Source: Thermodesulfobacteriota bacterium (GTDB lineage Bacteria; Desulfobacterota_D; UBA1144; Nemesobacterales; Nemesobacteraceae). From it: a stretch of DNA of 64,000 nt. The number at the start of each line of letters is the position of its first letter. Position 1 is the first letter of the stretch. The position numbers and the translations under genes were made by a program. The notes beneath the pieces are model-generated. The model did no database searches, was not told the DNA's origin, and saw nothing but the letters and a program-made list of their open reading frames with translations. The stretch covers positions 1,905,251 through 1,969,250 of the forward strand of contig OZ241964.1 of the NCBI GenBank assembly GCA_965204035.1, in the 5' to 3' direction. Shown piece by piece: positions 1 through 64,000 of this stretch.

Positions 1-1007
1 TAACCGGGTCTGAAGCGCAGCGCTACAAGAAGATAGTCGCGGACTTCGGTGCTATGGAAAGGCTGCTTGTGGACCTGTTTTTGAGGTTCCACAAGCAGAA
101 TCCGAAGAAGATAGTGCTTGACATAGACGTAACGGACGATCCCGTGCACGGGAACCAGGAGGGGAAGTTCTATCACGGTTACTACAGAAAGTACTGTTAC
201 GCTCCTTCCTACGTATTCTGCGGGCGCCATCTGCTTGGATGCAGGCTCAGGAAGGCCAATCAGGACTCCGCGGCGGGAGCGGTGGAGGAAATCGAGAGGA
301 TTGTCTCTGGGATTCGGAGGAAGTGGAAAAGGACTCGCATTATAATAAGGGGTGACTCGGGGTTCTGCCGGGACGAGCTTATGAGCTGGTGCGAGGAGAA
401 CGGGGTTGACTATATCCTGGGGATGGCAAGAAACTCCCGGCTGATGAAAAGGGTGAAAAAGGAGGTGCGCAACGCCTGCGTGGAACACAGGGAAACCCGC
501 AAGGCTTCACGCCGCTTCAAAAGCTTCCGCTACTGCACCAAAAAAACCTGGTCTCGTGGACGGAGGGTGGTGTGCAAGGCCGAGCATCTTGAGAAGGGGA
601 GAAACACCCGGTTCGTGGTGACGTCGCTTAAGCACGAAGAGTATTGCGCGAAGACTCTTTACGAGAAGATATACTGCGCGAGGGGGGAGATGGAGAACCG
701 GATCAAGGCCCAGCAGCTTCAACTGTTCTCAGACCGCACTTCGACTCACTGGATGCGTTCAAACCAGTTGAGGATGTACTTCTCCGCCTTTGCCTACATA
801 CTGATGGAGTGCGTGAGGAGAGTGGGACTGAAGGGAACCCGCTACTCTATGGCGCAGTGCGATACCATAAGGCTTAAGCTGATAAAGATCGGCACTGTGG
901 TAAGGACAAGCGCTCGGAGGGTGGTGTTGTCGTTCTCGGAGAGTTATCCGTACACAAACCTGTTCAGACAGGTGTTGTGGAAGCTTCAGGCAGTGCCGTT
1001 GCGTTGA
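1..1007 (+). CDS. IS1380-family (ISEcp1-like) DDE transposase, 5'-partial (reading frame open to window start)
   Basis: Motif IVLDIDVTDDPVHGNQEGKFYHGYYRKYCYAP resembles the LDxDxTxDxVYGEQ..YHY..CY block of IS1380/ISEcp1 transposases. No stop between position 1 and the listed ATG at 54. Confidence 0.55.
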   Translation, partial: TGSEAQRYKKIVADFGAMERLLVDLFLRFHKQNPKKIVLDIDVTDDPVHGNQEGKFYHGYYRKYCYAPSYVFCGRHLLGCRLRKANQDSAAGAVEEIERIVSGIRRKWKRTRIIIRGDSGFCRDELMSWCEENGVDYILGMARNSRLMKRVKKEVRNACVEHRETRKASRRFKSFRYCTKKTWSRGRRVVCKAEHLEKGRNTRFVVTSLKHEEYCAKTLYEKIYCARGEMENRIKAQQLQLFSDRTSTHWMRSNQLRMYFSAFAYILMECVRRVGLKGTRYSMAQCDTIRLKLIKIGTVVRTSARRVVLSFSESYPYTNLFRQVLWKLQAVPLR

Positions 1008-1081
1008 GTCAGGGCTTATGAATCCGGCTGTCAGGTAAAGTCGGGGGACAGTTATGTCCGAATGCTGCTGAGAACTGTGAT

Positions 1082-1390
1082 TCAGGTAAAAATCCCCCGA
1101 ATTAACAGCGCTTTATCCGGAAAAATTCCTGCCCGGAGCGAATCCAGATGAAATACAGGAACTGATCCCTGAAATCCTTCCTCTCTTCTACCTTTGTGAG
1201 AAATGCGGGCTAGAGCATTGATCGAGTATCTCAACTCAGGAACCAATCGCCGAAAAGCAAAATTGCTTTTGGGAAACCATATTTCCACTTTTCGATTCCA
1301 CTCATAAAAACCGAAAAACGTCAGAATCACCGCCATCAAACCAAGGATGAAAGCGGTTGGGGGATCAATTATTACGTGAACTACCCCCAA
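1082..1390 (-). CDS. small hypothetical protein with one predicted TM helix
   Basis: ORF only; hydrophobic stretch AFILGLMAVILTFFGF. No recognisable family. Confidence 0.2.
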   Translation of the reverse strand: MGVVHVIIDPPTAFILGLMAVILTFFGFYEWNRKVEIWFPKSNFAFRRLVPELRYSINALARISHKGRREEGFQGSVPVFHLDSLRAGIFPDKALLIRGIFT

Positions 1391-1580
1391 AGCAAGTATG
1401 ATTAAAAAGCTAATTTTGCATGTTTTTGAAGATGACCCTGCATCTCGCGCCCGTCCCGTAAGTTCCCTCTATTGTTGACGAAAAGCCCCCTCGGAAAACT
1501 GACCGTGCCGATTTCGGCGGCCAGGAGGAATGAGCGGAATTAGCCTTTTCGTAGCTTTCTCAACATAAAACTGCACGCAA

Positions 1581-1612
1581 AAAACCCCGAAAAAACCCCG
1601 AAAAACAAGCGA
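1581..1612. repeat. direct repeat AAAAACCCCGA x2, followed by AAAAACAAGCG (which recurs at ~1703)
   Basis: Seen directly: aaaaaccccgaaaaaaccccgaaaaacaagcg. Confidence 0.8.
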
Positions 1613-1669
1613 TTTCAACGACTTAGCAGAGAGGCTAACAAAAAGCTAACTCTCTTCCACCCGCTTTTT

Positions 1670-1768
1670 CAGGTTTCAATCAGGTTTCAATCAGGTTTCA
1701 AGAAAAACAAGCGGTTTTAGGGACTTATAAATTTTCAGGTTTCAATCAGGTTTCAATCAGGTTTCAGC
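1670..1768. repeat. iteron-like array: six copies of 11-bp CAGGTTTCAAT in two triplets (1670-1702, 1736-1768) separated by a 33-bp spacer
   Basis: Seen directly: caggtttcaatcaggtttcaatcaggtttcaag ... caggtttcaatcaggtttcaatcaggtttcagc. The 11-bp period is about one helical turn. Confidence 0.85.
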
Positions 1769-1837
1769 TGGGTGCGGGACGTGATTCGACCGTGTTTAAG
1801 AGAGTTACTTAATTTTCGGGAAATTCGGGCGGAAAAC

Positions 1838-2152
1838 TCAGACCTTGCTCAGGATCCACCGGACGCGGCCCACGATGAAGCCCTCCGGGATCTCCCCCTG
1901 GTCCACGAAGTCACCCTCGATCTCGGGGTTGTCCGCGACGACCAGGTAGCCGCCCGCGCGGAAACGCAATCGCCTGACTGCGACTCCCAGGGTTCCGAAG
2001 CGGAGAACAAAGATGCCGTTGTCGACCGGGCCGCTGTCGCCGAGACCCACCCCGACCAGGTCTCCGTCGGTGATCGTCGGAGCCATGGAGTCTCCCTCCT
2101 GGCGGATCGCTACGGCCGTGTCCACCACGACCGCGGAGCTCCGGCCTTCCAT
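1838..2152 (-). CDS. S24-family (LexA/UmuD/CI C-terminal-like) peptidase domain protein, minimal (no DNA-binding domain)
   Basis: Nucleophile motif GDSMAPTITDGDLV matches S24 GDSM..P.I.DGDL. The downstream block VAVRRL aligns with the LexA/UmuD FTVK(K/R)L general-base region, but with Arg in place of the catalytic Lys. Confidence 0.55.
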   Translation of the reverse strand: MEGRSSAVVVDTAVAIRQEGDSMAPTITDGDLVGVGLGDSGPVDNGIFVLRFGTLGVAVRRLRFRAGGYLVVADNPEIEGDFVDQGEIPEGFIVGRVRWILSKV

Positions 2153-2234
2153 GGACGCCCCGACCTCCTGCGGACCCCCGAGCTCGGCCAGCGTCAGAAC
2201 CCGGACTTCAGCCAGGTCTTTGGCCCCTGCCTGC

Positions 2235-3974
2235 GTGTCGACCGCAAGGGTTAGCTCGGTCGGGGGGTCGCCGTATCCCGGTTATGCCTTTATCCGCCTG
2301 GCGCGGCAGTACGACGGGGAGATATCAGCCGACGCCCACGGATTCATTCTGACAGGAGTGTCGGATGTAGTCAGGGAGGTGTTCGACAATCCGGTATGGG
2401 GGGCCGGGCAGATCAGCAGGGTAACCGTGGAGAATCCGCCGACCGCCGCGTTGCGGGTCGAGGGCGCGATCAGCAGGCGTCAGTCCCTCTCGCAGTTCCT
2501 CGCGCAACTCGGAGAAATCAGCCCGTTCGAGATCCGTCAGCGTATCGGGGATACGCTCGTCAGGTTCCAGGCGGCTTCCGAGGTCGTGATTCTGCCCAGG
2601 GACGAGGCCGCGTACATCGAGGCTCCGGTTCTTACCTGGGCTGACTACGACTCCCGCGTAGGGACCCTGGAGGTACACTACAGGCCCGACCAGAAATCAG
2701 CGGAAATGCAACTCGACATATCCGAAGCCGTGGACTCGAACGGGCCGAGGCGGGAGGCGGACCTGCCCTACGTTTACGACTCGGAGACCGCCGACAGGGT
2801 TTTATATGCCGCCTCACAGAGGGAACTCAGCGGGCGGGAAACCGTGCGGTTTCGTATCGATCCCCGCCGCTCCGGATACCTGCCTCTCGGCCAGAGAATC
2901 AGGTTCCCCGCGGGGATAGTGAAGGGGGAGGATAGCGACTGGGTAATCCGCTCGCTTCGGCACTCGGCCGATAAATCGATCGTGGTGACCGCCACAAAAT
3001 ACCTGCCCGGACTGTTCGCCTATCCCGTGGACAGAACTTCGTTCTTTGACACGAACGCTGCTGTGTCGATTGAGACCGATTTTTCACAGACTCCGCCCGA
3101 ACCTCTGCGTAACCTGCGGGGTGAAACCCGGGAGACGTCCACGGGGTCCGGAGTGCATGAATGCGCTATCACGTACACGCCGCCGCGGGAGAATTACGGC
3201 GGGGCGGAGTTCTGGGCGGTTTACGGTACGGACGATCCTGTTCTCGTGACTCGGGAGGCTTCGCCGGGCAAGGCATTTTTCATCCTGCCGAAGCGGGTGC
3301 CGAGATACAAGGTCGTGGGATATTCCCTCTCGCCGGAACCGAACGTTCTCAGGGGCTACCCGGTGGAATTCGAAGTGAACCGGACGCCGGTTGCGAACGC
3401 CGGACCTGACAGAAGCGTATCGGCGGGCGCTTCGGTGACGCTCAACGGTTCGGGTTCCACCGACCCCGACAGCGACCCGCTTACGTATTCCTGGCGGCAG
3501 TTGTCAGGACCGGTGGTGACGCTCCAGAATTCGAATACCGTTACCCCGAGATTTACGGCGCCGTCGCGAAACTCATCATCACGCCTGGAGTTTGAATTGA
3601 CGGTATCGGACGGGTCGCAAAGCTCCACGGATTCCGTGATGATCAACGTGAGGGCGTATGTGTACGTTTCGCCGGTGCCGGGGCGTGTAACCGCGCGCTC
3701 ATGGTGGGTAGAGGCTCCGCTGCCCGGTGAGGACCCTGCCGCCGGCGGAGATCTTGGCTTCAGTGTCTGGGGATGGAGTTTCAGCCGCCCCCGGGCCGGT
3801 GCGCAACCGACACATTACGAGGCGCGGGATTCTGGGCGATTTCCGAATTGGTTGACCATCCCGGGCGAGGCACGGAGCGGGAAGAGGAGGGGATATGTAG
3901 AATGGGTCGAGTTCCGCGCCTGCAATTCCTCTGGCTGCGGTCCGGCGACGAGAATACGCAGGCCCTCGACTTAA
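2235..3974 (+). CDS. large hypothetical protein with PKD-like domain (ANAGPDRSVSAGASVTLNGSGSTDPDSDPLTYSW); possibly phage-tail / host-specificity-like
   Basis: Long ORF; PKD-type motif seen in the translation. The listed ORF start (2013) overlaps the convergent S24 gene, so the true start is probably a GTG/TTG downstream of 2152 (e.g. GTG at 2235). Tight coupling to the next gene. Confidence 0.4.
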   Translation: MSTARVSSVGGSPYPGYAFIRLARQYDGEISADAHGFILTGVSDVVREVFDNPVWGAGQISRVTVENPPTAALRVEGAISRRQSLSQFLAQLGEISPFEIRQRIGDTLVRFQAASEVVILPRDEAAYIEAPVLTWADYDSRVGTLEVHYRPDQKSAEMQLDISEAVDSNGPRREADLPYVYDSETADRVLYAASQRELSGRETVRFRIDPRRSGYLPLGQRIRFPAGIVKGEDSDWVIRSLRHSADKSIVVTATKYLPGLFAYPVDRTSFFDTNAAVSIETDFSQTPPEPLRNLRGETRETSTGSGVHECAITYTPPRENYGGAEFWAVYGTDDPVLVTREASPGKAFFILPKRVPRYKVVGYSLSPEPNVLRGYPVEFEVNRTPVANAGPDRSVSAGASVTLNGSGSTDPDSDPLTYSWRQLSGPVVTLQNSNTVTPRFTAPSRNSSSRLEFELTVSDGSQSSTDSVMINVRAYVYVSPVPGRVTARSWWVEAPLPGEDPAAGGDLGFSVWGWSFSRPRAGAQPTHYEARDSGRFPNWLTIPGEARSGKRRGYVEWVEFRACNSSGCGPATRIRRPST

Positions 3975-3990
3975 TAAGGAGGTATGAGAT

Positions 3991-6027
3991 ATGGCAGATA
4001 GAAAATTATCAGAACTGGACACGGCGACCCGGGAGCAACTGCGAGACGATAGATCCCGCCTGCTTCTCACCGCGATAGTCGACGGCGTACAGAAGTCGTT
4101 ACAGCTTCCGGCAAGCCTGCTTACAGACACCGAGCTGACTAACCTTGAGTACCTGCGCCGCCTCGGACTGCTTGAGTCACGCACGGAGGATCTGCGGTTA
4201 GTCGAGGAAGATGCCTGGGCGGACGAAACCAGCGCCACGGATGCGGCGGTAGCGATAGCCGCGGGACTGACCGGACCGACCACCGACGGGATTATCGCCC
4301 TGTCTTACGCCTTGTCCGTCACCCCGCCATCCGCGGGTAACTACGCTATCTTTCTGCGTCTTGCGGTGGGGCGCAACGCGAACAATTACGGCGTCCGGAT
4401 CGCGTCGTCTCCCACGGTTCAGCTTATCGGCGGCTGGGCTTACAGGGTTACCCAGGGGGGATATGCCTATTATCAATGGCATCAGGAAACCGACGCCGGG
4501 GACACCTGGCACAGCTATAGAGCGCTTGACGCCTCGGAACTTGTCGCGATTCGTCATTCCGAAACGCTGACTACCGAGTTCCTGGGCGACATTACGGCGG
4601 CGGCGATACTTCGCCTCCTCACCGGGGACGCGGCCGCGCTTGCCGACAAGTGGCTCAAAATCAACGCTGCCGGCACCGGGCTTGATATAGCGGACGCGCC
4701 GAGCGGTGGCGGGGGAGGTGCCGGTTCAGCGGTGAAAACATACCGCTTCGCCCACGCGACGAACATTCCAACGGTGACGGTAACGCCCAGCAGTACCACG
4801 CGGCCGCTCATGGCGATTTTGAAGTTCACCTGGGTTTACGATGTGAGCCTGTATTCTCGAATTCCTGACAATACTTTCTACATCCAGATGCATGCGGGTC
4901 CAGCGGGTCCGCTCTCCGACCCCATCATCCCCGGAACAAAATTTACGCCGAAGCAAGGGACGGACAATGTTACGCGTACACGGTCCGAGGAAGTTATCGG
5001 ATTCTACACGCCGGACAGCCTCGATTCTCTACAGATCAGCGTTCGGACGCAGGGAGAAGCCACAGGCAAGGACTTCAAGGATTTCGAACTGGTAGTAATA
5101 GACTTCGGCGCCGTGGCTGCGCCCGGTTCGGCTTCCCCCGGGTTTGCCTCGGCCTCGAACCAAAAGACCTTCTACACCTACCCCCTGGCTTCCGATGGCT
5201 CGCCGCCGATTTTCGGGACCAGCGTGGTTTACTCAAGCGGGGAGTTTTCAAATGTACCTCCGGGATGGGCGGAAGCACCCGTCGTTCCGAAACCCGCGGG
5301 AAGGGTGGAATACATCGCGTTTGCCACCGGACACGGCGACGGCACGGTTACCGCATCCGTGACGAGAGTGACGGACGGCTTCACGGTCAGATGGTACGCG
5401 ACCAACGATGTGCTTTCGAGCAATTCCTATACCTATGACCCGAACGTTCATAATTACTACCGGCTCCGCCAATCTGACGGCACCTGGGGTCCGCTCCTGC
5501 CGATCAACTCAAACCCTGCCCCCGCGGTGACGAATAACAATTATTACGGTCTCGATGACTGGGCGATTCTCTATAGCAGGGCAAGCACCTTTGTCTCCGC
5601 TCAGACAGCGACCTTGTCAACAACACACTTAGGCACAATAGACTTGGATGATTACGAAGAAATTGTAGTTCAGATTGATAACAGAGGATTTGGCTCCGGC
5701 AATCACATGAGAAGCATCACGGTACCGCTTCCCACCCGGTTTATCGGGCTGCTTGCGGCCCATGACGATATCACCGACGACGCCAACCGGGGGAATATAT
5801 TTCGGGTCAGCGTTGGAGGAGCTGAAAGGGCTTCGGCAATCGCCTTGGTTGGCGATCTGAAACAAGGATGGGAACGTTACGACGGCGCGGAGATCAAGTT
5901 CATGTTCCGGAGAGCAAACGGGGCGGACGTGGGTAGCCGGGTAGTGGACTCAATTTACTTCTTTCCCCGGGTCGGGGGTTATAACGGCGGGGGAGACATA
6001 ATCAGCGTTGAATTCTTAGGGAGGTAA
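3991..6027 (+). CDS. large hypothetical protein (678 aa), Thr/Gly/Asn-rich; possibly tail-fibre/receptor-binding-like
   Basis: ORF lies 17 bp after the previous gene with an upstream AGGAGG. No recognised catalytic motif. Confidence 0.4.
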   Translation: MADRKLSELDTATREQLRDDRSRLLLTAIVDGVQKSLQLPASLLTDTELTNLEYLRRLGLLESRTEDLRLVEEDAWADETSATDAAVAIAAGLTGPTTDGIIALSYALSVTPPSAGNYAIFLRLAVGRNANNYGVRIASSPTVQLIGGWAYRVTQGGYAYYQWHQETDAGDTWHSYRALDASELVAIRHSETLTTEFLGDITAAAILRLLTGDAAALADKWLKINAAGTGLDIADAPSGGGGGAGSAVKTYRFAHATNIPTVTVTPSSTTRPLMAILKFTWVYDVSLYSRIPDNTFYIQMHAGPAGPLSDPIIPGTKFTPKQGTDNVTRTRSEEVIGFYTPDSLDSLQISVRTQGEATGKDFKDFELVVIDFGAVAAPGSASPGFASASNQKTFYTYPLASDGSPPIFGTSVVYSSGEFSNVPPGWAEAPVVPKPAGRVEYIAFATGHGDGTVTASVTRVTDGFTVRWYATNDVLSSNSYTYDPNVHNYYRLRQSDGTWGPLLPINSNPAPAVTNNNYYGLDDWAILYSRASTFVSAQTATLSTTHLGTIDLDDYEEIVVQIDNRGFGSGNHMRSITVPLPTRFIGLLAAHDDITDDANRGNIFRVSVGGAERASAIALVGDLKQGWERYDGAEIKFMFRRANGADVGSRVVDSIYFFPRVGGYNGGGDIISVEFLGR

Positions 6028-6030
6028 GAA

Positions 6031-6786
6031 ATGGCAGGACCAAAAATTTACTATACTTATGACCGCAACACGTACCTCGTCAGAGGGGTTTTTTCCACGG
6101 CGGCGCTCGCCACTACCGCGGCGGCGGGAGACAGCGACCTTGTCGCGAACATCGCCGGACTGAACGAGGCGCAGGACGCCGCGGGCAACACGGTGGACGC
6201 CATGCTCGTCGAACCTGGTATCGACTGGTACCATTTTTCGGAGGCTCCTTATCTGCGTCAGCAATACCGGGATCTCCATCCGGTCAGGACCGGCGTACAG
6301 CAATTTCACGAGCGGATGCACGAGCTGTCCGCCATCGAGCGTCTGGTAGGCCCTGACTACCCGGAAATTACGGGTCTGATCGTCCGCTACACCCTCTACG
6401 GGCTGCATCAGGGCATGTACTTGATCAACCACCGCGCGGCGCTCTCTCCCGCCCAGATCGGGCAGATTCTAAGGTTTTCGGCACAGGGGCCTAACGATGT
6501 CAAGAGCGGCAGCCCAGCCTACGACCCGGACAATCCCCGGACGATAGTCCCGCTCATCGATGCCTGGCGTGAACCGCTCACTGATGAGGTAGCCATACAG
6601 AGAGCGAACCGTCCGCACGTGGTCCCACGAATTTACGCGAATATCACAGCCAATCCTCTCGTGGTGAACATAGCCCGCCGATCGTTTGCCGACATGATGA
6701 ACGAGGACATGCTCCTGGCCGGGGAGAGCGCTCCCAAGCCCGCACAGCTGCGGGAAGGAGAATGGGTCAATGAGATTAACAGGTGA
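6031..6786 (+). CDS. hypothetical protein (251 aa)
   Basis: ORF lies 4 bp after the previous stop with an upstream GGGAGG; same operon. Confidence 0.4.
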   Translation: MAGPKIYYTYDRNTYLVRGVFSTAALATTAAAGDSDLVANIAGLNEAQDAAGNTVDAMLVEPGIDWYHFSEAPYLRQQYRDLHPVRTGVQQFHERMHELSAIERLVGPDYPEITGLIVRYTLYGLHQGMYLINHRAALSPAQIGQILRFSAQGPNDVKSGSPAYDPDNPRTIVPLIDAWREPLTDEVAIQRANRPHVVPRIYANITANPLVVNIARRSFADMMNEDMLLAGESAPKPAQLREGEWVNEINR

Positions 6787-6840
6787 TTTTGACAGAAGCA
6801 GTTGAATTAACGCTATAAACTTTTAAGGAGGTATTTTCAG

Positions 6841-7614
6841 ATGACAGAAGCAGAAAAGCTTAAGAAGATTGCGATTTATGTCGGCGGCACGCTGACCCCT
6901 GAGCTCGCTGATGCGGCGACTCTCGTCCGCACGCTCGGCCTGCCCGGCGGAAAGCCCGAGGCATTCCGGCTCGCGGCCTGGAATGGGCATAATTTCGAGG
7001 TGGTGTCGGCGACCTCCCGCAGCGGATCGAGTTTTGTTCTCGACCATCGCGGTGGTGCGCACGAAATAGCCATGGTCATCTACTACCCGCTCGATCCGCG
7101 CATCACCGAGGCTGACGTGGCGGGGGCCGTAAGAGCGTATCCGAATGCCGATGGCTCGGGGTGGCTCTTCGCGCATACGGACGAGGGGACGCACCATGAC
7201 TACGAGCTCGTGCTGCTCGCGGCCTGCGACGGAGTTTTTCAGCCGCTTTTCCGGCAATACCAAGTAGACATGCTCAAGCCCGCTACGCGCACGCCCGCGG
7301 AAGAACGATTCAAGCTCCTGTCCGAGTTCTATGGCCAGGCCGTCATCAAGCTCCGCGATCTGGCACGCAGCAGGTTCCTCGGCGAGCGCGAGCAGCAGGC
7401 GCATCCGAAAGAAGGCTGGCTGGACCGCGACATCACGTCAGCGGTAGCGGCTGCGAAGGCTAAATGGAAGGAGAGCAGGCCAACTGATTTCGCTACGATC
7501 TCGTCGGCAGTCAGGTATTTGGAGCAGGCGCTTGCCATGCCCGCGGTTGAAACCCGCTGGGACCGGGATGCGAGGATCGCGGCCGAGCAGAAAGCCAAGG
7601 ACGAAGATGAGTAG
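6841..7614 (+). CDS. hypothetical protein (257 aa)
   Basis: Strong RBS aaggaggtattttcagATG. No recognisable family. Confidence 0.45.
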   Translation: MTEAEKLKKIAIYVGGTLTPELADAATLVRTLGLPGGKPEAFRLAAWNGHNFEVVSATSRSGSSFVLDHRGGAHEIAMVIYYPLDPRITEADVAGAVRAYPNADGSGWLFAHTDEGTHHDYELVLLAACDGVFQPLFRQYQVDMLKPATRTPAEERFKLLSEFYGQAVIKLRDLARSRFLGEREQQAHPKEGWLDRDITSAVAAAKAKWKESRPTDFATISSAVRYLEQALAMPAVETRWDRDARIAAEQKAKDEDE

Positions 7615-7647
7615 TTTGAAGTGGTTTTCAAGGGGCCTTTAGGAGCT

Positions 7648-7695
7648 CGTAAAAGGGTTTTTAAAGGCCTTTTTCCCGCCCCTTGATTTAAGTAG
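7648..7695 (+). terminator. putative rho-independent terminator at the GC-rich/lower-GC boundary
   Basis: Arms ggccttta / taaaggcc are exact reverse complements and are followed by ttttt. The loop is long (~24 nt), so weak. Confidence 0.3.
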
Positions 7696-8128
7696 GCCGC
7701 TTAATTTTTAGTGGGGTCCGAGCAAATAAGCGTGCTAGAGTTGATGCAGCTTTATCTTCACAAAGATGCAGTTTCATGTTGCGCGTTATAGCAAGGAAAC
7801 AAAGCAGCAGAAAAGCAACAACTACATAATACACACGATTGCCCCCAAGAACCCTTAAAAAGCCCAAGGAAGCCACAAAGGGAAGAAGAACCACAGCCAC
7901 CCTTGCGGTAATATATTCTGAAATAATCTTTTTCATGATTTCCATCTTTCTGAGCAACAGATAATACCTGAATTGTGGACAGAACTGCCACCCCATCTGG
8001 ATAGGAAAGTATATGAGCCCCTTTAGGATAAGGTTTTTGAGGAAATGTGATTTTTCGATATGATTCCCCATAGAATCTAGGGGAAAGCAGCGCCCAGAAA
8101 TAAAAAGCGGTGAAGAAAAACGATGCAA
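7688..8128 (-). CDS. hypothetical small membrane protein (AT-rich ORF)
   Basis: ORF only. TM-like segments AVVLLPFVASLGFL and YYVVVAFLLLCFLAI. Could be spurious in AT-rich DNA. Confidence 0.2.
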   Translation of the reverse strand: MHRFSSPLFISGRCFPLDSMGNHIEKSHFLKNLILKGLIYFPIQMGWQFCPQFRYYLLLRKMEIMKKIISEYITARVAVVLLPFVASLGFLRVLGGNRVYYVVVAFLLLCFLAITRNMKLHLCEDKAASTLARLFARTPLKIKRPT

Positions 8129-8600
8129 TAATAAGCGACTGCGGGAATTACAGGTACGCGCTTCGAAGAGAGATCAAAGGGGGCGGAAATAGAGCCCTGT
8201 GCTTCATCTGCCTCAATCCGTCAAGGCAGACGGGGACAGGAACGACTCGACCGTCCTCAGTTGCATGCGTTTCGCCCGCAGTCTCGGGTACGGAGATCTT
8301 TACATGGTCAACCTGTTCGCCTGGAGGGATACGGACAGGACGGTTCTGCCTGACGACCCCGAGATCAGGGTCGGTCCGCACTGCGATTATTACATAGACA
8401 AATACACGTCGTCTTGCGACATGACGATTGCCGCATGGGGCAATTTCGTTTCCAGGCGGAAACTTTTCCGGCGGGCGAAGGAAATCACCGACCGTTACGA
8501 AAACCTGAAGGCGCTTAGAATTACCAAGAAAGGACACCCTCACCACCCGTTGTTTCTGCCCTGCGATCTTGAACCGGTCGATTTTGCGGGATACGGATAA
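8110..8600 (+). pseudogene. DUF1643-family gene split by a -1 frameshift near 8225
   Basis: Frame A (8110-8397) gives CGNYRYALRREI...LCFICLNPS; frame B (8199-8600) continues ADGDRNDSTVLSCMRFARSLGYGDLYMVNLFAWRDTD...AWGN...KKGHPHHPLF. Together these reconstruct the DUF1643 pattern CGxYRY..LNPSxAD..D.T...C..FA...GYG...V.NLFA.R. The frames switch within ccgtcaAGgcagac. Confidence 0.55.
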
Positions 8601-8852
8601 GCGATACGCGCATATTTCGATTAATGAGGTAGAGAGAGGTGATTTGAGGTGATTTCTGGCTCCCGTGGTGAAAGCACTTGTGGCTCTTCATTGCTTGTGG
8701 AACTGGGGAACATAAGCCGTTTTGATTCTCCAAGGCGGTTGATGTCTTCCGTGGGTCTTGTGCCTTCTGAGTACAGCAGCGGAGCGAGAAGACGCTAAGG
8801 AGGAATCACCCAGACGGGAAACTCCCACACCCGCAGGATGCTCGCGGGCTGC

Positions 8853-9620
8853 TCAGGGTTCAAAATTCCGGATTTTCATATAAGTAGATTCCAGTTGCTC
8901 TTTGTTGCCTAAGCACCAGCCACGCCCCTTATGAGTAAGGGAACAATGGGGTTCTTCATATTCGAGAGTAGGAGTAATTTTTATCATATCCCAGAATTCC
9001 AGCCTCCCAAAAGCATCATCCCTGTCCTGTTGGCTATACTCCAACATTTTCATTATTTTTATCAGACTTGATACGCCTCCGTCGGAATTATTCATATCCG
9101 GGTTGCAATAAAGAAACGTAAGAATAGTCAGTTCGGCTCCTTCAAATTCATCCTCATCGCAACTGGTACCGGTTGCGACAGGTTTTTTTTCTTTCTTTGC
9201 AGGTTTTTCCCCGCTGACGGCCTTGCGGAGCCTTTTTTCAATTTCCTCCTGCAGTTCCTCCCAGTCGCCCTGAGAAGTAGTGCCGTAAGAATAAGCCTCC
9301 CTCTGGTTCACGTCAAAAGGCAGTTTGTCCCGCTTGTCCTTCTCGCATATCAGCACTACCGGGACGTCATGACCGTGCGCGAAGCCCAGCTCGTACCAGA
9401 CGTTCGGATTGTCTTCGCTTATTTCAGCCAGGCAGACGGCGGATTTTTCAATTTCCTCCATGATCACCTGAATCTTTAATCTCGTCGCGTCATAATCCTC
9501 ATCCACGCGATAAGGAACCAGACCCGCTTTCTCTATAGCCGGTTTGTAGGTCTCTTCGCACCGTTTTTTATATTTATTCGTAAGTGGCTGAATGATGAAG
9601 CATTTTCTTTTCTCAGACAT
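8853..9620 (-). CDS. nucleoside 2-deoxyribosyltransferase-like / SLOG-fold domain protein with unknown C-terminal domain
   Basis: N-terminus KCFIIQPL...AVCLAEISEDNPNVWYELGFAHGHDVPVVLI resembles the NDT-like Rossmann signature (hydrophobic strand ... D/E..wElGyA.g..KPVi). Start taken at MSEKRK. Confidence 0.45.
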   Translation of the reverse strand: MSEKRKCFIIQPLTNKYKKRCEETYKPAIEKAGLVPYRVDEDYDATRLKIQVIMEEIEKSAVCLAEISEDNPNVWYELGFAHGHDVPVVLICEKDKRDKLPFDVNQREAYSYGTTSQGDWEELQEEIEKRLRKAVSGEKPAKKEKKPVATGTSCDEDEFEGAELTILTFLYCNPDMNNSDGGVSSLIKIMKMLEYSQQDRDDAFGRLEFWDMIKITPTLEYEEPHCSLTHKGRGWCLGNKEQLESTYMKIRNFEP

Positions 9621-9718
9621 TCTTCTAACCCCCAAATTGATTTTTTATCGGTTTAACTTCCTGATATATTCCCCTGTCTCTTCCAGACTGATTCTGATTT
9701 CTGGAAGGATATTCCCGT

Positions 9719-12700
9719 CTATACTTTCAGAGTCTCAATCTCGTCGTCAATCCTTCTCAACATTTTTCCGGCCCAGCGTCGGACTGTTCCTTTTTCATGA
9801 TTTTCGATGCTCCGCAAAGGTTCCATATAGCGGGCGAGATGTTCCGCCTCCGAACCCCATCCGGAAAAAGTACGCATGTTTGCCGCCAAAACGTCCAATA
9901 CTTCCTCGCGTTTCCCGAACTCATCAAGAAGACGCTTAATCACCGGATGAAATTCTTCGGATGCGGTTTCCCGGTCACGCTCTTTGAGCAATGGGAAAGT
10001 CTCCGCAACAAATGCCGGCCCGGTTTCGGGACTTGAGTAACACCACCCGAAAAGCATGTTCTGCGGAAGACTCAGAATTGGCTTTGTACCGTCTCCGGAA
10101 GACAGTTCTCCTCTTAACATCTTTGAGAGTCGCCATGAGCGCATTTCGCTTTCCGATGAGAGATCATCCTCTTCCGTCAGGACTCCGCTTATCAGCGGCC
10201 ACACAATTTCCGCAAAATTTGACAAGAGGCCAGGCAGAACGTGTGCGATCATCTTCTGGTCATTATACGTAAGGTCTTCGGTAGCGAGCTGCTTGGCGAT
10301 AGTGATTGCCACTTTCCGGGCATCGGTATCGGTGCTTCCTTTTGATATTATCCAGTTCATCAGAGTCTCGTAGCAGTGTTCATGGGACGACTTGTCATAG
10401 ACTTCTTCCGTATTGATCATGGGATATCTGGCCACGAGCAACAACTGGGGTCGGAAGTATTCTAAACATTCCTCTCGTTTGTACGCATATGAGTATATGA
10501 AATCCAGCGCGAGGCCGAAACTTGAAGAATTCTCTTTTTTGAGCAGCAAATCAAACAGAGGAATCACTTCGTCCGGTCGCAGTTTGGACAGCACACTGGG
10601 GTTCCATGCGAACATTTCACGGTGCGATATAAATCCCGCTTCCAAAGCTTCAATTAACAGTTCCACATCATCGGGGCTGATGCCGACATATAAAGGTAAT
10701 CTCGGAAAAACAGAAGCGAAAACGGAAGATCTTACCGACTCCCGTTTGAACCTCTCAACCTCTTTGGGTTCCCGTTCTTTCAGCCCCGTCATATAGCCGA
10801 CCAGAAAGTCGCCGTCTCGCTCTTCTTCCGAGGCAGACTCGAACGCTTCCGTTATTTTCTTTTTCCAGTAAAGGGGGGCCTCGGCCTGTTCCGCCATAAA
10901 GTACCCGAAAAGTCGGGCGTTTCGGTGTCGGCCGACGCACAATTCAGGTATGAGTTTCGTAAGCTCAGTCTCACGGACAAGCAGTTCTCCAGCGAGTTCT
11001 CTGAGCTTTTTGCACTGAAGTTCAAACATCTTATCGTGATCAATGTTTTTTCTCTTGAGATAATTAAAGGGCATCTCCGTGATCAGGAACCGGATTCGGT
11101 CATCCAAATCCTCCGGTTCCAAGGTGCGGATAAGGGCTTCCACTCTTCGCTCAACGAGGGGATCAATATTGTCTAGGCTGTATTCCAGAAATTTTTCAAG
11201 AGAATCAAGCGCTTCAGGCCAACATGGATGTTTTTCTTTTATCTCACGCGTCCATCTCTCGACATCTTCTATCAATCCGTCCGATACATACTTGCGCCAT
11301 TTCAGACCCAGCTCAACTCTCGCTCTTTTACCTATGTCGTCTGACCGTCTTGCAAGTTTCACCAAGTGACTGACGCACCCCTTAACATAATCCCAGAACT
11401 CCGATTCAGTCTCTGGCAACCATGGTTCAAGGGAGGGGCGGCTTCCGTGGATTTCCGGTCCCGTATAACGACGGAAACGATCACCTGTTTTCGCACCTTC
11501 AAGCAAGGCGTCGACTAGAACAGGCAGGTAGGAATCTGAGTGGTCCCAGTAATCATCCACAAGTTCTCCAATGAGATCAAGGCGTTTCCCTGAACCTGCG
11601 GCTGTGTTTGCTAAATACACGGGGAAAAGAGATTTAAACCGATCCCTGGCATTATTTATGATGTTTTCGCTTTCACCGCACGCAAGTTCCAGTAAAAGCA
11701 CCGCGGCATCTTCAAATGTATTTTCCGCAAATGCAATCTTTGAGAGCGTAGCAGTCAGGTCGCGGCGCGCGGTTCCGGTTATCTCCCTAATTTGAACTCG
11801 TTTCAGCGGACCCAGAATATCTTTTAGTACATCGACTGTGCCCCGAGGGTCTATTTCCGCAAGCCAGACCAGTATTCTCAAATTGCTTTTCCATACTCCC
11901 GGCGAACGCGAAAACATCCTATTTCCTAACATATGGCGAACTACCCTAGTCGCTATGGACTCCATGTTGAGAGAGGCAAGCTGTTTGGCCACCCTCTCCC
12001 GTAACCGTTCGGAAAGAGTTCCTACCAGAACTTCTTCCCGCTGTTTATTGCCCCATTCCTCCCACTGCCACCGAGCAAGAATGAGCGCTGCGCACTCCGG
12101 TTTTAGAATTGCGAGGCCTCCCTGCTGACGGACAACCCCGCGTCTTTTCAATTTCCGTACAGCTCCACGAAAATCTTCAACAGAAATGGTGTTTGAAAAT
12201 TCCGCGATCTCCTCGAGTTCTGTCTTTTCATCGTAAACCGCTTCTGTTGCCACGCCGCCGAACGCGCTTACAATCATCGCGGCTTCGTAGACATATTCCT
12301 GAGAATCCCCGCCAAGTAATTTTCGGACAAGGAAATCTTCATTCTCCGAAGCGGTCAATCCTTTCTCCATCCATGACCCGGCGATTATCCGGGCGCAAGT
12401 AATATCGCCTTCCGAAAAGACAATTATGCGTCGGCGGTCCGTCTCGATTATGCCGGGATCAAGAGATTTAATTATGTTTTCGACAAGAGAATTTTCAGCG
12501 GCGCCCACAACGAGCGTGTTTTCCGATTCTTCCGCGTTAGGGGGAATCTCCCAGCTGATGGTCACCAGAGAGAGACTGCTGACTGAATGCTTAACAATGC
12601 TGACAAGGTCTATGCGGGTCTCCTCCGAGCAACGGTCAACAACCAGCACAACCCGTTTCCCGGAGTTCGCAAGATTCGTCGCGTATTCCTTTATTTTCTG

Positions 12701-13735
12701 GGAACCGGCTTCCGACTCAACCGCGTAAAGCACTAGGTCGCTTAACTTCGCTCCCGAAATTCTCTCAGTTTTGGTCGGGCCGAAAGCCTCCAGAGCGAGG
12801 CGCGATTTTCCGGCACCTGACAGTCCGACGACCCGAGCGACACCTTTCGGAGTTTCGACAATGGCACGCAGTCTTTCCCGGAAACCCGGCAGCCGCGGGT
12901 CGTCAATCCAGGGCGAGTCGCAGTGTTCCGGCCTGCCGGACCAATGCTTCCAGTCCTCGAAAAAAGAGTCTATAAGTCCCGGTCTCGTCTTCCGTAGAAG
13001 CCAGATGGCTACAGAAGGATGATAGTTCACCCATGAAGCTATCTGGCCCGAATCGCGAAACTGGACAGAAGGGTCTTTGAAACCGTGGTTTCCCAAGTTT
13101 TTTCTTATTTCGTCTAAACGCCTATCAATCAGGTTTTGGGTGTAAGGACTGGAACAGAGCATTATGTATGAAGCGCCTCTTTCAAGCGCTTCTCGAACCA
13201 TGGGCCTTAGCTTGTTCTCCGCGGTAAGAACTTCATCTCCAGCTTTTTTGGGAGAAACATACCCCGTCTTTAACTGAAACTGGCAGAACCGTCTCGGGAG
13301 GAAATGCGTGCGCGGCGGGCCGTCCCGCCATTCTATGCGCGCGTCCTCGCCGCCGTCGGGGGCAGCCGTTTCGAAAGCGACGTGAATTCCATCTAACGGA
13401 AGATTACACTGCAGGGCTTCGGCAACTAGCAGCTTTTCGACCAAGGTGCTGAATTCAGAAGGCTTTAATCTTGAAACATCCTCATCCGTAACATCAAACG
13501 GGGTTGTCGCCGGTTTTTTCTCCTCGACTTCCTGCCCGGTTATCTCCGGCAGCCTTTCCGGTTTTTTCTCCAATAATCTCAGTATCCTTACCAAAGCTGC
13601 GGAAGGTTTTACCGAACCTTTTTCGTATTTCGCAAAAGCACTGGAACCGCCACCTAGCAACTCTCCGGCTTCGGCTTGCGACAAACCCAACGATTGCCTT
13701 ATTTCTTTTATTTTCTGGGGATTCATTCTTTTCAA
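9719..13735 (-). CDS. Avs/AVAST-like STAND NTPase: N-terminal XRE-type HTH + Mrr-like PD-(D/E)xK nuclease + P-loop NTPase + long helical-repeat C-terminus
   Basis: HTH: IKEIRQSLGLSQAEAGELLGGGSSAFAKYEKG. Mrr_cat-like: PSEFSTLVEKLL...DGGEDARIEW...CQFQLKTGYVS. Walker A VVGLSGAGKSRLALEAF; Walker B RVVLVVDRCSEE. About 800 aa of helical repeats follow. The listed start is a TTG; an in-frame ATG lies 9 nt downstream. Confidence 0.55.
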   Translation of the reverse strand: MKRMNPQKIKEIRQSLGLSQAEAGELLGGGSSAFAKYEKGSVKPSAALVRILRLLEKKPERLPEITGQEVEEKKPATTPFDVTDEDVSRLKPSEFSTLVEKLLVAEALQCNLPLDGIHVAFETAAPDGGEDARIEWRDGPPRTHFLPRRFCQFQLKTGYVSPKKAGDEVLTAENKLRPMVREALERGASYIMLCSSPYTQNLIDRRLDEIRKNLGNHGFKDPSVQFRDSGQIASWVNYHPSVAIWLLRKTRPGLIDSFFEDWKHWSGRPEHCDSPWIDDPRLPGFRERLRAIVETPKGVARVVGLSGAGKSRLALEAFGPTKTERISGAKLSDLVLYAVESEAGSQKIKEYATNLANSGKRVVLVVDRCSEETRIDLVSIVKHSVSSLSLVTISWEIPPNAEESENTLVVGAAENSLVENIIKSLDPGIIETDRRRIIVFSEGDITCARIIAGSWMEKGLTASENEDFLVRKLLGGDSQEYVYEAAMIVSAFGGVATEAVYDEKTELEEIAEFSNTISVEDFRGAVRKLKRRGVVRQQGGLAILKPECAALILARWQWEEWGNKQREEVLVGTLSERLRERVAKQLASLNMESIATRVVRHMLGNRMFSRSPGVWKSNLRILVWLAEIDPRGTVDVLKDILGPLKRVQIREITGTARRDLTATLSKIAFAENTFEDAAVLLLELACGESENIINNARDRFKSLFPVYLANTAAGSGKRLDLIGELVDDYWDHSDSYLPVLVDALLEGAKTGDRFRRYTGPEIHGSRPSLEPWLPETESEFWDYVKGCVSHLVKLARRSDDIGKRARVELGLKWRKYVSDGLIEDVERWTREIKEKHPCWPEALDSLEKFLEYSLDNIDPLVERRVEALIRTLEPEDLDDRIRFLITEMPFNYLKRKNIDHDKMFELQCKKLRELAGELLVRETELTKLIPELCVGRHRNARLFGYFMAEQAEAPLYWKKKITEAFESASEEERDGDFLVGYMTGLKEREPKEVERFKRESVRSSVFASVFPRLPLYVGISPDDVELLIEALEAGFISHREMFAWNPSVLSKLRPDEVIPLFDLLLKKENSSSFGLALDFIYSYAYKREECLEYFRPQLLLVARYPMINTEEVYDKSSHEHCYETLMNWIISKGSTDTDARKVAITIAKQLATEDLTYNDQKMIAHVLPGLLSNFAEIVWPLISGVLTEEDDLSSESEMRSWRLSKMLRGELSSGDGTKPILSLPQNMLFGWCYSSPETGPAFVAETFPLLKERDRETASEEFHPVIKRLLDEFGKREEVLDVLAANMRTFSGWGSEAEHLARYMEPLRSIENHEKGTVRRWAGKMLRRIDDEIETLKV

Positions 13736-13856
13736 CCCTCTGCTTTGACATATAATATCACATTGGTATAATATATCAATATGGTAAATATTTTCTCAGA
13801 AAAAATTGTTGCCACGCTGATTTAAAAACACAGGAATATCATGGAGGAATCGTGTT

Positions 13857-14060
13857 ATGCCAAGCGAGACAGACCAGATTGGGATTATCCTGAGGATAGA
13901 CAGCGATAGGTTCTACTGCGAAAAAAAACCCAGTCAATTTACGGAGGATCAATCCGAGGCCGACATACTTACGGATGCAGAAGCGGAAAGAATTCGGAGA
14001 ATCCTTGTTCACAGGGGCTTAAGAAGGGTCACCAAAATATCGGTGTTGCCGGGATATTGA
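13857..14060 (+). CDS. small hypothetical protein (67 aa)
   Basis: Good RBS ggaggaatcgtgttATG. No family recognised. Confidence 0.3.
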   Translation: MPSETDQIGIILRIDSDRFYCEKKPSQFTEDQSEADILTDAEAERIRRILVHRGLRRVTKISVLPGY

Positions 14061-14127
14061 CCTGAAATTCTGAGCATGTACGCAGTAAATCTAGCTGGAC
14101 AATCCTAATTCTTGGGACAACACCAAC

Positions 14128-14982
14128 ATGAACGCACAACTCAAAGAAAAGTTTATCAAGCGGATTGATCAGCTTTTAGAAAAAGCCGAGGAGGTAAAAG
14201 CTACTGAGGAGCCACCACCGACTAGTAGTGGCGGAATTGCCTTTATCGGATTCCCGGCAACATTAGACAGTATGGCCTTTTTCGAATGGAAGAGCAGTGC
14301 AGAAAATTTAATTGCCCAAATCGTTAGCAAAGACAGTTCCGACTACAAAAATTTCCTAGACGAAGTAAAAGATGAGCACAGAAGTCACGTCGACCGCGGT
14401 ATCGGGATTTTAAATTCTTTAAAAGATAGATTGCAATCGGGATTTCTTGATTTAACTTCAATTGAAGGTTCCCAAACACTCGGGGTTGATAATAGCAAGA
14501 CAATAAAGACATCTCGAGAGGTGAAAACGAAGAAAAACAAGGTTTTCGTGGTTCACGGACACAATGAAGAAATCCTGTTGAAAACCAAAGACTTTCTTGA
14601 AAAACTCCAGCTGGAACCAATAATTCTTAGAGAGTTGCCCGATGAGGGTCGGACGATTATCGAAAAGTTTATGGAATATTCCGCTCAGGCTGGATTTGCC
14701 GTTGTTCTATTAACCCCGGACGACAAAGGTGGAAGCAGATCAGATTCGTATAAAAATCAAAGGTTCAGGGCTCGGCAGAACGTAATCCTTGAACTCGGTT
14801 TTTTTCTTGGTTCTCTTGGAAGAAAACTTGTATGCGTCCTTTATCAAAGAGATGTCGAAATCCCCTCAGATTATAAAGGCGTGCTGTTTGTGGAAGTTGG
14901 CGACACCGATGGGTGGCGAATAAAGCTGGCCCGAGAGATAAAAAAAGCAGGTCTTGAAGTTGATCTAAATCTGCTTGCTTGA
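14128..14982 (+). CDS. protein with C-terminal TIR-like (SLOG/'predicted nucleotide-binding protein containing TIR-like domain') domain
   Basis: KVFVVHGHNEE...GRTIIEKF...AGFAVVLLTPDDKG...NVILELGFF matches the FVvHGhd...g.tI..k.e....a.fAvvLlTpDD signature of bacterial TIR-like/SLOG domains. The N-terminal ~140 aa are unknown. Confidence 0.5.
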   Translation: MNAQLKEKFIKRIDQLLEKAEEVKATEEPPPTSSGGIAFIGFPATLDSMAFFEWKSSAENLIAQIVSKDSSDYKNFLDEVKDEHRSHVDRGIGILNSLKDRLQSGFLDLTSIEGSQTLGVDNSKTIKTSREVKTKKNKVFVVHGHNEEILLKTKDFLEKLQLEPIILRELPDEGRTIIEKFMEYSAQAGFAVVLLTPDDKGGSRSDSYKNQRFRARQNVILELGFFLGSLGRKLVCVLYQRDVEIPSDYKGVLFVEVGDTDGWRIKLAREIKKAGLEVDLNLLA

Positions 14983-15037
14983 TAGTGGTCGTGGTTTCAA
15001 GCTTGCCTTTCTTTGAGGTTTTGTCAGCAAAAAACCG

Positions 15038-15748
15038 ATGCCTGAAAAAAAACTCTTTCTAATACCATGCTGCGCTTCCAAAAAACATGACGGCCATTCC
15101 CGCTCCGCCGCGCCCGACCCTCTAAGCCGTTTAGTTTCGGAGGCGACTTACTCCGCCATTCTGGAAACCAGGAGGGAGGTGCTCTCGGGCATTCGCCAAG
15201 ACAGGAGATACCTGTCCGGAAAATACGAAAAAAACAGGAGACTTGAACCAGGACCGGACTTCGGCGGACAGAGCGCATCCGGACTTTACCTCCCAGCCGT
15301 ACAAAGATATAAAGGCACGCTTTACTCAAACGCCCCCGCCCTTTCATCAGGGAGCGACCGGGGCGGCCGGATTCTCATCCTGTCGGCACTCTACGGACCG
15401 CTTCACCCCCTGAGCCGCATTCAGGACTACAACCTGCAGATGAGCGATAAGCCCGCCTACGGAACATGGAAGAAGCGCCTTCCGGGTTTTCTTCGGAACT
15501 ACGCTCTTTCTAACGGGATTCGGGAGGTTCACCTCTTTTTCGGAAGCAGCACGTACTATCTGAAAGCGGCGCAAGCCGCCGTGGAACCCCTGTTAAAAGA
15601 GAAACTGATTAAAAAAGCGATCCAGTATCACGTCGTTGGCGGAAGCACGAGGCTGACATCCCAGACACACGGCGAACTGCTCGAAGACTTTCTGAATCGG
15701 GGAAGCACAGACGAACTTCCCGGGAACGTCGAGGAGCGCGCTTTATGA
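15038..15748 (+). CDS. YaaA/DUF328 (UPF0246)-like protein
   Basis: LFLIPCCASKK (cf. YaaA LILISPAKT), GLYLPAVQRYKGTLY and RILILSALYGPLHPLSRIQDYNLQM (cf. YaaA RILSGLYGLLRPLD.I.PYRLEM). Overlaps the next gene by 4 bp. Confidence 0.45.
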   Translation: MPEKKLFLIPCCASKKHDGHSRSAAPDPLSRLVSEATYSAILETRREVLSGIRQDRRYLSGKYEKNRRLEPGPDFGGQSASGLYLPAVQRYKGTLYSNAPALSSGSDRGGRILILSALYGPLHPLSRIQDYNLQMSDKPAYGTWKKRLPGFLRNYALSNGIREVHLFFGSSTYYLKAAQAAVEPLLKEKLIKKAIQYHVVGGSTRLTSQTHGELLEDFLNRGSTDELPGNVEERAL

Positions 15749-16518
15749 GTGAGGAGTGCCGGTTCATACATGATCTCGCGGGGAAGCTCGACAGGCATAA
15801 ATTTCCTTTCGAACCCCAACGAATTCCCGAAAGCGGAATATATCTGCTCTTTGAGGCGGGGGAAACCGCCCTTGGAACCGACCGAATCGTTCACGTCGGA
15901 ACGCACTCGGGAAAGCGGGGGCTCAGGTCAAGGCTCCGGGAGCACGACACTCCCAACAAGGACCGGAGCATACTGAGGAAGAACATCGGCCGGGCCCTTT
16001 TGCGCGAAAGCGGGAATCCCTTTCTTGAGAAATGGAACCTTGACCTCACCTCAAGGGAGGCGAGACGGAAACACGGCCCGTCCGTCGACTTCGAACGACA
16101 GAGGGCAATTGAGGAGGCCGTGACGGACCGGATCCGGAGAACCTTTTCCTTCGTCGCGTTCCCCGTGGAAGACAAGGATGCCCGGTTCAGACTCAAGTCG
16201 GGGATTATATCCACCTTGTCACGATGCGACTGCTGTCGACCGTCGGAGCAATGGCTGGGCGGATATTCTCCAAGAAGCAAAATTCGAGAAAGCGGCCTCT
16301 GGCTCACGCAGGGGTTGGGCAAGGAACCGCTGTCAGGAGATGAAATCAGCTACTTGCGGGCAATGGTGCCGCGAACGGATGGAACATTCCAGAGCACCGG
16401 AATCCTTTCGAAAAGCTCGATGACCGGAAAACAAATTCCTCCCCGGAGAGTCGGACTCAACCGAATCGCCTCTCCACCTGTCCGGAATTATTCGGGCCAA
16501 TCAGAAAAGCGGACCTGA
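15745..16518 (+). CDS. GIY-YIG nuclease-domain protein
   Basis: GIYLLFEAGETALGTDRIVHVGTHSGKRGLRSRLREH gives the GIY-(x10-11)-YVG ... R...H motif. C-terminal ~150 aa unknown. ATGA overlap with the upstream gene. Confidence 0.55.
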   Translation: MSEECRFIHDLAGKLDRHKFPFEPQRIPESGIYLLFEAGETALGTDRIVHVGTHSGKRGLRSRLREHDTPNKDRSILRKNIGRALLRESGNPFLEKWNLDLTSREARRKHGPSVDFERQRAIEEAVTDRIRRTFSFVAFPVEDKDARFRLKSGIISTLSRCDCCRPSEQWLGGYSPRSKIRESGLWLTQGLGKEPLSGDEISYLRAMVPRTDGTFQSTGILSKSSMTGKQIPPRRVGLNRIASPPVRNYSGQSEKRT

Positions 16519-16641
16519 CCGGACGCGTCCTTGTTTCTACTGAAACGCCCATCTTTTTTTTTCTTTCTCCTAGGTTTATTGGGAATAACGATGAAAAACC
16601 CTGGTTTCCGGTCCGGGAGAAAATCCCTCTCCACTATCAAA

Positions 16642-16692
16642 AGGGCAAAAAAAAAGCGGGCAACCTTTGTTAGGGAGCCCGCTTCGTTCAAG
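16642..16692 (-). terminator. rho-independent terminator for the minus-strand outer-membrane gene
   Basis: On the minus strand, stem agcgggc/gcccgct with a ~15-nt loop is followed by T9 (plus strand: aaaaaaaaagcgggcaacctttgttagggagcccgcttcg). Confidence 0.6.
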
Positions 16693-16719
16693 CTTTGTGA
16701 GCTTTGTTTTGTTTTGTTC

Positions 16720-18270
16720 TTATTTCATGAACTGATCGATGTAAACCATCAGCCTTGTCTGAAACGCCCAGATCGTATCATCGGCGCTGCTAGTGTCCCC
16801 GTTGGCAGCTCCATGAGCCTCAATCAGGTCAGTAAGACCGTCACCGGCGATTACCAAGCTTCCGATCAAGTCAAGGTTTACGCCCGGATGAAGCGTCCAG
16901 GTAAGCGTTCCCTCAACCTCGGTTCCGAGGTACTCGGCAACCTCTGCGGCACCAATACCCGACCCGAAGTTAGCTCCGTAAAAACTACTATCAAAAGCTG
17001 AAACCGCATGTGTCTCGTCGTTCCAGGCAATCAGAACCTGAGGAGTGAACCCTATGTTCTCGGCAATAGTCACGTTCGCGTAAGCCTTGGCGTAGATAGC
17101 GTTTATAACGCTTCCTTCTATATTATAAACAGTCGGAATGACATGCTTGAAGAGAAGGTTATCTACGTTATATGCAGGGCTGAACGGAAGGGCGTTACCT
17201 TCGATCGTGAGAGGCGTAGAAGCATCGTCACCTTGCGCCCAACCGGCTTCAATACCTATCGCGCTTACCTGAGCCATCATTGAAGGATAGACCTCAAGAC
17301 GGGCCGCCATGTCGAAAGCGTAGTCAAATTCAACATCAGTACCCGTAAAATCGACACCTCCAAGCGGCGTAGTATCACCGGCAGCTAACTCTCCCCCTCC
17401 GAACATCTGAACTTCGTAGGTGAAGCTCCAGTTAGCAGCTTTAAGTACTAGAAGACCTGCGTACAAGGAAGTGCGGTCAACATCCCAATTGTATCCCAAG
17501 CCGGGACTGAATATGTTTTGCTGATGCAGGTACGGGAATCCGTACGCTCCCACGGTCACGTTGACATCTCCCATCTGCTGGTTGTAGATACCCGCCGCGG
17601 CAAGTATGTCATAGCCTGTGCCTTCGGAACTGGCGAACAGGCTGGTACCCTGAGTGAATACGTCAGACACGAGAACCAAGGTGAAGGTTCCGGCGCCCGC
17701 TGGGAACGACTTTAACCAAAGCAACCTGTCAACCACGAAACCGAGGTCTGAATGCGGATCGTGTCCGCCGTTTGCGAGAATCCCGAGACCCCAGTCAAAA
17801 GGCTGGCGTCCTATCCTCACGAAACCAAGGTTGTTCGGAAGAACTATGTCCGCGTGAAGCATGCGAACGCTAAAATATCCGATATCGTCAAAAACACTGC
17901 TTGAACCGCCGGCTTTAGCGCCATGTAAAATAGCGCCCCTGAAGCGATCGTTTGGTCTGAGATCGGACAGAACCACGCTGTCACCACCTCCACCAAAGAA
18001 ACCGCTGGTAACGCCACCCCATACCATGTTGTTCGCAACATCGATCTGAGCCCTAACGGTAACCGCGTCGCTTAGGCCCATCTGCGGGGTGACCCTGAGC
18101 GTCGTATCAGTAACATTAATCCTCTCACCGCTAAAAGTGGCATTGTCAATGACACGAGTTCTCGTTCTCAAGTAACTCGGAAATCCGCCAAGCGACCAGT
18201 CTATCGCGAATGACGGGATCGACATGCCAAGAACGGCGAAAAATATTATAAGCCATCTGGCTTGAATCAT
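16720..18270 (-). CDS. outer-membrane beta-barrel protein (porin-like), signal peptide present
   Basis: N-terminal signal MIQARWLIIFFAVLGMSIPSFA. Alternating hydrophobic beta-strand pattern throughout and Gly/aromatic-rich. Family not identified. Confidence 0.4.
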   Translation of the reverse strand: MIQARWLIIFFAVLGMSIPSFAIDWSLGGFPSYLRTRTRVIDNATFSGERINVTDTTLRVTPQMGLSDAVTVRAQIDVANNMVWGGVTSGFFGGGGDSVVLSDLRPNDRFRGAILHGAKAGGSSSVFDDIGYFSVRMLHADIVLPNNLGFVRIGRQPFDWGLGILANGGHDPHSDLGFVVDRLLWLKSFPAGAGTFTLVLVSDVFTQGTSLFASSEGTGYDILAAAGIYNQQMGDVNVTVGAYGFPYLHQQNIFSPGLGYNWDVDRTSLYAGLLVLKAANWSFTYEVQMFGGGELAAGDTTPLGGVDFTGTDVEFDYAFDMAARLEVYPSMMAQVSAIGIEAGWAQGDDASTPLTIEGNALPFSPAYNVDNLLFKHVIPTVYNIEGSVINAIYAKAYANVTIAENIGFTPQVLIAWNDETHAVSAFDSSFYGANFGSGIGAAEVAEYLGTEVEGTLTWTLHPGVNLDLIGSLVIAGDGLTDLIEAHGAANGDTSSADDTIWAFQTRLMVYIDQFMK

Positions 18271-18609
18271 CTCTCCTTACCTCCTGTAAATTTATATTCC
18301 AAAATTAACAACCGCGCCCCAGTTTCCTAAACCGGACGCAGAATATAATCAAACTCTTTATAAGCTTACTACAAGAGCAAGCCTGATTTCAAGCGTTTTT
18401 TCCCTTAACGGAAAATTACACCATCTCTTAATACGCCTTTAACAATAAACTATGAAGGCGGCTGTGTCAAGAGTTTTTGACCGGAACCAGCCTCAACGGA
18501 CTTAAAAACAGTACCGATCTGTCAGCCCAGGCGATACCAAAACAGCCTCATTAATCCCGGCCGGCGCGTAAACGCGAGAAGTCCCGGCCAAGCCCCGCTT
18601 TCGCAATAA

Positions 18610-19278
18610 TCACCCCCTCCCGAAGAACCGAAGGGTGATAAACGGAATGAGGCTGAGCGCGGGCGAGAGCGCAAGCTGCGTCGCGGCGCTTTTGCGCAAA
18701 GGCTCCTTCATAGCCATTATCCCCGAGTAAAGCCAAGCCGGATCCCCGATGAATCCCCTTGCCGCCTCGCAGAAGAAAAAAACATTCCGCGGACTCAGGA
18801 GAAAAACGAGCAGGTTAAATACAAGGAACACAAGAACTCCCTTCGCGACCAGGCTAAGCGCCCTTCCCCACACAAGGGAGTTAACGGCCTTCCTCGTGAG
18901 GTTTCCCCCGTAGTACCCGGCAAGCATCCCCCCGAGAATTGCCGTCATCATGAGGCTTATCCCGAAACCGAAAAGAAAGACCAGGCATTTCCCCAAAAGA
19001 TCGGCCGTCGCGCCGAAAGCCGGAATCACATCCTCCCACACTCCCCAGGCAAGCGGAAGAAGCAGACCAAGAAACGCCCCCTCCCAGAAACCGCTTCGAG
19101 CTCCCACCATGAAAAAAGTAAGCATTCCCCTCACCGTCAGGAAATCAGAAGGTATGTCCTGCCCCGTGCGCTCTATTATATGGTACTGCTGTATCTCCGA
19201 TATCGCGTCTATAAGGTTGCGCGGGGACGCGTGGGGCGAAGACGATATGGGAGTGAACCCTCCCCTCCCGCCGCTCAC
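18610..19278 (-). CDS. polytopic inner-membrane protein (about 5 TM helices), unknown family
   Basis: Clear TM helices (LTFFMVGARSGFWEGAFLGLLLPLAWGVW; LVFLFGFGISLMMTAILGGMLAGYY; VLVFLVFNLLVFLL). Confidence 0.35.
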   Translation of the reverse strand: MSGGRGGFTPISSSPHASPRNLIDAISEIQQYHIIERTGQDIPSDFLTVRGMLTFFMVGARSGFWEGAFLGLLLPLAWGVWEDVIPAFGATADLLGKCLVFLFGFGISLMMTAILGGMLAGYYGGNLTRKAVNSLVWGRALSLVAKGVLVFLVFNLLVFLLSPRNVFFFCEAARGFIGDPAWLYSGIMAMKEPLRKSAATQLALSPALSLIPFITLRFFGRG

Positions 19279-19391
19279 GGCCCTTCTCCTCTACACATGG
19301 ATATAAGGCGTGAGAAAGCCTGGGTTTTCAACGCCCGAAGGCCCGGCAAATTTCCCGACGCGAAAAATTTTTTGAAAAAAGTAATGGACAT

Positions 19392-20840
19392 TTGATTCTA
19401 ATTGTCATACAGTGTATCTCAAATATCAAAAAATGGACAGAAAAAGATGCCGGTAAAAATAACCTCAAAAAGACCCGGGAGGAAAGCCCCTTGATAGGAC
19501 TCCGAGCAAAGAAGCTCTCCGATCCCCCACCCCCCGCGGGGGCGGCCGTAGGGGAGGGAGTAGCGCTTGACCGCGACCCCGGGACGGAGCCCGCGCCGAT
19601 AACGGTTCCCGACGCAGACCGCGAGGGACACATATTCACCATGGGCGCCACGCGAAGCGGAAAGACCCGCCTCGCCGAGGCCATGATAGAGCACGACATA
19701 AGGGCGGGGAGGAGCATCCTCTGGATAGACCCCAAGGGGGATAACGCCATTTTCTCAAAAATAGTGACGGTGGCCAGGGAGACGGGACGGGAGGACGATC
19801 TTCTTTTTTTCTCCCCCGTCCATCCCCGCTACTCGGTGAAGATAGACCCTCTCTCCCACTACTTCATGCCCGAGGAGGTCGTTAATCACGTGGTTTCGGG
19901 CGTGCGTGTGCGCGAGGAGTTCTACTTCAACATAGCCTACGAGGTGACGCTCGTCGTGGTGCAGGGACTCATGCTGATATCAAGATCCCTCGGGGAGCGG
20001 CCCGCGTTCACGTTCCGCAGGATAAAGGAGAACATAGGCTACAGGGAGCTTGAGGGCCTCCGCGCCCAGATAGCCGGGATAGAGGGCCCCGAAGCGGAGG
20101 AGGTCCTCGTGAACCTCGACCAGATTCTCTCCTCTCCCCAGGACTATTTCTCCAAGGTCTCCTCAAGTCTCAGGACCGTGATAACGTCGCTCAGCTCGGG
20201 TTCGGTGGGAGAAATCATCGGCAAGGACACCTCAAACCGGTTCATAGAGCGCCTCGAGGCGGGAAAGGGGGTGATACTGGTGGTGCAGACGGGTTCGCTC
20301 CTCACCAGGAAAACGGCCCACATAATGGCACGGGTGCTTCTCTCCATGGTGCAAAGCTTCGTGGGCAGGGTGCTTGCCTCGCAAAGGAAGATCGACCCTC
20401 CCCTCGCCGTATACGCCGACGAGGCGTCAAACGTTCTTTACTTCGGAATAGACGACCTTTTCAACAAGGCGGGCGGGGCCGGGGTGTGGCTTCACATGCT
20501 GACTCAGAGCAAGCAGGACCTCGTGGCCGAGCTCGGCCCGGCCTACACGGGAAAGATACTCGACAACACGAACACCAAGATAGTTTTCCGCGTCAACGAC
20601 CCCAACACCGCGGCCTACGCCTCCCGCATGGCCGGGACCGCGAAAAGGTTCTCCCCCATAATGAGCCTCGGCGGGGGTCTCAGCGTGAGGGAGATAGAGG
20701 AGAGCAGGGTGCCGCCCGAGAGTTTCCTCAGGCTCGGGCGAAGGGAGTTCTACGCCTTCACCTTCGACGGCATATACAGGGGCAGAACCCTTGATGTGCG
20801 CCCGTGCGAGGAAATACGGTTCCCGGAGATAAAGAACTGA
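19392..20840 (+). CDS. type IV coupling protein (VirD4/TraD/TraG-like) ATPase domain
   Basis: Walker A FTMGATRSGKT (cf. VirD4 xPTRSGKG), WIDPKGDNA (cf. conserved DPKGE), Walker B LAVYADEASN. No N-terminal TM helices in the ORF. The listed start is a TTG; true start uncertain. Confidence 0.55.
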   Translation: MILIVIQCISNIKKWTEKDAGKNNLKKTREESPLIGLRAKKLSDPPPPAGAAVGEGVALDRDPGTEPAPITVPDADREGHIFTMGATRSGKTRLAEAMIEHDIRAGRSILWIDPKGDNAIFSKIVTVARETGREDDLLFFSPVHPRYSVKIDPLSHYFMPEEVVNHVVSGVRVREEFYFNIAYEVTLVVVQGLMLISRSLGERPAFTFRRIKENIGYRELEGLRAQIAGIEGPEAEEVLVNLDQILSSPQDYFSKVSSSLRTVITSLSSGSVGEIIGKDTSNRFIERLEAGKGVILVVQTGSLLTRKTAHIMARVLLSMVQSFVGRVLASQRKIDPPLAVYADEASNVLYFGIDDLFNKAGGAGVWLHMLTQSKQDLVAELGPAYTGKILDNTNTKIVFRVNDPNTAAYASRMAGTAKRFSPIMSLGGGLSVREIEESRVPPESFLRLGRREFYAFTFDGIYRGRTLDVRPCEEIRFPEIKN

Positions 20841-22237
20841 TGAGGAGGAGAAAAAGAGCAGAAATGAAACACTTTCCCCAAGTGGCGATCAGCTGGGAGA
20901 CGGCGGTCGTTTTTTCGCTTTTCCTCTTCTCCCTGGGCGCGGCCCTCTGCGCGCTCGCCCTCAGGCAGAGAAAAGAAAAACGAAGCGGGCCCGAAACAAT
21001 AGAATTCACGACGGCTTCGGCAAAAAGGGCCCCGCGGGCGCAAAACGGCGCCGGGGCGGAAACCATAGGGACCCTCGCGGAGAGCCTGTGGCTCAGAACC
21101 GATCCCGAACCCGCGGTGCTCTCGGACCGAGAGCCCGCGGCGGGACCCGTCTTCAAAAACCCCGAGACCGGAGCCTTCTGGGCAGAGGAGATAGAACCCA
21201 ACCGCCGCCTCTTTGAGAAAAGGGGCGAACTCGCGGTAATAGAGAGGATCCTTGGGGAACTTGACCGCCACGGCATCTGCTCAAGCGTCGTCGCCGGGGA
21301 CGGGAAAAGCGCGTTTGCGCCGACCGCAAGGCGCTTCTCGCGCGTCACCCTGCTTGAGCACTCGCTTCGGGCGGCGCGGTGCATGAGGGAAATACACGAC
21401 TCGCTCTACACGGAGAGGGTTCTCTACGGAAAGCATCTCATCGCGGCCCTCGCCCACGACGTGGGAAAAATGGAGCACCTGCGTCCCGAAGACGGGCGCT
21501 ACGTGAAGGATGACCACGCGGCGGCGTCCGCAAGGGCGCTTAACGCGTGGATAATGGAGTGCGGGGGAGAGCGGGCCGCCCTTTCATTGCGCTCCGTGGT
21601 GGACGCCGTCAGGAACCATCACAGGAGCGTAAACGAACCCGACAGTATCCTTGAGAATCTTAAAAGGGCGGATATGGCGGCGCGGGAGGAGGAATTCTCG
21701 GGAGTGCGCAAAAGCCCGCGCGCCGCGGCAGCGTCCCCCGGCGAGGCGGATACCGGGCCGCCCGAGTGGCTGCTTCGCGACATGCCCCGGATACTTAACG
21801 ACCACGTGGGGCCCGCGATAAACGAGGCGGCGCTTGAGGAGGCGCCCTTCGCCCGGGCGATATCCTCCACAAACGGAATTGTCTACGTCTGTCCCCACTA
21901 CCTTCTTGACGGGGTCAGGGAGCATATGGAGCGGGAGGAGATAGCGGACATGAGGTTTTTCGAACCGTCCCGTCCCGCGGAACTTCGGGCAAAGCTCCTG
22001 GTCACAAACTCCCTCAAGGCCCGCAACTGGGTGGCAGATGGGGTTAGCGACGGCTACTACGCCGCCTTCTGGAACTACGAGCATGGGGGAAAAAAGGTAA
22101 AAAAAGGCGGCTTCTGGGTGCCCGTTTTCGCAGAAGCGTTCGACGTGGCGCTTTCCGAACTCGAAAAAAGAAAAACTTCGGAGCTTCGCCGGATCACTTC
22201 CGTTTCGCCGTGTCTTGCGCGGGGACGAAAAAAATAA
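20804..22237 (+). CDS. HD-domain phosphohydrolase-like protein with N-terminal TM helix (conjugation-associated; relaxase role not established)
   Basis: TM helix AVVFSLFLFSLGAALCALAL. HD pattern EHSLRAARCM...LAHDVGK...DDHAAA...NHH. Confidence 0.4.
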   Translation: MRGNTVPGDKELMRRRKRAEMKHFPQVAISWETAVVFSLFLFSLGAALCALALRQRKEKRSGPETIEFTTASAKRAPRAQNGAGAETIGTLAESLWLRTDPEPAVLSDREPAAGPVFKNPETGAFWAEEIEPNRRLFEKRGELAVIERILGELDRHGICSSVVAGDGKSAFAPTARRFSRVTLLEHSLRAARCMREIHDSLYTERVLYGKHLIAALAHDVGKMEHLRPEDGRYVKDDHAAASARALNAWIMECGGERAALSLRSVVDAVRNHHRSVNEPDSILENLKRADMAAREEEFSGVRKSPRAAAASPGEADTGPPEWLLRDMPRILNDHVGPAINEAALEEAPFARAISSTNGIVYVCPHYLLDGVREHMEREEIADMRFFEPSRPAELRAKLLVTNSLKARNWVADGVSDGYYAAFWNYEHGGKKVKKGGFWVPVFAEAFDVALSELEKRKTSELRRITSVSPCLARGRKK

Positions 22238-22300
22238 ACTAAACTCAAGCGGGCGGCGTCTGTCCGTCCGAAAAAAAAACATATTAATGGAGGTAAAAAA

Positions 22301-22714
22301 ATGAAAAACAACAAGACAGGTAATGTCACACTCGTCATTGGCCAGATATCGTACGGGCAGCTCGAGCAGGAAGCCCGCAAGAGAGCGCTCTCGCCGGGAG
22401 ACTATCTCGAAATGCTGATAGAGATGGATCAGATCTCCAACACGGGAAGCGACCCGGGGGATGTGGTGTCGGTGTCAATTTCGGAGAGACACTACTCCCT
22501 TCTCAGCCGGGAGGCGGAAGCGAGCGGACACGGGGCGGACACGTGCGCCGAGATGATAATAGGCGCCTCGGCCGAGATGTTCCCCGAGAGGCCGCTTTCA
22601 AGGGAGAAGTTCGACGCCGTGGTGGAAGCGTGGGGAGGTGTCGATTTTACGACCGAGAAAAAACAGGAGGGCGCGCGCAAGCGCGGAAACTCTCTTCACA
22701 AAGCCTCGTCCTAG
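22301..22714 (+). CDS. TraY-like relaxosome accessory protein (tandem ribbon-helix-helix-like repeats)
   Basis: Two RHH-like segments (NVTLVIGQISYGQLEQEARKRALSPGDYLEMLIEM; VVSVSISERHYSLLSREAEASGHGADTCAEMIIGA). The size (137 aa) and position before traA-traL match F traY. Confidence 0.35.
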   Translation: MKNNKTGNVTLVIGQISYGQLEQEARKRALSPGDYLEMLIEMDQISNTGSDPGDVVSVSISERHYSLLSREAEASGHGADTCAEMIIGASAEMFPERPLSREKFDAVVEAWGGVDFTTEKKQEGARKRGNSLHKASS

Positions 22715-22726
22715 GGACTGAAGAGA

Positions 22727-22747
22727 CGGGGGATTTCATTTCCCCCG
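22727..22747 (+). terminator. perfect 7-bp stem hairpin (cggggga-tttcatt-tcccccg) between the TraY-like and TraA-like genes; attenuator/terminator candidate
   Basis: Seen directly; no T-run follows (ggga). Confidence 0.3.
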
Positions 22748-22866
22748 GGAGGCTTGACGACAAACGGATATAAGACCATAAAAAAACGGGCATATGCCGC
22801 ATTCGCAATCAGGCAGACAGCAAGATCTCACGACACTCGAAAACCACTTATAAGGAGGAAGCTAAG

Positions 22867-23181
22867 ATGAAAATATCCGGAAATTTTCCCCGCACGGCCG
22901 CAGCGGCAGTGCTTCTTGTCGTTTTGGCGATGGCGTTTTTTTTCCCGGACACGGCACTTGGAGGGACCACGGGCACCGAGTTCCAGAGCATCTACAACAA
23001 GGTTAAGGGATGGTCAACCGGCTATCTCGGAAGGCTGCTAGCCCTCTGCACGTTCATAATAGGCCTGGGGGCTTCCATCATGCGCCAGACGCTTTTCCCC
23101 GCGCTCACGGGAATAGGGGTGGCGCTCGTGGTCTCCCTCGGCCCGTCGCTCATAGAGGGGATCGCCACCGGGACGTTCTAG
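22867..23181 (+). CDS. traA: TraA-like pilin precursor
   Basis: Small protein with a long leader then two hydrophobic segments (LLALCTFIIGLGASIM; LTGIGVALVVSLGPSLI). Position immediately upstream of traL as in F; RBS aaggagg. Confidence 0.4.
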   Translation: MKISGNFPRTAAAAVLLVVLAMAFFFPDTALGGTTGTEFQSIYNKVKGWSTGYLGRLLALCTFIIGLGASIMRQTLFPALTGIGVALVVSLGPSLIEGIATGTF

Positions 23182-23448
23182 ATGAAAACAAAAATACCGA
23201 GATACATAGACGACCCTCCCCAGATATTCTGGTGGGAGATCGACGAAGTGGCGCTTTTCAGCGGGGCGTTCGTGGTCGGGGCCCTGGGAGGCCAGGTGCT
23301 CGGAGGGCTGCTCGCGGGCCTGGTCCTCTCCTGGCTGCTTGAGCGTCTTAAGTCCGGGAGGGGAAGCGCCTTTCTCGTTCACCTCGCCTACTGGTACGGC
23401 CTCTCGGGGGTAAGGCCCGAGAGCCGAAGGGAGAGGTTCTTTGAGTGA
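23182..23448 (+). CDS. traL: F-type T4SS protein TraL
   Basis: KSGRGSAFLVHLAYWYG matches TraL KKGRGSSWLRDLIYWY. Size 88 aa. ATGA overlap with traA. Confidence 0.6.
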   Translation: MKTKIPRYIDDPPQIFWWEIDEVALFSGAFVVGALGGQVLGGLLAGLVLSWLLERLKSGRGSAFLVHLAYWYGLSGVRPESRRERFFE

Positions 23449-24032
23449 TGCTTATACGCACCTTCCGCGAGAGATGGCTTAACCTGGCCCGGGAAAACGG
23501 GCTGCTCCGCTTCGCCGTGGGCGCGCTCTGCGTAACGGTCGCGCTTTTGGGCTGCCACATGAAAAAGCTCTCCGAGCGCACGACCGTGCACGTTCACGTG
23601 CCCGAATACATGCAGAAGGACTTCACCATCGGCGCCGCGGGGGCGGCTTCCCTCGCCTACACCGAGCAGTGGGCGCTGAGCCTCCTTCCCTTCGTGGCGT
23701 CCTTCACCGCGGAAACCGTGGATTTTAACGTAAGGCAGTTCCTGCTCTACGTCCACCCCGAGAGCTACGCCCCCATTTCGGGATTCCTGCTTGAAAAATC
23801 AAAGGAGATAAAAACAAGCGGGGTCGCCCAGGCGTTTTTCCCGAAAACTGTGGCCACAGAGGAGGAAGGGGCGGTTGTGGCGGTGAGCGGACGGCGCACC
23901 AGGGTCGTTGGAAACGTGGTGACCGACCAGAGGGAGGTTGTCTACAGGGTGCGCTTCGAGCTCGGGGCCCGAAACCGCCCGCTCGTAACCGAACTTATCG
24001 AAGACGAAGGAGGAGACGCGGATGAATACTGA
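23445..24032 (+). CDS. traE: F-type T4SS protein TraE
   Basis: 195 aa with N-terminal TM (FAVGALCVTVALLG). Position between traL and traK; overlapping stops and starts. Confidence 0.5.
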   Translation: MMLIRTFRERWLNLARENGLLRFAVGALCVTVALLGCHMKKLSERTTVHVHVPEYMQKDFTIGAAGAASLAYTEQWALSLLPFVASFTAETVDFNVRQFLLYVHPESYAPISGFLLEKSKEIKTSGVAQAFFPKTVATEEEGAVVAVSGRRTRVVGNVVTDQREVVYRVRFELGARNRPLVTELIEDEGGDADEY

Positions 24033-24732
24033 TCTTCCCCCGCGCGCGCTCATCGTCTTCGCCGCGGCGCTCTTCGCGTTCGCCGCGGCCGCGGCCGCTA
24101 CAACGATAGATCTCGGCGAAACCCGCGAGGGGGAACCGGTATCGATCGGCATATCGCGCACCGACGCAAACAGGATCGAGCTTCCCGAAACCATAATAAA
24201 CGCCTTTTCCTCAAGCGGGTCGATGGACGTAAAGATAATCGGCCGCTCGGCGCTCGTGAGAACCGAAGACCCGGCGGAACTCATAATCCTGACTGAAAAA
24301 AGAAGGCTCACGCTGCTGCTCTCACCCGGGGAGGGACCCTCGCGCACCGTCATAATGAGGGACGGGGGCCCGCCCTCCCCCCACCCGGCCAGGGAGACAA
24401 CAGGAGGCACGGAACCCCTTCCCTACGAAAAAGCCATAACGGACCTCGTTCTGTCGCTCGCCTCGGAGAACCCCCCGGCCGGGGAAATTCCGGGAAAGGA
24501 GCAGAAGCTTGAGGGTTCGCTCCTTCTCTCACACCGAGCGGAGGCGGCGTCGCCACCTTTTTTCGCCACGCTCTACGTTGTAAGAAACTCAGGCTCAGAA
24601 ACCGCCGCGCTCACGGAGAGCATGTTCCTTGCCGGCCCCGAGACTGTGGCCGTCGGCATGGAGCGCGGCGAGCTTTCGCCGGGGGAGTCGGGAAGGGTTT
24701 TCGTGGTCACGAAGAAGGAGCATGAGCGATGA
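24022..24732 (+). CDS. traK: F-type T4SS protein TraK (secretin/VirB9-like)
   Basis: Signal peptide (ALIVFAAALFAFAAAAAATT). Position and size (236 aa). Confidence 0.5.
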   Translation: MNTDLPPRALIVFAAALFAFAAAAAATTIDLGETREGEPVSIGISRTDANRIELPETIINAFSSSGSMDVKIIGRSALVRTEDPAELIILTEKRRLTLLLSPGEGPSRTVIMRDGGPPSPHPARETTGGTEPLPYEKAITDLVLSLASENPPAGEIPGKEQKLEGSLLLSHRAEAASPPFFATLYVVRNSGSETAALTESMFLAGPETVAVGMERGELSPGESGRVFVVTKKEHER

Positions 24733-25886
24733 TCGGGAAGATCCGGAAAATCTACGCCCAAAGAAAACGCCAGACGCTTGCCGCGGCGGCCCTGCTGTCC
24801 GGCTTTGCCGTAGTGGCTCTCTTTCTTTTCCTGCTCGGCGGGGAGGACAAGGGGCTGCTTGGGGAGAAAAAGCCGCGGGGAAGCATAAAGATCCTGCGGG
24901 GAGTGGACCTCGCCCGGGAGAAATGGCGCATAGAGGGGGAGAAACGCCTCGGGATGATAGAGACCAAGCAAAGAGAGATAAAAAAGACGCTTGAGGCCCT
25001 CTCCGCGGCGCTTGGAGAGATCGAGAAAGAACCTTCCCAGGCGTACCCCTACCCGCCTCCGCCGACAGAAGCCGAGACCTCACCCGAGGCGGGATTCCCT
25101 CCCGCCCCGTCCCTGCCGGGCGCGGCGCAGGCGCCGCCCGAGCCCCCGAAGACGCGAAGCCCGATACGGGTTTTCTCCCCCCTCGAGGGCGCCCCGGCCG
25201 AGGGGCAGGCTACGGAGTCCGCCCTGATTAACTGGATTCCCTCGGGAAGTTTCGTTCCCGGGGTGCTGCTAAGCGGCCTTGACGCTCCCACCGCGACCGC
25301 CGCCGCGCGCAATCCCCACCCCGTGCTGATACATCTTGCGGAACCTTCCCGCCTGCCCGGCCTGCGACGCATGGACATAGCGCGCTGTCACGTCACGGGG
25401 GCCGGCTACGGGCAGCTTGCGAGCGAGAGGGCGTACGTAAGGCTTGAGAGAATAGCCTGCGTGCTTCGCTCGGGGGACGTGATAGACACCAGGATAAAGG
25501 GATACGTGGCCGGGGAGGACGGAAAGACGGGGATCCGAGGAAGGCTCGTTTCGAAACAGGGAAAGATGCTCTCGCGCGGAATCCTGGCCGGATTCGCCTC
25601 GGGGTTCGGCGGGGCCGTTGAGAGCTCTAACTCGACCGCCGGAGTGGTCGCAGGGGGAACGTTTACCGTGAGTTCAAGGAGTTCAGGGGACCTCGTGAAG
25701 ACCGGAATCGGCGGAGGAGCGGGGGAAGCCGGAAGGCTTCTCGCCGAATATTACCTGAAGCTCGCCGAGGAAGTGTTTCCGGTAATAGAGATAGACGCGG
25801 GGCGCCGCGTCGACGTGATCATAACCGAGGGAACGGAACTTGTTCCGAGAAAAACCGCTTACGCCGGGAGGGGGAAAGAGGGATGA
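24729..25886 (+). CDS. traB: F-type T4SS protein TraB (VirB10-like)
   Basis: N-terminal TM, Pro-rich linker (PYPPPPTEAETSPEAGFPPAPSLPGAAQAPPEPPK), C-terminal beta domain. Gene order. Confidence 0.55.
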   Translation: MIGKIRKIYAQRKRQTLAAAALLSGFAVVALFLFLLGGEDKGLLGEKKPRGSIKILRGVDLAREKWRIEGEKRLGMIETKQREIKKTLEALSAALGEIEKEPSQAYPYPPPPTEAETSPEAGFPPAPSLPGAAQAPPEPPKTRSPIRVFSPLEGAPAEGQATESALINWIPSGSFVPGVLLSGLDAPTATAAARNPHPVLIHLAEPSRLPGLRRMDIARCHVTGAGYGQLASERAYVRLERIACVLRSGDVIDTRIKGYVAGEDGKTGIRGRLVSKQGKMLSRGILAGFASGFGGAVESSNSTAGVVAGGTFTVSSRSSGDLVKTGIGGGAGEAGRLLAEYYLKLAEEVFPVIEIDAGRRVDVIITEGTELVPRKTAYAGRGKEG

Positions 25887-26392
25887 GAAAATTCGCCATG
25901 GCCCTTATGCTTCTCTCCCCGCTTCTTTCGGCCTGCGCCGGAGGGTCGTCTCGCTACGGCTGTCCGGCCGAATCGGGCTACTCGTGCAAAAGCGTCTCCG
26001 AGGTTTACGTCGATGCGGCTTCGGGGCAAAAAAGCGGGGAGCGGCCCTTCCCGAAATCTCTTAAGAAGAAAAAAAGCGTACGGGAGGACGCGGGGAGAAA
26101 GTTCCTGAAAGGAAGGATCATCCGCGCGGGAAAAAATCTGCGCAGGCGGGCAGTCAGCAAGGAAGCCGCGCGGGCAGAAAAAGCGATGCCCGTCTATGTT
26201 CCCCCGCCCACGATACGCCTCTGGATAGCCCCGTGGCAGGAGGCCCGGGGCGTCTTTCACTCGCACAAGTACGTGTACGTGATCTCGGGCAGGGGGCGGT
26301 GGATGATCGGGGGAAAGACTGTTCCGCTGGGTGAGTCCCCGGAGGACTATTCGGGGGAAATACGGCTTCTCGGAGCGGAGGGGGCTCCCTGA
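25883..26392 (+). CDS. traV: F-type T4SS lipoprotein TraV
   Basis: Lipobox LLSAC followed by SRYGCPAESGYSC (TraV Cys pair). 169 aa. Order traB-traV-traC. Confidence 0.5.
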   Translation: MRKFAMALMLLSPLLSACAGGSSRYGCPAESGYSCKSVSEVYVDAASGQKSGERPFPKSLKKKKSVREDAGRKFLKGRIIRAGKNLRRRAVSKEAARAEKAMPVYVPPPTIRLWIAPWQEARGVFHSHKYVYVISGRGRWMIGGKTVPLGESPEDYSGEIRLLGAEGAP

Positions 26393-28824
26393 TGGGCGTG
26401 GCCAAGGACCGATTGCGGGATCTTGCGGCGAGGGATTCGCTTTCCTGCTACCTTCCCTACGTGGCCTGGGAGGAGGGGATGTACGTATTGGCCGACGCGT
26501 CGTGCGGCTTCGTATGGGAGATAAACCCGCTTCTTTTCGCCGGGGAAGACACAAAAAGGATCCTGGGCGGAATGCTCGGCGACCGGGTGCTTCCGCCGGG
26601 GACCTCCGTAAAGTTCCACGTGTTTGCCTCCGAGGTCATATCCCCGTTTTTCCCCGGGGAAGGGGCGGCGCGAGGCGAGATCTGCGGGGAGATAGCCGCC
26701 GAGAGAAAACGGCTTTACACCCTCGGGATGCGGGAGAGGGCCGGGGTTCCCGCGAGGGACTTCCGCTTCCTGGTGTCGATCAGGATCCCTCCCGGCCCGG
26801 GGAAGAAAAAGGAGACGGAGACCGAGTGGGAGAAGCACACGGAGGCCGCCCGCAAGCTCGGGGCGAACGTGGCCGGGGTCCTCAGCTCCGCGCAGCTCTA
26901 CCCCCGCGACCTCCCCCCGGCGCAGCTGATCCTCATTCTCCGCGAGGCGCTTAACCCCGACGGGCGCTGGTACGACGATCCCTACTACCTCGGCCGCCCG
27001 GGAGGAGGGCCCTACGACCCGGACAGGGAGATAAGAAGCCAGGTAGTTGACCGCGAGACCGCGATAGAGGTGCGGGCGGGGGAGATTTCGCTCGGGGACG
27101 CGCGCCTTAGGGGATACTCCCCCGCGTCCATGCCCGAGTACTTCTCCCTCGATGAGTTCCATGAGCTGCTTGGAGACCCCCTGCGGGGACTCTCGCAGGT
27201 GCCCGCATACTTTTTCCTGCAGGCGGGCTTTGTAATCCCGGAGAGAAAAAAAGCCTCGGAAATAAGGACCAAGGCCGCCGTGGTGAAGCAGCAGAGCTTC
27301 GGCCTCGTGACGAGATTCATACCGAGGTTAAGGAGGAAGGCAGAGAACTTCGATTTTCTGGTTAACGCCCTTGAGGACGAGGGACTGGTCATGGGGTCGC
27401 TCAGCCTCTTTCTCCGGACCCGGAGCGGAGAGGAGGCGGAGCGGGTAAAGGAGATGGTGACGGGAATATGGAGGGCGCGGAACTTTGATCTTCGCGAGGA
27501 GAAATACGTGGTGCTTCCCCTTCTGCTCGATAGCCTCCCGCTCGGCGGGGAGCCCGCCCTCGCGAAGCTTCTTCGGCGAAACTCGACCATGCAGAGCTCA
27601 GCGGGGGCCTCAATCGTTCCCGTAATGTCAGACTGGAAGGGAAGCGGCTCCGGGCCGCTTACCTTCATATCGAGGAGAGGGCAGGTTATGAAGCTTGATC
27701 TTTTCAGCTCGGCTTCCAATTACAACTGCGCGGTGTTCGCCCAGTCGGGCTCGGGAAAATCCTTTCTCGTCTCGGACATGATCACCGGGTATCTCTCGGA
27801 GGGGGCGCGGGTGTTCGTGATAGACATAGGCCGCTCCTACGAGAAGCTCTGCGGCCTGGTGGGCGGGGAGTTCGTGGTGTTTGACGAGGGAAGCGGGATC
27901 TCGCTTAACCCCTTCTCCCGCATAACGGACATAGACGAGGACATGGAGCTGCTTAAGCCCCTTTTCGCCCAGATGGCCTCTCCGTCTGAGGAAATAGGGG
28001 ACCTCGGGAAATCGCTTCTCGAGGAGGCGATAAAGAAAGCGTGGGAGAAAAACGGCCCCGAGGCGCGGATAGACGACGTGGTGAGCGCTCTCTCGGGCAT
28101 CTCCGATCCGCAGCGGCGCTCTGAGGATCTGGCGCACATGCTCTACGCCTACTCATCCCGCGGGCAGTACGGGCGGTTTTTCGAGGGACCGTCAAACCTC
28201 TCGTTTGAGAGGGACCTCAACGTGCTTGAGCTTGAGGAACTCAAGTCAAAGCCCGAGCTTCAGACCGTCGTGGTGCTCATGATCATCTGGCACATAGAAA
28301 GGGAGATGTATCTCGGGAGCCGCGAGCGGCGAAAGCTCGCGATAATAGACGAGGCGTGGGACCTGCTCGGCGGGGGATTCTCGGGCGAGTTCATAGCGCA
28401 CGGCTACCGAAGGGCGAGGAAGTATAACGGCGCCTTCGTCTCCGTAACCCAGAGCCTGCTTGACTTCTACAGGGCGGGGGACCTCGGGGAATCGGTGCTT
28501 GAGAACTCGGCCTGGATGTTCATGCTCCGCCAGAAGGGCGAAAGCGTAGAGGAGATAAAAAGGGGAGGGAAGCTTCTCCTTGGGGATTACTTCGGGGAGC
28601 TTGTCTCGACGCTCTCTACGCGCCCCGGGGAGTTCTCGGAAGTGTTCATATACAACAGCGAGCGCGGCATGGGCCTCGGGCGGCTGGTCGTCGATCCTTT
28701 TTCCTACTGGACCTACACCACGAACCCCGATGACGTCTCCCTTCTTAACGGATTCATATCGGAAGGGATGGAAGTGCGCGAGGCTATAGAGCGGTGCGTC
28801 GAGATCTCAAGGGAGAGGAGATGA
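26392..28824 (+). CDS. traC: F-type T4SS ATPase TraC (VirB4 family)
   Basis: 810 aa. Walker A AVFAQSGSGKSFLVSDM; Walker B LAIIDEAWDL. Confidence 0.8.
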   Translation: MGVAKDRLRDLAARDSLSCYLPYVAWEEGMYVLADASCGFVWEINPLLFAGEDTKRILGGMLGDRVLPPGTSVKFHVFASEVISPFFPGEGAARGEICGEIAAERKRLYTLGMRERAGVPARDFRFLVSIRIPPGPGKKKETETEWEKHTEAARKLGANVAGVLSSAQLYPRDLPPAQLILILREALNPDGRWYDDPYYLGRPGGGPYDPDREIRSQVVDRETAIEVRAGEISLGDARLRGYSPASMPEYFSLDEFHELLGDPLRGLSQVPAYFFLQAGFVIPERKKASEIRTKAAVVKQQSFGLVTRFIPRLRRKAENFDFLVNALEDEGLVMGSLSLFLRTRSGEEAERVKEMVTGIWRARNFDLREEKYVVLPLLLDSLPLGGEPALAKLLRRNSTMQSSAGASIVPVMSDWKGSGSGPLTFISRRGQVMKLDLFSSASNYNCAVFAQSGSGKSFLVSDMITGYLSEGARVFVIDIGRSYEKLCGLVGGEFVVFDEGSGISLNPFSRITDIDEDMELLKPLFAQMASPSEEIGDLGKSLLEEAIKKAWEKNGPEARIDDVVSALSGISDPQRRSEDLAHMLYAYSSRGQYGRFFEGPSNLSFERDLNVLELEELKSKPELQTVVVLMIIWHIEREMYLGSRERRKLAIIDEAWDLLGGGFSGEFIAHGYRRARKYNGAFVSVTQSLLDFYRAGDLGESVLENSAWMFMLRQKGESVEEIKRGGKLLLGDYFGELVSTLSTRPGEFSEVFIYNSERGMGLGRLVVDPFSYWTYTTNPDDVSLLNGFISEGMEVREAIERCVEISRERR

Positions 28825-29174
28825 GAAAAACGGGGGTTTCGCTTGCGCTGGCCGCGCTTTCGGTCCTTGTTCTGCTCGGGGTCTTCTCCTGCGCGGCTGA
28901 CAAGAGGGATGAGAAGGTGGTCTTCATAGAGCTTGAGACCGTGATCTCCGAGGAGAAAAAAAGGATATTCTCAAGGGTGCTTCGCGGGGAGCTATCGCGC
29001 GAGGAGGCCGAGGAGCGGGTCGGGCGGTTTTTCATACGCTTCGGCGAAGTCCTTGCCGATTATGAAAAAGAGGGCTATCTCGTGCTTGACGGAAAGTCGG
29101 TCCTTGGAGGCGGGAGAGACATAACCGGGGAGATGCTCGAGGAGCTCTCCGCCCGGGGAGAGGAAAATGAGTGA
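28821..29174 (+). CDS. trbI: TrbI-like protein
   Basis: Single N-terminal TM; pattern VVFIELETVISEE...RDITGEMLEEL resembles F TrbI (..VAFNMKQTV...PDITREIQ). ATGA overlap with traC stop. Same position as F trbI. Confidence 0.4.
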   Translation: MRKTGVSLALAALSVLVLLGVFSCAADKRDEKVVFIELETVISEEKKRIFSRVLRGELSREEAEERVGRFFIRFGEVLADYEKEGYLVLDGKSVLGGGRDITGEMLEELSARGEENE

Positions 29175-29661
29175 GTTTCTGCGGGCATGCGCGGGAGCGC
29201 GTGCGGCCGCTTCGGTTTTTCTGGTCCTTATTCTGTTTTCGGGGGCATACCTCTTCGGGATTCGTATCTCGTTTAACGTATCGGGATCGCTTCCCCACAG
29301 GGCGTTTCTCACGGTGCGGGGCGGGGAGATTTCCTGCGGGCCCCGAAGCATAGGGCTTTTTCGCCTGAACGTCCGCAATCCCTACTGGGATTACGGGACG
29401 ATTTTCGCGAAGAGGTTCGTCGGCTGCCCGGGCGATGCGCTAAGGACGCAAGGAAGAGAGTTTTACCTAAACGGCGAGAGAGTGGCCGTCGCAAGCGGAC
29501 ATGATTCAAGAGGAGCGGCCGTCTCAAGCTTCCGGCACGACGGGGTGATTCCCGCCGACAGCTACTTCGTTCTGGGAGACGGCGAGAGAAGCTATGACTC
29601 AAGATACTGGGGGTTTGTAAGAAAATCATGGATAGTCGGGCGTGGGTTTCCCTTGTTTTAG
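29167..29661 (+). CDS. S26-family signal peptidase-like conjugative peptidase (TraF/TrhF-type)
   Basis: C-terminal SYDSRYWGFV matches the S26 SxDSRxxG box. N-terminal TM. Confidence 0.55.
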   Translation: MSEFLRACAGARAAASVFLVLILFSGAYLFGIRISFNVSGSLPHRAFLTVRGGEISCGPRSIGLFRLNVRNPYWDYGTIFAKRFVGCPGDALRTQGREFYLNGERVAVASGHDSRGAAVSSFRHDGVIPADSYFVLGDGERSYDSRYWGFVRKSWIVGRGFPLF

Positions 29662-30251
29662 CCTCGGTTTTTTTTATCCAGTTCTCCCCGGTGCCGACCC
29701 GGGCTTCGGGTAAGGACCTCGGGGTTCACGGGCGCCTCTACGAAATAAGGGAAGAGGACATGCTTTTATATGTGCGGAGAAAAGCGGGGGAAATCTCAAT
29801 GGCGGCGCTTCGGGAAAGCATGGAGAAAAAGCTCGAGGAATCCTACGCGCGGCACTCTTTTGTTTCTCTCGATGTCCCTTCGGCTACGGAAGAGCGGGTA
29901 CGTTATGTCGACCCCTCGGTGAATGTACGAAATCCGCTCTACGACCACACGGGGGCGATGATTTTTCCCGCGGGGGCCGTAAACCCGCTTGATCACGTAT
30001 CGCTTTCAAAAAGCATCCTGGTGCTGAGGGAGGACCAGGTGAAAAGGGCGCTTGAGGAGACGGGCAAAACAGGTGAAAAGGCAATTCTGCTGCTAACCGA
30101 CGGCGATATCCGAAGGGCTTCCTCGCTTGCGGGCCGGATGGTTTACAAGGCAAGTCCTTTCATGCTCAGAAGACTCCAGGTTGAAAAAGTGCCGTCGCTT
30201 GTGACGCAGGAAGGGAGAAGACTCAGGGTGAAAGAAATGGTTTTAAAATGA
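29628..30251 (+). CDS. traW: F-type T4SS protein TraW
   Basis: Signal peptide then DLGVHGRLYEIREEDML, resembling the TraW N-terminus (LGVxGxVYPIxExD). Position after the peptidase. Confidence 0.55.
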   Translation: MDSRAWVSLVLASVFFIQFSPVPTRASGKDLGVHGRLYEIREEDMLLYVRRKAGEISMAALRESMEKKLEESYARHSFVSLDVPSATEERVRYVDPSVNVRNPLYDHTGAMIFPAGAVNPLDHVSLSKSILVLREDQVKRALEETGKTGEKAILLLTDGDIRRASSLAGRMVYKASPFMLRRLQVEKVPSLVTQEGRRLRVKEMVLK

Positions 30252-30265
30252 TTCCGTGTCACTCT

Positions 30266-30661
30266 TTATAGATCGGGATTAGCGAAAAAACTGGCGTTTT
30301 TTGCTAGTTCCAAAGCAAGTGACTTTCTGGCATTTTTCTTATCTGGCCATTTGATAATATTTGCGTGGTTGGGATTGTCTGGGGTAGGATCAGGCACAAC
30401 GCTTAACGACTGCAGAACCACATTATAAACTTTGATATCCGCCCTGCCATGAAGATTCCGAGATTGACCAGCAGCGACCTTCCGCCCAATACCCCAGATT
30501 CTATCTTCGGAAAAATTTAAATGACGGGTAGTTGATAATTCCAAGGAGTCTTCCGGCGGAATGAAGGCATCTTGTTTGACAGTTTGGTCACTTTTACGAT
30601 ACCACTTTGAAGAAATAATATATCTGGCTAAAAGCTCATCATCTGAAATAGAATCCGTCAT
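30266..30661 (-). CDS. hypothetical protein (131 aa), last gene of a 3-gene minus-strand operon
   Basis: 4-bp overlap with the upstream gene. No family recognised. Confidence 0.35.
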   Translation of the reverse strand: MTDSISDDELLARYIISSKWYRKSDQTVKQDAFIPPEDSLELSTTRHLNFSEDRIWGIGRKVAAGQSRNLHGRADIKVYNVVLQSLSVVPDPTPDNPNHANIIKWPDKKNARKSLALELAKNASFFANPDL

Positions 30662-31155
30662 ATATTTTCACTCGTAACATCTTCGATCAATCTTACTAGG
30701 TCCTTTGAAACTTCAAATAAAGCAAAGCCATCTCCATGTCTTCGGTCTCCACCATTTATGGCTGCGAAATAAAGCCGGCCCCCAGGATTGATGCTAATTG
30801 AAATCACCCTGGTAGGAGACCGATACCATTCCAAAGTTATTGCCCCATCCGGTTCAGCACCTATTTCCGGTGATTCAAATCCTAAGGGAAAAGACCAAAG
30901 AAAAATTTTGGCGTGCCGCAAAACCTGTTTTGTTATCGGTTCCGCTCTCTCCCCATCCCAACCTTTCGACGAACATTCTTCAAAAGTGCTTTTCAACTCT
31001 TGGAAAGTTCCCCTACCAATAAGACCAAGGGTATTAGACCTGTGAAGATAATTAGATACTTCCTCCACTTCTTGGTCTATATAGCGTGCAGGGGAAACGC
31101 TCTGACTAGAAGAACCTTGGTCGGCATAACCAGAAATAGCAGGCATACTATTCAC
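30658..31155 (-). CDS. hypothetical protein, paralog A (165 aa)
   Basis: About 55% identical over ~125 aa to the protein encoded at 34717-35133 on the opposite strand (shared ECSS.GWDGERA.P..K.VLR....FL.SFP.G.E.PE.GAEPDGAI.LEWYRSP..VIS.S.NPGG..Y.AAI.G). RBS gaggag. Confidence 0.4.
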   Translation of the reverse strand: MNSMPAISGYADQGSSSQSVSPARYIDQEVEEVSNYLHRSNTLGLIGRGTFQELKSTFEECSSKGWDGERAEPITKQVLRHAKIFLWSFPLGFESPEIGAEPDGAITLEWYRSPTRVISISINPGGRLYFAAINGGDRRHGDGFALFEVSKDLVRLIEDVTSENI

Positions 31156-31915
31156 ACTCCTCTAAAGCTTTCTCTGTCAAACTGCTAAAGAAAACTTTGT
31201 TTTTAACCCAACGCATTTTGTTCATATGTTCAGAAATTCGTAATTCATTAAAACTGAGGCGTTTATCCATAAAGACATCGATATCCAGCAACAACCCAGC
31301 TTCTTGCTGAGTTGTTTGAACAGTTTTTGTAACATTAGCTGAATAGGGAGTTCCCGGAACTTGGAGCACATCTCGATGCAGGTAACCTGATAAAGGCCAG
31401 TTCAAACCTTCGATAGGTAGTGGTGGTCTTTTATAATAATCAGCCAATTCGACTTTCTGTTCCTGTTTGATCGCTAGACGGTTTATAAAGCGTAAATCAA
31501 TTCTCCCAATTTCAACTGGTTTTAATAGTTCGCAGTAAATTTTCCAAAGCCGTAACGCTTCTTGACTAAATTTCTCCCAGTTTTCGTAAGGTTTCAGCCG
31601 ACTAAAAACAAATGAGTCTTTATTAAACTGTACGACATAAAAACTATCTTCCGACTGGCACTTCAAGCCAATGTGGACAAAATCTTTAATTACATTGGTC
31701 CCAGTCTTAGGTGAAAACTGAACTTCGGTTTCCTGAACCGTGTCATGCTTCGGGTAATCAGGCAATCGTTCTTTCAACTGTTTTTGTAGACTCGACTCAT
31801 CCCATTCAGTAGAAGAAGCAACTCGAAGATCAAGAACGGCCTCAACAATTGGCGCTTGGGATAGATGACGAAATTTTTCTTCTAGGTCAATAGTATTTGC
31901 CATAATCTCTGTCAC
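31148..31915 (-). CDS. hypothetical protein (255 aa), first gene of the 3-gene operon
   Basis: 8-bp overlap with the paralog-A start. AT-rich promoter-like region upstream (31916-32320). Confidence 0.4.
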   Translation of the reverse strand: MTEIMANTIDLEEKFRHLSQAPIVEAVLDLRVASSTEWDESSLQKQLKERLPDYPKHDTVQETEVQFSPKTGTNVIKDFVHIGLKCQSEDSFYVVQFNKDSFVFSRLKPYENWEKFSQEALRLWKIYCELLKPVEIGRIDLRFINRLAIKQEQKVELADYYKRPPLPIEGLNWPLSGYLHRDVLQVPGTPYSANVTKTVQTTQQEAGLLLDIDVFMDKRLSFNELRISEHMNKMRWVKNKVFFSSLTEKALEECE

Positions 31916-32322
31916 TCATATGTCTTATTATTACTTTTAAGTTTTTCCCGAATCCCCTTTCCCACAGCATTTCCCGACAAAGCTTCTCCTAATTGATTTC
32001 ACCGTTTAAAATCAAATTCGGGATAAAAGTTGCAGGATGCTAGGCATTTTCGCTCGGTTTTGAGCAGATTCAACAGTAAGTGCAAGATTATTCCGGCCAT
32101 AATCTTATTTTCCCTCGACTCTGGTGGAGAAAGCTTTTTAAGAACCTTTTTTCGTCAGTGAGTCGCTTAGCATCAACTTAACAAGTCTTTTTTGCCTATT
32201 TCCTAGGAATTTCGGGAAAACTAAACTTAATCTTTGTTATATATAATAGTACTACAGTCCGTGGTTTCAAGTAAAAAGGCAAGGTTCCGATGCCGCGAAA
32301 AAATAAAACGGCGACGGAATAA

Positions 32323-33318
32323 TTATACAACAACCCGGTTTCGGTAATTCTCGAGCCATCCAAGAGCTTCCGTCAACAGTTCGTATCCTTCGATCATCGT
32401 GCCGGTATTCACCAAGTGCTCGGCCTCCGCAACTCGGATGGGAACACGGAGTCTGTGCAATAAGTTACCCATGACGCGCACGTCATCAATAAACTGGCTG
32501 CGCTCAATAGCAAACGGCACGATCATATAAGAAATAAAAACCGTCTCCGGTTGTTTTGCAAACCATCGACCTTTAAATGCGTCAATGTGACCTTTAAGCG
32601 ATTTCTCACGACTGTTCCGGCCGGTAGCAACCTGGGCCACCGCAAGCAGAAATCCAGGCAACTCATCCTTGTGAGAACGAACAGCAATTACGTCAAGCTT
32701 ATCGTCCTTTGGTTGCTCCGGAGCCCCCTCTTGCCGTCCGACGCGCCCGTCACTTATGTCTTCCCATATTTCTCTTAATTTATCAAAAAAAGAAGAACTG
32801 TCCGGCCTTGGAGACCCGAATGACCAAGCCTTGCCTCCTATTTCCGCCGCCAAGGCCGCCGTCGCAAAGTATTGGAAGTACTGCCGTAGTTTCCTTACCT
32901 CGGCAGCGTCAGGATGAAGATCAGAATCGGTAAGTATAGTAGATGCAGATTCAAGGTTAGACAAAATGAGACATAAGATATAAGCAGCTCGTCCGAGTGA
33001 ACCATTAACTGTAACCAAACGCAAGATGTGGCCGCCTTTGTCAAGTTGAAAGGGGTAAGAAGCGTTAAGGATTCGTTGACGTTCGTTTATCAGGTTGACA
33101 GTGTCTCCAACAAGCTCCTCTTCGTCTTGCGCTCTTTCAACCCCAGACTCCGTATTGCTTTCCTCCGCACCAATCGACACTCCGTTGGCCAAATTCGACG
33201 TTAGAACTACTCTATCCGGAGAAAAGAAAGCTGAAAGTTCCAGAAAATCAGCGGCCCGGTCCAAGTCAACTGCCGTACCGGTCACCTCATCAATCGGCAA
33301 ATAAACGGGGCTCGTCAT
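32323..33318 (-). CDS. hypothetical protein (331 aa), partner of the ParB-like gene; possible C-terminal HEPN-like R-x6-H (RVMGNLLHR)
   Basis: 4-bp overlap (33315-33318) with the upstream ParB-like gene. No Walker motif. The R-x6-H is seen but weak. Confidence 0.4.
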   Translation of the reverse strand: MTSPVYLPIDEVTGTAVDLDRAADFLELSAFFSPDRVVLTSNLANGVSIGAEESNTESGVERAQDEEELVGDTVNLINERQRILNASYPFQLDKGGHILRLVTVNGSLGRAAYILCLILSNLESASTILTDSDLHPDAAEVRKLRQYFQYFATAALAAEIGGKAWSFGSPRPDSSSFFDKLREIWEDISDGRVGRQEGAPEQPKDDKLDVIAVRSHKDELPGFLLAVAQVATGRNSREKSLKGHIDAFKGRWFAKQPETVFISYMIVPFAIERSQFIDDVRVMGNLLHRLRVPIRVAEAEHLVNTGTMIEGYELLTEALGWLENYRNRVVV

Positions 33319-34433
33319 TCCGCAGCAAGGGCCTCTCGGTTTTTTTTCTGCATTCGCTGATGAACGGTTTCCGCAGTTTCCTTGATATCCTCGGCGACCC
33401 CGAGAAGTGAGTCGTCCCGCCCGTCATAAGCTCTAAGCGACCCCGCCGCATCCTTTATCGCAGTCCGCGCTCGCAACAAAGAAGCAGTAAATCGGCTGTC
33501 CACGGGTTCGACAGCCGCATAAGCCTCATCAAGATTGCGCGACATTTTTAGAATGTGAAGCGCTTCAATATTTTCTAGAACTTCGCCAAGACGCTTGATG
33601 TCCGGATTCTGTGTCCGAATAACCGGCAATACATCGTCCGTACTTGATCCATAGATCCAGAGGAGCAACTCCTTGAGATTGTCCAGTTTTTTACTTTTCA
33701 CCGGATTGGGTTTGGGGTCATATCTTACCCATCTTGAACCGAGACCTAGATATTTCATATATTGGGATCGGCTGAGTGCAGTATAGAGATGCGAGAAGTT
33801 GAATTTGGGGGTGACTCGATCCTCAACATCAAAAAGTTCGTTTTTCTTTGCCTGATCAAGAACATAAATTGCCGATACCATTCGCTTGATCGTGTCATGC
33901 CCGTCGCCGACTGCTTTTGCTATTGTCTTCAGATTATCATCGGATTGTTTGTACCAATCGGCCGCAAACCGGGCCTTGGCGTAAGAATCCCACTTGGCCG
34001 GGCCGTTGACATGTTTGAATCCAATGAAAGACCTAGCAGTCTCCCTGCTGTCAACACAGTACACGGATACCTCATCTAAAGTACCCCGCAGAGATTTAGC
34101 GACGGTCGGAGGGTTGATTGCCAGTTTTTCCGTTTTGAGGATTTTCTTTGCCAGTTTCGGTTCGCGTAGCAGTCGTAGCGCAGCCAAGCGCCTGTTGCCC
34201 TCAAGCACAACCAGCTTATCGCTCCCGGCCTCTCGCATCGCAATCAACGGTTCAATATCAAGATATCCGTTAGAGGAAATTGATTGCAACAGTTCCCCCA
34301 GTTCCGCACTGCGGTACAACTCGGCAATTATCGCCTCATCAGTTGAATCAACCGACTGGCTAATCAGCCGCGGATTCTTATGGTCAAGCTTAAGCTTCTC
34401 GACCGGAATCTTTGAAACCTCGTTCAGTTCCAT
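33315..34433 (-). CDS. ParB/Srx-like N-terminal domain protein with central HTH (372 aa)
   Basis: LKLDHKNPRL...LVVLEGNRRLAALRLL resembles the ParB N-domain box (hhhaGERRwRAak). Putative HTH KTIAKAVGDGHDTIKRMVSAIYVL. No adjacent ParA. Confidence 0.5.
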   Translation of the reverse strand: MELNEVSKIPVEKLKLDHKNPRLISQSVDSTDEAIIAELYRSAELGELLQSISSNGYLDIEPLIAMREAGSDKLVVLEGNRRLAALRLLREPKLAKKILKTEKLAINPPTVAKSLRGTLDEVSVYCVDSRETARSFIGFKHVNGPAKWDSYAKARFAADWYKQSDDNLKTIAKAVGDGHDTIKRMVSAIYVLDQAKKNELFDVEDRVTPKFNFSHLYTALSRSQYMKYLGLGSRWVRYDPKPNPVKSKKLDNLKELLLWIYGSSTDDVLPVIRTQNPDIKRLGEVLENIEALHILKMSRNLDEAYAAVEPVDSRFTASLLRARTAIKDAAGSLRAYDGRDDSLLGVAEDIKETAETVHQRMQKKNREALAAE

Positions 34434-34716
34434 GATAATCCCCCCGAACTTCTGGAATCGGATAAAGAAAAAAGGTTGTTATGCCACCAATGGTTGGGGG
34501 GCGATCGGGATCTGGCAGAAATTCTCAGATCCCATCGCGAGGCCGAACCATGGCTTCGCCGTTACATTATGGACGTGATCAGCGACCTGGAAGAGCGGCC
34601 CGGGCTTGAGAAAGCCAGAAAACCGTCTTGACGCGGGATACTGCCCACGCAGGCGAAAAATGAAGGCTTCTCCAAAAATCAAACGGAAAAATCTGGAGGG
34701 GCAGGAGGTAAACGGC

Positions 34717-35133
34717 ATGACAAGTTTCACTGATAAAGACATCTTCCAGGAACTGGAAAAAGTTTTTCAAGAATGCTCGTCAGACGGCTGGGACGGAGAG
34801 AGAGCGAAACCGGTCTCAAAAGAGGTTCTGCGGAGCACCGTAGCCTTTCTCGAATCTTTTCCCTCCGGCATCGAGCCGCCGGAGACGGGGGCTGAACCCG
34901 ACGGAGCCATATCTCTTGAGTGGTACCGCTCCCCTGAAAAAGTGATTTCAGTCAGCGTCAATCCGGGAGGAGAAGTTTACTACGCGGCTATAATCGGCAC
35001 TCGGCGAAACCATGGAAAGGGTTCGGTTCGCTCCGGCGTCTCGGATAATCTGCCGGCGCTGGTAGAAAAGGTTACGCAAAAGAACGGAGGATCGAGAAAA
35101 ATACAAGAGGGTTTAAACCCAATTTCAAATTGA
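34717..35133 (+). CDS. hypothetical protein, paralog B (138 aa from the internal ATG)
   Basis: Paralog of 30658-31155 in inverted orientation. RBS caggaggtaaacggcATG at 34717; the longer listed ORF (34606) has no RBS. Confidence 0.4.
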   Translation: MTSFTDKDIFQELEKVFQECSSDGWDGERAKPVSKEVLRSTVAFLESFPSGIEPPETGAEPDGAISLEWYRSPEKVISVSVNPGGEVYYAAIIGTRRNHGKGSVRSGVSDNLPALVEKVTQKNGGSRKIQEGLNPISN

Positions 35134-35443
35134 TTTGGCGCCATTCCCTCCCGGCATCGCTCCATGTCATTGAAAGGCTAAACTGCCTGCGCCGTGTGCC
35201 CGGTATCAAACCGCCAAAGAAAGGGTTTTAAGATGATCCTCGATGGCTCGAGCAATGTCACCCGACAGCGGAAGATTTCCCTTCTCCACTCGCCGTAAAC
35301 CTCCCAGAGCTTGAAATATCCCTGCGTATGTGATTTCCAGTATGAGCGGGCAGGTCACATCCTACACTCGGACTGTAACGATCCTTCGGTGCGAATTCAG
35401 CTTTATTTTAAGATCGAATTCACTTATACTTATCATTGATATG

Positions 35444-35860
35444 AAAACGCTTCTGTTCATCGCTGCGCTTTTGATCTGCGCTTGGCCGACAGGTGTTTTG
35501 GCCGACAACCAGACTTCTGAGATTCCCGGGGAGCACTTAAGGCAAAAAGCGGCGGTTTCGCGACCCGCCGATGCGCCCGGCGCCAAATCAAAAGCCTTCA
35601 TACACCCGGATACGGGAGAAATCCTGACCCGCAAGCAGTGGCAGGCCCTCGGCCTCGAAAACGACGAAGCCGAGGCCGCGACGCGCCTCTCTTCCGACGC
35701 CCCCGAACCGGAGAGTGCCCCGACGGTGCTTGAGGGCAGGCAGATCGATCTTGGAAACGGAGACTACGTCATAGTGGTCGATGCCCCCGAATCCGATATG
35801 GTTGAAACCAAGGTGTGGTTTGACGAAGAGGGAAAAGCCCATATCAATTGCAATCACTGA
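35444..35860 (+). CDS. small secreted protein (signal peptide MKTLLFIAALLICAWPTGVLA)
   Basis: Signal peptide. Stop overlaps the start of the metalloprotease gene. Confidence 0.35.
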   Translation, partial: KTLLFIAALLICAWPTGVLADNQTSEIPGEHLRQKAAVSRPADAPGAKSKAFIHPDTGEILTRKQWQALGLENDEAEAATRLSSDAPEPESAPTVLEGRQIDLGNGDYVIVVDAPESDMVETKVWFDEEGKAHINCNH

Positions 35861-38205
35861 GCGCCGTGAAAAAACTTCTCCCCGGGATACTTTTTCTTCT
35901 GCTGGCCGCCATGGCCCCGCTTCGCCCTTGTGTTGCGGTCACGGTCGAGGAAATATACGACGATGACGCAGGTAAGGGGTTCAAGGACGGAACCAGCCTG
36001 ACGCAGACCGAAAAGAATCGTATCTCTCCGAGCGGAAACGACGCGCAGACCTTGGGGGAAGCGAGAACAAAGGCTTTTGAATACGCCACATCTCTTCTCG
36101 AGAGCACTCTGACTAACTCAAGCACGATCAGGATAAGCGCGAAATTCGTGATTTTTTCGGGCCAGGAGAATCCGAACAATCCCGATGAATGCCGACAGAC
36201 TCTAACAGGCCGCACAAGCCTAGCCTCCGCAGGACCGAGAGGCTACGCCTATCCCGGGAGAAGGCTTGACCAAGGAGACGTAAATCGTGTGGGGCTCGGA
36301 ACCGCTTATCCCCACGCGCTTCACGAAGCCATCGGGGGGAGGAACCTCAACTCGCAGGAGGCCGATCTCGCAATATTTTTCAGCGAGTGCGTTCCGTTTC
36401 ATTACGGGTTTACGGGACCGGTGCCGGCCCGTCATGTAGATTTCGTCAGGATTGCCCTGCATGAGATCATGCACGGGATAGGGTTCCTCTCTCAGGTCGG
36501 AAACGACGGAAGTTTTCCTGAACTATCCATTACTGCCTTCAGTACGGTAAACGGGGTAACCACCTCGCGGCAAATCAACATAAAATCGCGGACTATCTAC
36601 GATGAGCAGCTGTATTCGGAGAGCCACGACGATCTTCTGATAAATCTTGGAAACAGAGAGAGAGCGGCGGCGATCATTTCCGGCACCGGCCTTCTCTGGG
36701 AAGGAACCGACGGCGGCAGAAACAGCTGCAGTTACGGGCAGCGGATGACCGAACTCAAAGCAAGCTCCGCCAGGTCCCAAGACGGCAAACCTCGGCTCCA
36801 CGCTCCCTCGGCCTATAGGGACGGCGCATCCGTTTCACACACTCACGATAACGCAGAAGATATCATGGAAGCCCTTTACCCCTTCCCGCAAAACATGGAT
36901 CTCACCTTGGGCATGCTGAAGGACATTGGATGGAGCGTAAGCGCCGATGGTTTCCCGCCCGGCTGCGAGCCTACGGGAATCGGGGTTAGGGTGACAGATT
37001 CCGTAACCACCGAGGGAGGAAAGGAAGCGATGTTCGAGGTAAGGCTTGAATCGGAGCCCACAGAAAACATAGTGATCCCGTTAACGAACAGCGATCCGTC
37101 CGAGGGAACCCTCTCCACGCCCGAGCTCGTGTTCACTCCCCAGGACTGGGATATGCCCCGGGAAGTGACGGTAAGAGGCGTGGACGACGGTTTGAGAGAC
37201 GGGACCCAAGGCTACCTCATAACGCTTGAGGACGCGCGAAGCGGCGACAGGTTCTATAGCGGCTTCACTCCCTCGCCCCGGATCATTTCTCTTAGAAACG
37301 AAGATAACGAACCGCCGCCACCACAGCTACAGCCACCACAGCTACAGCCACCACAGCCACCGCCGCCACAGCCACCGCCGCCAACGGTAACGGTATCTTT
37401 TGATTCATCTTCCTACAGCGTCAGCGAAGGCGAAGCAGTGACTGTGGGGATAACGTTGAGTGCGGATCCTGAGCGTACCGTTACAATCCCGATTGCCGTC
37501 GATGAGGCAACCACTGCCGACTCAGGAGAATATTCCCTGTCTTCGACAAGCGTAACATTCGCAAGCGGCGAGATCTCGAAAAATATCACCCTGACCGCTG
37601 CTGATGATGATGCTGATGATGACGGCAAAACGGTGGTTCTTGCTTTCGGAACACTTCCCCCAAGAGTCTCCAGAGGCACGCAGGACTCCGCCACGGTAAC
37701 CATTTTGGACAATGACGACCCTGACGTATCGGTACAGTTCGCCTCGTCCGCTTACAGCGTCACAGAAGGCGAGACGGTTGCCGTGCAGATAACCCTTAGC
37801 GCGGACCCCGAGCGTACAGTGACAATCCCGATTGCCGTCGATCGGGCAACCACTGCCGCCACCGAGGACTACTCCCTGCAATCGGCAAGCGTCGCGTTTG
37901 AAAGCGGAGAAACTTCGAAGGACGTCACCCTGACCGCCGCGGATGATGACCTCGACGATGACGACGAGAGCGTGGAACTGGGTTTCGGGACACTTCCCGA
38001 AGGAGTCAGTGCGGGAGAAAGAGACCGGACCACGATAACCATCCTAGACAATGACGTGGCGGAAAGCGGAGGAGGCGGGTGCGCCATCGCAACGGAAACA
38101 GGCCATGGGGTTGCCGCGGTGAATCTGCTCCTGATCGTAACTGTCCTGTTTTCTGTCCTCTTGCGTAGCTCAGCAAACCAACCGTGTTACGGCGAAAGCC
38201 GCTAA
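35848..38205 (+). CDS. secreted M8 (leishmanolysin-like) zinc metalloprotease with Pro/Gln linker, two Calx-beta-like repeats and a C-terminal Gly-Cys + TM + basic sorting signal
   Basis: Signal peptide. HEIMHGIGF is the HExxHxxGF zinc motif typical of peptidase M8. PPPPQLQPPQLQPPQPPPPQPPPP linker. Two ~110-aa repeats (VTVSFDSSSYSVSEGEAVTV... / VSVQFASSAYSVTEGETVAV...). C-terminus GGGGCAIATETGHGVAAVNLLLIVTVLFSVLLRS. Confidence 0.5.
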   Translation: MQSLSAVKKLLPGILFLLLAAMAPLRPCVAVTVEEIYDDDAGKGFKDGTSLTQTEKNRISPSGNDAQTLGEARTKAFEYATSLLESTLTNSSTIRISAKFVIFSGQENPNNPDECRQTLTGRTSLASAGPRGYAYPGRRLDQGDVNRVGLGTAYPHALHEAIGGRNLNSQEADLAIFFSECVPFHYGFTGPVPARHVDFVRIALHEIMHGIGFLSQVGNDGSFPELSITAFSTVNGVTTSRQINIKSRTIYDEQLYSESHDDLLINLGNRERAAAIISGTGLLWEGTDGGRNSCSYGQRMTELKASSARSQDGKPRLHAPSAYRDGASVSHTHDNAEDIMEALYPFPQNMDLTLGMLKDIGWSVSADGFPPGCEPTGIGVRVTDSVTTEGGKEAMFEVRLESEPTENIVIPLTNSDPSEGTLSTPELVFTPQDWDMPREVTVRGVDDGLRDGTQGYLITLEDARSGDRFYSGFTPSPRIISLRNEDNEPPPPQLQPPQLQPPQPPPPQPPPPTVTVSFDSSSYSVSEGEAVTVGITLSADPERTVTIPIAVDEATTADSGEYSLSSTSVTFASGEISKNITLTAADDDADDDGKTVVLAFGTLPPRVSRGTQDSATVTILDNDDPDVSVQFASSAYSVTEGETVAVQITLSADPERTVTIPIAVDRATTAATEDYSLQSASVAFESGETSKDVTLTAADDDLDDDDESVELGFGTLPEGVSAGERDRTTITILDNDVAESGGGGCAIATETGHGVAAVNLLLIVTVLFSVLLRSSANQPCYGESR

Positions 38206-38274
38206 CTCAGCCGCGCACCACCCGAAATATCCCTTCTTGCCTTATTTCCTGTTTTGTATTACATTATAGTTATT

Positions 38275-39264
38275 ATGTCCAGGAAAAATATCTTCCTCGC
38301 CCTGCTCATCGGGACTTTTTTCCTGAGTGCCGCAAGGGACGCTGCCGCGTCGGCCAAATGCGGCGGGAGGTTCTTTAACCCGGTTTCGGACGTTGATTGG
38401 GGAGCGATGTTCCCGATAAAGATAGGGGGAGTAGCCATAACACCGGGTGAAAGGACCGACACGGTGAGTCATTTTCCGCTCTGTTTCTGCGGATCCCCCG
38501 TCCCCCGGGTCGGAATAAAGGTTTCGTTCTGGGAACCGGTGAAGCTGGTTGAGGTCGTAAGGCACCCCGGATGCTTCCCTTCGCTCGGGGGCAGAAAGCT
38601 TCCCCTTCCCTCCTTCGCCATGGCGGGGACATACGGGGAGGGAGGCGGGCAGCGTGGGGACAGGACCTCGTTTCTTCACGTCCACCACTTTCTCTACCCG
38701 GTGTTCTCCGTGCTTAACCTTTTTTCAAGTTTCGGGTGCATGACCCAGGGAGGATTCGACCTCGCATACCTCACGGCGTTTGATCCTCTCTGGAGCAACG
38801 ACGAGCTTTCGTTTCTGCTCCACCCCGAGATAGCGCTCGTGGCTAATCCCGCAGCCCAGGCATCGTGCGCCACGGACGCCGTGGCCGCCGCGGGGGGCTT
38901 TGGGATAAACGAGCTTTTCTGGTGCGCGGGATCCTGGGGAAGCGTCTACCCCCATACGGGGAACAACGGGGCCACGGGCGACCTCCCGGCCGTCTACGCG
39001 CTTTCGGCCGTAAAGCTGCTCGCGAAACTGCATAACGAACTTCTGGCGTTTAAGACCACGGGAGAAGGGTCTCTGTGCGCCGCGCAGCCTCACCGCGTAA
39101 TAGTGAAAGACCAGTACAAGCTTCAGCTCGCATTTCCGAAGAACACGCGGGCGTTCCCCATAGGGAGGGCGACGGCCCGCTGGGCTCCCGGCAAATGGTA
39201 CCCCGGGCAGGGAGAAGACTGGGTATGGGTGCTATGGAGAAAAAAAGATTGCTGCCTGCTCTGA
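38275..39264 (+). CDS. traU: F-type T4SS protein TraU
   Basis: Signal peptide then KCGGRFFNPVSDVDWGAMFPIKIGG, matching the TraU N-terminal C.G.F.NP..D..W signature. About 330 aa. Confidence 0.7.
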   Translation: MSRKNIFLALLIGTFFLSAARDAAASAKCGGRFFNPVSDVDWGAMFPIKIGGVAITPGERTDTVSHFPLCFCGSPVPRVGIKVSFWEPVKLVEVVRHPGCFPSLGGRKLPLPSFAMAGTYGEGGGQRGDRTSFLHVHHFLYPVFSVLNLFSSFGCMTQGGFDLAYLTAFDPLWSNDELSFLLHPEIALVANPAAQASCATDAVAAAGGFGINELFWCAGSWGSVYPHTGNNGATGDLPAVYALSAVKLLAKLHNELLAFKTTGEGSLCAAQPHRVIVKDQYKLQLAFPKNTRAFPIGRATARWAPGKWYPGQGEDWVWVLWRKKDCCLL

Positions 39265-39947
39265 TAGCGGTGGCGGTGGCCTTTACGGCAACGGCCTCCG
39301 CAACCGCAGAAAATCCCGCTTCGCTTAAGGGAGTAAGAACCAGCCCCGGCGAAGCAGAGCTCTCCCGCGTGAAAAAGCTTCTGGGGAACCTCAAGGAGCC
39401 CGATACGCAAGGGGCCGAGAAAACCCTCTCAGAGATAAGAAACAATTCCCCCGGGGAAAAAGAAACCGAAGAAATAATGGAACTGCTGTCGGCTAAACCC
39501 CAACCCGCGACGGCTCTTTCTGAAAAAAAGGCAGGAGCAGGAAGCGGGAACTCAAGGCTTTTTTACTTTTTCTCATTCTCGATGCCGCGCCTATCTCTGC
39601 GCGAAGCGGCGAGGGAAAGCGCGGCCGGCGGAGCGGTGATGGTTCTCCGGGGACTTTCGGGAGAAGACCTCGGGGGAACCGTCTCGCGGATATCCGAGGT
39701 CATAGGGAAAACCGGAGCGCAGGTATGGATAGACCCCCTTCTTTTCGAATGCTTCTCCGTAGGGGCCGTGCCGCAGACCGTACTTGCCCACGCCCACCTG
39801 CCGGGAGCGGACTGCGAGGGTCTGCGCCACGTAAAGGTTTCGGGGGACGTATCGCTTCCCTACGCTCTCGGGCTTATGGAAAAGGAGGATGCAAATGCCG
39901 GGATATTTATCGAACGGCTCAATAAAAACGGCTTTTACGGTGATTAG
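39225..39947 (+). CDS. trbC: F-type pilus assembly protein TrbC
   Basis: Starts within the end of traU (in-frame ATG at 39225 or 39234). Signal peptide (LLPALIAVAVAFTATASA). Position between traU and traN as in F. Confidence 0.45.
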   Translation: MGAMEKKRLLPALIAVAVAFTATASATAENPASLKGVRTSPGEAELSRVKKLLGNLKEPDTQGAEKTLSEIRNNSPGEKETEEIMELLSAKPQPATALSEKKAGAGSGNSRLFYFFSFSMPRLSLREAARESAAGGAVMVLRGLSGEDLGGTVSRISEVIGKTGAQVWIDPLLFECFSVGAVPQTVLAHAHLPGADCEGLRHVKVSGDVSLPYALGLMEKEDANAGIFIERLNKNGFYGD

Positions 39948-41628
39948 CCTCCTGCTCCTGCCGACTGTTGCGGCGCGTGCCGGGGAAGACTTCGAGGCGG
40001 GCCTCCGGGAGGGGCGCCTCCACGGAACTGAAATGCTGTCGCGCCACTCGCAAACCCTGAGTCCGTCAGAGATAGAGCCCGAAGCGCTTCCGGGCTACGA
40101 AACGCAGACCCGGCAGGAATTTCGCCAGGAGGGGTCCCGGTGGACCGGGGATCCCGAGGGGATGAAGACCGAAGCGGGAGGGAAGATACGGGGAGGGGAT
40201 CCTGCCACCTCCGACGCCGCCGGGTTTCTCAAGCGAAGCTCCGCGCAGAGGCCCGCGTTCACCATAGACCCCGAAACGGACCCCATGATCGCAGGCTCCA
40301 AGCGCGCAATCGAGGCCCCCTTGTCTTCTTCATGCGAGAAAAAGGAAGTATGCATCGAGTACGCGGAGAGCTTATGGAACGAACAAAAAGAGTGCTACGA
40401 GGAGGCGACGCTCAGCAGACATTACTGCAACGTGAAAAAGACCGTTACCGTGATCCCCCGGGACACCGAGTCCCGACGGAGAGCCGCACACACTGCCACC
40501 GAAACCACGCACGAAACGCGTATTGAGACCGACGACGGCTGCGCGGACCTCGCAGCGGCCGGAAACTGCGAAACCTTCAGGAACCGCTGCCTCGGGACCA
40601 CCCGGACTCCGGACGGAGAAACCGTCTGCCTAAACAGGGAATACACCTACCTCTGCGCAAGCCCCCTCACCGAAGGCCCCGACTGCGCGGAGCTGCGTGC
40701 CGAGGGCTGCCACCAGACCTGGGCGCGCTGCGTCATGAGGTTTCGCGAGCACCCCGAGTTCCCCGACCCGGCGGGGACGGATCTCGGGGTATGCCTTATC
40801 CAGGAAAACACCTATGACTGCCCGAAAAACATGAGCCTCTGCCGGAAAAAGAGCGTCGCGCTTGACTGCGGCGGGGAAATCCGCTGCGCCTCGGGAGAGG
40901 ACTGCTTCGATACCTCTACGGAGCAGAACACCGATTTTCCCAAGGTGGCGTCGCGCATGGCAATGCTCGCCGACATGGAGCGCTGCCTCGCGACGACCGC
41001 GGACGGCGAGAGTTCCGCCGAGGGATACGGACCCATCGAGGTCGACGGGACGACGGGAGCGACCGCGGGACCGATCGACTGCGCGGACACCTCGGGCGGG
41101 AGAGTGACGATATTCAAGGGAAAACGCTACCGCTGCGATCTCAATCTCGCGGGATTCATACAGAACTGCTGCAGGAAAAAGGGGCTTTTCTCGGGCGCGT
41201 GTCCCAAGAGCACAAAAGAGCTTCGCGCGAGAAGGGACGATGCGGGGGCCTGCCATTACGTCGGTATCCACAAGAAGAAGGTGCTGGGAGTGACGCTAAA
41301 GAAAAGAAAGGTTTACTGCTGCTTTAATTCCAGGATGGCAAGGGTGATCCACGAGCAGGCAAGGGGACAGCTCATGGAAAAAGGGCTCTGGGCAACGGCC
41401 AGAAACGGCGGCTGGGGCGGTGCCAAGAATCCTCTTTGCGGAGGGATGACCGCGGAGCAGCTCCAGGAAATAGACTTTGACGCGGTGGATTTCTCCGAGA
41501 TTTACGCGGACCTCCTTGACGCCGCCGATATCCCCGACCTTGCGGATGTGACCGAGAGCACAGAAGAGGATATCGAGGATCTCTGCCCGGACGGGTCGCC
41601 TGGCTGCAGCGGGGAGGTGGAACAGTGA
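39889..41628 (+). CDS. traN: F-type mating-pair stabilisation protein TraN (Cys-rich)
   Basis: Signal peptide. Over 25 Cys in characteristic clusters (CYEEATLSRHYC; CLNREYTYLCASPLTEGPDCAELRAEGCHQTWARC). Size and position. Confidence 0.6.
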   Translation: MQMPGYLSNGSIKTAFTVISLLLLPTVAARAGEDFEAGLREGRLHGTEMLSRHSQTLSPSEIEPEALPGYETQTRQEFRQEGSRWTGDPEGMKTEAGGKIRGGDPATSDAAGFLKRSSAQRPAFTIDPETDPMIAGSKRAIEAPLSSSCEKKEVCIEYAESLWNEQKECYEEATLSRHYCNVKKTVTVIPRDTESRRRAAHTATETTHETRIETDDGCADLAAAGNCETFRNRCLGTTRTPDGETVCLNREYTYLCASPLTEGPDCAELRAEGCHQTWARCVMRFREHPEFPDPAGTDLGVCLIQENTYDCPKNMSLCRKKSVALDCGGEIRCASGEDCFDTSTEQNTDFPKVASRMAMLADMERCLATTADGESSAEGYGPIEVDGTTGATAGPIDCADTSGGRVTIFKGKRYRCDLNLAGFIQNCCRKKGLFSGACPKSTKELRARRDDAGACHYVGIHKKKVLGVTLKKRKVYCCFNSRMARVIHEQARGQLMEKGLWATARNGGWGGAKNPLCGGMTAEQLQEIDFDAVDFSEIYADLLDAADIPDLADVTESTEEDIEDLCPDGSPGCSGEVEQ

Positions 41629-42425
41629 GAGCGATCCTCGCAACGCTGGCCGCCGCATTTTTTGTTCTCTCCCCGGAGCCCGCAGTGCCTGGAGAACCGT
41701 ATTTCGACCAGAAGGAGCGGGGCTGGTTCTGGTATGAACCTCTCCCTCCGCGCACGGAGGAGGCGCGGCCCGGAACCTCCGGGAGGAAGCTAACCGTAAA
41801 AGGGATAAGGGAAAGGGGAGAGAGGCTTTTTGAGGACGCCCTTCTCTCCCCGACCAAAGAGAACGTGAGGGAGTACATGGAGCACCAGAAACAGGTACTT
41901 GAGCGAAGCGAGGAATTCGCGCGTGTCTGGAAACGGGTCCTTTGGGAGAGCCCGGCGCTTGACTCGACGGTCGATAATCCCGTAAGCGCCGCGGGAGCCG
42001 AGATCTCAAGAAATCTCAGAAAAACCGCCCGCGACGGCGTGATCGAGAAAATATCCCGGGTCGGAAAGCTCGTTTTCTTTTTCCGTTCGGACTGCCCGTT
42101 TTGCCGCGGGCAGGCGGAGATCATAAAAACACTTGAGAGGAGGCATGGGATCGGGGTCCTGGCGGCGTCCCTTGACGGAAGGGGGCTTCACCCTCTCTAC
42201 CCGCATTTTGTAAACGGCGCGGCGCAGGCCGCGCGTCTTGGAGTCGAGCAGGTGCCGGCGCTTTTCCTGTTTGTCCCCTCGCAGAGAAAGATCGCCCGGA
42301 TAGGCACGGGCTACCTCACTCTCGGCGAAATAAGGCGAAGGCTCCACGTAGTTGGAGAGGAAGTGCTCGGAACGGGACGTGAGGAGGACAAAGAACTTTT
42401 CCTGCTCGGCGGGGAGGGAACATGA
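41625..42425 (+). CDS. traF: F-type T4SS thioredoxin-fold protein TraF (TrbB-like; CPFC motif present)
   Basis: Signal peptide. LVFFFRSDCPFCRGQAEIIKTLERRHG thioredoxin-like CxxC. Order traN-traF-traH. Confidence 0.55.
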   Translation: MRAILATLAAAFFVLSPEPAVPGEPYFDQKERGWFWYEPLPPRTEEARPGTSGRKLTVKGIRERGERLFEDALLSPTKENVREYMEHQKQVLERSEEFARVWKRVLWESPALDSTVDNPVSAAGAEISRNLRKTARDGVIEKISRVGKLVFFFRSDCPFCRGQAEIIKTLERRHGIGVLAASLDGRGLHPLYPHFVNGAAQAARLGVEQVPALFLFVPSQRKIARIGTGYLTLGEIRRRLHVVGEEVLGTGREEDKELFLLGGEGT

Positions 42426-43822
42426 GAAAAACATTCCTTGGGATAATATTTGTTTTCGCCCTCATTCTCCCGCCCCGTGTCTGCCTGGCCGATCTCGGGA
42501 GCGAGGTCCGCGGCATGTTCGACCGCCTCGGGCTCTCGGGGACCGCCACGTCGGCCGGGGTCTACGAGGGGCAGTCAAGGGGATTCGTCACGGGAGGCTC
42601 GGTCTCGGTAAGGCTTCCCAACGAAACCATACAGCCGCTTTCCGTGAGCCTCCCGCATCTTCGCTCGGGGTGCGGAGGGGTGGATCTTTTCCTGGGAGCG
42701 ATCTCCTACATAAGCGCGGACGACCTCATACGGAAGATGAAGGCCATAGGGACGTCGTTTTCAAGCTACGCGTTCATGATGGCGCTTAAGACGCTCTGCT
42801 CCCCGTGCGAGAACATAATGGAAAAGCTCGAGGCCGCCTCGCGCGCCGCAAACTCCCTCAGTGTCGACACGTGCAGGGCGGGGGAGAGCCTCGCCGAGGG
42901 AATATTCGGGCAAGGAGGAATAATCAGGGGAGAGCAGGCGGGGCGCTGCGCGTTCGTGGGAGTCAGGCAGTCACTTTTCACCGACCCGGCGGAGGGGCTC
43001 TCCGAATGCCGCACCCAAAGCGGGATAACAAACACCGTCGCGGACATAAACGCGGGCACCGTCGCGCAGGACAAGGAGCTGGTAAAGCCGACCAGAAACA
43101 CGGTGTGGGAGGCGCTTCGGACCATTCCTCCGGGAACCCTCTCAAAGGAGCAAAAAGAGCAGGTGATGAGCGTCACGGGAACTTTCATAATCACGCAGAC
43201 GCACTCTGAGTACAAGCCCCCGACCATAAGCCTCGAGTACCTCGCGGGCGGAGGCGGCGCGGGGAAGGTGTATGACTGCGGGTCGGACCCCGATTGCGCG
43301 GCGCCCGCAACAGCACCTGTCGGGGCGAGCTTCAAGCCGTTTTCAGAACTTGTCTCGGAGAAACTGCTTGAGGCCCACGCTTCCATAGTCGGAAACCGCC
43401 GCCCGCAGGACGATACCGTCAGGTTTCTCGACGCGCTGCCCTTTCCCGCGTGGAAGCTTCTCTCCTCGGCCGGGGCGGTGGATCCCGAGATAGGCGGAAC
43501 CTACGTCTCCGCGCTTGCGAGGCCGATAGCGGTGTTCTCCGTGGCGGCGTGGCTTGAGCGGGCGGAACGAAGCCTCTGGAGCGGCGTCGGGAGCTCCGAG
43601 AGAAAGGGAACGCTCTCCGCGATGGACAGAAAAAAGATCGCCGAGCGGATGAGGATGCTCCGCGAGGAGATCTCGCTCATGATGGAGCAGGAGAACACGA
43701 AGATAGAGGAGCTTGTCTACGCCCTCTCCATAATAGAGCACCTTGACTCCCGGTCCCCGGTGGTGTTCGAGAGAAAAAGCCGCCACAAGGCGGGCGACGA
43801 GGTGATACAGGGTGCCGACTGA
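42422..43822 (+). CDS. traH: F-type T4SS protein TraH
   Basis: Signal peptide. GGSVSVRLPNETIQPLSVSLPHLRSGCGGVDLFLGAISYI matches the TraH signature (SLP...aGCGGIDlF.G..S.I). Confidence 0.7.
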   Translation: MRKTFLGIIFVFALILPPRVCLADLGSEVRGMFDRLGLSGTATSAGVYEGQSRGFVTGGSVSVRLPNETIQPLSVSLPHLRSGCGGVDLFLGAISYISADDLIRKMKAIGTSFSSYAFMMALKTLCSPCENIMEKLEAASRAANSLSVDTCRAGESLAEGIFGQGGIIRGEQAGRCAFVGVRQSLFTDPAEGLSECRTQSGITNTVADINAGTVAQDKELVKPTRNTVWEALRTIPPGTLSKEQKEQVMSVTGTFIITQTHSEYKPPTISLEYLAGGGGAGKVYDCGSDPDCAAPATAPVGASFKPFSELVSEKLLEAHASIVGNRRPQDDTVRFLDALPFPAWKLLSSAGAVDPEIGGTYVSALARPIAVFSVAAWLERAERSLWSGVGSSERKGTLSAMDRKKIAERMRMLREEISLMMEQENTKIEELVYALSIIEHLDSRSPVVFERKSRHKAGDEVIQGAD

Positions 43823-46800
43823 GGGAACCATGGACGGGGAAAACACGCGCGCCGGGCGCCCGGGGACGGCTTTCGCGCTCGGGACCGCGGCGCTCGCGGG
43901 GGTCCTGCTTTTCCCGGAGACGGCGGGGGCCCAGGGGGGCTTCCAGATAGACACCTACGGAAACGGGCAGTTCATAGCCGAGGTGCTTAACTCCGTAGCG
44001 ATCCTGGCTGGCTCGGGCCTACTGGGTCTCATACGCCTGGGCCTGGTGGCGGGCATACTGCTCGCGGTCCTGTCCTCGTTTTTCGGCGGAAGGACGGCTC
44101 CCGGCCACCAGTTCGCGCTCTCCATACTCATCTACATGATGCTCTTCGGCGTGAAGGTCGACATGGCGGTCTACGACAGGGTGACCTCGTACACGAGGGT
44201 GATATCGTCGGTGCCGGCCGGGGTCGGGATTTTCGCCTGGGCGACCTCGGGGGTCGGAAGCGGTCTCACCAGGGTCATGGAGGGGGCGTTCTCGCTTCCG
44301 GGCGCGCTTCGCTACTCGGAAAACGGGCTGCTCCGCGGGGCCGAGCTAATAAAGCGCTCGACCTCGTTCGCGGTCGCGGAGCCCCATCTCGCCAACACCC
44401 TTGACTCCTTTGTGAGGGAGTGCGGCCTGAAAAGCATAACCTCGGGGCTCGTGAGCCCCGACAGCCTCGAGAAGTCGGCCGATCTTTTCTCCTCCATGGG
44501 AACGGCCAACTACCGTTTCGTGGAACTCCACACAAACGTCGCCCTGCCCGCGGGCGCCTACGCCTCCCCACAGAGCGCGGGGGACTGCTCCGCGGCCGCA
44601 AGGCCCATACTGGCCTACTGCGGGGAAGCGCACGCGGGCGTAAACGCCTGCCTCAACGCCTACTATCCCGGGTGGACGAAGGAGCTTGCCGAGGAATCCG
44701 GGTTCGTCGACCGCCAGACCAACGCAGTCGACACAGCCGGCTTCACGGCGGCCCTTCGTGAATCGTACAGGGAGCTTGCCGGGGTCTCGATGTCCGCAAA
44801 GGACATAATCATCCAGAACGCCCTTATAAACAGCTACTCCCGCTCGATCAAGTCGCTCGCGGTCGCCGGGGGGTCTGAGGCCTCGCTTCTCAGCCTCTCG
44901 ATCGCCGAGGCGCGCGCGAGGCAGAAAAACTCGTTTCTGGTGCTGGGAGAGATGGCCCGCCACACCCTCCCCTACATAAGGGGGCTCCTCCAGGGAATGC
45001 TCTACGGCATATTCCCGGCGGTGATCTTCCTGGCGATGACGCCGCTTGCGGCGCGGATAATCCCCGCCTACCTGATCGCGATGTTCTGGACCGAGCTCTG
45101 GAATCCCATATACGCCATAGTGAACCTGTTCTCAAGCCTGAAGCTCGCAAGGGCGCTCGGTCCCTACACAGACGGCGCCCTCACCGTGATATCGAGGGGC
45201 TCCGTCGTTCACGAGTCCGACATGGCCATGGCGGTCGCGGGGCTTGCGGCCACCATAGTCCCCATGATCGCCTACTACGTCGTCTCGGCAAGCCAGCACG
45301 CCGTGGTGGGGGCCGTGCAGCAGTTCATGGGCCCCACGCAGTCAATCTCGACCCAGACGGCCGGGGCCCACGCCGCGGGAAACATATCGCTTGGAAACGT
45401 GTCGGTCGCGACGGGGCGCTACGACACGGTGACGGCGAACAAGTCCGATGTCGCCCGCGAGTCGGTGACGGGGAGCCTCACCCGCCGCTACGACAATGTC
45501 CACGAGCAGCCGGCCTCAAGCGTGGGAGGGATGCGGATAACGGGAGAAGAGGGCGTCCGGTTCGCGGCAAGGGAGGAGCTTGCCGACACCATGCGGAACA
45601 TGGAGGCAAGCAGGGAGGCGGTAACGGATTCCGCGGCCGCGGCGTCCGTGCGGATGGTCGGGGCCTCGCGCGCGGCCACGGACGAGAGGGGCTACTCCGA
45701 GGCGCTCGGGCTCTCAAGCGCTACGGGCGAGAAGAAGGATCTCGCGACCGTGCTCGAGACGGCCGAGAACCTGCAGAGGCGGTTCGGCCTCTCCCGCCAG
45801 GAGTCGCTCAAGATGTCGTGGGATACCGCGATGGTCTACGAGACGGGGGCGCGGGCTGGAGCTTCCGCGGGGCTTGCGGGCGGAGGCCCCGGGAGAGCGT
45901 CGGTCGGCGCGGGGATAAAGGCGCGGGGAGCGCGCAAGACCGACACGAGCGCGGCCGAGAGGTACGAGGAGGCAAGGGAGTTCGCCTCTAGCTCAAACTC
46001 CCGGGTGAATTTCTCAACGGCTTTCTCCGAGCTTGAGAGCACGCTCACGTCAAGGGAGGCCCGCGAGAGCCTGCAGTTCACGGCCCGGGACTCGGAGGAG
46101 GCGAGGGCCGAGCTTCGCTCCGCGAGAAGCTCCCTTCAGGATTACTCCTCCCAGAGGGAGAGGGCAAGGGCCTACTCAGAAGTGCTCTCGGGGGAGAGCT
46201 CCTTCGGCGCGGGTCTTGAGAGGGAGTACACCCAGGCGGTGTTTGCCGACATGAGGGGGCAGGGCCACTCGGACAGCTACGTGGCCAGGGGACTTACCGA
46301 CCTTCGCGACGGAAGATACGACACCGGGGAAGCGGAAGCCGTCTCCGGATCGATACACAGGGTAACGGGCCTCTCGGAACTTGTCGGCGCGGGAAGGGGA
46401 ACCAGGGAATCGGTCGCCGCGATGCCCGCGGAGGGCTACGGCCTCGGCAACGTCCGCAGATTCGAGGTCGACGCGGAGCAGTCCTTCGGGGAATACAGGA
46501 AGTCTGCCGCGGGGGCCGGTGGCGCCGGGGTGACGCAGACGCAAAGTTCGATAGAGGAGGATTCCGCGGCGATAAGGGAGCAGGTGTCCCGCGCGCGGGA
46601 GCGGGCCCGGGGAAAAATCGAAACCGGCGGGACAAAAACCGCGGAGAATCTTGGGGCTGGGAGAGACGAGATATTCGAGGGCGGGGAGTCTCTTCAGCGT
46701 TCAACTGAAGGGGTGCGGAAGCGTCTTGATAACGCGAGATCGGAGAGCGTTTCCCGGGAACAGGGAATGTCTGAAATCAGAAAGTCTATCGAGAGCAGCA

Positions 46801-46835
46801 GGGCGCAGCAGGAAAAAGACGACGGGGCCGGATAA
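43812..46835 (+). CDS. traG: F-type T4SS protein TraG (VirB6-like membrane N-domain + long C-terminal domain)
   Basis: About 1000 aa. Multiple N-terminal TM helices, hydrophilic Ser/Arg/Glu-rich C-terminal half. Last gene of the order H-G. Confidence 0.6.
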   Translation: MPTEGTMDGENTRAGRPGTAFALGTAALAGVLLFPETAGAQGGFQIDTYGNGQFIAEVLNSVAILAGSGLLGLIRLGLVAGILLAVLSSFFGGRTAPGHQFALSILIYMMLFGVKVDMAVYDRVTSYTRVISSVPAGVGIFAWATSGVGSGLTRVMEGAFSLPGALRYSENGLLRGAELIKRSTSFAVAEPHLANTLDSFVRECGLKSITSGLVSPDSLEKSADLFSSMGTANYRFVELHTNVALPAGAYASPQSAGDCSAAARPILAYCGEAHAGVNACLNAYYPGWTKELAEESGFVDRQTNAVDTAGFTAALRESYRELAGVSMSAKDIIIQNALINSYSRSIKSLAVAGGSEASLLSLSIAEARARQKNSFLVLGEMARHTLPYIRGLLQGMLYGIFPAVIFLAMTPLAARIIPAYLIAMFWTELWNPIYAIVNLFSSLKLARALGPYTDGALTVISRGSVVHESDMAMAVAGLAATIVPMIAYYVVSASQHAVVGAVQQFMGPTQSISTQTAGAHAAGNISLGNVSVATGRYDTVTANKSDVARESVTGSLTRRYDNVHEQPASSVGGMRITGEEGVRFAAREELADTMRNMEASREAVTDSAAAASVRMVGASRAATDERGYSEALGLSSATGEKKDLATVLETAENLQRRFGLSRQESLKMSWDTAMVYETGARAGASAGLAGGGPGRASVGAGIKARGARKTDTSAAERYEEAREFASSSNSRVNFSTAFSELESTLTSREARESLQFTARDSEEARAELRSARSSLQDYSSQRERARAYSEVLSGESSFGAGLEREYTQAVFADMRGQGHSDSYVARGLTDLRDGRYDTGEAEAVSGSIHRVTGLSELVGAGRGTRESVAAMPAEGYGLGNVRRFEVDAEQSFGEYRKSAAGAGGAGVTQTQSSIEEDSAAIREQVSRARERARGKIETGGTKTAENLGAGRDEIFEGGESLQRSTEGVRKRLDNARSESVSREQGMSEIRKSIESSRAQQEKDDGAG

Positions 46836-46856
46836 TACGACTTGGGAACATTGTTT

Positions 46857-46925
46857 TCTATAAAAACGCGAGTATAATTTCTATAAAAACGCGGGTGCGA
46901 TTTTTGCAAAAACGCGGATACGGAA
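46857..46925. repeat. three imperfect ~23-bp direct repeats sharing AAAAACGCG (ttctataaaaacgcgagtataat / ttctataaaaacgcgggtgcgat / ttttgcaaaaacgcggatacgg)
   Basis: Seen directly, immediately after the traG stop. Confidence 0.6.
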
Positions 46926-46950
46926 ATAACAATACAGCGAGTTTAGGATC

Positions 46951-48189
46951 ATGTCACGTTCTTATGTCCGCTGGCAGCGGAACACTTTGGAAAAAGCTCT
47001 CGAAACGCGCCGCGTGCTGTTGCTCTGCGGAGCGCGGCAATGCGGCAAGACTACTCTTGCCAAGGAACTGGTTTCACATGATGTAGCCTACCGCACTTTA
47101 GATGATCCGGCCGTACGGCAGATTGCCGAAACCGACCCCCGAGGTTTTGTCAGGCACTCGGGAAAAACCCTCATTATCGACGAGATCCAGCGTGCTCCCG
47201 ATCTGCTTTCCGCGATCAAGATAAATGTAGATGAAGATACAAGGCCCGGACAATACCTGCTGACAGGTTCGGCCGACATACAGTCTTCCCCGGGGGTGCG
47301 GGAATCTCTCGCCGGACGTATAAGAAAGGTACGGCTGCGTCCGCTCACGCAGGGAGAGATTTTGGGGGTGGTTCCAGACTTCCTTGACCGGGCTTTCGGA
47401 CAGGACTTCGGGCATCCCGACCGCGCTTACGGTCGTGACGCCATGCTGGACATCTCTTTTGGGGGCGGCTTCCCGGAAGCTATTCTGCTTGGGGACGCAG
47501 AACGAAGACTATGGCATCGGGACTATGTGGACGCGATTCTTGAGCGCGACCTGAGGGATCTCGGGCGTATCCAGCGACGCGATGCCATGAGCGAACTGAT
47601 ATATGCCCTGGCAGCATGGTCGGGCAAATTCATGGACATCTCATCCATAGCCGCCGGACTTTCCATCGTCCGCTCCACGGTCGAGACATATATAAACGCC
47701 TTGGAAACCCTGTATGTGGTCGAGCGCATAAGGCCGTGGAAACGCACGGACTACGCGCGGGCGGGGAAACGCCCCAAGCTGTTTATGACCGATTCGGGAC
47801 TTATGTCTTCGATTCTCGACTGGGACAGGCAGCAGGTTCGCATGGACGCGGACCGCTCGGGCAAACTGATTGAAACCTTCATGTTCAACGAAATAGCCGC
47901 CCAGGCAGACGCCAATGCCGGAAAATACAGCCTGTTTCATTACCGTGACCGCGAAAAGCGCGAGATTGACTTCCTGATCGAAAGGGAGGACTCGGCGCTA
48001 CTCGGGATTGAGATCAAGGCGGGCTCGGCCATCGGAACGAGCGATTTCAGAAGCCTCAGCTGGTTTAAGAAAAACATCGCGCGCGACAGAAAATTTACCG
48101 GGGTCGTACTCTATTCGGGAGAACTCGCGGGTTCCATGGGTGACGGGCTGTGGGCCGTTCCTTTCGGAACGGTCTGGAACCGGTCGTAA
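46951..48189 (+). CDS. AAA+ ATPase of the DUF4143-containing (COG1373-like) family
   Basis: Walker A LLCGARQCGKTTLAKE; Walker B-like TLIIDEIQRAPD. About 410 aa, typical architecture. Confidence 0.55.
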   Translation: MSRSYVRWQRNTLEKALETRRVLLLCGARQCGKTTLAKELVSHDVAYRTLDDPAVRQIAETDPRGFVRHSGKTLIIDEIQRAPDLLSAIKINVDEDTRPGQYLLTGSADIQSSPGVRESLAGRIRKVRLRPLTQGEILGVVPDFLDRAFGQDFGHPDRAYGRDAMLDISFGGGFPEAILLGDAERRLWHRDYVDAILERDLRDLGRIQRRDAMSELIYALAAWSGKFMDISSIAAGLSIVRSTVETYINALETLYVVERIRPWKRTDYARAGKRPKLFMTDSGLMSSILDWDRQQVRMDADRSGKLIETFMFNEIAAQADANAGKYSLFHYRDREKREIDFLIEREDSALLGIEIKAGSAIGTSDFRSLSWFKKNIARDRKFTGVVLYSGELAGSMGDGLWAVPFGTVWNRS

Positions 48190-48625
48190 GCCGGCTGGCT
48201 CACCTTGAAAGAGTAAAATGCATGGCGGCCTGTCGTACAAAACTTCTCTTGCCGCTTGGTAAGAAACATGAAATTCCGTTATCCTTGCAAATTGTGCATA
48301 TGATTGCTTGATTTGCAAGGATAAGCCGCTTGAATCAATTGGGAATTATATACAATAGTGCCGAAAGTCCTTAATCCTCAGTCCTTCTTAAAGCGATGTG
48401 CCTTGTGCTCGGATACATCCTTCCTTTGAACATTTACAGGCTGGACTATCGCCTTAGCCAATTCCTCTGGGGTAGCATCAATAGAAAACTCTTCATTCAT
48501 TTCTGCCACCGTTGGTTCATAGTCGCTTGGCAGAATCTCTATATCGTCTTTCTCTGGCTCTTCGCTCAACTGATCACCCCTCGGACTTTTCGGATAGTGA
48601 ATACTACCCTATTTTGACGCTGAAA

Positions 48626-49205
48626 TCAACGCTGTTCCCTCCTGCAATAAGCTCGCTCCTCTCTAGGCACAGAATTTATAACCTCCCCATACTGATACAC
48701 CAATGAAGGTCTTGCTTCAATTGCATATTGACTATGGATTATGTCACGGAAAACATCATGGGGAAGGTCGAGAATTGTGTCATAAAGCCCTAATTCCTGT
48801 TGTATCTCCCTCCCACTGACAACAGTGGAACAGGTAACAATTCCAGGGTAGGTGTCAAGACGTAAGCACAGTCTCCCATGAGAAACTACCCAGTGTCCCG
48901 CAACATCAGGCGGCCGAGTCCCGACCTCACAAGCTTCCCAAACCGCTTCTGCTGCCTCTGCTATTTCTTCATGGTCAATTGTTCCTGTAAAAGTTCCATC
49001 GGGGTTGTAATCGTTGGTCTCTCCTTCACAAGACCAGTAGTCATCTCCTCTTGTAATGAGAAACTCGGGATGTTCCCCGGACGGTAACGGTTCAGTATGG
49101 GTCAATGTAGGGTCAGAACAGTCTGTCTCTAGATCACCTCCATCACCGCCCCCACAACCAGCAACAAAAATCAATACTACGAATAAAGACAGAATCGTCC
49201 TCATG
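48626..49205 (-). CDS. lipoprotein (passenger of the IS-bounded element)
   Basis: MRTILSLFVVLIFVAGCGGGDGG lipobox. The longer listed ORF upstream is probably not translated. Confidence 0.35.
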
Positions 49206-49458
49206 ACAAAACCTCCTAAGCTTGGTTTTAGCCTGGACGCAAGGCACCGGGCCTTGCTTACAACCAAAGAGACTTTGGACGTTCTGCTTCTTTGCCGGAT
49301 GGCTATTGTATCCACAGAGACCCGGCAGAGCGGGTTCTCTTCGGTTGTAAGCAATTCTGACTATATCACAACGAGGCGGGATAATCTATGAGAATTTCAA
49401 TCTTGAGAAACACTGACTGCCGGGTACAATTCCCGCCAACCAAAATTAGGAGAGTGCT

Positions 49459-50034
49459 ATGGCAAACGGGAATCTAGAAAAACCTAAATGCGTTTATGGA
49501 ATATTCACAGCAGAGATTGTGCCGAACACCGTGGAGAGTTTAATTCAGACGTTATCAAAAATAGCGCAAGAGAATATTCCTGAAGTATACCTTGCACTTT
49601 CAACGCCTGGCGGAAATGTTGCCCAAGGTATTACTCTCTACAATTTCCTTCTAGGAACACCTTTTAAGCTTACCATTCACAACATAGGCAATGTTGATTC
49701 GATCGGAAATGCAGTCTTCCTTGCAGCTGACGAAAGATTTGCATGCGCACGCTCAACCTTTATGTTTCACGGCGTAGGATTTGACCGGGAAGCGGGACGG
49801 TTTGAAGAAAAGCAGTTGCGGGAAATGTTAGACGGAATCAGCGCAGACCAAAGGCGTATCGGAGACATCATCACCGAACGCACCGGTATCCCTCAAAATG
49901 AAGTGGATGGATTCTTCCGAGAAGCTCAAACCAAAACGGCGGAATTCGCTTGCGATAGGGGCATAGTTAACGATATCCGAGAGTTTAATTTGCCCGGTGG
50001 CGTACCCGTATTCTCGTTTGTATTCAAGCGATAA
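49459..50034 (+). CDS. ClpP-like (S14 / 'SDH family Clp-fold') serine protease, 191 aa
   Basis: STPGGNVAQGITLYNFL (cf. ClpP INSPGG.V.AGLAIYD), NVDSIGNAVFLAAD (Ser nucleophile region), MFHGV (His). RBS aggagagtgctATG. Confidence 0.55.
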   Translation: MANGNLEKPKCVYGIFTAEIVPNTVESLIQTLSKIAQENIPEVYLALSTPGGNVAQGITLYNFLLGTPFKLTIHNIGNVDSIGNAVFLAADERFACARSTFMFHGVGFDREAGRFEEKQLREMLDGISADQRRIGDIITERTGIPQNEVDGFFREAQTKTAEFACDRGIVNDIREFNLPGGVPVFSFVFKR

Positions 50035-50197
50035 TGCATCAGGAATCGCTTTTCTTATAAAAACTAAATTCATTTTCGACCTCACCCAACTATGATTGTA
50101 CTGGCCTGTCAATACGATTGCAAGTTTTTGTCACTCTTGATTACCATTGTTCATCAAATCATCCACTCACTTTCGGGTGGCATTCCTCTAGAAACTA

Positions 50198-51172
50198 TCA
50201 AAGGGGATATTTGTTGTCAACTTTATCGTTTGTAATCAGATCCTTATACTTAAGCCTTTTCCCCACAATGCCCTTCGCAAGGAATGCCATCTGGTCTACC
50301 GTGTCCATCTCTCGGACATTGTGGCGACCTGCGAACTCCGTAACGTAACGCTCCAAGTGCTTCGGAGAGATGCGATGGTAGGTTCCGTAATAACCTCTCT
50401 TTAGTTGAGCCCAGAAGGACTCCACGCCGTTTGTGTGTGCCATATCACGGACATACTCTCCTACGCTGTGATTTACGCTTTCATGCTCGAAGGGAAGCCC
50501 GATATAGCTTCTGTGATCGTCCGTGTAAACCATCGCTTTCTGGGAGACATTCGCACTGATAAATCCTTGCAACTCTTCCTTTGTCCTTTCAGGAACAGGC
50601 TTGGCTACCACCTTGTTGGTTTTCCTGTCTTTCATTCCCACTACTACAGTCTTTCCCGAAGGACCCCGAGTGAAGCTACGCTTGTCCGCATGTTTGTTTT
50701 TCTCTTTGCCGCCTATGAAAGTTTCGTCTACTTCTACAGGACCGGTAAAGTCTTCTGACTCGCCTTTCCACGATTCCCTGATACGATGTGCTAAATGCCA
50801 AGCAGACTTCTGCGTGATCTCCAAGTCTCTGTGCAGCTTCATGCTGGATACTCCCTTGAGGGAAGTGGTAACAAGGTAAGTAGCTATCGCCCAAGTCTGG
50901 TATCCAAGATTGGACGCTTCCATGACAGTGCCAGTTCTGACGCTGAATCGTTTGGCGCATTCCTTTTCACGGCAACGATAGGGCATAGTCTTGTGCTTTG
51001 CTCCCGATTGAACATTCGTAGACCCGCAATGCGGGCAAGCGGGTTTTCCTTCCCATCTTTGCTCCGCAAACCATTTCTCCGCAGTCTTGTCGTCGGGGAA
51101 CATCCTGAACAGTTTTGGTAAACTGATTCCTTTTCTGAACGCCTTGCCTGGTGCTTTCTGTTTCTTGCTCAT
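50198..51172 (-). CDS. IS1595-family (ISXO2-like) DDE transposase
   Basis: N-terminal zinc-ribbon KPACPHCGSTN...YRCREKEC; DDE core (MVYTDDHRSY, ...GVESFWAQLKRGYYGTYH) typical of IS1595. Confidence 0.7.
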   Translation of the reverse strand: MSKKQKAPGKAFRKGISLPKLFRMFPDDKTAEKWFAEQRWEGKPACPHCGSTNVQSGAKHKTMPYRCREKECAKRFSVRTGTVMEASNLGYQTWAIATYLVTTSLKGVSSMKLHRDLEITQKSAWHLAHRIRESWKGESEDFTGPVEVDETFIGGKEKNKHADKRSFTRGPSGKTVVVGMKDRKTNKVVAKPVPERTKEELQGFISANVSQKAMVYTDDHRSYIGLPFEHESVNHSVGEYVRDMAHTNGVESFWAQLKRGYYGTYHRISPKHLERYVTEFAGRHNVREMDTVDQMAFLAKGIVGKRLKYKDLITNDKVDNKYPL

Positions 51173-51530
51173 TTTTAGTCTCCTCATTCTGAGTAAGAAT
51201 ATCAAGGGTTTAGAGTCACCTCATGGCAGTTTTTTGACATTCGACAATCAGTTCCGCAGCATAGCCGGAGGAAAAGTCACCCGTCAAGGCTTTTGCACTG
51301 TGTTTTGTGGGGGAAATGGAGGGAAGTTTGGCTAGTTAGATATAATCGGCACTATTGTATATAATTCCCAATCAATTACCTTGCCACCGTATCAAAGTCC
51401 GGCAAGACAAGAAAAACCGATTTGTCGGATTAGTGGCGCCTTAGAGGTTCGTCGGTTCCCCGAAATTTCGGCCTGCTAGCCTAATCTCTCACGCTCCACG
51501 AAGAGAAAGAAGCCTATTTGCTCCAGTCAT

Positions 51531-51596
51531 CTAGGCGTAACCAGCCGCACGCTTGAATTCCCGGGTGTTATTGGTGTCCAGCACGTACCTGAGCAT
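51531..51596 (-). pseudogene. vapC: vapC (PIN toxin) remnant: 21 codons MLRYVLDTNNTREFKRAAGYA then stop
   Basis: Start overlaps the vapB stop (TGATG). MLRYVLDTN is the canonical VapC N-terminus (MLKYMLDTN...); it ends about 150 bp before the IS-element inverted repeat. Confidence 0.45.
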
Positions 51597-51826
51597 CAGA
51601 AAGGTTCCCTCTCCTGATTCCCGGTCTGATCGCGCTCATTCATGAAGTCATCCGTAACACCCTCCCCCTCAAACCAACTGTCCCATGCCTCTCCTGCCGG
51701 AGTGATCAAGCGGGAACGTCCGAGACGGATAATATCCACTTCCTTTACGGTATCCGGCAAGGAAACCGGCTTGGGAAGCCGCACCGCTTGGCTTTTATTG
51801 TGCTTAAAGACTTTTACCCTTTCCAT
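51596..51826 (-). CDS. vapB: VapB-like antitoxin (SpoVT/AbrB fold)
   Basis: MERVKVFKHNKSQAVRLPKPVSLPDTVKEVDIIRLGRSRLITPAGEAWDSWFEG matches the VapB pattern (taKlFkng.SQAVRLPKefrf.g.eV.I.r.Gd.lil.P....W..f). Confidence 0.6.
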   Translation of the reverse strand: MERVKVFKHNKSQAVRLPKPVSLPDTVKEVDIIRLGRSRLITPAGEAWDSWFEGEGVTDDFMNERDQTGNQEREPF

Positions 51827-51990
51827 CTCTCTATCTCCAAACAAGAACATACTTAATATATGTACATCGTAGCCGACCGCAGTGATATGCCAAGGGCACA
51901 TGCGCGCCTTTCGCGCAACGAAACCATCGGAAATCCGGCGACTGTGAAAATTCTAAAAAGACGGTTATCCCTAGGCGGGGCGAAGGCCGC

Positions 51991-53451
51991 TCAGGAGCCG
52001 TGATATATCGAGAGAAAAGCGGTGTAGGTAAAACCGAACTGCATAAGCAGCAAAAAGGGAACCCAGATGAAAAATCCCATATAAAGAACGTACGCCACCT
52101 GGACCGTGAAGAAAACCGAGAGGATGACCTCTAAAAAGGTGGTAACCCCTTTTGAGGAAACGTATGCCGAGGTTCTCCACCGATCGTTGCTGCCCACGAC
52201 GGCGTACTTGGGCGTTCTCGCAAAACCCGATGTCCTGCCCAGAACCGCCTCAAGCACTGCCTTGGCGTTGTTGACGCCTATGCCGGCCCCGACGCTCAGC
52301 GCAACGGGGATGTACTTGTAGAACTCCCGCGCCCGGGGGCCGTGGGCCTCGCGGACGGCCAGTATGTAGAACCTTATTATGGCGAAAGTGCCTAGCGCCA
52401 CCCCCGTGACGCTCGCTATGAAAAGGTCGTTAAGCCAGATCCGCTCCCAGAGGAAATTCATGGGTATTATGAGAATTATCGTGGCGAGCAGGAACAGGTA
52501 GCTGAAATTGCCGAGGAGGTGAAACACGCTCTCGGCCTTGACCTTAAACGGAATCCGGGGGTCGCCAAGCACCGAGGGCAAAAGCTTCCCCGCCGTCTGG
52601 ATCCCTCCCTTAACCCACCTGTGCTGCTGTATCTTAAAGGCGTTCATGTCAACGGGAAGCTCGGCGTCCGATATGACGTCGGGCAGGTAGACCGCGCGCC
52701 ACCCGTTTATCTGCGCCCTGTAGCTCAGATCAAGATCCTCGGTCAGGGTATCGTGCTGCCACCCTCCGCTCTGCTCTATGCACTTCTTGCGGATCACCCC
52801 GGCGGTGCCGTTGAAGTTAAGAAAGAGTCCGTTTGAATGCCGGGCGGCCTGCTCCACGACGAAATGTCCGTCAAGAAGCACCGACTGGGCCCTGGTCAGA
52901 AGGGAGTAGTCGCGGTTAAGATGCCCCCATCTCGTCTGCACTATTCCGACCTCCGGGTCCTCGAAGCACGGCACGGTCTTTCGGAGAAAATCCCTCGGGG
53001 GAACGAAATCCGCGTCGAAAACCGCGATAAGCTCCCCGCTTGCGCGCGCGCAGCCCGCGGCAAGCGCCCCCGCCTTGTACCCCTCGCGGTCCCCCCTCCG
53101 GACGTGCTTTATATCAAACCCCGCGCCGCGGAGTTCCTCGGTGCAGCGCGCCGCTATGCGGCTCGTGTCGTCCGTTGAGTCGTCAAGAACCTGCACCTCG
53201 AGCAGACCCCTCGGGTAGTCAATCGCGCAGACCGCGCGGATAAGCCTCTCGGTGACGTACATCTCGTTATAGACGGGAAGCTGCACCGTGACGGGCGGAA
53301 GGGGGCCCTGTCCCCGCGGGGCCGAGGCGCGGCGCGCCTTCGTCCTCGAGTAAAGATGCACTAGGTAGTAACGGTGAAGCCCGAATATGCAGAGAAAAAC
53401 GGAGGAGATGACGTAAAGCAGGGTGCAGAAGTACTTTATAAGCTCAAACAA
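51991..53451 (-). CDS. family-2 glycosyltransferase, processive cellulose-synthase-like (QxxRW)
   Basis: LPVYNE...VLDDSTDDT...FDADF...TEDLDL...QQHRWVKG plus N- and C-terminal TM helices. Confidence 0.6.
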   Translation of the reverse strand: MFELIKYFCTLLYVISSVFLCIFGLHRYYLVHLYSRTKARRASAPRGQGPLPPVTVQLPVYNEMYVTERLIRAVCAIDYPRGLLEVQVLDDSTDDTSRIAARCTEELRGAGFDIKHVRRGDREGYKAGALAAGCARASGELIAVFDADFVPPRDFLRKTVPCFEDPEVGIVQTRWGHLNRDYSLLTRAQSVLLDGHFVVEQAARHSNGLFLNFNGTAGVIRKKCIEQSGGWQHDTLTEDLDLSYRAQINGWRAVYLPDVISDAELPVDMNAFKIQQHRWVKGGIQTAGKLLPSVLGDPRIPFKVKAESVFHLLGNFSYLFLLATIILIIPMNFLWERIWLNDLFIASVTGVALGTFAIIRFYILAVREAHGPRAREFYKYIPVALSVGAGIGVNNAKAVLEAVLGRTSGFARTPKYAVVGSNDRWRTSAYVSSKGVTTFLEVILSVFFTVQVAYVLYMGFFIWVPFLLLMQFGFTYTAFLSIYHGS

Positions 53452-53488
53452 CTATCAAAACCTCTTGTCTCTGAAGACCCTGTCGTCC

Positions 53489-54655
53489 CTACGGCTTGAA
53501 CTTCGCTATCCTCTCGGCCGCCTGCTCTATCCTCTGCGTGTCAAACGTCACCGACACCCTGGCGTACCCCTCTCCGCAGTCCCCGAAACCGTTTCCGGGA
53601 GTGACCACCACTCCGGCTTCAGAAAGCATCCTCGCGCAGAACTCTGAAGAGCTTATCCCCTCGGGAACCTCGAACCACACGTAGAAGGTGGCGTCGGGCT
53701 GCGTATAACTTATGCCGGCTTCTTCGAGGCCGCGGCAGAATATCTCGAGGCGCTCCCTGTAGACCTCTTTTCTCTCCTCAAGTCCGACGGAGCTGTTGCG
53801 AAGGGCCGTTATGCCCGCCTCCTGGACCGCCTGGAAAACCCCCGAGTCTATGTTCGTCTTTATCTTCCCGAGACCCGCTATCGCCCTCTCGTTTCCCGCG
53901 GCGAACGCCAGGCGCCACCCGGTCATGCTGAAGGTCTTTGAAAGCGAGTGAAACTCGATTCCCACGTCCATCGCTCCCGGTATCTCGAGGAAGCTAAGGG
54001 GGTTTTTTCCGTAAAACGCTATCTCCGTGTAGGCGGCGTCGTGGCAGATGAGTATCTCGTTTTCCCGGGCGAAATCGACCACTTCCCTGAAGAACCCCTC
54101 GTTGGCGAGAACCGTCGTCGGATTGTTCGGATAGTTAAGAAACATCATGACGGCCCGCCCGGCCACCTCCGCGGGAATGGCGTCAAGGTCCGGAAGAAAA
54201 TCGTTTTCCTTAAGAAGCGGCATCGCGTAGGGAACCCCTCCGGCAAACGTGACCGAAACCGGGTACACGGGGTATCCGGGGTCCGGCACGAGCGCCACGT
54301 CCCCCGGGTCAACAAACGCTAAAGGAGCGTGGGCCACACCTTCCTTTGAGCCTATGAGGGTCACTACCTGTTTTGCGGGGTCGAGGCTTACCCCGAAGCG
54401 CTCTGCGTACCACTCGGCAGCCGCTTCCCGAAAAGACGGCATGCCCACGTAGGAGGGGTAGCGGTGGTGCTCCGGATTCCCGGCCGCCTCGCGAAGCGAC
54501 TCCACTATGTGGTCCGGCGTCGGTATGTCCGGGTCGCCCACCCCGAGGTCGATCACGTCGACCCCCTTGTCGATCAGCTCGTTTTTTTTCCTGTCGATCT
54601 CGGCGAAAAGGTATGGAGGAAGCTGCTCGATTCTCTCCGCCCACTTGATTTTCAT
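53489..54655 (-). CDS. class-I/II PLP aminotransferase, LL-diaminopimelate aminotransferase (DapL)-like
   Basis: N-terminus RIEQLPPYLFAEIDRKKNELIDKGVDVIDLGVGDPDIPTP resembles DapL. PLP-lysine region SLSKTFSMTGWRLAF. Confidence 0.55.
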   Translation of the reverse strand: MKIKWAERIEQLPPYLFAEIDRKKNELIDKGVDVIDLGVGDPDIPTPDHIVESLREAAGNPEHHRYPSYVGMPSFREAAAEWYAERFGVSLDPAKQVVTLIGSKEGVAHAPLAFVDPGDVALVPDPGYPVYPVSVTFAGGVPYAMPLLKENDFLPDLDAIPAEVAGRAVMMFLNYPNNPTTVLANEGFFREVVDFARENEILICHDAAYTEIAFYGKNPLSFLEIPGAMDVGIEFHSLSKTFSMTGWRLAFAAGNERAIAGLGKIKTNIDSGVFQAVQEAGITALRNSSVGLEERKEVYRERLEIFCRGLEEAGISYTQPDATFYVWFEVPEGISSSEFCARMLSEAGVVVTPGNGFGDCGEGYARVSVTFDTQRIEQAAERIAKFKP

Positions 54656-54822
54656 TTGAAGTCCTCCCGAGGTTAGATGGGTCCAACGAAGGGTTTAGGT
54701 TAACTTGAAGAAACCATCTATTCAAGCTCGGAAGCTGCCGGTTATCCATACAGTCCCGCAAGCGCGGGGTTTGAGTGAGTTCCTAGGAAAGAACTATTGA
54801 AGCGCAGACCGCCGCAACCTGG

Positions 54823-56193
54823 TTATGTCGTTTGGATGAGAGGCAGTTCACTCTGTGTTGATATGCTGGACCGATATCTTGCCGGCTTGTCGAGTTTTTC
54901 CAGCTTGTTCTCGGATACGGCCTGCCTGAGCCAGGAGTTCAGCCGGGACCTGCTTACCGGAATCAACTCGCCGAGTTCTGCAGGCCTGCGCGCTTCATTG
55001 CCGCAAAACTCCCGGACCGCGTCAAGGAAGCTTTCATAGCTGGAGAAATCCTGGTTTATCCATTGGTATCTTACCGGCTTGCTGAGTTTTTCCAGCTTGT
55101 TCTCGGATACGGCCTGCCTGAGCCAGGAGTTCAGCCGGGACCTGCTTACCGGAATCAGTTCCCCTAGCTCCGCTGGTCTGCGTGCCACTTCGCCGCAAAA
55201 CTCCCGGACCGCGTCAAGAAACGTTTCATAGGAGTAGGAATCCGTCTCCGGTTCCCGCGTTTCGTCTCTCGCCAACAGACCCGCAAAGTCAAGTTCACTG
55301 ACCAACCTCGGAGCGCGTAACGCTCCCCGTTCTTCCAAGGCCGCGTTTCCCCCCGACTGGTCACCGTCTTCCCTCACCCAAAGCTTGACCCAGCGTCCGT
55401 TTAAGTTCTCCACAGCCCCACCCCAGGTTCCCCCTTTTCCCTTGACTGAATGAACCACGAACGCGGCATCTGACATGCAGTAGATGTACCTATTGCGCCG
55501 CATCGCGTTGCCTGCATTGAACCTCGCCTCGGGATTGTAAGGTGATACCAGAGCCAGCCTCCCGTCCATGATGTGACTGCGGTATTTTTCCTTCAGGCAA
55601 GTCCCCATCAGGTTGTCAGACAGTACTCCAACAGCTTTCCCGCCCTCAAGCAGGCTTCCGAACATCGCCGCTTCGTCCACTCCCGCAGCCCCGCCCGACA
55701 CCACGGAACAGTCCTCCCGCGCGGCCGCGCCTCCCAGAAGCGCGCTGTACGCCAATCCCTCCGCCTCGACCTTGCGGGAACCCACCACGGCCAGAGATCT
55801 GCCGCTCAGCAGGGACCTGTCTCCGCATCCGAAAAACGTCGCGGGCGAGTTCTGTTTCAGACGACCTTTAAGCCGGGAGGGGTAGTCAGGGTCGGAGCGT
55901 GTCATAACCCATATCCCGGCTCTCTCCCACTTCTCCAGAGACAGGGCAAGCGCCGCCCCCCTGGCCAGCAGCGATTCCACGCGCTTGGCTGTGACCGACC
56001 TGTCGTCAAACTCCCGCATCAGTTCCCCGACCGATCCTTTAATCAGGCACCCCGGAGTCAGGTTTTTCGATTTGAGCCACCTTGCGAAGCGTCCCCACTC
56101 GGCAACGGTCAGGGGCCTAACTTCCCTGTTTCCGCCGCGGGAGAACCAAGCGGTCATCAGAAGCACCGCTTCTGTTTCATTGGAACTGTTCAT
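54823..56193 (-). CDS. DprA/Smf-like (SLOG Rossmann) protein with a tandemly duplicated ~60-aa C-terminal segment
   Basis: SGGAAGVDEAAMFGSLLEGGKAVGVLSDNL...RNRYIYCMSDAAFVVHSVKGKGGTWGGA matches the DprA core (SGgA.GID.aAH.gaL..gg.TiaVlg.Gld..YP..N...RNRiI.gLs...vVVEA...SGsL.TA). C-terminal repeats YETFLDAVREFCGEVARRPAELGELIPVSRSRLNSWLRQAVSENKLEKL x2. Confidence 0.55.
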   Translation of the reverse strand: MNSSNETEAVLLMTAWFSRGGNREVRPLTVAEWGRFARWLKSKNLTPGCLIKGSVGELMREFDDRSVTAKRVESLLARGAALALSLEKWERAGIWVMTRSDPDYPSRLKGRLKQNSPATFFGCGDRSLLSGRSLAVVGSRKVEAEGLAYSALLGGAAAREDCSVVSGGAAGVDEAAMFGSLLEGGKAVGVLSDNLMGTCLKEKYRSHIMDGRLALVSPYNPEARFNAGNAMRRNRYIYCMSDAAFVVHSVKGKGGTWGGAVENLNGRWVKLWVREDGDQSGGNAALEERGALRAPRLVSELDFAGLLARDETREPETDSYSYETFLDAVREFCGEVARRPAELGELIPVSRSRLNSWLRQAVSENKLEKLSKPVRYQWINQDFSSYESFLDAVREFCGNEARRPAELGELIPVSRSRLNSWLRQAVSENKLEKLDKPARYRSSISTQSELPLIQTT

Positions 56194-56196
56194 CAG

Positions 56197-58275
56197 TCAA
56201 GCGGAACCGGCTGACGCAAGCGCCAAGGGGTAAACCGGACCGCTTCCCCCTTGTCTTAAAATCACCGCGATTACGGTCATCGTCCATCTCGAATCGGTAA
56301 TGTCGTCCACGAGCAGAACGGGAGTCTGCGGTATGCTGCCGTACACTTCGAAGACGCCGTCAAGATTTCTGCATTGATGCAAAGAATTCTGCTGCTCTTT
56401 TTGAGGCTCGTTTCTCCGTTTTTTTCTGACCGCATTCTTAATAAACCTTATTCCCAGCCTCCGTGCAAGTCTTTCGGCGAATTCCGGTACCAAGTCAGGA
56501 TGTTCATGCGACGGCACGCACGCTACCCATTCGGGCCGGGGTTCCGGCTTCCATCGTTTCTGTAGCATCCCGGCCACGGCTTCCACCAGTTCGTCCGCAA
56601 AAAAACCCTCCTTCTTTCCGGCAGTCACTGCCTCCGCCAAGCCGCCGTCGCCCCATCTGCAAAGGATGCGGCCCTCGGACGCGGCGAATTTCTTCAGCTT
56701 CCCGGAGTCGAGGCCGTATTGCGGAAAGGCGTTCGCCGGAACCTGCAATCTCGGCTTAAGTACCATCTCGCCCGTGCGCCCCAAGTAGTTTCTGGCTTCC
56801 GTTAGCATTTCCCGCGGAACACGCGGGTCAATGAGGGGCTTGCCCCGGCAGACGGCGCAGCGGCCACAGTCTTCTGTGTCCGGATCGTCGAGGGCGCTGC
56901 ACAGGCGGGACATGAGGCAGGTTCCACTGTCGATGTATCGTTGTATTTCCTCCCACTCAGCTTCCCGCTGGCGCGTCAGGCGCCCGATGAGTTCACGGTT
57001 CATTTCATATTTGACCGGCGTGCGCCTCCATTTGGGCCCATCCTTGATTACCGGCGCGGGATTTTCGACGCTGAGAAACTTGAGCGTCTTATCGATCTGG
57101 CCCCGGCGCAGATTAAGATTCGCCTCCATTTCAGGGATGCTCATGCCGTCGGCCGACCCTAGCAGCGAGAGAATCTCCCCTACATGCTCCTCATCGGGAA
57201 ATGCACTACGGCGAAAATACTCCATTATGTCGGCGTCTTCCTTACCGGCGATCAGAACGCCGTACGCTTGGGCAACGGCTCTTCCCGCCCGCCCTACCTG
57301 CTGGTAGTAGCTGATTATCGATCCCGGAGCCTGATAATGGATGACGAAGCTTATGTCCGGTTTGTCGTAACCCATTCCCAAGGCCGTCGTAGCAACCAGG
57401 GCCTTGATCCTGTTGTCCTGAAGCAGTTCTTCAAGGTGCGGGCGGTCCTCCGAATCGCTGTGGTAGGCGCGCGCGTTGATTCCCTGTTCTCTGAGCCACG
57501 CAGCCGTTCTCTCAGCGTCTCTTTTGGTAAGAACATAGATGATACCCGTTCCCGGCAGCTCCGGGATTCGTTGCGCGAGCCACGCCAGTCTTGACGCCAT
57601 GTCCGGCATGCGCAGGGTTTGGAGACTGAGGCTTTTCCGCCTTAACGGCCCCCGCTGAATCTCGAGGCGGCCCAACTGTTCCCTAGCGTCGTTGATGACC
57701 CTGTCGTTGGCCGTGGCGGTGGTGGCCAGAACGGGCATGTTCGAGGGCACGCGCCTCAGTATGTTTACTATGCGCTTGTAGTCCGGCCGGAAATCGTGTC
57801 CCCAGTCCGATATGCAGTGAGCCTCGTCCACGACCAGCATGCCTATGCGGTCCGCTATCCGAAGAAGCGTGTCTTCCACGAAAGACTGGTTTGCGAGACG
57901 CTCAGGAGATATAAGCAGGACATCGATTCCGTCCGAATCCATCGATCGCCTGATTTCCTGCCAGTCGGACCGATTCGTGGAGTTTATCGTCGCGGCGTTG
58001 AGTCCGAGCCGGTCTGCTTGGCGAAGCTGATTGCGCATGAGGGCCAGCAGCGGCGAAACGATCAGAGTCGGCCCCCCTCCACGGTCCCGCAGAATGCGCG
58101 TGGTTATGAAGTAGACGGAACTTTTGCCCCATCCGGTCCGCTTTACAAGCATTATCCTGCCGCTACGATTCGAGAGTGCGTCGATCGCTTCCCACTGACC
58201 GTTGCGGAAGCGGGCGGAACTGTCGTTTACGGCAGTTTTGAGAAGGGATTCGGCGTGAGCGAGATTCGTCGTCAT
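56197..58275 (-). CDS. RecQ-family helicase fused to a C-terminal PRTase-like (ComF-type) domain
   Basis: Walker A KRTGWGKSS; DEAH box LVVDEAHCISDWGHDFRPDY; Zn-binding CGRCAVC. C-terminal VLLVDDITDSRWTMTV resembles the PRTase PRPP-binding loop (hhhhDDhhTTGxT). 4-bp gap to the downstream DprA-like gene. Confidence 0.55.
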   Translation of the reverse strand: MTTNLAHAESLLKTAVNDSSARFRNGQWEAIDALSNRSGRIMLVKRTGWGKSSVYFITTRILRDRGGGPTLIVSPLLALMRNQLRQADRLGLNAATINSTNRSDWQEIRRSMDSDGIDVLLISPERLANQSFVEDTLLRIADRIGMLVVDEAHCISDWGHDFRPDYKRIVNILRRVPSNMPVLATTATANDRVINDAREQLGRLEIQRGPLRRKSLSLQTLRMPDMASRLAWLAQRIPELPGTGIIYVLTKRDAERTAAWLREQGINARAYHSDSEDRPHLEELLQDNRIKALVATTALGMGYDKPDISFVIHYQAPGSIISYYQQVGRAGRAVAQAYGVLIAGKEDADIMEYFRRSAFPDEEHVGEILSLLGSADGMSIPEMEANLNLRRGQIDKTLKFLSVENPAPVIKDGPKWRRTPVKYEMNRELIGRLTRQREAEWEEIQRYIDSGTCLMSRLCSALDDPDTEDCGRCAVCRGKPLIDPRVPREMLTEARNYLGRTGEMVLKPRLQVPANAFPQYGLDSGKLKKFAASEGRILCRWGDGGLAEAVTAGKKEGFFADELVEAVAGMLQKRWKPEPRPEWVACVPSHEHPDLVPEFAERLARRLGIRFIKNAVRKKRRNEPQKEQQNSLHQCRNLDGVFEVYGSIPQTPVLLVDDITDSRWTMTVIAVILRQGGSGPVYPLALASAGSA

Positions 58276-58797
58276 ATCATGCCCTGCGGCAGTTCGCCGA
58301 TGCTCCTCACCAGCGAATCGTATTGTTTCCGATCTTTTCTTCGGGTCGTCACAAGCACGAACTTTACCGTGTCGGCAAGCTCGAGAATATCAACCGGTTT
58401 TATTCTCCTGTCGAAAATTTCCTCAAGATGCGAAAGCTCGTTGCCTATATAAAAAGTTTGCGGTACAACCCATCCAAGGTTGAGGCTTCAGTTGCTAATC
58501 CCGGTACAGGAGTTTTTGAAATCCACCATACCTTTGCCTCATCATCCCAGTTTGCCTCAAAAACAAAAGTTTGCATGTTTAATTTCTCCCTTGTTTTCTG
58601 GACGTACCTTAGGCTTTTCGGAACAGATGCAGGTTATCCAATTTCACGCTAGATTCAAGGTCTTAGGACACCAGCGGCAAGGTGATGAACATTGCTAAAA
58701 TTTTTCCGGCAACAGGGCACAGGAAACCGTTAACCGCCCCTTAACGGACACTTTGCGCCGCTTTGACGAAGACCGGGAATAATCAGCGCCCGGGGGC

Positions 58798-59934
58798 ATG
58801 TTTAACAACGCCCGCAAAAAGGTTTACACTTACGTTACGCGCGAGGAGAAGAGATTGAAGATACTCTACGCCATACAGGGAACCGGAAACGGCCACATAA
58901 GCCGCTCAAAAGACGTGATAGCCGAGCTTCGCAAGTCGGTCGAGGTCGACATAATGGTAAGCGAGCGCCAGCACGAGATAGACCTCGGCTTCGAGGTCAA
59001 GTACAACCTGCGGGGACTCGGGTTTGTTTTCGGGAAAAACGGCGGAATAGATTACTACGCCTCCATAAAGAAGGCCCGCTTCGACAAGCTGCTCGGAGAC
59101 GTAAACGACCTTCCCGTGGCCGATTACGACATGGTGGTAAGCGACTTCGAGCCCATATCCTCCTGGGCGTGCCGCCTCAAGAAAAGGCCCTGCATTTCTC
59201 TCTCCCACCAGACATCGTTCGCCTCACCCAAGACTCCGAGGCCCGAGAAACCGAACAAGATAATGGAATTCATAATAAAGTGGTACGCTCCGGTGTGCAT
59301 ACCGCTCGGGCTTCATTTCCGCGAGTACGACAACTTCATAAAAACCCCCATAATAAGAAAGGAGCTTCGCCGCTACGAAGTGCGCCGAAACGGCCACTAC
59401 ACGGTCTACCTCCCGAGCTTCGACGAGCGGAAGCTGGTCGGGCACCTCGGGAAAATCGACGTGCGCTGGGAGCTTTTCTCAAAACACTACAAGGGAGAGC
59501 CCTACACCGAGGGAAACGTCACCGTGTACCCGGTAAGCTACGAGAAGTTCATAGAAAGCTTCACCGGAAGCGAGGGCATACTCACAAACGCCGGGTTCGA
59601 GACGCCGTCCGAGGCGCTTTTCCTGGGCAAGAAGCTGCTCGCGGTGCCGATGAAGGGGCAGTACGAGCAGGAGTGCAACGCGGTGGCGCTTGAGCAGATG
59701 GGATTCGAGGTGCTCCACAGGGTGGGCAGTGATTTCGAAAGCACGCTTGAGAGATGGGTATCCCTTCCCAGGGCGCAGCCCGAACCCTACAGGGACGTCG
59801 TTCCCGACATATCGGAAACCATAATCGCCCTTGCCGAGCGCTACGGGGGGGAAGAGGAATACGGACACCCGACCGGCTCCCCTATCGAGGACGCCGAGCG
59901 AAAGGGACTCCTTGAGCTTTTTCTCCGAGAATAA
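58798..59934 (+). CDS. GT-B fold glycosyltransferase (MurG/MGT-like; N-terminal ILYAIQGTGNGHISRS)
   Basis: Gly-rich N-terminal loop after the first strand, typical of GT28/GT1-like enzymes. About 380 aa. Confidence 0.45.
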   Translation: MFNNARKKVYTYVTREEKRLKILYAIQGTGNGHISRSKDVIAELRKSVEVDIMVSERQHEIDLGFEVKYNLRGLGFVFGKNGGIDYYASIKKARFDKLLGDVNDLPVADYDMVVSDFEPISSWACRLKKRPCISLSHQTSFASPKTPRPEKPNKIMEFIIKWYAPVCIPLGLHFREYDNFIKTPIIRKELRRYEVRRNGHYTVYLPSFDERKLVGHLGKIDVRWELFSKHYKGEPYTEGNVTVYPVSYEKFIESFTGSEGILTNAGFETPSEALFLGKKLLAVPMKGQYEQECNAVALEQMGFEVLHRVGSDFESTLERWVSLPRAQPEPYRDVVPDISETIIALAERYGGEEEYGHPTGSPIEDAERKGLLELFLRE

Positions 59935-59951
59935 AACCGCGGCGGGGGAAA

Positions 59952-60578
59952 TCAGGAAAGAAAGAACCAGAAGACCGCGGAACCGAGAACCAGTCCCACA
60001 AGTGTCTGGGCCGGGCTGTGGCACCCGAGCCTCACCCTCGACCACGCGACCAGCAGGGCAAGGGGCGGAACAACGAAAACCAGCGCCTCGTGGGGATGGG
60101 CAAACACCACCGCCCCGAGCGCTCCCATCGCGGCGCAGTGACCGCTTATCTTCCAGTAAAGCGAAACCAGTATCCACAGGCCCGTAAGCGCAAGGCACAG
60201 GTAGCCGAGCGTGACCAGGGCGCCCGGGCCGCCGACGAAGCCGTAGAGAACGAGCAGCAGTACCGAGTAGACGAAAACGACGCTGAGGGGCCTTATACGC
60301 TCCTCTCTCACGCTCATATGAAAATCCGTCACCTTGCCCTTGCCCATGAGATAGAATATGTAGGCCGTCGGGACGATCACGAAAAGGAGCATAAAAAGAG
60401 AAGTCCAGAGAAACTTGGCGGAGTGATCAAGCGAGTAGGAGCAGAGAATCACCGCGTAGAAAACCACAAGCGGGGGTGAGAAAACGGTGGAGACAAAGTT
60501 CGCCGCGCCCACGGCCCTGCCGCCCTCGGCTGGGCGCGGAAACGTGATCTTCTGGGCTACGTTGTCGTTGTTAATCAT
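59952..60578 (-). CDS. PAP2-superfamily membrane phosphatase-like protein
   Basis: Multiple TM helices. SGHCAAMGA and SRVRLGCHSP resemble PAP2 motifs 2 and 3; the terminal Asp of motif 3 is not evident. Confidence 0.4.
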   Translation of the reverse strand: MINNDNVAQKITFPRPAEGGRAVGAANFVSTVFSPPLVVFYAVILCSYSLDHSAKFLWTSLFMLLFVIVPTAYIFYLMGKGKVTDFHMSVREERIRPLSVVFVYSVLLLVLYGFVGGPGALVTLGYLCLALTGLWILVSLYWKISGHCAAMGALGAVVFAHPHEALVFVVPPLALLVAWSRVRLGCHSPAQTLVGLVLGSAVFWFFLS

Positions 60579-60750
60579 CTATCTCTCGACCCTGTATAGA
60601 ATAAAAACCGCATGGAGCGCAAAAAACAAGGGGGAAACCGAAGGTTTTGCGTTTTTTAATCACCCTTTTAAAAATCGTTAACACAGCCTTAAACTTGGGA
60701 GGCGGGAGTTTTTCTAAAACCCGCGAATAATCTGTATAATACCCGACGGG

Positions 60751-61572
60751 ATGACTGTGAAATGGAAAAAGAGCTTCCTTGGCGGCCATGCGGGAGCGGC
60801 ATTCGTTCTTTGCGTGCTCGGAACGCTCGTATCGGGATACCTGCTTGTGGCTGATTTCGTGCTCGGGGGCGCGGAGCTCTGCCTCACGGGCAAGGGCTGC
60901 GACGTGGTGAGGGAGAGCCGGTACTCGAGCATCGGAGGCATCCCGGTCTCGCTGCTCGGAGTTTTGGGATACGCGGCCATGGCCGCGGTTTCCGTCTCGC
61001 GCCTCGGGCGGCGGACAAGGTGGAACCTTCTTTTCTGGCTGTCGGCCGCAGCCGTCGGTTTTTCGGCCTACCTGACCTACCTTGAACTTTTCATAATAGA
61101 GGCGCTTTGCTCATGGTGCGTCGCCTCGGCCGCAATCGCGGTGGCGCTGTTTCTGCTCGCAGCCTCCCAGACAACCGGCAACGCCTTAAAGTCCTTCGGC
61201 GCAGCGGCGGCGCTGTTTGTCCTGGTGTTTGCCATATCTTACTCCATTCATTCCCCCGCCCCGCAGGAGAACCCGCCGTCGGCAGCCACCTTTTACCAGG
61301 CGAGCCTCGCGAAATACCTCTCGGAGCGCGGAGCGACCATGTACGGCTCGCACACCTGCGTTCACTGCGAGAACCAGAAGGAGCTTTTCGGGGGGGCCTT
61401 CGGCTACATAACCTACATAGAGTGCAGCCGAAGCGGTCCCGACCCCAACCCCGCACTCTGCGCGTCCAAGAAGATAAAAAGCTACCCCACCTGGGAAATC
61501 GGCGGAGAGTTCCACGAGGGGGTAAAGACCCTCGAGCAACTCGGGAGAATCTCGGGTTATTCGGGCAAGTGA
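60751..61572 (+). CDS. VKOR (vitamin-K epoxide reductase)-thioredoxin-like fusion protein
   Basis: Membrane domain with the CLTGKGCD and CSWC cysteine pairs. C-terminal periplasmic Trx-like domain with TCVHC. Confidence 0.55.
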   Translation: MTVKWKKSFLGGHAGAAFVLCVLGTLVSGYLLVADFVLGGAELCLTGKGCDVVRESRYSSIGGIPVSLLGVLGYAAMAAVSVSRLGRRTRWNLLFWLSAAAVGFSAYLTYLELFIIEALCSWCVASAAIAVALFLLAASQTTGNALKSFGAAAALFVLVFAISYSIHSPAPQENPPSAATFYQASLAKYLSERGATMYGSHTCVHCENQKELFGGAFGYITYIECSRSGPDPNPALCASKKIKSYPTWEIGGEFHEGVKTLEQLGRISGYSGK

Positions 61573-61872
61573 AGGCTCCCCTGCAAGGCCTTGCGATCAC
61601 TTGAGGCGTTTGCGATGTTGAATACGCCTTATGGGACAAGGGGTTTGGTGCGAGGCAAAAACTTTTTACCCCACAATCTCCATCAAAACCCTTAAAAACC
61701 GCCTGATTTCCACCAAAGACCAGGAATTCCACCCCAAGACTGAATCAGTTGCAGTGCGCTGAAGGGGGGGGGTCAGAGAAGCAAGTAACTTGCTGATATC
61801 ACTTGATTTAATGTCGCCATGGGTTAGAATACTTCTATCCAAGAATGTATCTCCTGAAGGAGGAGCAAACCC

Positions 61873-63339
61873 ATGGCGACACAAACTAACTTACCATTTT
61901 CCTGGGAACAAGTCGACAGTCTCTCCGACCTCAACCGTCTTTGTCTCGTACTTGACGCCCTGCCCGACGCAGACATTATCAACGCTCTTGAGCAGACGCG
62001 GGCTAACGGTCGCAACGAATACCCCGTGGCGGCGATGTGGAGAGCCTTGATAGCGGGGATAGTCTTCGGGCACCCCTCCATCGAGTCACTCATACGGGAG
62101 CTTCACCGCAACTCCTCGCTGCTTGAGCTTTGCGGATTCAGTTCCGTGCCCCTGCAAAGACGAGCCAGGTACAGAACTGTAACTGCCGCCGACGGTATCA
62201 GGGTTGTGGTTATAGACCCCCCTCCCCGCAGTCCCGCTCCCGGAAGTCACAACTTCTCCCGCTTCCTCTCAAACGTGGTCAGGATTGAGAAGCGCCATGG
62301 TCTTGTATCAAGGATGATCGACAACCTGCGGGGAGAGCTTATGGAACTGCTGCCCGACTTCGGAGAGAACCTAGGTTATGACGGCAAGGCGATAAAGAGC
62401 AACTCCACGGGACGCAAGAACTGCAAGGGAGGCGAGACGTCGGACCCCGAAGCCGATTGGGGAAAGCATGAATACTCCGGGGTTGACTCAAACGGCAAAA
62501 CGTGGAGGAAGATAAAGACATGGTTCGGCTACCGCCTGCATATGATTGCGGACACCAAGTACGAGCTACCGGTTGCCTTCAGTCTGACCAGGGCTTCTGT
62601 TTCCGAGGTGAAGGAGCTTGACCGCGTGACGGACGCATTGTTCGGCAAAGACCCCGGGCTTGCGAAGCGGTGCAGGCACCTGAGCGCGGACAAGGGGCTT
62701 GACAGCGGTTCTCTGAAGAAGAAGTTGTGGGACAGGTGGCGGACTCGTCCGATTATAGACAACAGGGATCTTTGGAGAGAAGAGAAGGAGGGTCAGAGCT
62801 ATGTCGAGGGACAGAAGATCATGAGACCTCTTGGCAGCGTGCACGACAACATCTTCTACACCGAGCGCGCTGAGGTCTGGTGTCGGTGTCCTGTAAGCGG
62901 GACGGAACGCAAGATGGCGTTCTGTGGTTTTGAATCCAACAGATGCGGTTTGAAGTTCCATTGTCCCGCGGCGGCGTACGGTCTCAGGTGCGAGGGGTGG
63001 AAGAAGTGTCACGATGACGCGGGCTGTGTGACCAGCGGTTACGGCAGGGTTGTGCGCGTCCCTCTTGAGCGTGACCGTCGTATTTTTACTCCCACCCCCC
63101 GCAGCAGCGTGTCGTGGCATCGCACTTACAGGCGCCGCAACGCCATAGAGCGCATCAACTCCAGGATAGACAACAGCTTCGGATTCGAAAGGCACTTCAT
63201 CAGGGGCAAGGCGAAGATGACGGCGCGGGCGGGTTTGGCGCTTGCGGTGATGATGGCGCTTGCGGTCGGTCACATAAAGGCAGGGAGGCCCGAGTGTATG
63301 AGGTCGCTTGTTTCGGGGTGCTGGGCCGATACCGGGTAG
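61873..63339 (+). CDS. IS5/IS1182-like DDE transposase
   Basis: HLSADKGLDSGSL (aDkGYds box) and C-terminal RNAIERINSRIDNSFGFERHFIRGKAKMTARAGLALAVMMALAV, typical of IS5-superfamily transposases. RBS gaaggaggagcaaacccATG. Confidence 0.55.
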   Translation: MATQTNLPFSWEQVDSLSDLNRLCLVLDALPDADIINALEQTRANGRNEYPVAAMWRALIAGIVFGHPSIESLIRELHRNSSLLELCGFSSVPLQRRARYRTVTAADGIRVVVIDPPPRSPAPGSHNFSRFLSNVVRIEKRHGLVSRMIDNLRGELMELLPDFGENLGYDGKAIKSNSTGRKNCKGGETSDPEADWGKHEYSGVDSNGKTWRKIKTWFGYRLHMIADTKYELPVAFSLTRASVSEVKELDRVTDALFGKDPGLAKRCRHLSADKGLDSGSLKKKLWDRWRTRPIIDNRDLWREEKEGQSYVEGQKIMRPLGSVHDNIFYTERAEVWCRCPVSGTERKMAFCGFESNRCGLKFHCPAAAYGLRCEGWKKCHDDAGCVTSGYGRVVRVPLERDRRIFTPTPRSSVSWHRTYRRRNAIERINSRIDNSFGFERHFIRGKAKMTARAGLALAVMMALAVGHIKAGRPECMRSLVSGCWADTG

Positions 63340-63659
63340 CGTTTCCCTTCTTGTTCACAAAAAATTTAAACAGAAGTTAAACCCGAAGAGATTGCTGCGT
63401 GCGCGGCTGGTCGGGATGGGTGATTCTTCGGGAAATCGGCATCGCGTTCCGTCTGAATCGGGCAATATGGCTTTGGGATTGCCGGAATACGAACCGCCGC
63501 CGCTCTCGTTCCGTAAATCTCAACCCCGAAAATCGTTACAGCGCAAATCCCTCCACTTGCTGTTTCTTTGACAAGGGGCTTTTATCAATTATCTTTATCT
63601 GAGCATCCACATTACATTCAGTCGCTACTGGGCGGCAGTGGGGTGAAGGGTGGAGAAAA

Positions 63660-64000
63660 AAAACGACGGATTATCGTTCATAGTATGCTGTAACAAGTTC
63701 GGCTGGACCAAGACCTGGGACATAAGCAGGCAACGGTTCCACCTCGTGCTGGGCACCTTGGGAATTTTCGTGCTGGGCGCGCTTTTCTCTTTTTTCCTGT
63801 CATACAAGTTCCACGGGGAAACTGAAGACCTGCGGGCGCAGAAGCAGGCCGAGATAGACGAACTGCTCGACGCCGTCGAGGGGATGTCGCACGATATAAT
63901 CGTGGACAAGAAGCTTGAGGAAAAATTCATAAAGAGGGTTCTTCGCCTTGAGAAAAAGCTTGTCTCAATGGAAAGGATACTCTCGACAAAGAAACAGAGA
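63660..64000 (+). CDS. 3'-partial gene: membrane-anchored coiled-coil protein (runs off the window)
   Basis: Open frame from a GTG at 63660 (aaggg RBS-like) to the window end. TM helix LVLGTLGIFVLGALFSFFL followed by charged heptad-like sequence. Not in the ORF track because no stop occurs within the window. Confidence 0.3.

What the first reader, a model, noticed from the sequence alone, without database searches (positions are those of the whole stretch)
30266..35330. Lower-GC cargo insertion splitting the F-type T4SS operon between traW and traU: ParB/Srx-like + unknown partner, candidate new defense module
The tra operon is otherwise contiguous and in F order. After traW (ends 30251), traU resumes only at 38275. 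The intervening DNA is visibly less GC-rich than the tra genes. It holds a two-gene overlapping cassette (33315-34433 ParB/Srx N-domain + HTH protein, no ParA; 32323-33318 a 331-aa partner with a possible C-terminal R-x6-H), a separate three-gene operon (31915-30266), and a pair of inverted paralogs. In SXT/R391-type ICEs with the same MPF-F system, equivalent intergenic 'hotspots' are where anti-phage systems are inserted. By analogy, the ParB-like/partner pair is a candidate, apparently undescribed, defense or addiction module carried as conjugative cargo.
Basis: partly seen in the sequence, partly recalled or inferred. Interest (0 to 1): 0.8.

Follow-up and report, generated by a model that had tools for sequence, protein, structure and literature searches.

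The report
Methylase-less ParB-like restriction module in conjugation hotspot
The two genes are the likely DNA-cutting half (a ParB-like protein plus a restriction-type nuclease) of a widespread, uncharacterised three-gene restriction-modification-like defence system, carried here as cargo in a variable slot of a conjugation operon, without its protective methylase and without its usual promoter.

Summary
traW ends at 30251 and traU starts at 38254/38275. The 8 kb between them is not tra DNA, and its left 4.2 kb has 45% GC against 60-62% in tra. All listed ORFs exist, and the window has no ParA. E (372 aa, ParB/Srx fold plus HTH) and D (331 aa) are not T4SS core or partition genes. They form a tightly coupled pair in 74 of 80 loci from many phyla. 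In 63 of those 74 a DNA methyltransferase directly follows D, and RM and Gabija-like genes are frequent neighbours. D models as a winged helix plus a PD-(D/E)xK nuclease, not HEPN. E shares only its ParB-like N-domain with PD-lambda-5_A, a validated E. coli defence protein that pairs with a Dam-like methylase. All four closest relatives examined carry that methylase just upstream of E, three of them with a PD-lambda-5_A gene or remnant beside it. In the window, homology to the 95%-identical sister contig stops 62 nt upstream of E, inside the conserved promoter-like element, so methylase and promoter are both gone. Sister elements carry different cargo at the same traW-traU slot, which makes it a real hotspot. 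Verdict: a new variant of a known kind (ParB-assisted RM-like defence), here probably an intact but silenced remnant.

The parts
33315..34433 (-). E: 372-aa ParB/Srx-fold protein (NPR and LEGNRRLAAL motifs), followed by an HTH and a helical C-terminal region. Proposed NTP-dependent DNA-binding or sensor subunit.
32323..33318 (-). D: 331-aa partner, winged helix plus PD-(D/E)xK-type nuclease core (D205, D209, Q229-x-A, K239). Proposed cleavage subunit.
34434..34495 (-). The 62 nt of E's native upstream region that are retained. The breakpoint with the sister element L082 is at 34495/34496.
   Evidence: blastn: L082 is 95% identical to the window up to 34495. The alignment of upstream regions shows the conserved TTGAAT...TACAAT element of the relatives replaced in the window. 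No minus-strand promoter-like site lies at 34434-34700.
30266..31915 (-). C-B-A: independent three-gene cassette (C 255 aa, TIGR04255 family; B 165 aa; A 131 aa). Function unknown. Weak resemblance to PADLOC candidate PDC-M32.
   Evidence: TIGR04255, E 2e-35. PDC-M32B, E 7e-4 for A, and weak C-terminal PDC-M32A hits for B. The same 251 / 159-165 / 128-135 aa trio appears in 7 places returned by three look-ups, in at least three unrelated settings.
34606..35133 (+). F: solo inverted paralog of B, with no C-like or A-like neighbour.
   Evidence: blastp B against F: 61% over 114 aa. tblastn finds no C or A remnant nearby. F is absent from L091.
35330..35860 (+). G: small predicted secreted or lipoprotein, kept just upstream of traU in the sister elements.
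   Evidence: 60% aa matches in L091 and L092 directly before TraU.
35848..38205 (+). H: 785-aa predicted secreted metalloprotease with two Calx-beta domains. Further cargo between G and traU.
   Evidence: Calx-beta, E 3e-21. NF038122 metalloprotease, E 6e-11. No H match in L091 or L092, where G is followed by TraU.
30253..38233 (.). Whole variable cargo slot between traW and traU.
   Evidence: Homology to L091 ends at 30252 and resumes at 38234. The gap between the aligned TraW and TraU segments is under 420 nt in 44 of 53 other MPF-F loci.
29628..30251 (+). traW (left flank of the slot).
   Evidence: TIGR02743, E 2e-28.
38254..39264 (+). traU (right flank of the slot). An ATG lies at 38275.
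   Evidence: PF06834, E 1e-96.

Best explanation
E and D are the restriction side of a widespread, horizontally mobile, three-gene restriction-modification-like defence system. Its parts are a ParB/Srx-fold protein with an HTH (E), a winged-helix plus PD-(D/E)xK nuclease (D), and a DNA methyltransferase. The methyltransferase is either an N6_N4 type encoded right after D or a Dam-like D12 type encoded next to the pair.

Proposed working (inferred, not shown): the methylase marks host DNA. E binds DNA through its HTH and uses nucleotide binding or hydrolysis at the ParB-fold pocket to sense or hold unmethylated DNA, and to license D. D then cuts the foreign DNA. The closest validated relative is PD-lambda-5, a single ParB-like protein plus a Dam-like methylase. 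E-D looks like a two-subunit counterpart that can share the same methylase.

In this window the module rides as cargo in a variable traW-traU slot of an F-type conjugative element. A rearrangement ending 62 nt upstream of E has removed both the methylase (with the neighbouring PD-lambda-5_A gene) and the conserved promoter-like element. The two ORFs are intact but probably silent, as expected if losing the methylase alone would be lethal.
For: Pair and triad.
- E is followed by D at 0-61 nt in 74 of 80 loci from Acidobacteriota, Binatia, Latescibacterota, Nitrospirota, Proteobacteria, Cyanobacteria, Chloroflexota and others.
- A methyltransferase lies within -27 to +30 nt of D's end in most of the 57 loci with the N6_N4 type. 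A D12/PD-Lambda-5_B-like type is present in 6 more.
- Divergent pairs (25-41% identity) in L032, L054 and Vibrio campbellii also sit beside a D12 methylase.

Folds.
- E has a ParB/Srx fold plus HTH, with invariant NPR and GNRR motifs.
- D matches restriction-endonuclease folds.
- D205, D209 and Q229 are invariant at 25-29% identity. The lysine is either in QxK or at K239, never both.

Link to PD-lambda-5.
- hhalign of E against the L082 PD-Lambda-5_A gives 98% probability over about 150 aa.
- PD-Lambda-5_A plus D12 methylase lie directly upstream of E-D in L082 and L173. L081 has the methylase and a PD-Lambda-5_A cut by the contig end. L172 keeps methylase-E-D while PD-Lambda-5_A has decayed to 46 aa.
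- PD-lambda-5 defence is validated in PMC9519451.

Defence context.
- Of the 84 nearest large neighbours, 8 are type III methylases, 8 are UvrD/GajB-like and 4 are type I REases.
- BrxL and PglZ lie next to the triad in L171.

Window-specific points.
- No methylase was found by tblastn or by a catalytic-motif scan.
- The breakpoint is at 34495, and the TACAAT element is lost.
- E and D keep every family-invariant residue.
Against: - No experiment exists for this family.
- About 10 of 74 loci have no methylase that I could detect next to the pair, so a methylase may not be strictly required. A methylation-independent or modification-dependent mode is not excluded. MspJI and AspBHI, which are modification-dependent enzymes, are among the fold hits.
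- The promoter is inferred only from conservation in four relatives and a consensus look. Read-through transcription could still express E-D.
- A methylase of the same specificity could lie outside the 64 kb.
- The breakpoint could be an assembly chimera.
- NTP binding by E is inferred from motifs only.
Confidence: 0.62

Rival explanations
1. Modification-dependent (type IV-like) or methylation-independent nuclease system. E acts like the DUF262/ParB-type NTPase sensor of GmrSD, SspE or Menshen NsnA, and D is its effector. The pair works on its own, and the neighbouring methylases belong to other systems.
For: ParB-superfamily NTPase sensors paired with nucleases are an established defence theme (PMC12065111). 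MspJI and AspBHI are among the fold hits for D. About 10 of 74 loci, and the window itself, have E-D with no adjacent methylase. In L082 and L173 the D12 methylase could belong to PD-Lambda-5_A alone.
Against: In 57 loci the methylase gene overlaps or abuts D, which indicates one operon. The link survives deep divergence, two unrelated methylase families and different gene orders. L172 keeps methylase-E-D after PD-Lambda-5_A has decayed. A modification-dependent nuclease next to an active methylase would attack its own host. E is structurally closer to KorB and PadC than to DUF262 proteins.
Confidence: 0.17
2. Partition or KorB-like regulatory protein of the conjugative element. E is a centromere-binding or silencing ParB, and D is an accessory factor.
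For: The best structural matches for E are KorB and ParB-family proteins with an HTH. The element is conjugative.
Against: The window has no ParA. Most homologs are chromosomal, next to RM genes. Only 4 weak matches turn up among 72,556 plasmids. D has a nuclease fold. The sister T4SS element L091 lacks the pair entirely. TIGR00180 parB scores 21.5 bits against a 58.45 cut-off.
Confidence: 0.04
3. Inter-element conflict factor, that is fertility inhibition or anti-plasmid exclusion in the manner of Osa. A ParB/Srx enzyme with its nuclease degrades incoming or competing conjugative DNA rather than phage DNA.
For: Osa, a ParB/Srx-superfamily member, is described as a fertility inhibition factor of conjugative plasmids (cited in PMC12065111 and PMC12839542). 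The pair sits inside tra operons in the window, L082, L173 and L026.
Against: This overlaps with the RM reading, since RM systems also restrict plasmids. Most occurrences are not on conjugative elements. The methylase linkage is not explained by an Osa-type mechanism.
Confidence: 0.07
4. The window copy is fully active. It is expressed from another promoter and protected by a methylase encoded outside the 64 kb.
For: Both ORFs are intact and keep all family-invariant residues. Only 64 kb of the genome is visible. A weak minus-strand promoter-like site lies at 35261-35233.
Against: The conserved upstream element is lost exactly at the breakpoint. No methylase is in the window. All four closest relatives examined keep the methylase immediately upstream.
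Confidence: 0.3

Closest known systems
PD-lambda-5 (Vassallo et al. 2022, PMC9519451; PADLOC PD-Lambda-5_A and _B)
   Same: PD-Lambda-5_A has a ParB-like N-domain with the (D/E)GNRR motif, homologous to E's (hhalign 98%, 33% identity over about 150 aa). It is paired with a DNA methylase. The same D12 methylase family sits next to E-D in the window's closest relatives. It occurs on mobile elements and in defence islands. Its authors call it a compacted RM+Abi-like system.
   Different: PD-Lambda-5_A is one protein of about 465 aa. Its C-terminal 300 aa has no detectable similarity to E's C-terminal part or to D. E-D splits the function into two proteins, with a separate PD-(D/E)xK nuclease. Most E-D loci use an unrelated N6_N4 methylase. 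E matches only the first third of the PD-Lambda-5_A profiles. The window has no B component.
Type II restriction-modification systems
   Same: A methyltransferase is tightly linked to a PD-(D/E)xK-fold nuclease. The module is mobile and sits in defence islands.
   Different: There is an obligatory, highly conserved third protein with a ParB/Srx fold. No match turned up to any REase model in PADLOC, or to any Pfam or NCBIfam family, for D. The window copy lacks the methylase.
ParB-superfamily (DUF262) sensor plus nuclease defences: GmrSD/BrxU, SspE, Menshen NsnA-B-C
   Same: A ParB-fold NTPase followed by a DNA-binding domain is proposed to sense DNA and control a nuclease (PMC12065111).
   Different: Those systems use the DUF262 DGQQR clade fused or linked to HNH or BECR effectors and an ABC ATPase. 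They read modified DNA or phosphorothioate. E carries GNRR, resembles KorB and PadC more closely, pairs with a PD-(D/E)xK protein and is linked to a methylase.
PADLOC candidate PDC-M38 (A subunit, 715-position profile)
   Same: E residues 42-340 align to PDC-M38A positions 58-344, E 1e-22. This is a longer shared region than with PD-lambda-5_A.
   Different: The PDC-M38A profile is about twice E's length. D matches no PADLOC model at a meaningful level (best E 0.018). PDC-M38 is itself an untested candidate, and I could not inspect its partner genes.
SXT/R391 ICE variable hotspots carrying phage defence (LeGault et al., bioRxiv 10.1101/2020.12.16.423150)
   Same: Conserved MPF-F tra genes are interrupted at fixed points by exchangeable defence cargo. 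In L026, E-D-methylase and a HerA-containing gene pair lie between traN and ssb-recT-yqaJ.
   Different: The window's T4SS is a different lineage (TraU 39-42% identical to most MPF-F loci found). The slot, traW-traU, is not among the SXT hotspots as I recall them (own knowledge, not checked here).

Membership tests
PD-lambda-5 defence system | A-component: full-length match to PD-Lambda-5_A (about 465 aa: ParB-like N-domain plus its specific C-terminal region) | tested here: not met
   E matches only profile positions 3-168 of 466. hhalign aligns only about 150 N-terminal residues. D is unrelated to PD-Lambda-5_A.
PD-lambda-5 defence system | B-component: an adjacent D12 (Dam-like) methyltransferase | tested here: not met
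   No methylase was found in the 64-kb window by tblastn or motif scan. It is present next to E-D in L081, L082, L172 and L173.
Restriction-modification system (type II-like) | A cognate DNA methyltransferase encoded with the nuclease | tested here: not met
   Absent in the window. Met in 63 of 74 related loci.
Restriction-modification system (type II-like) | An endonuclease with a PD-(D/E)xK (or other REase) catalytic core | tested here: inconclusive
Restriction-modification system (type II-like) | Methylation-sensitive cleavage of a defined site | not testable with these tools
   This needs biochemistry or methylome data.
ParABS partition / KorB-type regulator | A ParA (Walker-type ATPase) partner on the element | tested here: not met
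   No KGGxGK[ST] motif in any frame of the window. None of the recurrent neighbour clusters that I annotated is a ParA.
ParABS partition / KorB-type regulator | Membership of the ParB/RepB/Spo0J sequence family | tested here: not met
   TIGR00180 scores 21.5 bits against a cut-off of 58.45. Pfam ParB_N is not reported for the window protein. Only the fold is shared.
ParB/Srx fold superfamily (NTP-binding domain) | ParB/Srx fold with the GxxR-type nucleotide-binding motif | tested here: met
   R281-x6-H288 exists in the main clade, but H288 is D or N in divergent homologs. The fold is alpha/beta and REase-like.
GmrSD/SspE-type type IV restriction | A DUF262 domain joined to a DUF1524 HNH nuclease | tested here: not met
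   No GmrSD_N or DUF1524 hit for E or D. Only a PD-Lambda-5_A-like neighbour protein gave a weak GmrSD_N hit, E 8e-4, below cut-off.
Core F-type T4SS gene set | Presence at this position in related T4SS operons | tested here: not met
   Absent from the sister element L091 and from 50 other MPF-F loci in which traW and traU are close together.
Cargo hotspot of a conjugative element | The same insertion point between conserved genes, with different gene content in related elements | tested here: met
   Window, L082, L173 and L091 carry four different contents directly after TraW. The window and L091 share exact boundaries at 30252 and 38234.

The most novel reading that the evidence does not exclude
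E-D-methylase would be a distinct class of restriction system. A ParB-fold NTPase, possibly CTP-dependent like ParB, KorB and Noc, loads on DNA and acts as a clamp or switch. It scans for unmethylated sites and delivers or licenses a separate PD-(D/E)xK nuclease. That would carry the ParB clamp mechanism from chromosome segregation into immunity and would also explain how PD-lambda-5 works. The pairing with PD-lambda-5 around one shared Dam-like methylase would then be a 'one methylase, two ParB-type restriction arms' design.
Probability: 0.2. Interest if true: 0.8.

Novelty: new variant of a known kind. Interest (0 to 1): 0.55.

Why it matters
The window copy alone is probably a silenced remnant, but it points to a family that looks worth testing.

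- **Scale and state of knowledge.** The family has more than 3,300 E homologs and more than 630 D homologs. It is conserved at 45-67% identity across distant phyla and is annotated only as 'hypothetical'. No library or paper I could search describes it as a unit.
- **Link to a validated system.** It ties a ParB-fold protein to a restriction-type nuclease and a methylase, and it shares a domain with PD-lambda-5. PD-lambda-5 protects broadly against phages in E. coli, and I found no paper on how it works. Testing the triad could show what the ParB-like domain does in both systems.
- **A new hotspot.** The traW-traU slot is a second example, outside SXT/R391, of an F-type conjugation operon with a fixed point where defence and secreted-protein cargo is swapped.
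- **A natural experiment.** The methylase and the promoter-like element appear to have been lost in one event. That fits the idea that restriction genes can outlive their methylase only if they are switched off at the same time.

Tried and rejected
- The first genome-contig scan used E alone and found nothing, because its peptide patterns came from non-conserved stretches. Repeating it with alignment A1 worked.
- Sequence searches of the E and D profiles against PDB chains gave nothing meaningful.
- The afdb50 fold library was unavailable. Foldseek against PDB gave only weak hits for D.
- I looked for a remnant of the methylase downstream of D (31916-32322) and anywhere else in the window. None was found.
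- I looked for C-like or A-like remnants around F, to test whether F is a decayed second C-B-A cassette. None was found. An inversion between B and F is also rejected, because the window is collinear with L082 from 24575 to 34495.
- Exact-sequence look-ups of the window's TraU and TraW found no contigs.
- PLSDB holds only 3-4 distant matches, on megaplasmids or chromids, and the Vibrio record has no annotation.
- Source names for family members are 'hypothetical protein' or absent.
- The short repeats at the module edges are too short or too weak to call att or transposon ends. These are I8 (15 nt, flanking E-D) and D4 (29 nt, upstream of both G and traU).
- The literature search found no mechanistic study of PD-lambda-5 and no description of a ParB + REase + methylase triad. 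Maindola et al. 2014, on Osa, was not available.
- B-family proteins are mostly stand-alone proteins of about 160 aa. So the idea that C plus B equals a split PDC-M32A could not be confirmed.

Full report
**1. The observation**

TraW (29628-30251) and TraU (38254-39264, with an ATG at 38275) are confirmed by NCBIfam and Pfam. TraC, TrbI, an S26 peptidase, TraN, TraH, TraG and a TraD-like coupling protein surround them.

GC content falls sharply inside the segment:

| Block | Coordinates | GC |
|---|---|---|
| Left tra block | 19392-30252 | 0.600 |
| A-E block | 30253-34495 | 0.448 |
| C-B-A | 30266-31915 | 0.411 |
| D-E | 32323-34433 | 0.491 |
| F region | 34496-35329 | 0.530 |
| G-H | 35330-38233 | 0.562 |
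| Right tra block | 38234-46835 | 0.621 |

E and D overlap by ATGA. B and F are inverted paralogs, 61% identical over 114 aa. No ParA-type Walker A motif exists in any frame of the 64 kb.

**2. Is it an insertion in a hotspot?**

A metagenome scan with TraU returned 80 MPF-F loci. In 53 of them both TraW and TraU were found. The distance between the aligned segments is under 420 nt in 44, about 800-920 nt in seven, and 1691 nt in one. The remaining locus is the sister element L091, at 3035 nt. Adjacency is therefore the rule.

Three close relatives of this particular T4SS were found, and each carries different cargo after TraW.

- **L091.** It is 90% identical in nucleotides to window 23307-30252 and 84% to 38234-40183. 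It has only 3.0 kb between TraW and TraU, holding an RTX-like 484-aa protein and a G-like small protein. There is no A-E and no H.
- **L082.** It is 95% identical to window 24575-34495. Its order is TraW | A B C | D E | D12 methylase | PD-Lambda-5_A | a 202-aa protein | an Eco57I-like protein.
- **L173.** Its TraC is 88% identical. Its order is TraW | a 193-aa gene | D E | D12 methylase | PD-Lambda-5_A.

The slot 30253-38233 is therefore a real variable cargo site, with exact boundaries shared between the window and L091.

**3. What E and D are**

*E.* Pfam gives nothing significant. PADLOC matches its first 165 residues to PD-Lambda-5_A (E 3e-24) and residues 42-340 to candidate PDC-M38A. The AlphaFold model (pLDDT 82.6) matches KorB, PadC, SerK, SbnI, archaeal ParB-N and sulfiredoxin in its N-domain. 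It matches sigma-4 and DeoR HTHs in the middle. NPR and LEGNRRLAAL are invariant across 28 homologs.

*D.* It has no family match in any library. Its model (pLDDT 74.6, pTM 0.81) is closest to restriction endonucleases: N.BspD6I, FokI, SdaI, HindIII, PaqCI, MspJI, Bse634I, NgoMIV, Cfr10I and SgrAI. The N-terminal part resembles winged-helix domains. Foldseek agrees, weakly (MspJI, E 0.01).

I aligned D with homologs of only 25-29% identity from L032, L054 and Vibrio. D205, D209-V210, Q229, G233, R289 and R291 stay invariant. The L032 protein has Q-C-K and lacks K239, whereas all the others have Q-x-A and keep K239. That pattern suggests a relocated catalytic lysine in a PD-(D/E)xK site.

**4. 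The pair belongs to a three-gene system**

Both proteins have very many close homologs: more than 3300 for E and 634 for D, mostly 55-77% identical. I fetched 80 genomic loci from widely separated phyla. Several are from MAGs whose names point to sponge symbionts, such as Candidatus Synechococcus spongiarum. D follows E at 0-61 nt in 74 of them.

Clustering the neighbours showed a third conserved gene right after D. It carries DPFCGRGTT and SPPY motifs and matches Pfam N6_N4_Mtase and PADLOC MTase_II. By tblastn, this methylase abuts or overlaps D in 57 loci. A D12 (Dam-like) methylase that matches PD-Lambda-5_B at E 4e-117 is present in 6 more.

Divergent E'-D' pairs also sit beside a D12 methylase. 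The link therefore holds across two unrelated methylase families, several gene orders and deep divergence. That is the signature of a functional R-M relationship.

The surroundings are defence islands. Recurrent neighbours are type III Mod and Res, type I HsdM, HsdS and HsdR, UvrD/GajB-like helicases and AAA_21 ATPases. Of the 84 nearest large neighbours, at least 20 hit RM or Gabija-helicase models at E <= 1e-10. L171 has BrxL and PglZ next door.

**5. Relation to PD-lambda-5**

The scans showed what the PADLOC models stand for. PD-Lambda-5_A is a protein of about 465 aa with a ParB-like N-domain. PD-Lambda-5_B is a Dam-like methylase. Vassallo et al. validated PD-lambda-5 as a broad defence and called it a compacted RM+Abi-like system (PMC9519451).

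E shares only the N-domain with PD-Lambda-5_A, and D shares nothing with it. Even so, E-D and PD-lambda-5 are repeatedly neighbours (L053, L056, L068, L081, L082, L173). In L172 the methylase-E-D unit survives while PD-Lambda-5_A has decayed to 46 aa.

I read E-D as a two-subunit analogue of PD-Lambda-5_A that can use the same methylase. This step is inference.

**6. The state of the window copy**

No methylase exists in the window. All four closest relatives examined (71-99% identical E) have a D12 methylase 229-270 nt upstream of E. Their intergenic regions share a TTGAAT...TACAAT element about 65 nt before the ATG. The window's homology to L082 begins immediately 3' of that TACAAT, which is replaced by GC-rich unrelated sequence. 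No minus-strand promoter-like site lies between E and F.

E and D keep every invariant residue. The simplest reading is a recent rearrangement that removed the methylase, PD-Lambda-5_A and the promoter together, leaving an intact but probably silent restriction pair.

Four caveats apply. The promoter is only inferred. Read-through transcription is possible. A methylase may lie outside the window. An assembly chimera cannot be excluded.

**7. Other contents of the slot**

- **C-B-A.** This cassette (C is TIGR04255 family, E 2e-35) recurs as the same three-gene unit in 7 places returned by three look-ups, in at least three unrelated settings, one a Candidatus Dadabacteria MAG. It is an independent mobile module of unknown function. 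It resembles PADLOC candidate PDC-M32 only weakly.
- **B family.** The family has about 2700 representatives, mostly stand-alone proteins of about 160 aa.
- **F.** It is a solo paralog of B.
- **G.** It is kept before traU in the sister elements.
- **H.** It is a secreted metalloprotease with Calx-beta domains and is absent from the sister elements.

**8. Rivals**

- *Partition or KorB-type role.* This is rejected. There is no ParA, the distribution is chromosomal and defence-linked, the pair is absent from the sister T4SS, and the parB family score is below its cut-off.
- *Type IV-like or methylation-independent mode.* This remains possible (about 0.17), because some loci lack a methylase and modification-dependent enzymes are among D's fold hits.
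- *Osa-like inter-plasmid conflict.* This is compatible with an RM-type activity but does not explain the methylase.

**9. Verdict**

The module is a new variant of a known kind: an RM-like defence built around a ParB-fold protein, related to PD-lambda-5. It is widespread and untested. The window carries an incomplete, probably silenced copy in a genuine traW-traU cargo hotspot.

Noticed in passing
window 14128-14982 (+), with 9719-13735 (-) nearby: A 284-aa protein has a CAP12/Pycsar-type TIR effector domain (PF10137, E 4e-37). Next to it, in a second lower-GC stretch (0.43-0.53) upstream of the tra genes, is a 1338-aa ORF whose N-terminus is an MqsA-like HTH. This may be another defence or toxin-antitoxin cargo region of the same element.
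   Followed up: no
window 30266-31915 (-); L084-L090: The C-B-A trio (TIGR04255-family 251-255 aa, then 159-165 aa, then 128-135 aa, with overlapping genes) is a self-contained mobile cassette. It turns up in 7 places from three look-ups, one in a Candidatus Dadabacteria MAG. Function unknown; only weak PADLOC PDC-M32 resemblance.
   Followed up: partly
window 35848-38205 (+); L091 7318-8772 (-): The same hotspot also carries secreted calcium-binding proteins: a metalloprotease with two Calx-beta domains in the window, and an RTX-like 484-aa protein in sister element L091. So the slot is not used for defence genes alone.
   Followed up: partly
L026 1-21110 (Methyloversatilis universalis MAG): This element has TraW-TraU-TraN, then a HerA-like ATPase pair on the opposite strand, then E-D-methylase, then ssb-recT-yqaJ. 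That puts defence cargo at a position that looks equivalent to SXT hotspot HS4 (traN-s063, from my own knowledge).
   Followed up: partly
L054 550-5629; L032 768-3729 and 10001-11125: Two loci hold a second, divergent E'-D' pair (34% and 25-29% identity). In L054 the two pairs converge on a single D12 methylase. This suggests duplication and diversification of the restriction arm around one methylase.
   Followed up: partly
L059 11110-13713: The D homolog is split by an insertion of about 1.6 kb (residues 1-256 and 236-325 lie in separate pieces), and the methylase follows further on. This is probably a copy inactivated by an insertion element.
   Followed up: no
window 46951-48189 (+): An AAA_14/DUF4143 ATPase sits directly after traG. 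Homologs (25-33% identity) lie within 10 kb of the E-D module in L001, L050, L051 and L069.
   Followed up: no
window 21-1001 and L081 4998-8657: The DDE transposase at the window's left end is 77-79% identical in nucleotides to a transposase region on contig L081, which also carries an E-D pair. The two may come from related hosts or communities, or share an IS family.
   Followed up: no
window 35313-35341 and 38224-38252: A 29-nt direct repeat (76% identical) lies just upstream of both the G start and the traU start. It may be a duplicated translation-initiation region left by the insertion of H, or it may be chance.
   Followed up: no
L012, L016, L021, L071, L072 (downstream of the E homolog): In 5 of the 80 loci E is not followed by D. 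Small ORFs and an AAA_21/HEC-01A-type ATPase, or type I RM genes, follow instead. E-like proteins may therefore pair with other effectors.
   Followed up: no

What the first reader, a model, noticed from the sequence alone, without database searches (positions are those of the whole stretch)
30658..35133. Inverted paralogous genes bracketing the ParB-like cassette
Proteins at 30658-31155 (minus) and 34717-35133 (plus) share about 55% identity over their whole common length. They lie in inverted orientation about 3.5 kb apart, one on each side of the ParB-like cassette. Paralog A sits in an operon, overlapped by 4 bp with a downstream 131-aa gene. Paralog B stands alone. This could reflect duplication during cargo acquisition, antitoxin/immunity-like paralogs (one orphaned), or recombination substrates that invert or exchange the cassette.
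Basis: seen in the sequence. Interest (0 to 1): 0.55.

Follow-up and report, generated by a model that had tools for sequence, protein, structure and literature searches.

The report
Toxin-operon gene and its orphan cousin
The two inverted look-alike genes are real but are not a local duplication. One is the middle gene of a mobile three-gene operon that ends in a predicted ADP-ribosyltransferase-like toxin. The other is a shortened stand-alone relative kept at one fixed spot in a family of conjugative elements, and it may work as a portable antidote.

Summary
A (30658-31155, minus) and B (34717-35133, plus) share 60% identity over 117 aa (E 4e-52).

- At DNA level the cores are 63% identical, and the longest exact match is 10 nt.
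- In a tree, A and B fall in different clades, each with 200/200 bootstrap support. They are neither an in-situ duplication nor recombination substrates.

A is the middle gene of a three-gene operon, TIGR04255 -> A -> 131-aa gene, with abutting or overlapping start and stop codons. I saw this operon in 22 of the 26 loci from the genome scan, across several phyla, and in a P2-like Ralstonia phage.
- I read A as its antitoxin or immunity partner.

B belongs to a short subfamily of about 32 clusters that lacks A's N-terminal ~47 residues.
- It has no partner gene and is under purifying selection (dN/dS 0.18-0.35).
- It always lies between traW and traU in related F-type conjugative elements of Thermodesulfobacteriota/Dadabacteria.

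The "bracketing" comes from successive cargo insertions between traW and B. One insertion truncated B's upstream neighbour (remnant at 34500-34628).

That B neutralises such toxins, as an orphan antitoxin or anti-defence gene, is an inference and was not tested.

The parts
30266..30661 (-). g131: 131-aa predicted ADP-ribosyltransferase-fold protein, the putative toxin/effector and last gene of the three-gene operon.
30658..31155 (-). Paralog A: 165 aa from the GTG start (162 aa from the ATG at 31146, the start used in databases). Middle gene of the operon and putative antitoxin/immunity partner of g131.
31148..31915 (-). TIGR04255-family protein (255 aa), first gene of the operon. Role unknown; a sensor, regulator or stabiliser role is inferred.
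   Evidence: NCBIfam TIGR04255: 122.8 bits against a cut-off of 30, E 2e-35. Found upstream of A in 22 loci. Elsewhere it pairs with unrelated downstream genes. No PDB relative by sequence profile.
31916..32270 (-). Promoter-like site and a conserved non-coding leader of about 330 nt for the three-gene operon.
   Evidence: Promoter-like TTGAAA-16-TATTAT at 32270-32243. The leader DNA is conserved in five loci although indels break the reading frames. RNAalifold predicts 88 pairs, 11 with compensatory changes, from only 5 sequences. No Rfam match.
32323..33318 (-). 331-aa gene, second gene of the independent ParB-like cassette. Not part of the paralog system.
   Evidence: phrog_14650, E 3e-26. 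4-bp overlap with the ParB-like gene. No homologue was found beside A or B in any other locus.
33315..34433 (-). ParB-N-domain protein (372 aa), first gene of the independent cassette that lies between the paralogs.
   Evidence: PADLOC PD-Lambda-5_A, E 3e-24, covering residues 5-167 only. phrog_3694, E 3e-89. Homologues lie in P2-like phages. 35-36% identical homologues lie in L007 and L025 without the A operon.
34500..34628 (+). Remnant (C-terminal 43 aa) of the 'up157' gene that precedes B in related elements. It marks the right-hand junction of the inserted cargo.
   Evidence: tblastn gives 93% identity to L037 residues 139-181. DNA homology to the L037 backbone (90.8%) starts at about 34498. 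The full gene is present upstream of B in L037, L038 and L039.
34717..35133 (+). Paralog B: 138-aa short-type homologue of A that lacks A's N-terminal ~47 residues. A conserved orphan of this family of conjugative elements.
   Evidence: AGGAGG lies 8 nt upstream of the ATG. About 32 clusters of 123-148 aa were found. In ten related elements (L008, L025-L028, L037-L039 plus the window; L007 fragment) it lies between traW and traU. dN/dS against orthologues is 0.18-0.35. The clade is monophyletic in 200/200 bootstraps.
35209..35286 (-). Remnant of the 3' end of hipA. In related elements hipBA lies convergent to B; it is deleted here.
   Evidence: tblastn with L008 HipA residues 381-406 gives 69% identity, E 2e-6. 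Intact hipBA lies next to B in L008, L026, L028, L038 and L039.
29628..30251 (+). traW (F-type T4SS), the left border of the cargo hot spot.
   Evidence: TIGR02743 TraW, E 2e-28. The 14-nt traW-stop/g131-stop junction is homologous in the window, L011 and L018.

Best explanation
The window carries an integrated F-type conjugative element. It holds a T4CP, an HD-domain protein, TraC, TraW, TraU, TraN, TraF, TraH and TraG. Its traW-traU interval is a hot spot for cargo.

The ancestral content of that interval was up157 -> B, then convergent hipBA, then a small secreted protein, a Calx-beta protein and traU. Two independent modules were later inserted between traW and B.

(1) A low-GC three-gene operon, TIGR04255 -> A -> g131. 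It was acquired once next to traW in an ancestor shared with L011 and L018.
(2) A ParB-N/331-aa cassette. Its insertion cut up157 down to its last 43 codons.

A and B therefore lie inverted around the ParB cassette by accident of insertion order.

Inferred function:
- g131 is a small NAD-using ADP-ribosyltransferase-fold toxin.
- A, translated just before it from an overlapping stop/start, is its protein antitoxin or immunity factor.
- TIGR04255, translationally coupled upstream, is a third component that controls or stabilises A. This would be a tripartite toxin-antitoxin or abortive-defence module.
- B keeps the conserved core of A (WDG, AEPDG-x3-EW, NPGG) but has lost the N-terminal extension and both partners. 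It is maintained by selection in the element family.
- The most likely role for B is a stand-alone neutraliser of g131-type toxins. It would protect the element or its new host against such operons, whether chromosomal (for example L001 in Dadabacteria) or carried on competing elements.

Shown: homology, operon architecture, fold of g131, phylogeny, insertion history, purifying selection.
Inferred: toxicity of g131, neutralisation by A, any activity of B, role of TIGR04255.
For: Homology between A and B.

Operon conservation: of the 26 genome-scan loci, 22 carry TIGR04255-A-g131 in Thermodesulfobacteriota/Dadabacteria, Planctomycetota, Omnitrophota, Atribacteria, Syntrophia and Spirochaetales. 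L036 (Flavobacteriales) has a TIGR04255-like gene and A without a detected g131, and L034 (a short Taylorbacteria contig) has A and g131 only. A homologous operon lies in the P2-like Ralstonia phage YO139_2 (tblastn 4e-22; hhalign 2.5e-5 and 5.4e-5).

g131 has an ART fold: from a model with pLDDT 94.5. R13 lies in strand 1 and S43-x-T45 in strand 2, both invariant.

A as partner of g131:
- 4-bp overlap.
- The two-gene variant L031 has a ribbon-helix-helix-like N-terminus on A and no TIGR04255.
- P0325 has N-terminal RHH-type matches below threshold (DUF6364 2.5e-4, PSK_trans_fac, RHH_1).
- P0286 is an in-frame A-g131 fusion.
- A's weak structural neighbours include TriTu and the AvrPphF-ORF1 chaperone. 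g131's neighbours include the cognate partners TreTu/TreX and AvrPphF-ORF2.

Defence or mobile context: next to a type I R-M system (L005), in hot spots of conjugative elements, and in a P2-like phage. There are weak PADLOC PDC-M32A/B matches.

B as a conserved orphan. dN/dS is 0.18-0.35. The clade has 200/200 support. Three complete chromosomes with a B-carrying element (OZ252213, OZ242322, OZ245933) gave no A-type hit in the scan.

Insertion history: up157 remnant and hipA remnant; shared traW/g131 junction and leader; three layers of GC content.

Precedent: orphan antitoxins on conjugative elements have been proposed to inhibit host or competitor TA-type defences (PMC11541004). A tripartite ART-toxin defence system, CmdTAC, has been characterised (PMC11618068).
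Against: - No experiment and no complex model supports A-g131 or B-g131 binding.
- g131 lacks an invariant Glu where the ART catalytic Glu usually sits; N96-P-N98-H99 is there instead. It matches no Pfam ART family.
- If A's missing N-terminal helix is the toxin-binding part, B could not neutralise anything.
- The A core also occurs without g131: TIGR04255 -> short A -> AAA ATPase in L043, and 542 aa -> short A in L044. Its partner is therefore not always an ART.
- L018 carries the operon with no B.
- B lies among tra genes, not in a demonstrated leading region.
- The RHH matches are below Pfam thresholds.
- P0286 could be a frameshift artefact.
Confidence: 0.6

Rival explanations
1. The A/B core is not an antitoxin. 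It is a sensor or adaptor domain, for example one that binds an invader protein or a nucleotide or NAD-derived ligand, and it works with variable effectors. On this view B is a stand-alone sensor or decoy, or it works with other genes of the element such as up157 or HipBA.
For: The core pairs with non-ART partners in L043 (AAA ATPase) and L044 (542-aa protein). In PDC-M32A a similar segment sits at the C-terminus of a 375-aa protein. The family has many invariant polar residues. B is directly preceded by up157 in L037-L039 and is convergent with hipA in most elements.
Against: In 24 of the 26 genome-scan loci the core is immediately followed by g131. RHH-fused and g131-fused variants fit an antitoxin better. 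B persists where up157 is absent (L008, L025, L026, L028) or truncated (the window), and where hipBA is deleted (the window, L037).
Confidence: 0.22
2. B is a functionless relic: the 5'-truncated leftover of an old operon copy that hitch-hikes in the element.
For: Truncated orphans do arise by decay. L014, in the chromosome of a close relative, is a 5'-truncated copy 81% identical to A and has no partners. B lacks the N-terminal region and both partner genes.
Against: About 32 clusters of the short type keep an intact ORF with the same start position. dN/dS is 0.18-0.35 at dS up to 1.2. All family-invariant residues are kept. It has a strong Shine-Dalgarno sequence. It is retained in ten elements whose surrounding cargo is completely different.
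Confidence: 0.1
3. A and B arose by local duplication when cargo was captured, and they serve as inverted homologous arms that invert or exchange the ParB-like cassette.
For: Inverted orientation about 3.5 kb apart around a self-contained two-gene cassette.
Against: DNA identity is 63% and the longest exact match is 10 nt, far below what homologous recombination needs. A and B are never sisters (0/200). The ParB-like cassette occurs next to B without A (L007, L025). The A operon occurs without the cassette (L011, L018). No recombinase gene lies in 30.2-35.3 kb.
Confidence: 0.03

Closest known systems
PADLOC candidate defence system PDC-M32 (M32A about 375 aa, M32B about 123 aa)
   Same: g131 and 12 of 60 of its homologues match the PDC-M32B model (best E 4e-5). 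A, B and the phage-borne A-like protein match the C-terminal 260-345 region of PDC-M32A (E 1e-4 to 5e-3). Both occur in mobile or defence contexts.
   Different: The matches are weak and partial. PDC-M32 has two genes, and its A component is more than twice as long. The TIGR04255 protein does not match PDC-M32A. In the library I searched, PDC-M32 appeared only as a PADLOC annotation in one paper on prophages, which gives no function for it.
CmdTAC and other toxin-antitoxin-chaperone (TAC) systems
   Same: A three-gene module with an ADP-ribosyltransferase-type toxin, a protein antitoxin and a third protein. In CmdTAC the third protein controls antitoxin stability and senses infection (PMC11618068). 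This is the closest 'works like' model.
   Different: No sequence relationship was found. No PADLOC or Pfam hit to CmdT, CmdA or a SecB-like chaperone appeared. The gene order here is third component-antitoxin-toxin. TIGR04255 is about 250 aa, and its fold was not determined.
ART-fold toxin/antitoxin and toxin/immunity pairs: Xre-RES, MbcTA, ParST, DarTG, Tse2-Tsi2, TreTu-TriTu
   Different: g131 (131 aa) is smaller and lacks the canonical R-S-E or H-Y-E glutamate. A matches no known antitoxin family by sequence. An extra TIGR04255 gene is present.
Orphan antitoxin or immunity genes on mobile elements (anti-addiction or anti-defence)
   Same: B is a partner-less homologue of a putative antitoxin and is conserved on a conjugative element. 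Orphan antitoxins are over-represented on conjugative elements and have been proposed to disarm host or competitor TA-type systems (PMC11541004).
   Different: Those cases lie in plasmid leading regions. B lies between traW and traU, and no oriT or leading region was mapped here. No activity of B has been shown.

Membership tests
TIGR04255 -> A -> g131 three-gene operon (unnamed, defined here) | First gene matches NCBIfam TIGR04255 above its cut-off | tested here: met
   122.8 bits against a cut-off of 30, E 2e-35, profile positions 2-250 of 252.
TIGR04255 -> A -> g131 three-gene operon (unnamed, defined here) | Same gene order on one strand with abutting or overlapping stop/start codons, recurring in unrelated genomes | tested here: met
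   Window coordinates. The same order is seen in 22 of the 26 genome-scan loci, in the loci found by protein look-up (L001-L006) and in a Ralstonia phage.
Short orphan (B-type) subfamily | Starts at the core (no N-terminal ~47 aa), has no TIGR04255 or g131 neighbour, and lies between traW and traU of the F-type element | tested here: met
   Alignment; monophyly 200/200; contexts.
ADP-ribosyltransferase (ART) superfamily, for g131 | ART fold (split beta-sheet NAD-binding core) | tested here: met
ADP-ribosyltransferase (ART) superfamily, for g131 | Catalytic triad R-S-E or H-Y-E | tested here: inconclusive
   Invariant R13 lies in strand 1 and S43-x-T45 in strand 2. No invariant Glu precedes strand 5; N96-P-N98-H99 sits there. 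The positions were not superposed on a template.
ADP-ribosyltransferase (ART) superfamily, for g131 | Sequence-profile match to a curated ART/RES/DarT family | tested here: not met
   No Pfam or NCBIfam hit. Only a sub-threshold DUF7886 match in one homologue. The PDB profile search was negative.
Type II toxin-antitoxin system | Antitoxin gene directly upstream of, and overlapping, the toxin gene | tested here: met
   ATGA overlap at 30658-30661. The overlap is conserved in the loci.
Type II toxin-antitoxin system | Antitoxin carries a DNA-binding domain (RHH, HTH or similar) | tested here: inconclusive
   None was detected in A or B. RHH-like N-termini appear in L031 and P0325, but only below Pfam thresholds.
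Type II toxin-antitoxin system | Toxin arrests growth and antitoxin neutralises it by binding | not testable with these tools
   Needs expression and binding assays or a multimer model.
PADLOC PDC-M32 | Full-length matches to the M32A and M32B models in a two-gene locus | tested here: not met
   A and B match only positions about 270-339 of 375 in M32A, at E 1e-3 to 5e-3. g131 matches M32B at 7e-4. The locus has three genes.
CmdTAC / TAC systems | SecB-like chaperone plus CmdT/CmdA homologues | tested here: not met
   None of the three proteins hit a PADLOC or Pfam model of that kind at E <= 0.1.
PD-Lambda-5 (for the ParB-like cassette between the paralogs) | Both the A and B components are present | tested here: not met
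   The 372-aa protein matches PD-Lambda-5_A only over its N-terminal ~165 residues (E 3e-24). The 331-aa protein matches no PD-Lambda-5_B model.
Invertible DNA segment or recombination cassette | Near-identical inverted repeats and a nearby site-specific recombinase | tested here: not met
   63% DNA identity with a longest exact match of 10 nt. No long inverted repeat. No recombinase domain among the cassette proteins.

The most novel reading that the evidence does not exclude
B-type proteins would be an anti-defence (or anti-addiction) family that a lineage of conjugative elements derived from the antitoxin of an uncharacterised, widespread tripartite ART-toxin system, TIGR04255-A-g131. By shedding the N-terminal control segment, B would become a constitutive, partner-independent antidote. 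It would disarm such systems in recipients or on rival elements. In this window the element carries both the weapon and the generic antidote.
Probability: 0.3. Interest if true: 0.65.

Novelty: new variant of a known kind. Interest (0 to 1): 0.5.

Why it matters
If the reading holds, three things follow.

1. It gives a function to a large protein family that has no Pfam entry. The A-core profile finds 4575 cluster representatives.
2. It gives a first functional context to the "sporadic" TIGR04255 family, as parts of an ART-toxin module. That module is spread across many poorly studied phyla and occurs in a P2-like phage.
3. It gives a concrete, testable case of a conjugative element fixing a stripped-down antitoxin homologue at a cargo hot spot.

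The third point bears on how mobile elements cope with toxin-based defences. It also shows how to recognise anti-defence genes by their homology to defence components.

The practical lesson for genome scans is that inverted paralogs around a cassette need not mark a recombination device. Here they record the order of insertions.

Tried and rejected
**Searches that found nothing**
- Pfam and NCBIfam gave nothing for A, B or g131.
- PDB sequence searches, with single sequences and with profiles, were negative for all three operon proteins.
- The afdb50 library was unavailable.
- tblastn of A and g131 against plasmids, and of g131 against phages, found nothing.
- A scan of viral contigs with the A alignment found nothing.
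- Literature searches for TIGR04255 and DUF7886 found nothing.
- Rfam found nothing in 29.5-36 kb.

**Readings considered and rejected**
- The Crinalium and Thermus plasmid genes downstream of TIGR04255 are not A or g131 homologues.
- B is not functionally tied to the ParB-like gene. In L007 they are adjacent, but L025 shows the same cassette separated from B by other cargo.
- B does not depend on up157 or hipBA, because B persists without them.
- The ORF after B in L037 is not a real gene. It is a composite of antisense hipA and a traW 3' fragment.

**Look-ups that failed**
- Exact look-ups of the window's own A and B proteins in the contig index found nothing, so the source record could not be fetched.

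**Not done**

Full report
**1. Observation**

ORF listing shows A at 30658-31155 (minus strand, 165 aa from a GTG start). Databases start it at the ATG three codons in, giving 162 aa. B lies at 34717-35133 (plus strand, 138 aa).

- BLASTP gives 70/117 identities (60%), no gaps, E 4e-52.
- At DNA level the similarity is confined to the coding cores. Identity is 63% over 351 codon-aligned bases, 44% at third positions, and the longest exact match is 10 nt.
- The repeat finder reported no long inverted repeat between the two genes.

The paralogy is therefore real and ancient. It is a similarity of proteins, not of DNA.

**2. Setting**

The window is part of an integrated F-type conjugative element. 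Genes detected:
- a coupling protein (19392-20840) and an HD-domain protein (20804-22237);
- TraC (26392-28824) and TraW (29628-30251);
- a TraU homologue (38254-39264, 92% identical to the Pfam-TraU gene of L008).

In the related loci L008 and L037 the order continues as TrbC, TraN, TraF, TraH and TraG.

GC content drops from 57-65% to 40-51% between 30 and 35 kb. Close relatives come from MAGs labelled Thermodesulfobacteriota or Candidatus Dadabacteria, with genomes of about 2 Mb.

**3. What A belongs to**

A's stop overlaps the start of a 131-aa gene (g131, 30266-30661) by 4 bp. A's start lies 1-8 nt from the stop of a 255-aa gene (31148-31915). That gene matches NCBIfam TIGR04255 at 122.8 bits against a cut-off of 30.

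I fetched homologues of A and their contexts and scanned one genome per species. I then ran tblastn with the window's proteins on every locus.

The order TIGR04255 -> A -> g131 recurs in 22 of the 26 genome-scan loci. The taxa are Thermodesulfobacteriota/Dadabacteria, Planctomycetota, Omnitrophota, Atribacteria, Syntrophia and Spirochaetales. Two further loci are incomplete cases. L036 (Flavobacteriales) has a TIGR04255-like gene and A but no detected g131. L034 (a 1.5-kb contig from a Taylorbacteria MAG) has A and g131 only.

The contexts differ:
- a chromosomal site beside rpmG (L001);
- beside a type I restriction system (L005);
- beyond traG of a conjugative element (L004);
- in the accessory end of a P2-like Ralstonia phage (tblastn 4e-22 for the first gene; hhalign 2.5e-5 and 5.4e-5 for the other two).

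The operon is therefore a self-contained mobile module. A profile of the A family finds 4575 cluster representatives at E of 1e-3 or lower. In the listed top 150, almost all are 150-170 aa long. There is no Pfam family for it.

**4. What the operon proteins look like**

- RES-domain toxins (VPA0770, MbcT, ParT, Res), TreX and TreTu, DarT, Tne2;
- Scabin and the pertussis-like and heat-labile toxins.

The invariant R13 lies in the first strand and S43-x-T45 in the second, as in R-S-E enzymes. No invariant glutamate precedes the fifth strand; N96-P-N98-H99 sits there. I therefore call the fold with confidence and leave the chemistry open: NADase, transferase or phosphotransferase-like.

TIGR04255 has no PDB relative by profile.

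**5. Evidence that A is the partner of g131**

- The overlap is near-constant.
- A two-gene variant (L031) has no TIGR04255 gene. Its A-like protein carries an N-terminal segment with a ribbon-helix-helix pattern and overlaps a g131 homologue by 4 bp.
- Another family member (P0325) has concordant but sub-threshold hits to RHH-type antitoxin families at its N-terminus: DUF6364 2.5e-4, PSK_trans_fac 2.5e-3, RHH_1 0.011.
- One representative (P0286) is an in-frame fusion of the A core to a g131-like sequence. It could also be a frameshift artefact.
- PADLOC's candidate system PDC-M32 matches weakly. g131 and 12 of 60 homologues hit M32B. A, B and the phage copy hit the C-terminal part of M32A.

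There are caveats. The A core also occurs as TIGR04255 -> short A -> AAA ATPase (L043) and as 542 aa -> short A (L044). TIGR04255 also occurs with unrelated downstream genes.

**6. What B belongs to**

B aligns from its second residue with A's residue 48 onward and keeps all family-invariant residues. A search with B found about 32 clusters of 123-148 aa with the same short form.

Every one whose context I could read lies in a relative of this conjugative element, between traW and the small secreted protein/Calx-beta protein/traU block. These are L008, L025, L026, L027, L028, L037, L038 and L039; L007 is a 3-kb fragment.

None has a TIGR04255 or g131 gene beside it. In the minimal element L028, B directly follows traW.

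The cargo between traW and B differs in every element:
- AAA_21 ATPase pairs, an IS element, and a Dam-like methylase with a ParB-like gene;
- DUF3800, HEPN/GmrSD, SocA-Panacea, SIR2, NotI R-M and RelB.

B therefore marks the distal edge of a defence-cargo hot spot.

In an NJ tree of the core, the short clade is monophyletic in 200/200 bootstraps. A groups with operon copies in 200/200, and A and B are never sisters. Between B orthologues dN/dS is 0.18-0.35 at dS of 0.3-1.2. Between A and B, dS is saturated. B has an AGGAGG 8 nt upstream of its ATG.

For contrast, L014 in a close relative's chromosome is a genuine decayed copy. It is 5'-truncated, 81% identical to A, and has no partner genes.

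**7. How the present arrangement arose**

Three elements (L037, L038, L039) have a 139-181-aa gene ('up157', weakly HEAT-like) directly upstream of B. The window keeps only its last 43 codons (34500-34628, 93% identical to L037).

DNA homology to the L037 backbone (90.8%) begins at about 34498 and runs through B to 35287. Downstream of B the window keeps the last 26 codons of hipA (35209-35286). In most relatives hipBA is intact there.

On the other side, the 14-nt junction between the traW stop and the g131 stop is homologous in the window, L011 and L018. So is the ~330-nt leader upstream of TIGR04255.

- L011 and L018 have the operon but no ParB-like cassette.
- L025 and L007 have a ParB-like cassette and B but no operon.
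- GC content is layered: operon 39-44%, ParB cassette 49%, B 51%, backbone 54-59%.

The simplest history has three steps. B and up157 were resident. The operon was inserted next to traW. The ParB/331-aa cassette then landed between them and truncated up157. The "bracketing" is a by-product of that order.

**8. Mechanism proposed**

Shown: homology, architecture, fold of g131, phylogeny, selection and insertion history.

Inferred:
- g131 is an NAD-dependent toxin.
- A binds and neutralises it.
- TIGR04255 controls or stabilises A. This would be analogous to the third component of CmdTAC, where an ART toxin is released when the antitoxin is lost (PMC11618068).
- B, which lacks the N-terminal segment and both partners, acts as a constitutive neutraliser of g131-type toxins met in recipients or on rival elements.

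Related hosts do carry chromosomal copies of the operon (L001/L013 in Dadabacteria). Three complete chromosomes with a B-carrying element showed no A-type gene in the scan. B's function therefore cannot depend on a resident cognate toxin. Orphan antitoxins on conjugative elements have been proposed to play this role (PMC11541004).

I put about 0.85 on the evolutionary and architectural account. I put about 0.6 on A/g131 being an antitoxin/toxin pair, and about 0.3-0.4 on B being a neutraliser.

**9. Comparison with known systems and novelty**

The closest catalogued relative is PADLOC candidate PDC-M32, and membership is not met. The closest working models are CmdTAC/TAC systems and the ART-fold toxin-antitoxin pairs (Xre-RES, MbcTA, ParST, DarTG). 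Sequence-level membership is not met for any of them.

I rate the module a new variant of a known kind: a toxin-antitoxin or defence module with an ART-fold effector. B is a possible new example of an orphan antitoxin on a conjugative element. The recombination-device reading is rejected.

Interest is moderate (0.5). The families are large and uncharacterised, and the hypothesis is directly testable, but nothing here is yet beyond inference from sequence and predicted structure.

Noticed in passing
window 31916-32270 (minus strand): A non-coding leader of about 330 nt lies between a promoter-like site and the TIGR04255 start. It is conserved at DNA level in five loci (window, L011, L018, L001, L004). 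RNAalifold predicts 88 pairs, 11 with compensatory changes. There is no Rfam match. It may be a cis-regulatory RNA of the operon.
   Followed up: partly
window 33315-34433 and 32323-33318 (minus strand): A ParB-N-domain protein (372 aa) and an overlapping 331-aa gene form a separate two-gene cassette. The first matches PADLOC PD-Lambda-5_A only in its N-terminal ~165 residues, and phrog_3694 at 3e-89. The second matches phrog_14650. Homologues lie in P2-like phages (Wphi gp98, Yersinia HQ103, vB_EcoM-12474). It is probably an uncharacterised defence-type cassette.
   Followed up: partly
window 34500-34628 (+) and 35209-35286 (-): Two gene remnants flank B. One is the last 43 codons of a weakly HEAT-like gene that precedes B in L037-L039. 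The other is the last 26 codons of hipA. They date the insertions and deletions at this hot spot.
   Followed up: yes
L037 10831-11034: A second copy of the last 68 codons of traW (87% identical) lies after B and a hipA remnant, about 9 kb from the intact traW. It may be the footprint of how cargo enters this hot spot.
   Followed up: no
L037 and L004 (P0375 and P0037 both list a 146,621-bp contig as their longest): Another element appears to carry both a B-type orphan (between traW and traU) and a complete TIGR04255-A-g131 operon (just beyond traG). I infer that both loci belong to one contig from the matching contig length and the shared TraN-TraF-TraH-TraG block. If so, co-residence of the operon and the orphan is not unique to this window.
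   Followed up: partly
L014 7965-8366 (OZ219878.1, chromosome of a close relative): A 5'-truncated orphan copy, 81% identical to A, lies beside murQ/anmK with no TIGR04255 or g131. It is a decayed operon remnant and is distinct from the B-type clade.
   Followed up: partly
L043 29-2984; L044 3361-5363: These are other architectures of the A core: TIGR04255 (hhalign 2e-67) -> 126-aa short A-like -> classic AAA ATPase -> 235 aa, and 542-aa protein -> 120-aa short A-like. Neither has a g131 homologue.
   Followed up: partly
P0286 (238 aa, metagenomic): A single ORF joins an A-like core to a g131-like N-terminal part. It is either a natural fusion or a frameshift at the 4-bp overlap.
   Followed up: no
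window 14128-14982 (+): A protein with a CAP12/Pycsar-effector-type TIR domain (Pfam E 4e-37). This is further defence-like cargo on the same element.
   Followed up: no
window 9719-13735 (-): A 1338-aa protein whose first 65 residues match the MqsA-antitoxin HTH region (E 8e-17). The rest is unassigned.
   Followed up: no
window 35848-38205 (+), repeats at 37317-37385 and 37387-38007: A secreted 785-aa Calx-beta protein is conserved next to traU in all related elements. It contains a proline/glutamine-rich run encoded by 15-nt repeats, and two 282-nt repeat copies 73% identical that lie 339 nt apart.
   Followed up: no
window 50198-51205 (-): An IS1595-family transposase (Pfam E 2e-40) lies in a second low-GC stretch (48-52 kb) just beyond traG and an AAA_14/DUF4143 gene.
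   Followed up: no

What the first reader, a model, noticed from the sequence alone, without database searches (positions are those of the whole stretch)
48338..51600. IS1595-family element (about 3 kb) with ClpP-like and lipoprotein passengers, inserted at a vapBC locus leaving a truncated vapC
Near-perfect ~28-bp inverted repeats at 48338-48366 and 51349-51377 enclose the IS1595-type transposase plus three passenger ORFs, including a 191-aa ClpP-like serine protease. Just outside the right IR an intact vapB is followed, in the canonical TGATG overlap, by only 21 codons of vapC (MLRYVLDTN...) before a stop. Either the insertion or an earlier event destroyed the toxin while keeping the antitoxin. 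IS1595 members are usually about 1 kb with no passengers, so this longer variant is notable.
Basis: seen in the sequence. Interest (0 to 1): 0.55.

Follow-up and report, generated by a model that had tools for sequence, protein, structure and literature searches.

The report
Cargo-carrying IS1595-family insertion sequence
This is a 3-kb jumping gene of a known type (an IS1595-family insertion sequence carrying extra genes) sitting next to a broken toxin–antitoxin pair that it did not break, so it is a well-documented but ordinary case.

Summary
The element spans 48341-51369 (3,029 bp). It has perfect 24-bp terminal inverted repeats and an 8-bp target duplication, AATCAATT. Its GC is 46%, against 56% for the rest of the window.

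It encodes an intact IS1595-type transposase with a zinc ribbon and D149/D218/E251/K258. Only two ORFs are cargo: a solitary ClpP-like Ser-His peptidase and an orphan Cys-rich lipoprotein. The third "passenger" (63 aa) is a conserved small gene. It lies just inside the transposase-distal repeat in most related elements checked, including 1.35-kb elements with no cargo.

Relatives with the same repeat type and 8-bp duplications range from 1,351 to 4,736 bp and carry different cargo. The identical 24-bp repeat occurs at five insertion sites.

The insertion did not damage vapC. The remnant joins VapC residues 1-9 to residues about 111-131, with one frameshift. The ancestral stop lies 136 nt from the element.

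Cargo-carrying "transporter IS" were defined in this very family in 2009. This is a new member of a known kind.

Side finding: a covarying structured RNA, weakly similar to sRNA-Xcc1, precedes the lipoprotein gene.

The parts
48333..48340 (.). Left copy of the 8-bp target-site duplication, AATCAATT
   Evidence: Identical 8-mer directly outside both IRs. It fits the AT-rich WWWNNWWW pattern of 45 distinct duplications of related elements.
48341..48364 (+). Terminal inverted repeat distal to the transposase (IRR): GGGAATTATATACAATAGTGCCGA
   Evidence: Perfect 24/24 match to the other end. Only two matches in the window, with 0 expected.
48378..48569 (-). 63-aa conserved small ORF (motif DY[EQ]P[ST]xxE..E....I..TPE.LAKAV..PV). 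Part of the IS core, not cargo.
   Evidence: tblastn and ORF survey find homologues just inside IRR in most related elements checked, including 1351-1388-bp elements without cargo. The profile finds 258 clusters of small proteins. No Pfam, NCBIfam or PADLOC family.
48626..49204 (-). 192-aa Cys-rich lipoprotein (MRTILSLFVVLIFVAG|C lipobox). Cargo on the sense strand.
   Evidence: Signal peptide and lipobox read from the sequence. Only one distant homologue in 5.8 billion proteins. The L085 counterpart is 35% identical, although the flanking DNA is 91-94% identical.
49235..49358 (-). Structured RNA leader upstream of the lipoprotein gene, distantly similar to sRNA-Xcc1
   Evidence: Fold z-score -4.26. 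96.9% of cells paired and 15 of 38 pairs compensatory, with 0/500 shuffles reaching this. Rfam RF02221 scores 23.4 bits here and 27-40 bits in homologous copies, all below the gathering score of 53. nhmmer finds it in 7 loci.
49459..50034 (+). 191-aa ClpP-like serine peptidase. Cargo, antisense to the transposase.
   Evidence: Pfam CLP_protease 2.8e-12. Best PDB match is 9uxt 'Clp protease', 1.3e-22. S81 and H104 are invariant in 105 homologues, with no invariant Asp. Homologues are solitary genes in unrelated contexts.
50198..51172 (-). IS1595-family DDE transposase, 324 aa
   Evidence: Pfam DDE_Tnp_IS1595 1.6e-40 plus Zn_ribbon_IS1595. NCBIfam transpos_IS1595 8.1e-53, 179.5 bits against a cut-off of 75. 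C46/C49/C67/C72, D149, D218, E251 and K258 are invariant in 39 relatives.
51346..51369 (-). Terminal inverted repeat proximal to the transposase (IRL)
51370..51377 (.). Right copy of the target-site duplication, AATCAATT
51514..51596 (-). vapC pseudogene (flank, not part of the IS). N-terminal 9 codons fused to the C-terminal ~20 codons, with a 1-nt frameshift.
   Evidence: tblastn with two full-length VapC proteins gives residues 1-9, 111-125 and (shifted frame) 126-131, collinear. PDB VapC 3TND residues 111-125 match remnant residues 5-19.
51596..51826 (-). Intact vapB antitoxin gene (flank)
   Evidence: NCBIfam TA_anti_VapB 4.2e-31, full length. 68% identical to Sphingobium plasmid VapB.
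46951..48189 (+). DUF4143 AAA+ ATPase gene (flank), convergent with vapBC. The IS lies in the 304-bp spacer between them.
   Evidence: Pfam AAA_14 plus DUF4143. PADLOC PDC-S01 2.1e-137.

Best explanation
Window 48341-51369 is one copy of a transporter insertion sequence (tIS) of the IS1595 family, from a clade whose ends begin GGGRATTAT. It inserted into an AT-rich intergenic site (AATCAATT) between a DUF4143 ATPase gene and a decayed vapBC module, at the distal edge of an F-type conjugative element.

Inferred mechanism, from knowledge of the family: the zinc-ribbon/DDE transposase binds the two 24-bp terminal repeats. It joins the ends to target DNA cut with an 8-bp stagger, and repair of that stagger creates the AATCAATT duplication. 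Everything between the repeats moves as one unit.

The core of the element is the transposase plus a conserved 55-70-aa protein encoded just inside the distal repeat. Between them are two cargo positions separated by a conserved divergent region. One holds an antisense gene, here a solitary ClpP-like Ser-His peptidase. The other holds a sense-strand gene preceded by a structured RNA leader, here a fast-evolving Cys-rich lipoprotein. The two cargo genes are independent hitchhikers, not a functional pair.

The neighbouring vapC was inactivated separately. An internal in-frame deletion of about 100 codons lies at a repeated Thr-Asn codon motif, and there is also a 1-nt frameshift. vapB was left intact.
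For: Shown:
- Perfect 24-bp IRs, found only at these two places.
- Exact 8-bp duplication.
- GC of 0.464 across the whole 3,029 bp, against 0.558 for the rest of the window.
- No internal IR.
- Transposase family assignment above curated cut-offs, with intact Cys4 and D/D/E/K residues.
- 43 of 80 related genomic loci have the same IR type with exact 8-bp duplications. Lengths run from 1,351 to 4,736 bp.
- The identical 24-mer IR occurs at five different insertion sites with different cargo: window, L001 at 4,733 bp, L105 at 2,803 bp, L106/107 and L090-095.
- The small ORF is conserved at the distal end in most related elements checked, including cargo-free ones.
- Cargo is independent. ClpP-like homologues are solitary genes between unrelated housekeeping genes. 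L085 has the leader, the lipoprotein and the small ORF but no ClpP-like gene.
- vapC: three collinear pieces match VapC residues 1-9, 111-125 and 126-131, and the ancestral stop lies 136 nt from the IS.
- Transporter IS are known in this family (PMC3129680, PMC7986276, both citing Siguier et al. 2009).
Against: No empty site was found in the metagenome scan, so the insertion is inferred from the duplication and the composition, not seen directly.

No second copy of this exact ClpP-plus-lipoprotein unit was found in any collection. Mobility of this particular cargo combination is therefore not demonstrated.

The rest of the source genome could not be searched. The window's own proteins are not retrievable with context.

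Transposition chemistry, activity, and any role for the small ORF are inferred, not tested.

Assignment to the ISNwi1 subgroup rests on my recollection of the ISfinder end consensus (ggnnatTAT) and DDEK signature, not on a comparison with ISNwi1 itself.
Confidence: 0.9

Rival explanations
1. A normal ~1.2-kb IS1595 element lies next to unrelated chromosomal genes, and the far repeat at 48341 is a solo or coincidental IR.
For: Minimal relatives of 1,351-1,388 bp exist. Homologues of the ClpP-like gene occur outside any IS.
Against: The best internal match to the IR is 15/24, equal to the mean maximum of shuffles (14.85). The 8-bp duplication flanks the whole 3,029 bp. Low GC spans the whole interval. 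The conserved small ORF that ends related elements lies at the far end, next to the 48341 repeat.
Confidence: 0.03
2. The IS insertion, or a deletion it promoted, truncated vapC.
For: The IS lies close by, 136-153 nt from the remnant. IS elements can promote adjacent deletions (general knowledge).
Against: The remnant keeps both the first 9 codons and the last ~20 codons of vapC, including the ancestral stop region. The missing part is internal, so no deletion endpoint lies at the IS. The intact 8-bp duplication argues against an IS-adjacent deletion.
Confidence: 0.04
3. The ClpP-like peptidase and the lipoprotein form a functional two-gene module, for example a protease with its substrate or a defence or toxin pair, which the IS carries as a unit.
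For: The two genes are divergently arranged around a shared conserved intergenic region. Cargo of related elements is rich in defence-type genes: MTase-HNH, Peptidase_M78, GmrSD.
Against: No lipoprotein homologue lies next to any of the ClpP-like homologues examined. L085 carries the homologous lipoprotein with different antisense genes. Neither protein has a PADLOC match. The lipoprotein has essentially no relatives, whereas the peptidase has more than 500.
Confidence: 0.08
4. The element is an immobile fossil: a single degenerate copy that can no longer transpose.
For: Only one copy is present in the 64-kb window. No identical unit was found elsewhere.
Against: The IRs are perfect, the duplication is unmutated, and the transposase ORF is full length with all invariant catalytic and zinc-binding residues. 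Near-identical ends occur at four other sites in other assemblies.
Confidence: 0.15

Closest known systems
Transporter IS (tIS) of the IS1595 family, ISNwi1-type subgroup with passenger genes (Siguier, Gagnevin and Chandler 2009, Res Microbiol 160:232; ISfinder)
   Same: Zinc-ribbon plus DDE(K) transposase of the IS1595 type, terminal IRs starting GGGAATTAT, an 8-bp duplication, and passenger genes unrelated to transposition between the IRs, giving a total length of about 3 kb.
   Different: The closest transposases found are 87% identical or less, from uncultured Thermodesulfobacteriota MAGs, and under 45% identical in the plasmid collection. The cargo (ClpP-like peptidase plus orphan lipoprotein) was not seen in any relative. 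I am not aware that the conserved small distal ORF and the structured leader are part of the published family description. That is from memory, and ISfinder was not available.
VapBC type II toxin-antitoxin modules (e.g. Shigella/plasmid VapBC, PDB 3TND)
   Same: vapB is full length and 68% identical to plasmid VapB. The TGATG overlap and the first 9 and last ~20 codons of vapC are recognisable.
   Different: About 100 internal codons of the PIN domain are missing and the 3' part is frameshifted. This leaves an orphan antitoxin with a dead toxin gene.
ClpP proteolytic subunit and ClpP-related phage head-maturation proteases
   Same: Clp/crotonase-type serine peptidase fold by sequence, with the Ser and His of the catalytic site conserved. 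The best solved relative, 9uxt, is deposited with 14 chains.
   Different: Scores fall far below every NCBIfam ClpP equivalog cut-off. There is no invariant third acidic residue. The alignments to ClpP chains start at about ClpP residue 35, so the N-terminal segment has no alignable counterpart (in canonical ClpP, from memory, this segment forms the axial loops). No Clp ATPase or capsid gene lies nearby. The family occurs as solitary genes.
sRNA-Xcc1 (Rfam RF02221), an sRNA carried by integrons, transposons and plasmids
   Same: Full-length model alignment, with the shared AUACAAUA-CCC...GGG-AA core and an enclosing stem. It is carried on a mobile element and sits upstream of a variable gene, as reported for symE cassettes and an APSE phage gene (bioRxiv 10.1101/2025.06.18.660453; 10.1101/2020.03.17.996009).
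   Different: All scores (23-40 bits) fall below the gathering score of 53. Here there is an additional 17-bp outer helix, and the RNA precedes lipoprotein genes.

Membership tests
IS1595 family insertion sequence | DDE transposase of the IS1595/ISXO2 type | tested here: met
   Pfam PF12762 1.6e-40 (139 bits, cut-off 27). NCBIfam NF033547 179.5 bits (cut-off 75). D149, D218, E251 and K258 are invariant in 39 relatives.
IS1595 family insertion sequence | N-terminal zinc-ribbon domain | tested here: met
   PF12760 scores 25.4 bits, exactly at its cut-off. C46, C49, C67 and C72 are invariant.
IS1595 family insertion sequence | Terminal inverted repeats and an 8-bp target duplication | tested here: met
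   24-bp perfect IRs and the AATCAATT duplication. 43 related loci also have exact 8-bp duplications.
ISNwi1 subgroup of IS1595 | End consensus ggnnatTAT and a DDEK signature (recalled from ISfinder, not verified here) | tested here: inconclusive
   The ends read GGGAATTAT, and E251-x6-K258 is present. The consensus itself comes from memory.
ISNwi1 subgroup of IS1595 | Transposase clusters with ISNwi1 in a family phylogeny | not testable with these tools
   No ISfinder reference sequences were available. The Nitrobacter ISNwi1 was not among the 80 loci returned.
Transporter IS (tIS) | Passenger genes unrelated to transposition inside the IRs, moving with the IS | tested here: met
   The ClpP-like and lipoprotein genes lie inside the IRs and the duplication. 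Relatives with identical IRs carry other cargo at other sites.
VapBC toxin-antitoxin | VapB antitoxin | tested here: met
   NF040493 106.9 bits (cut-off 60), full length.
VapBC toxin-antitoxin | Full PIN-domain VapC toxin | tested here: not met
   Only residues 1-9 and about 111-131 remain, and the latter part is frameshifted. No Pfam or NCBIfam hit.
ClpP (ATP-dependent Clp protease proteolytic subunit) | Clp protease domain with the Ser-His-Asp triad | tested here: inconclusive
   PF00574 scores 47.3 bits (cut-off 20.2). S81 and H104 are invariant, but there is no invariant acidic residue at the third position.
ClpP (ATP-dependent Clp protease proteolytic subunit) | Equivalog-level similarity to ClpP | tested here: not met
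   TIGR00493 scores 21.5 bits against a cut-off of 308.6. All NCBIfam ClpP models fall far below their cut-offs.
sRNA-Xcc1 (RF02221) | Score at or above the Rfam gathering threshold | tested here: not met
   23.4 bits in the window and 27.1-39.9 bits in homologous copies, against a gathering score of 53. The best E-value is 7e-4.
Bacterial lipoprotein | Signal peptide ending in a lipobox with an invariant Cys | tested here: met
   MRTILSLFVVLIFVAG-C is read from the translation. The same N-terminus occurs in L085 and L082. No dedicated predictor was available.

The most novel reading that the evidence does not exclude
This IS1595 clade may be an organised gene-shuttle platform and not just an IS with random hitchhikers. 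It has an undescribed 55-70-aa accessory protein (DYQPSK...PV motif, at least 258 sequence clusters) encoded at the transposase-distal end. It has two exchangeable cargo positions. It also has a covarying sRNA-Xcc1-like RNA that, together with a conserved lipoprotein signal peptide, forms a portable 5' module for fast-evolving surface lipoproteins. The hosts are uncultured bacteria, and I suspect many are sponge-associated. If so, the small protein would be a new transposition cofactor or regulator, and the RNA a new cis-regulator of mobile lipoprotein genes.
Probability: 0.25. Interest if true: 0.5.

Novelty: new member of a known kind. Interest (0 to 1): 0.3.

Why it matters
As filed, the finding adds one well-delimited example to a class defined in 2009: IS1595-family elements that carry passenger genes. 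It also corrects two tempting misreadings. The IS did not kill the toxin gene, and one of the 'passengers' is core.

It is useful for annotation, because automatic pipelines would call four unrelated genes here.

The wider survey gives modest extra value. In uncultured bacteria this clade is usually cargo-bearing, and the cargo is mostly DNA methyltransferase-HNH fusions and other defence-type genes. It inserts into AT-rich WWWNNWWW sites. It has a conserved small ORF and, in one sub-lineage, a structured RNA leader. Neither feature has been characterised.

Tried and rejected
- Exact look-ups of the window's ClpP-like protein and transposase, and of the 100%-identical hit P0001, returned no contig. 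The source genome could therefore not be searched for further copies.
- A 26-nt reconstruction of the empty site had no match in metagenome contigs.
- PADLOC gave nothing for the cargo or the small ORF.
- Pfam and NCBIfam gave nothing for the lipoprotein or the small ORF.
- AlphaFold on the lipoprotein (2-sequence alignment) was unusable, with mean pLDDT 34.6.
- AlphaFold on the small ORF gave two short helices and pTM 0.26, so no fold search was run.
- Rfam gave no match above a gathering score.
- I considered an integron attC-like site for the long stem. I rejected it by eye because the core motifs are in the wrong orientation (5'-GTTGC...GCAAC-3').
- A literature search for PDB entry 9UXT found nothing.
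- The FEMS review of IS families (PMC7190074) is not held.
- A MAFFT alignment of the vapBC DNA misplaced the deletion gap. tblastn resolved it.
- The DUF4143 ATPase gene next to the IS end in L106 looked like a shared insertion site. It has no nucleotide similarity to the window's gene.
Full report
**1. The observation**

The repeat finder reports arms at 48333-48364 and 51346-51377 (32 nt, 94% complementary). Read base by base, this is two features.
- One is a perfect 24-bp terminal inverted repeat, GGGAATTATATACAATAGTGCCGA, at 48341-48364 and, reverse-complemented, at 51346-51369.
- The other is an 8-bp direct repeat, AATCAATT, directly outside each end (48333-48340 and 51370-51377). It is nearly its own reverse complement, so it looked like extra repeat length.

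The 24-mer occurs exactly twice in the window at up to three mismatches, with none expected in 100 shuffles. The element is therefore 48341-51369, or 3,029 bp. Its GC is 0.464, against 0.558 for the rest of the window and 0.58-0.62 in the 5 kb on either side. The low GC covers the whole interval, not only the transposase.

**2.

I searched the inside of the element for another end. The best ungapped match to the 24-mer on either strand is 15/24. The best match near 50100-50200 is 14/24. The mean maximum over 200 shuffles is 14.85. No second repeat follows the transposase stop, so the 3-kb unit stands.

**3. Genes inside the element**

- *Transposase, 50198-51172(-), 324 aa.* A GAGGAG motif lies 8 nt upstream of the ATG. 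It matches Pfam DDE_Tnp_IS1595 (1.6e-40) and Zn_ribbon_IS1595. It also matches NCBIfam transpos_IS1595 at 179.5 bits against a cut-off of 75. Across 39 distinct relatives, C46, C49, C67, C72, D149, D218, E251 and K258 are invariant. The zinc ribbon and the DDE(K) site are therefore intact.
- *ClpP-like peptidase, 49459-50034(+), 191 aa.* It matches Pfam CLP_protease (2.8e-12) but falls far below every NCBIfam ClpP cut-off. Its best solved relative is 9uxt, 'Clp protease', at 1.3e-22.
- *Lipoprotein, 48626-49204(-), 192 aa.* It has the lipoprotein signal MRTILSLFVVLIFVAG|C and no family match.
- *Small ORF, 48378-48569(-), 63 aa.* It has no family match.

**4. Relatives, and which genes are core**

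A scan of one genome per species found 137 loci encoding relatives, and 80 were kept. The best are 87% identical (L001, L002). All are in MAGs: Thermodesulfobacteriota, Dadabacteria, Alphaproteobacteria, Chloroflexota, Acidobacteriota and others.

In 43 of the 80 loci I could delimit an element with the same end type (GGGRATTAT...AGTGCC) and an exact 8-bp duplication. Lengths run from 1,351 to 4,736 bp. With the window and one metagenome element, there are 45 distinct duplications. They average 77% A+T in genomes of 50-70% GC, and they follow a WWWNNWWW pattern that AATCAATT fits.

The 63-aa ORF has homologues in most of these elements. They always lie on the transposase strand, just inside the distal repeat, and they occur in the 1,351-1,388-bp elements that carry nothing else. 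The alignment shows protein-type conservation, with the motif DY[QE]P[ST]KAE[LM]EED..I..T.E.LA.AV..PV. A profile finds 258 clusters of 45-100-aa proteins in 1.84 billion representatives. This ORF belongs to the IS core. It is not a passenger.

AlphaFold gives no globular fold for it: pTM 0.26, two short helices, with the highest confidence over the motif. Its function is unknown. A transposase-binding or regulatory peptide is my guess only.

**5. Cargo is modular**

The ClpP-like and lipoprotein genes have no homologue in any of the 80 loci. Cargo in relatives is dominated by N6/N4 DNA methyltransferase-HNH fusions (7 of 36 proteins scanned) and Peptidase_M78/ImmA-like proteins (3). GmrSD, type I R-M parts and DprA also occur.

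The identical 24/24 repeat occurs at five different sites:
- the window (AATCAATT, 3,029 bp);
- L001 (AATGATAA, 4,733 bp, carrying ImmA-like, membrane and lipoprotein/zincin genes);
- L105 (AAAGGAAA, 2,803 bp, with other small genes);
- L106/L107 (TATTGTTG);
- L090-L095 (AGTCGATT).

L085 shares 91-94% nucleotide identity with the window over the leader and over the small ORF and repeat. Yet its lipoprotein is only 35% identical beyond a nearly identical signal peptide, and its antisense genes are different.

The ClpP-like gene shares 86% nucleotide identity over exactly 49396-50086 with a contig where it is not in an IS. Other homologues are solitary genes. One lies between lolC-like and lolD-like genes, and another between DAHP synthase and aspartokinase genes. 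A third lies downstream of transposase or integrase fragments that differ between contigs. The two cargo genes are thus independent acquisitions.

In 105 homologues of the peptidase, S81 and H104 are invariant, at the positions of the ClpP Ser and His. No acidic residue is invariant at the third position. The alignments to ClpP chains begin at about ClpP residue 35, so the N-terminal segment of ClpP has no alignable counterpart. From memory, that segment forms the axial loops in canonical ClpP. I therefore predict an active Ser-His peptidase that does not work as a canonical ClpXP or ClpAP partner. That is inference.

**6. A structured RNA in the cargo region**

The region between the two cargo genes is conserved in elements whose cargo differs.
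- The minus-strand transcript folds with a z-score of -4.26.
- On seven copies (six distinct), 96.9% of cells pair. 15 of 38 pairs show compensatory changes, 9 of them in a 17-bp outer helix. No shuffle out of 500 reaches this, and slid controls pair at only 33-46%.
- Rfam's only match is sRNA-Xcc1 (RF02221). It scores 23.4 bits in the window and 27-40 bits in the homologous copies, with a best E-value of 7e-4. All are below the gathering score of 53. L001 and L002 gave no match at E up to 5.
- sRNA-Xcc1 is described as carried by integrons, transposons and plasmids. It is reported upstream of symE in cassettes and upstream of a phage gene (bioRxiv 10.1101/2025.06.18.660453; 10.1101/2020.03.17.996009).
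- nhmmer also finds the leader inside the tIS of L007, upstream of a lipoprotein. It finds it in L082 too, upstream of a chromosomal lipoprotein with the same signal peptide.

I treat this as a distant relative of sRNA-Xcc1, or a look-alike, acting as a 5' leader of lipoprotein genes. It fails the Rfam membership criterion.

**7. The vapBC neighbour**

vapB (51596-51826, minus strand) is intact (NCBIfam 4.2e-31). I compared full-length VapC proteins from two plasmids whose VapB is 67-68% identical. They match the window in three collinear pieces:
- residues 1-9 at 51596-51570;
- residues 111-125 at 51584-51540, in the same frame;
- residues 126-131 (LRVEDW against LRLDDW) at 51540-51523, in a shifted frame, followed by Ser-Lys-stop at about 51514.

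The solved VapC 3TND matches the remnant in the same way. The 21-codon ORF is therefore the N-terminus fused to the C-terminus of vapC. About 100 codons are lost at a junction where both ends read Thr-Asn (ACC AAT | AA...). A microhomology-mediated deletion is my inference. A 1-nt frameshift followed. The ancestral stop lies 136 nt from the IS duplication, which is itself intact. The IS did not cause the loss.

**8. Context**

To the left lie the F-type conjugation genes TraU, TraN, TraF, TraH and TraG (38254-46835). They are followed by a DUF4143 AAA ATPase, which matches the PADLOC candidate PDC-S01 at 2.1e-137. To the right of vapB lie glycosyltransferase, aminotransferase, DprA-like and helicase genes. 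The IS thus sits in the 304-bp spacer between two convergent accessory genes, at the distal edge of what appears to be an integrated conjugative element.

**9. Comparison with what is known**

IS elements with passenger genes ('transporter IS') were introduced in the paper that defined the IS1595 family (Siguier, Gagnevin and Chandler 2009). That paper is cited for exactly this point in PMC3129680 and PMC7986276. From memory of ISfinder, the ISNwi1 subgroup has ends ggnnatTAT, 8-bp duplications, a DDEK signature, and passenger-carrying derivatives of 1.75-4.75 kb. All of that fits here, but I could not check it against ISfinder.

**10. Verdict**

This is a real, cleanly delimited and probably recent insertion of a known kind of element. 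Interest is low to moderate (0.3). The parts that may be new are the small core ORF, the structured leader, and the modular cargo layout.

Noticed in passing
window 49235-49358 (-); also L001 7934-8058, L007 2663-2783, L082 4214-4340(-), L085 930-1053, L086 1522-1647, L091 391-518 and 2183-2309: A conserved structured RNA lies upstream of lipoprotein genes. It has a 17-bp outer helix with 9 compensatory pairs. It resembles Rfam sRNA-Xcc1 at 23-40 bits, below the gathering score. It occurs inside several tIS and at one chromosomal lipoprotein gene.
   Followed up: partly
window 48378-48569 (-) and the distal ends of related elements (e.g. L033 element positions 1103-1318): A small-protein family of 55-70 aa with the motif DYQPSKAELEED...PV is encoded just inside the transposase-distal repeat of this IS1595 clade. 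It has at least 258 clusters, no Pfam family and no predicted fold.
   Followed up: partly
window 48626-49204 (-) compared with L085 1082-1666 and L082 3019-4185(-): These lipoprotein genes share a nearly identical signal peptide (MR..LSLF.V..FV.GCGGG) and 5' leader, but their mature parts are very divergent or unrelated. The flanking DNA in L085 is 91-94% identical, while the protein is 35% identical. This suggests cassette exchange or diversifying selection.
   Followed up: partly
window 38254-46835 (+): F-type type IV secretion and conjugation genes (TraU, TraN, TraF, TraH, TraG_N) lie directly upstream. This suggests an integrated conjugative element whose distal end holds the ATPase, the IS and vapB.
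   Followed up: partly
window 46951-48189 (+): The DUF4143 AAA+ ATPase matches the PADLOC candidate defence family PDC-S01 at 2.1e-137. In L106, an unrelated copy of the same gene family also abuts an IS end.
   Followed up: no
window 48279-48324: A perfect 14-bp palindrome (TTATCCTTGCAAAT, 18 nt, ATTTGCAAGGATAA) ends 8 bp from the insertion site. It may be a terminator or operator of the convergent genes. Any role in target choice is unknown.
   Followed up: no
related loci L004, L045, L048, L073, L075, L077, L078, L002: The most common cargo of this IS clade is an orphan N6/N4 DNA methyltransferase fused to an HNH nuclease. Peptidase_M78 (ImmA-like) with a membrane protein recurs too (L001, L032).
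   Followed up: partly
L002 3900-12530: The closest relative's second copy is itself broken by nested insertions. One encodes an IS21-like two-gene pair (my reading of a 513-aa and a 258-aa ORF). The other encodes a further 502-aa transposase-like ORF. No simple IR pair could be found.
   Followed up: no
window 51337-51365 (+): A promoter-like site (TAGATA, 17 nt, TATAAT; 10/12) overlaps the transposase-proximal repeat and points outward, towards the vapC remnant. The number of promoter-like sites in the region is not above shuffle expectation.
   Followed up: no
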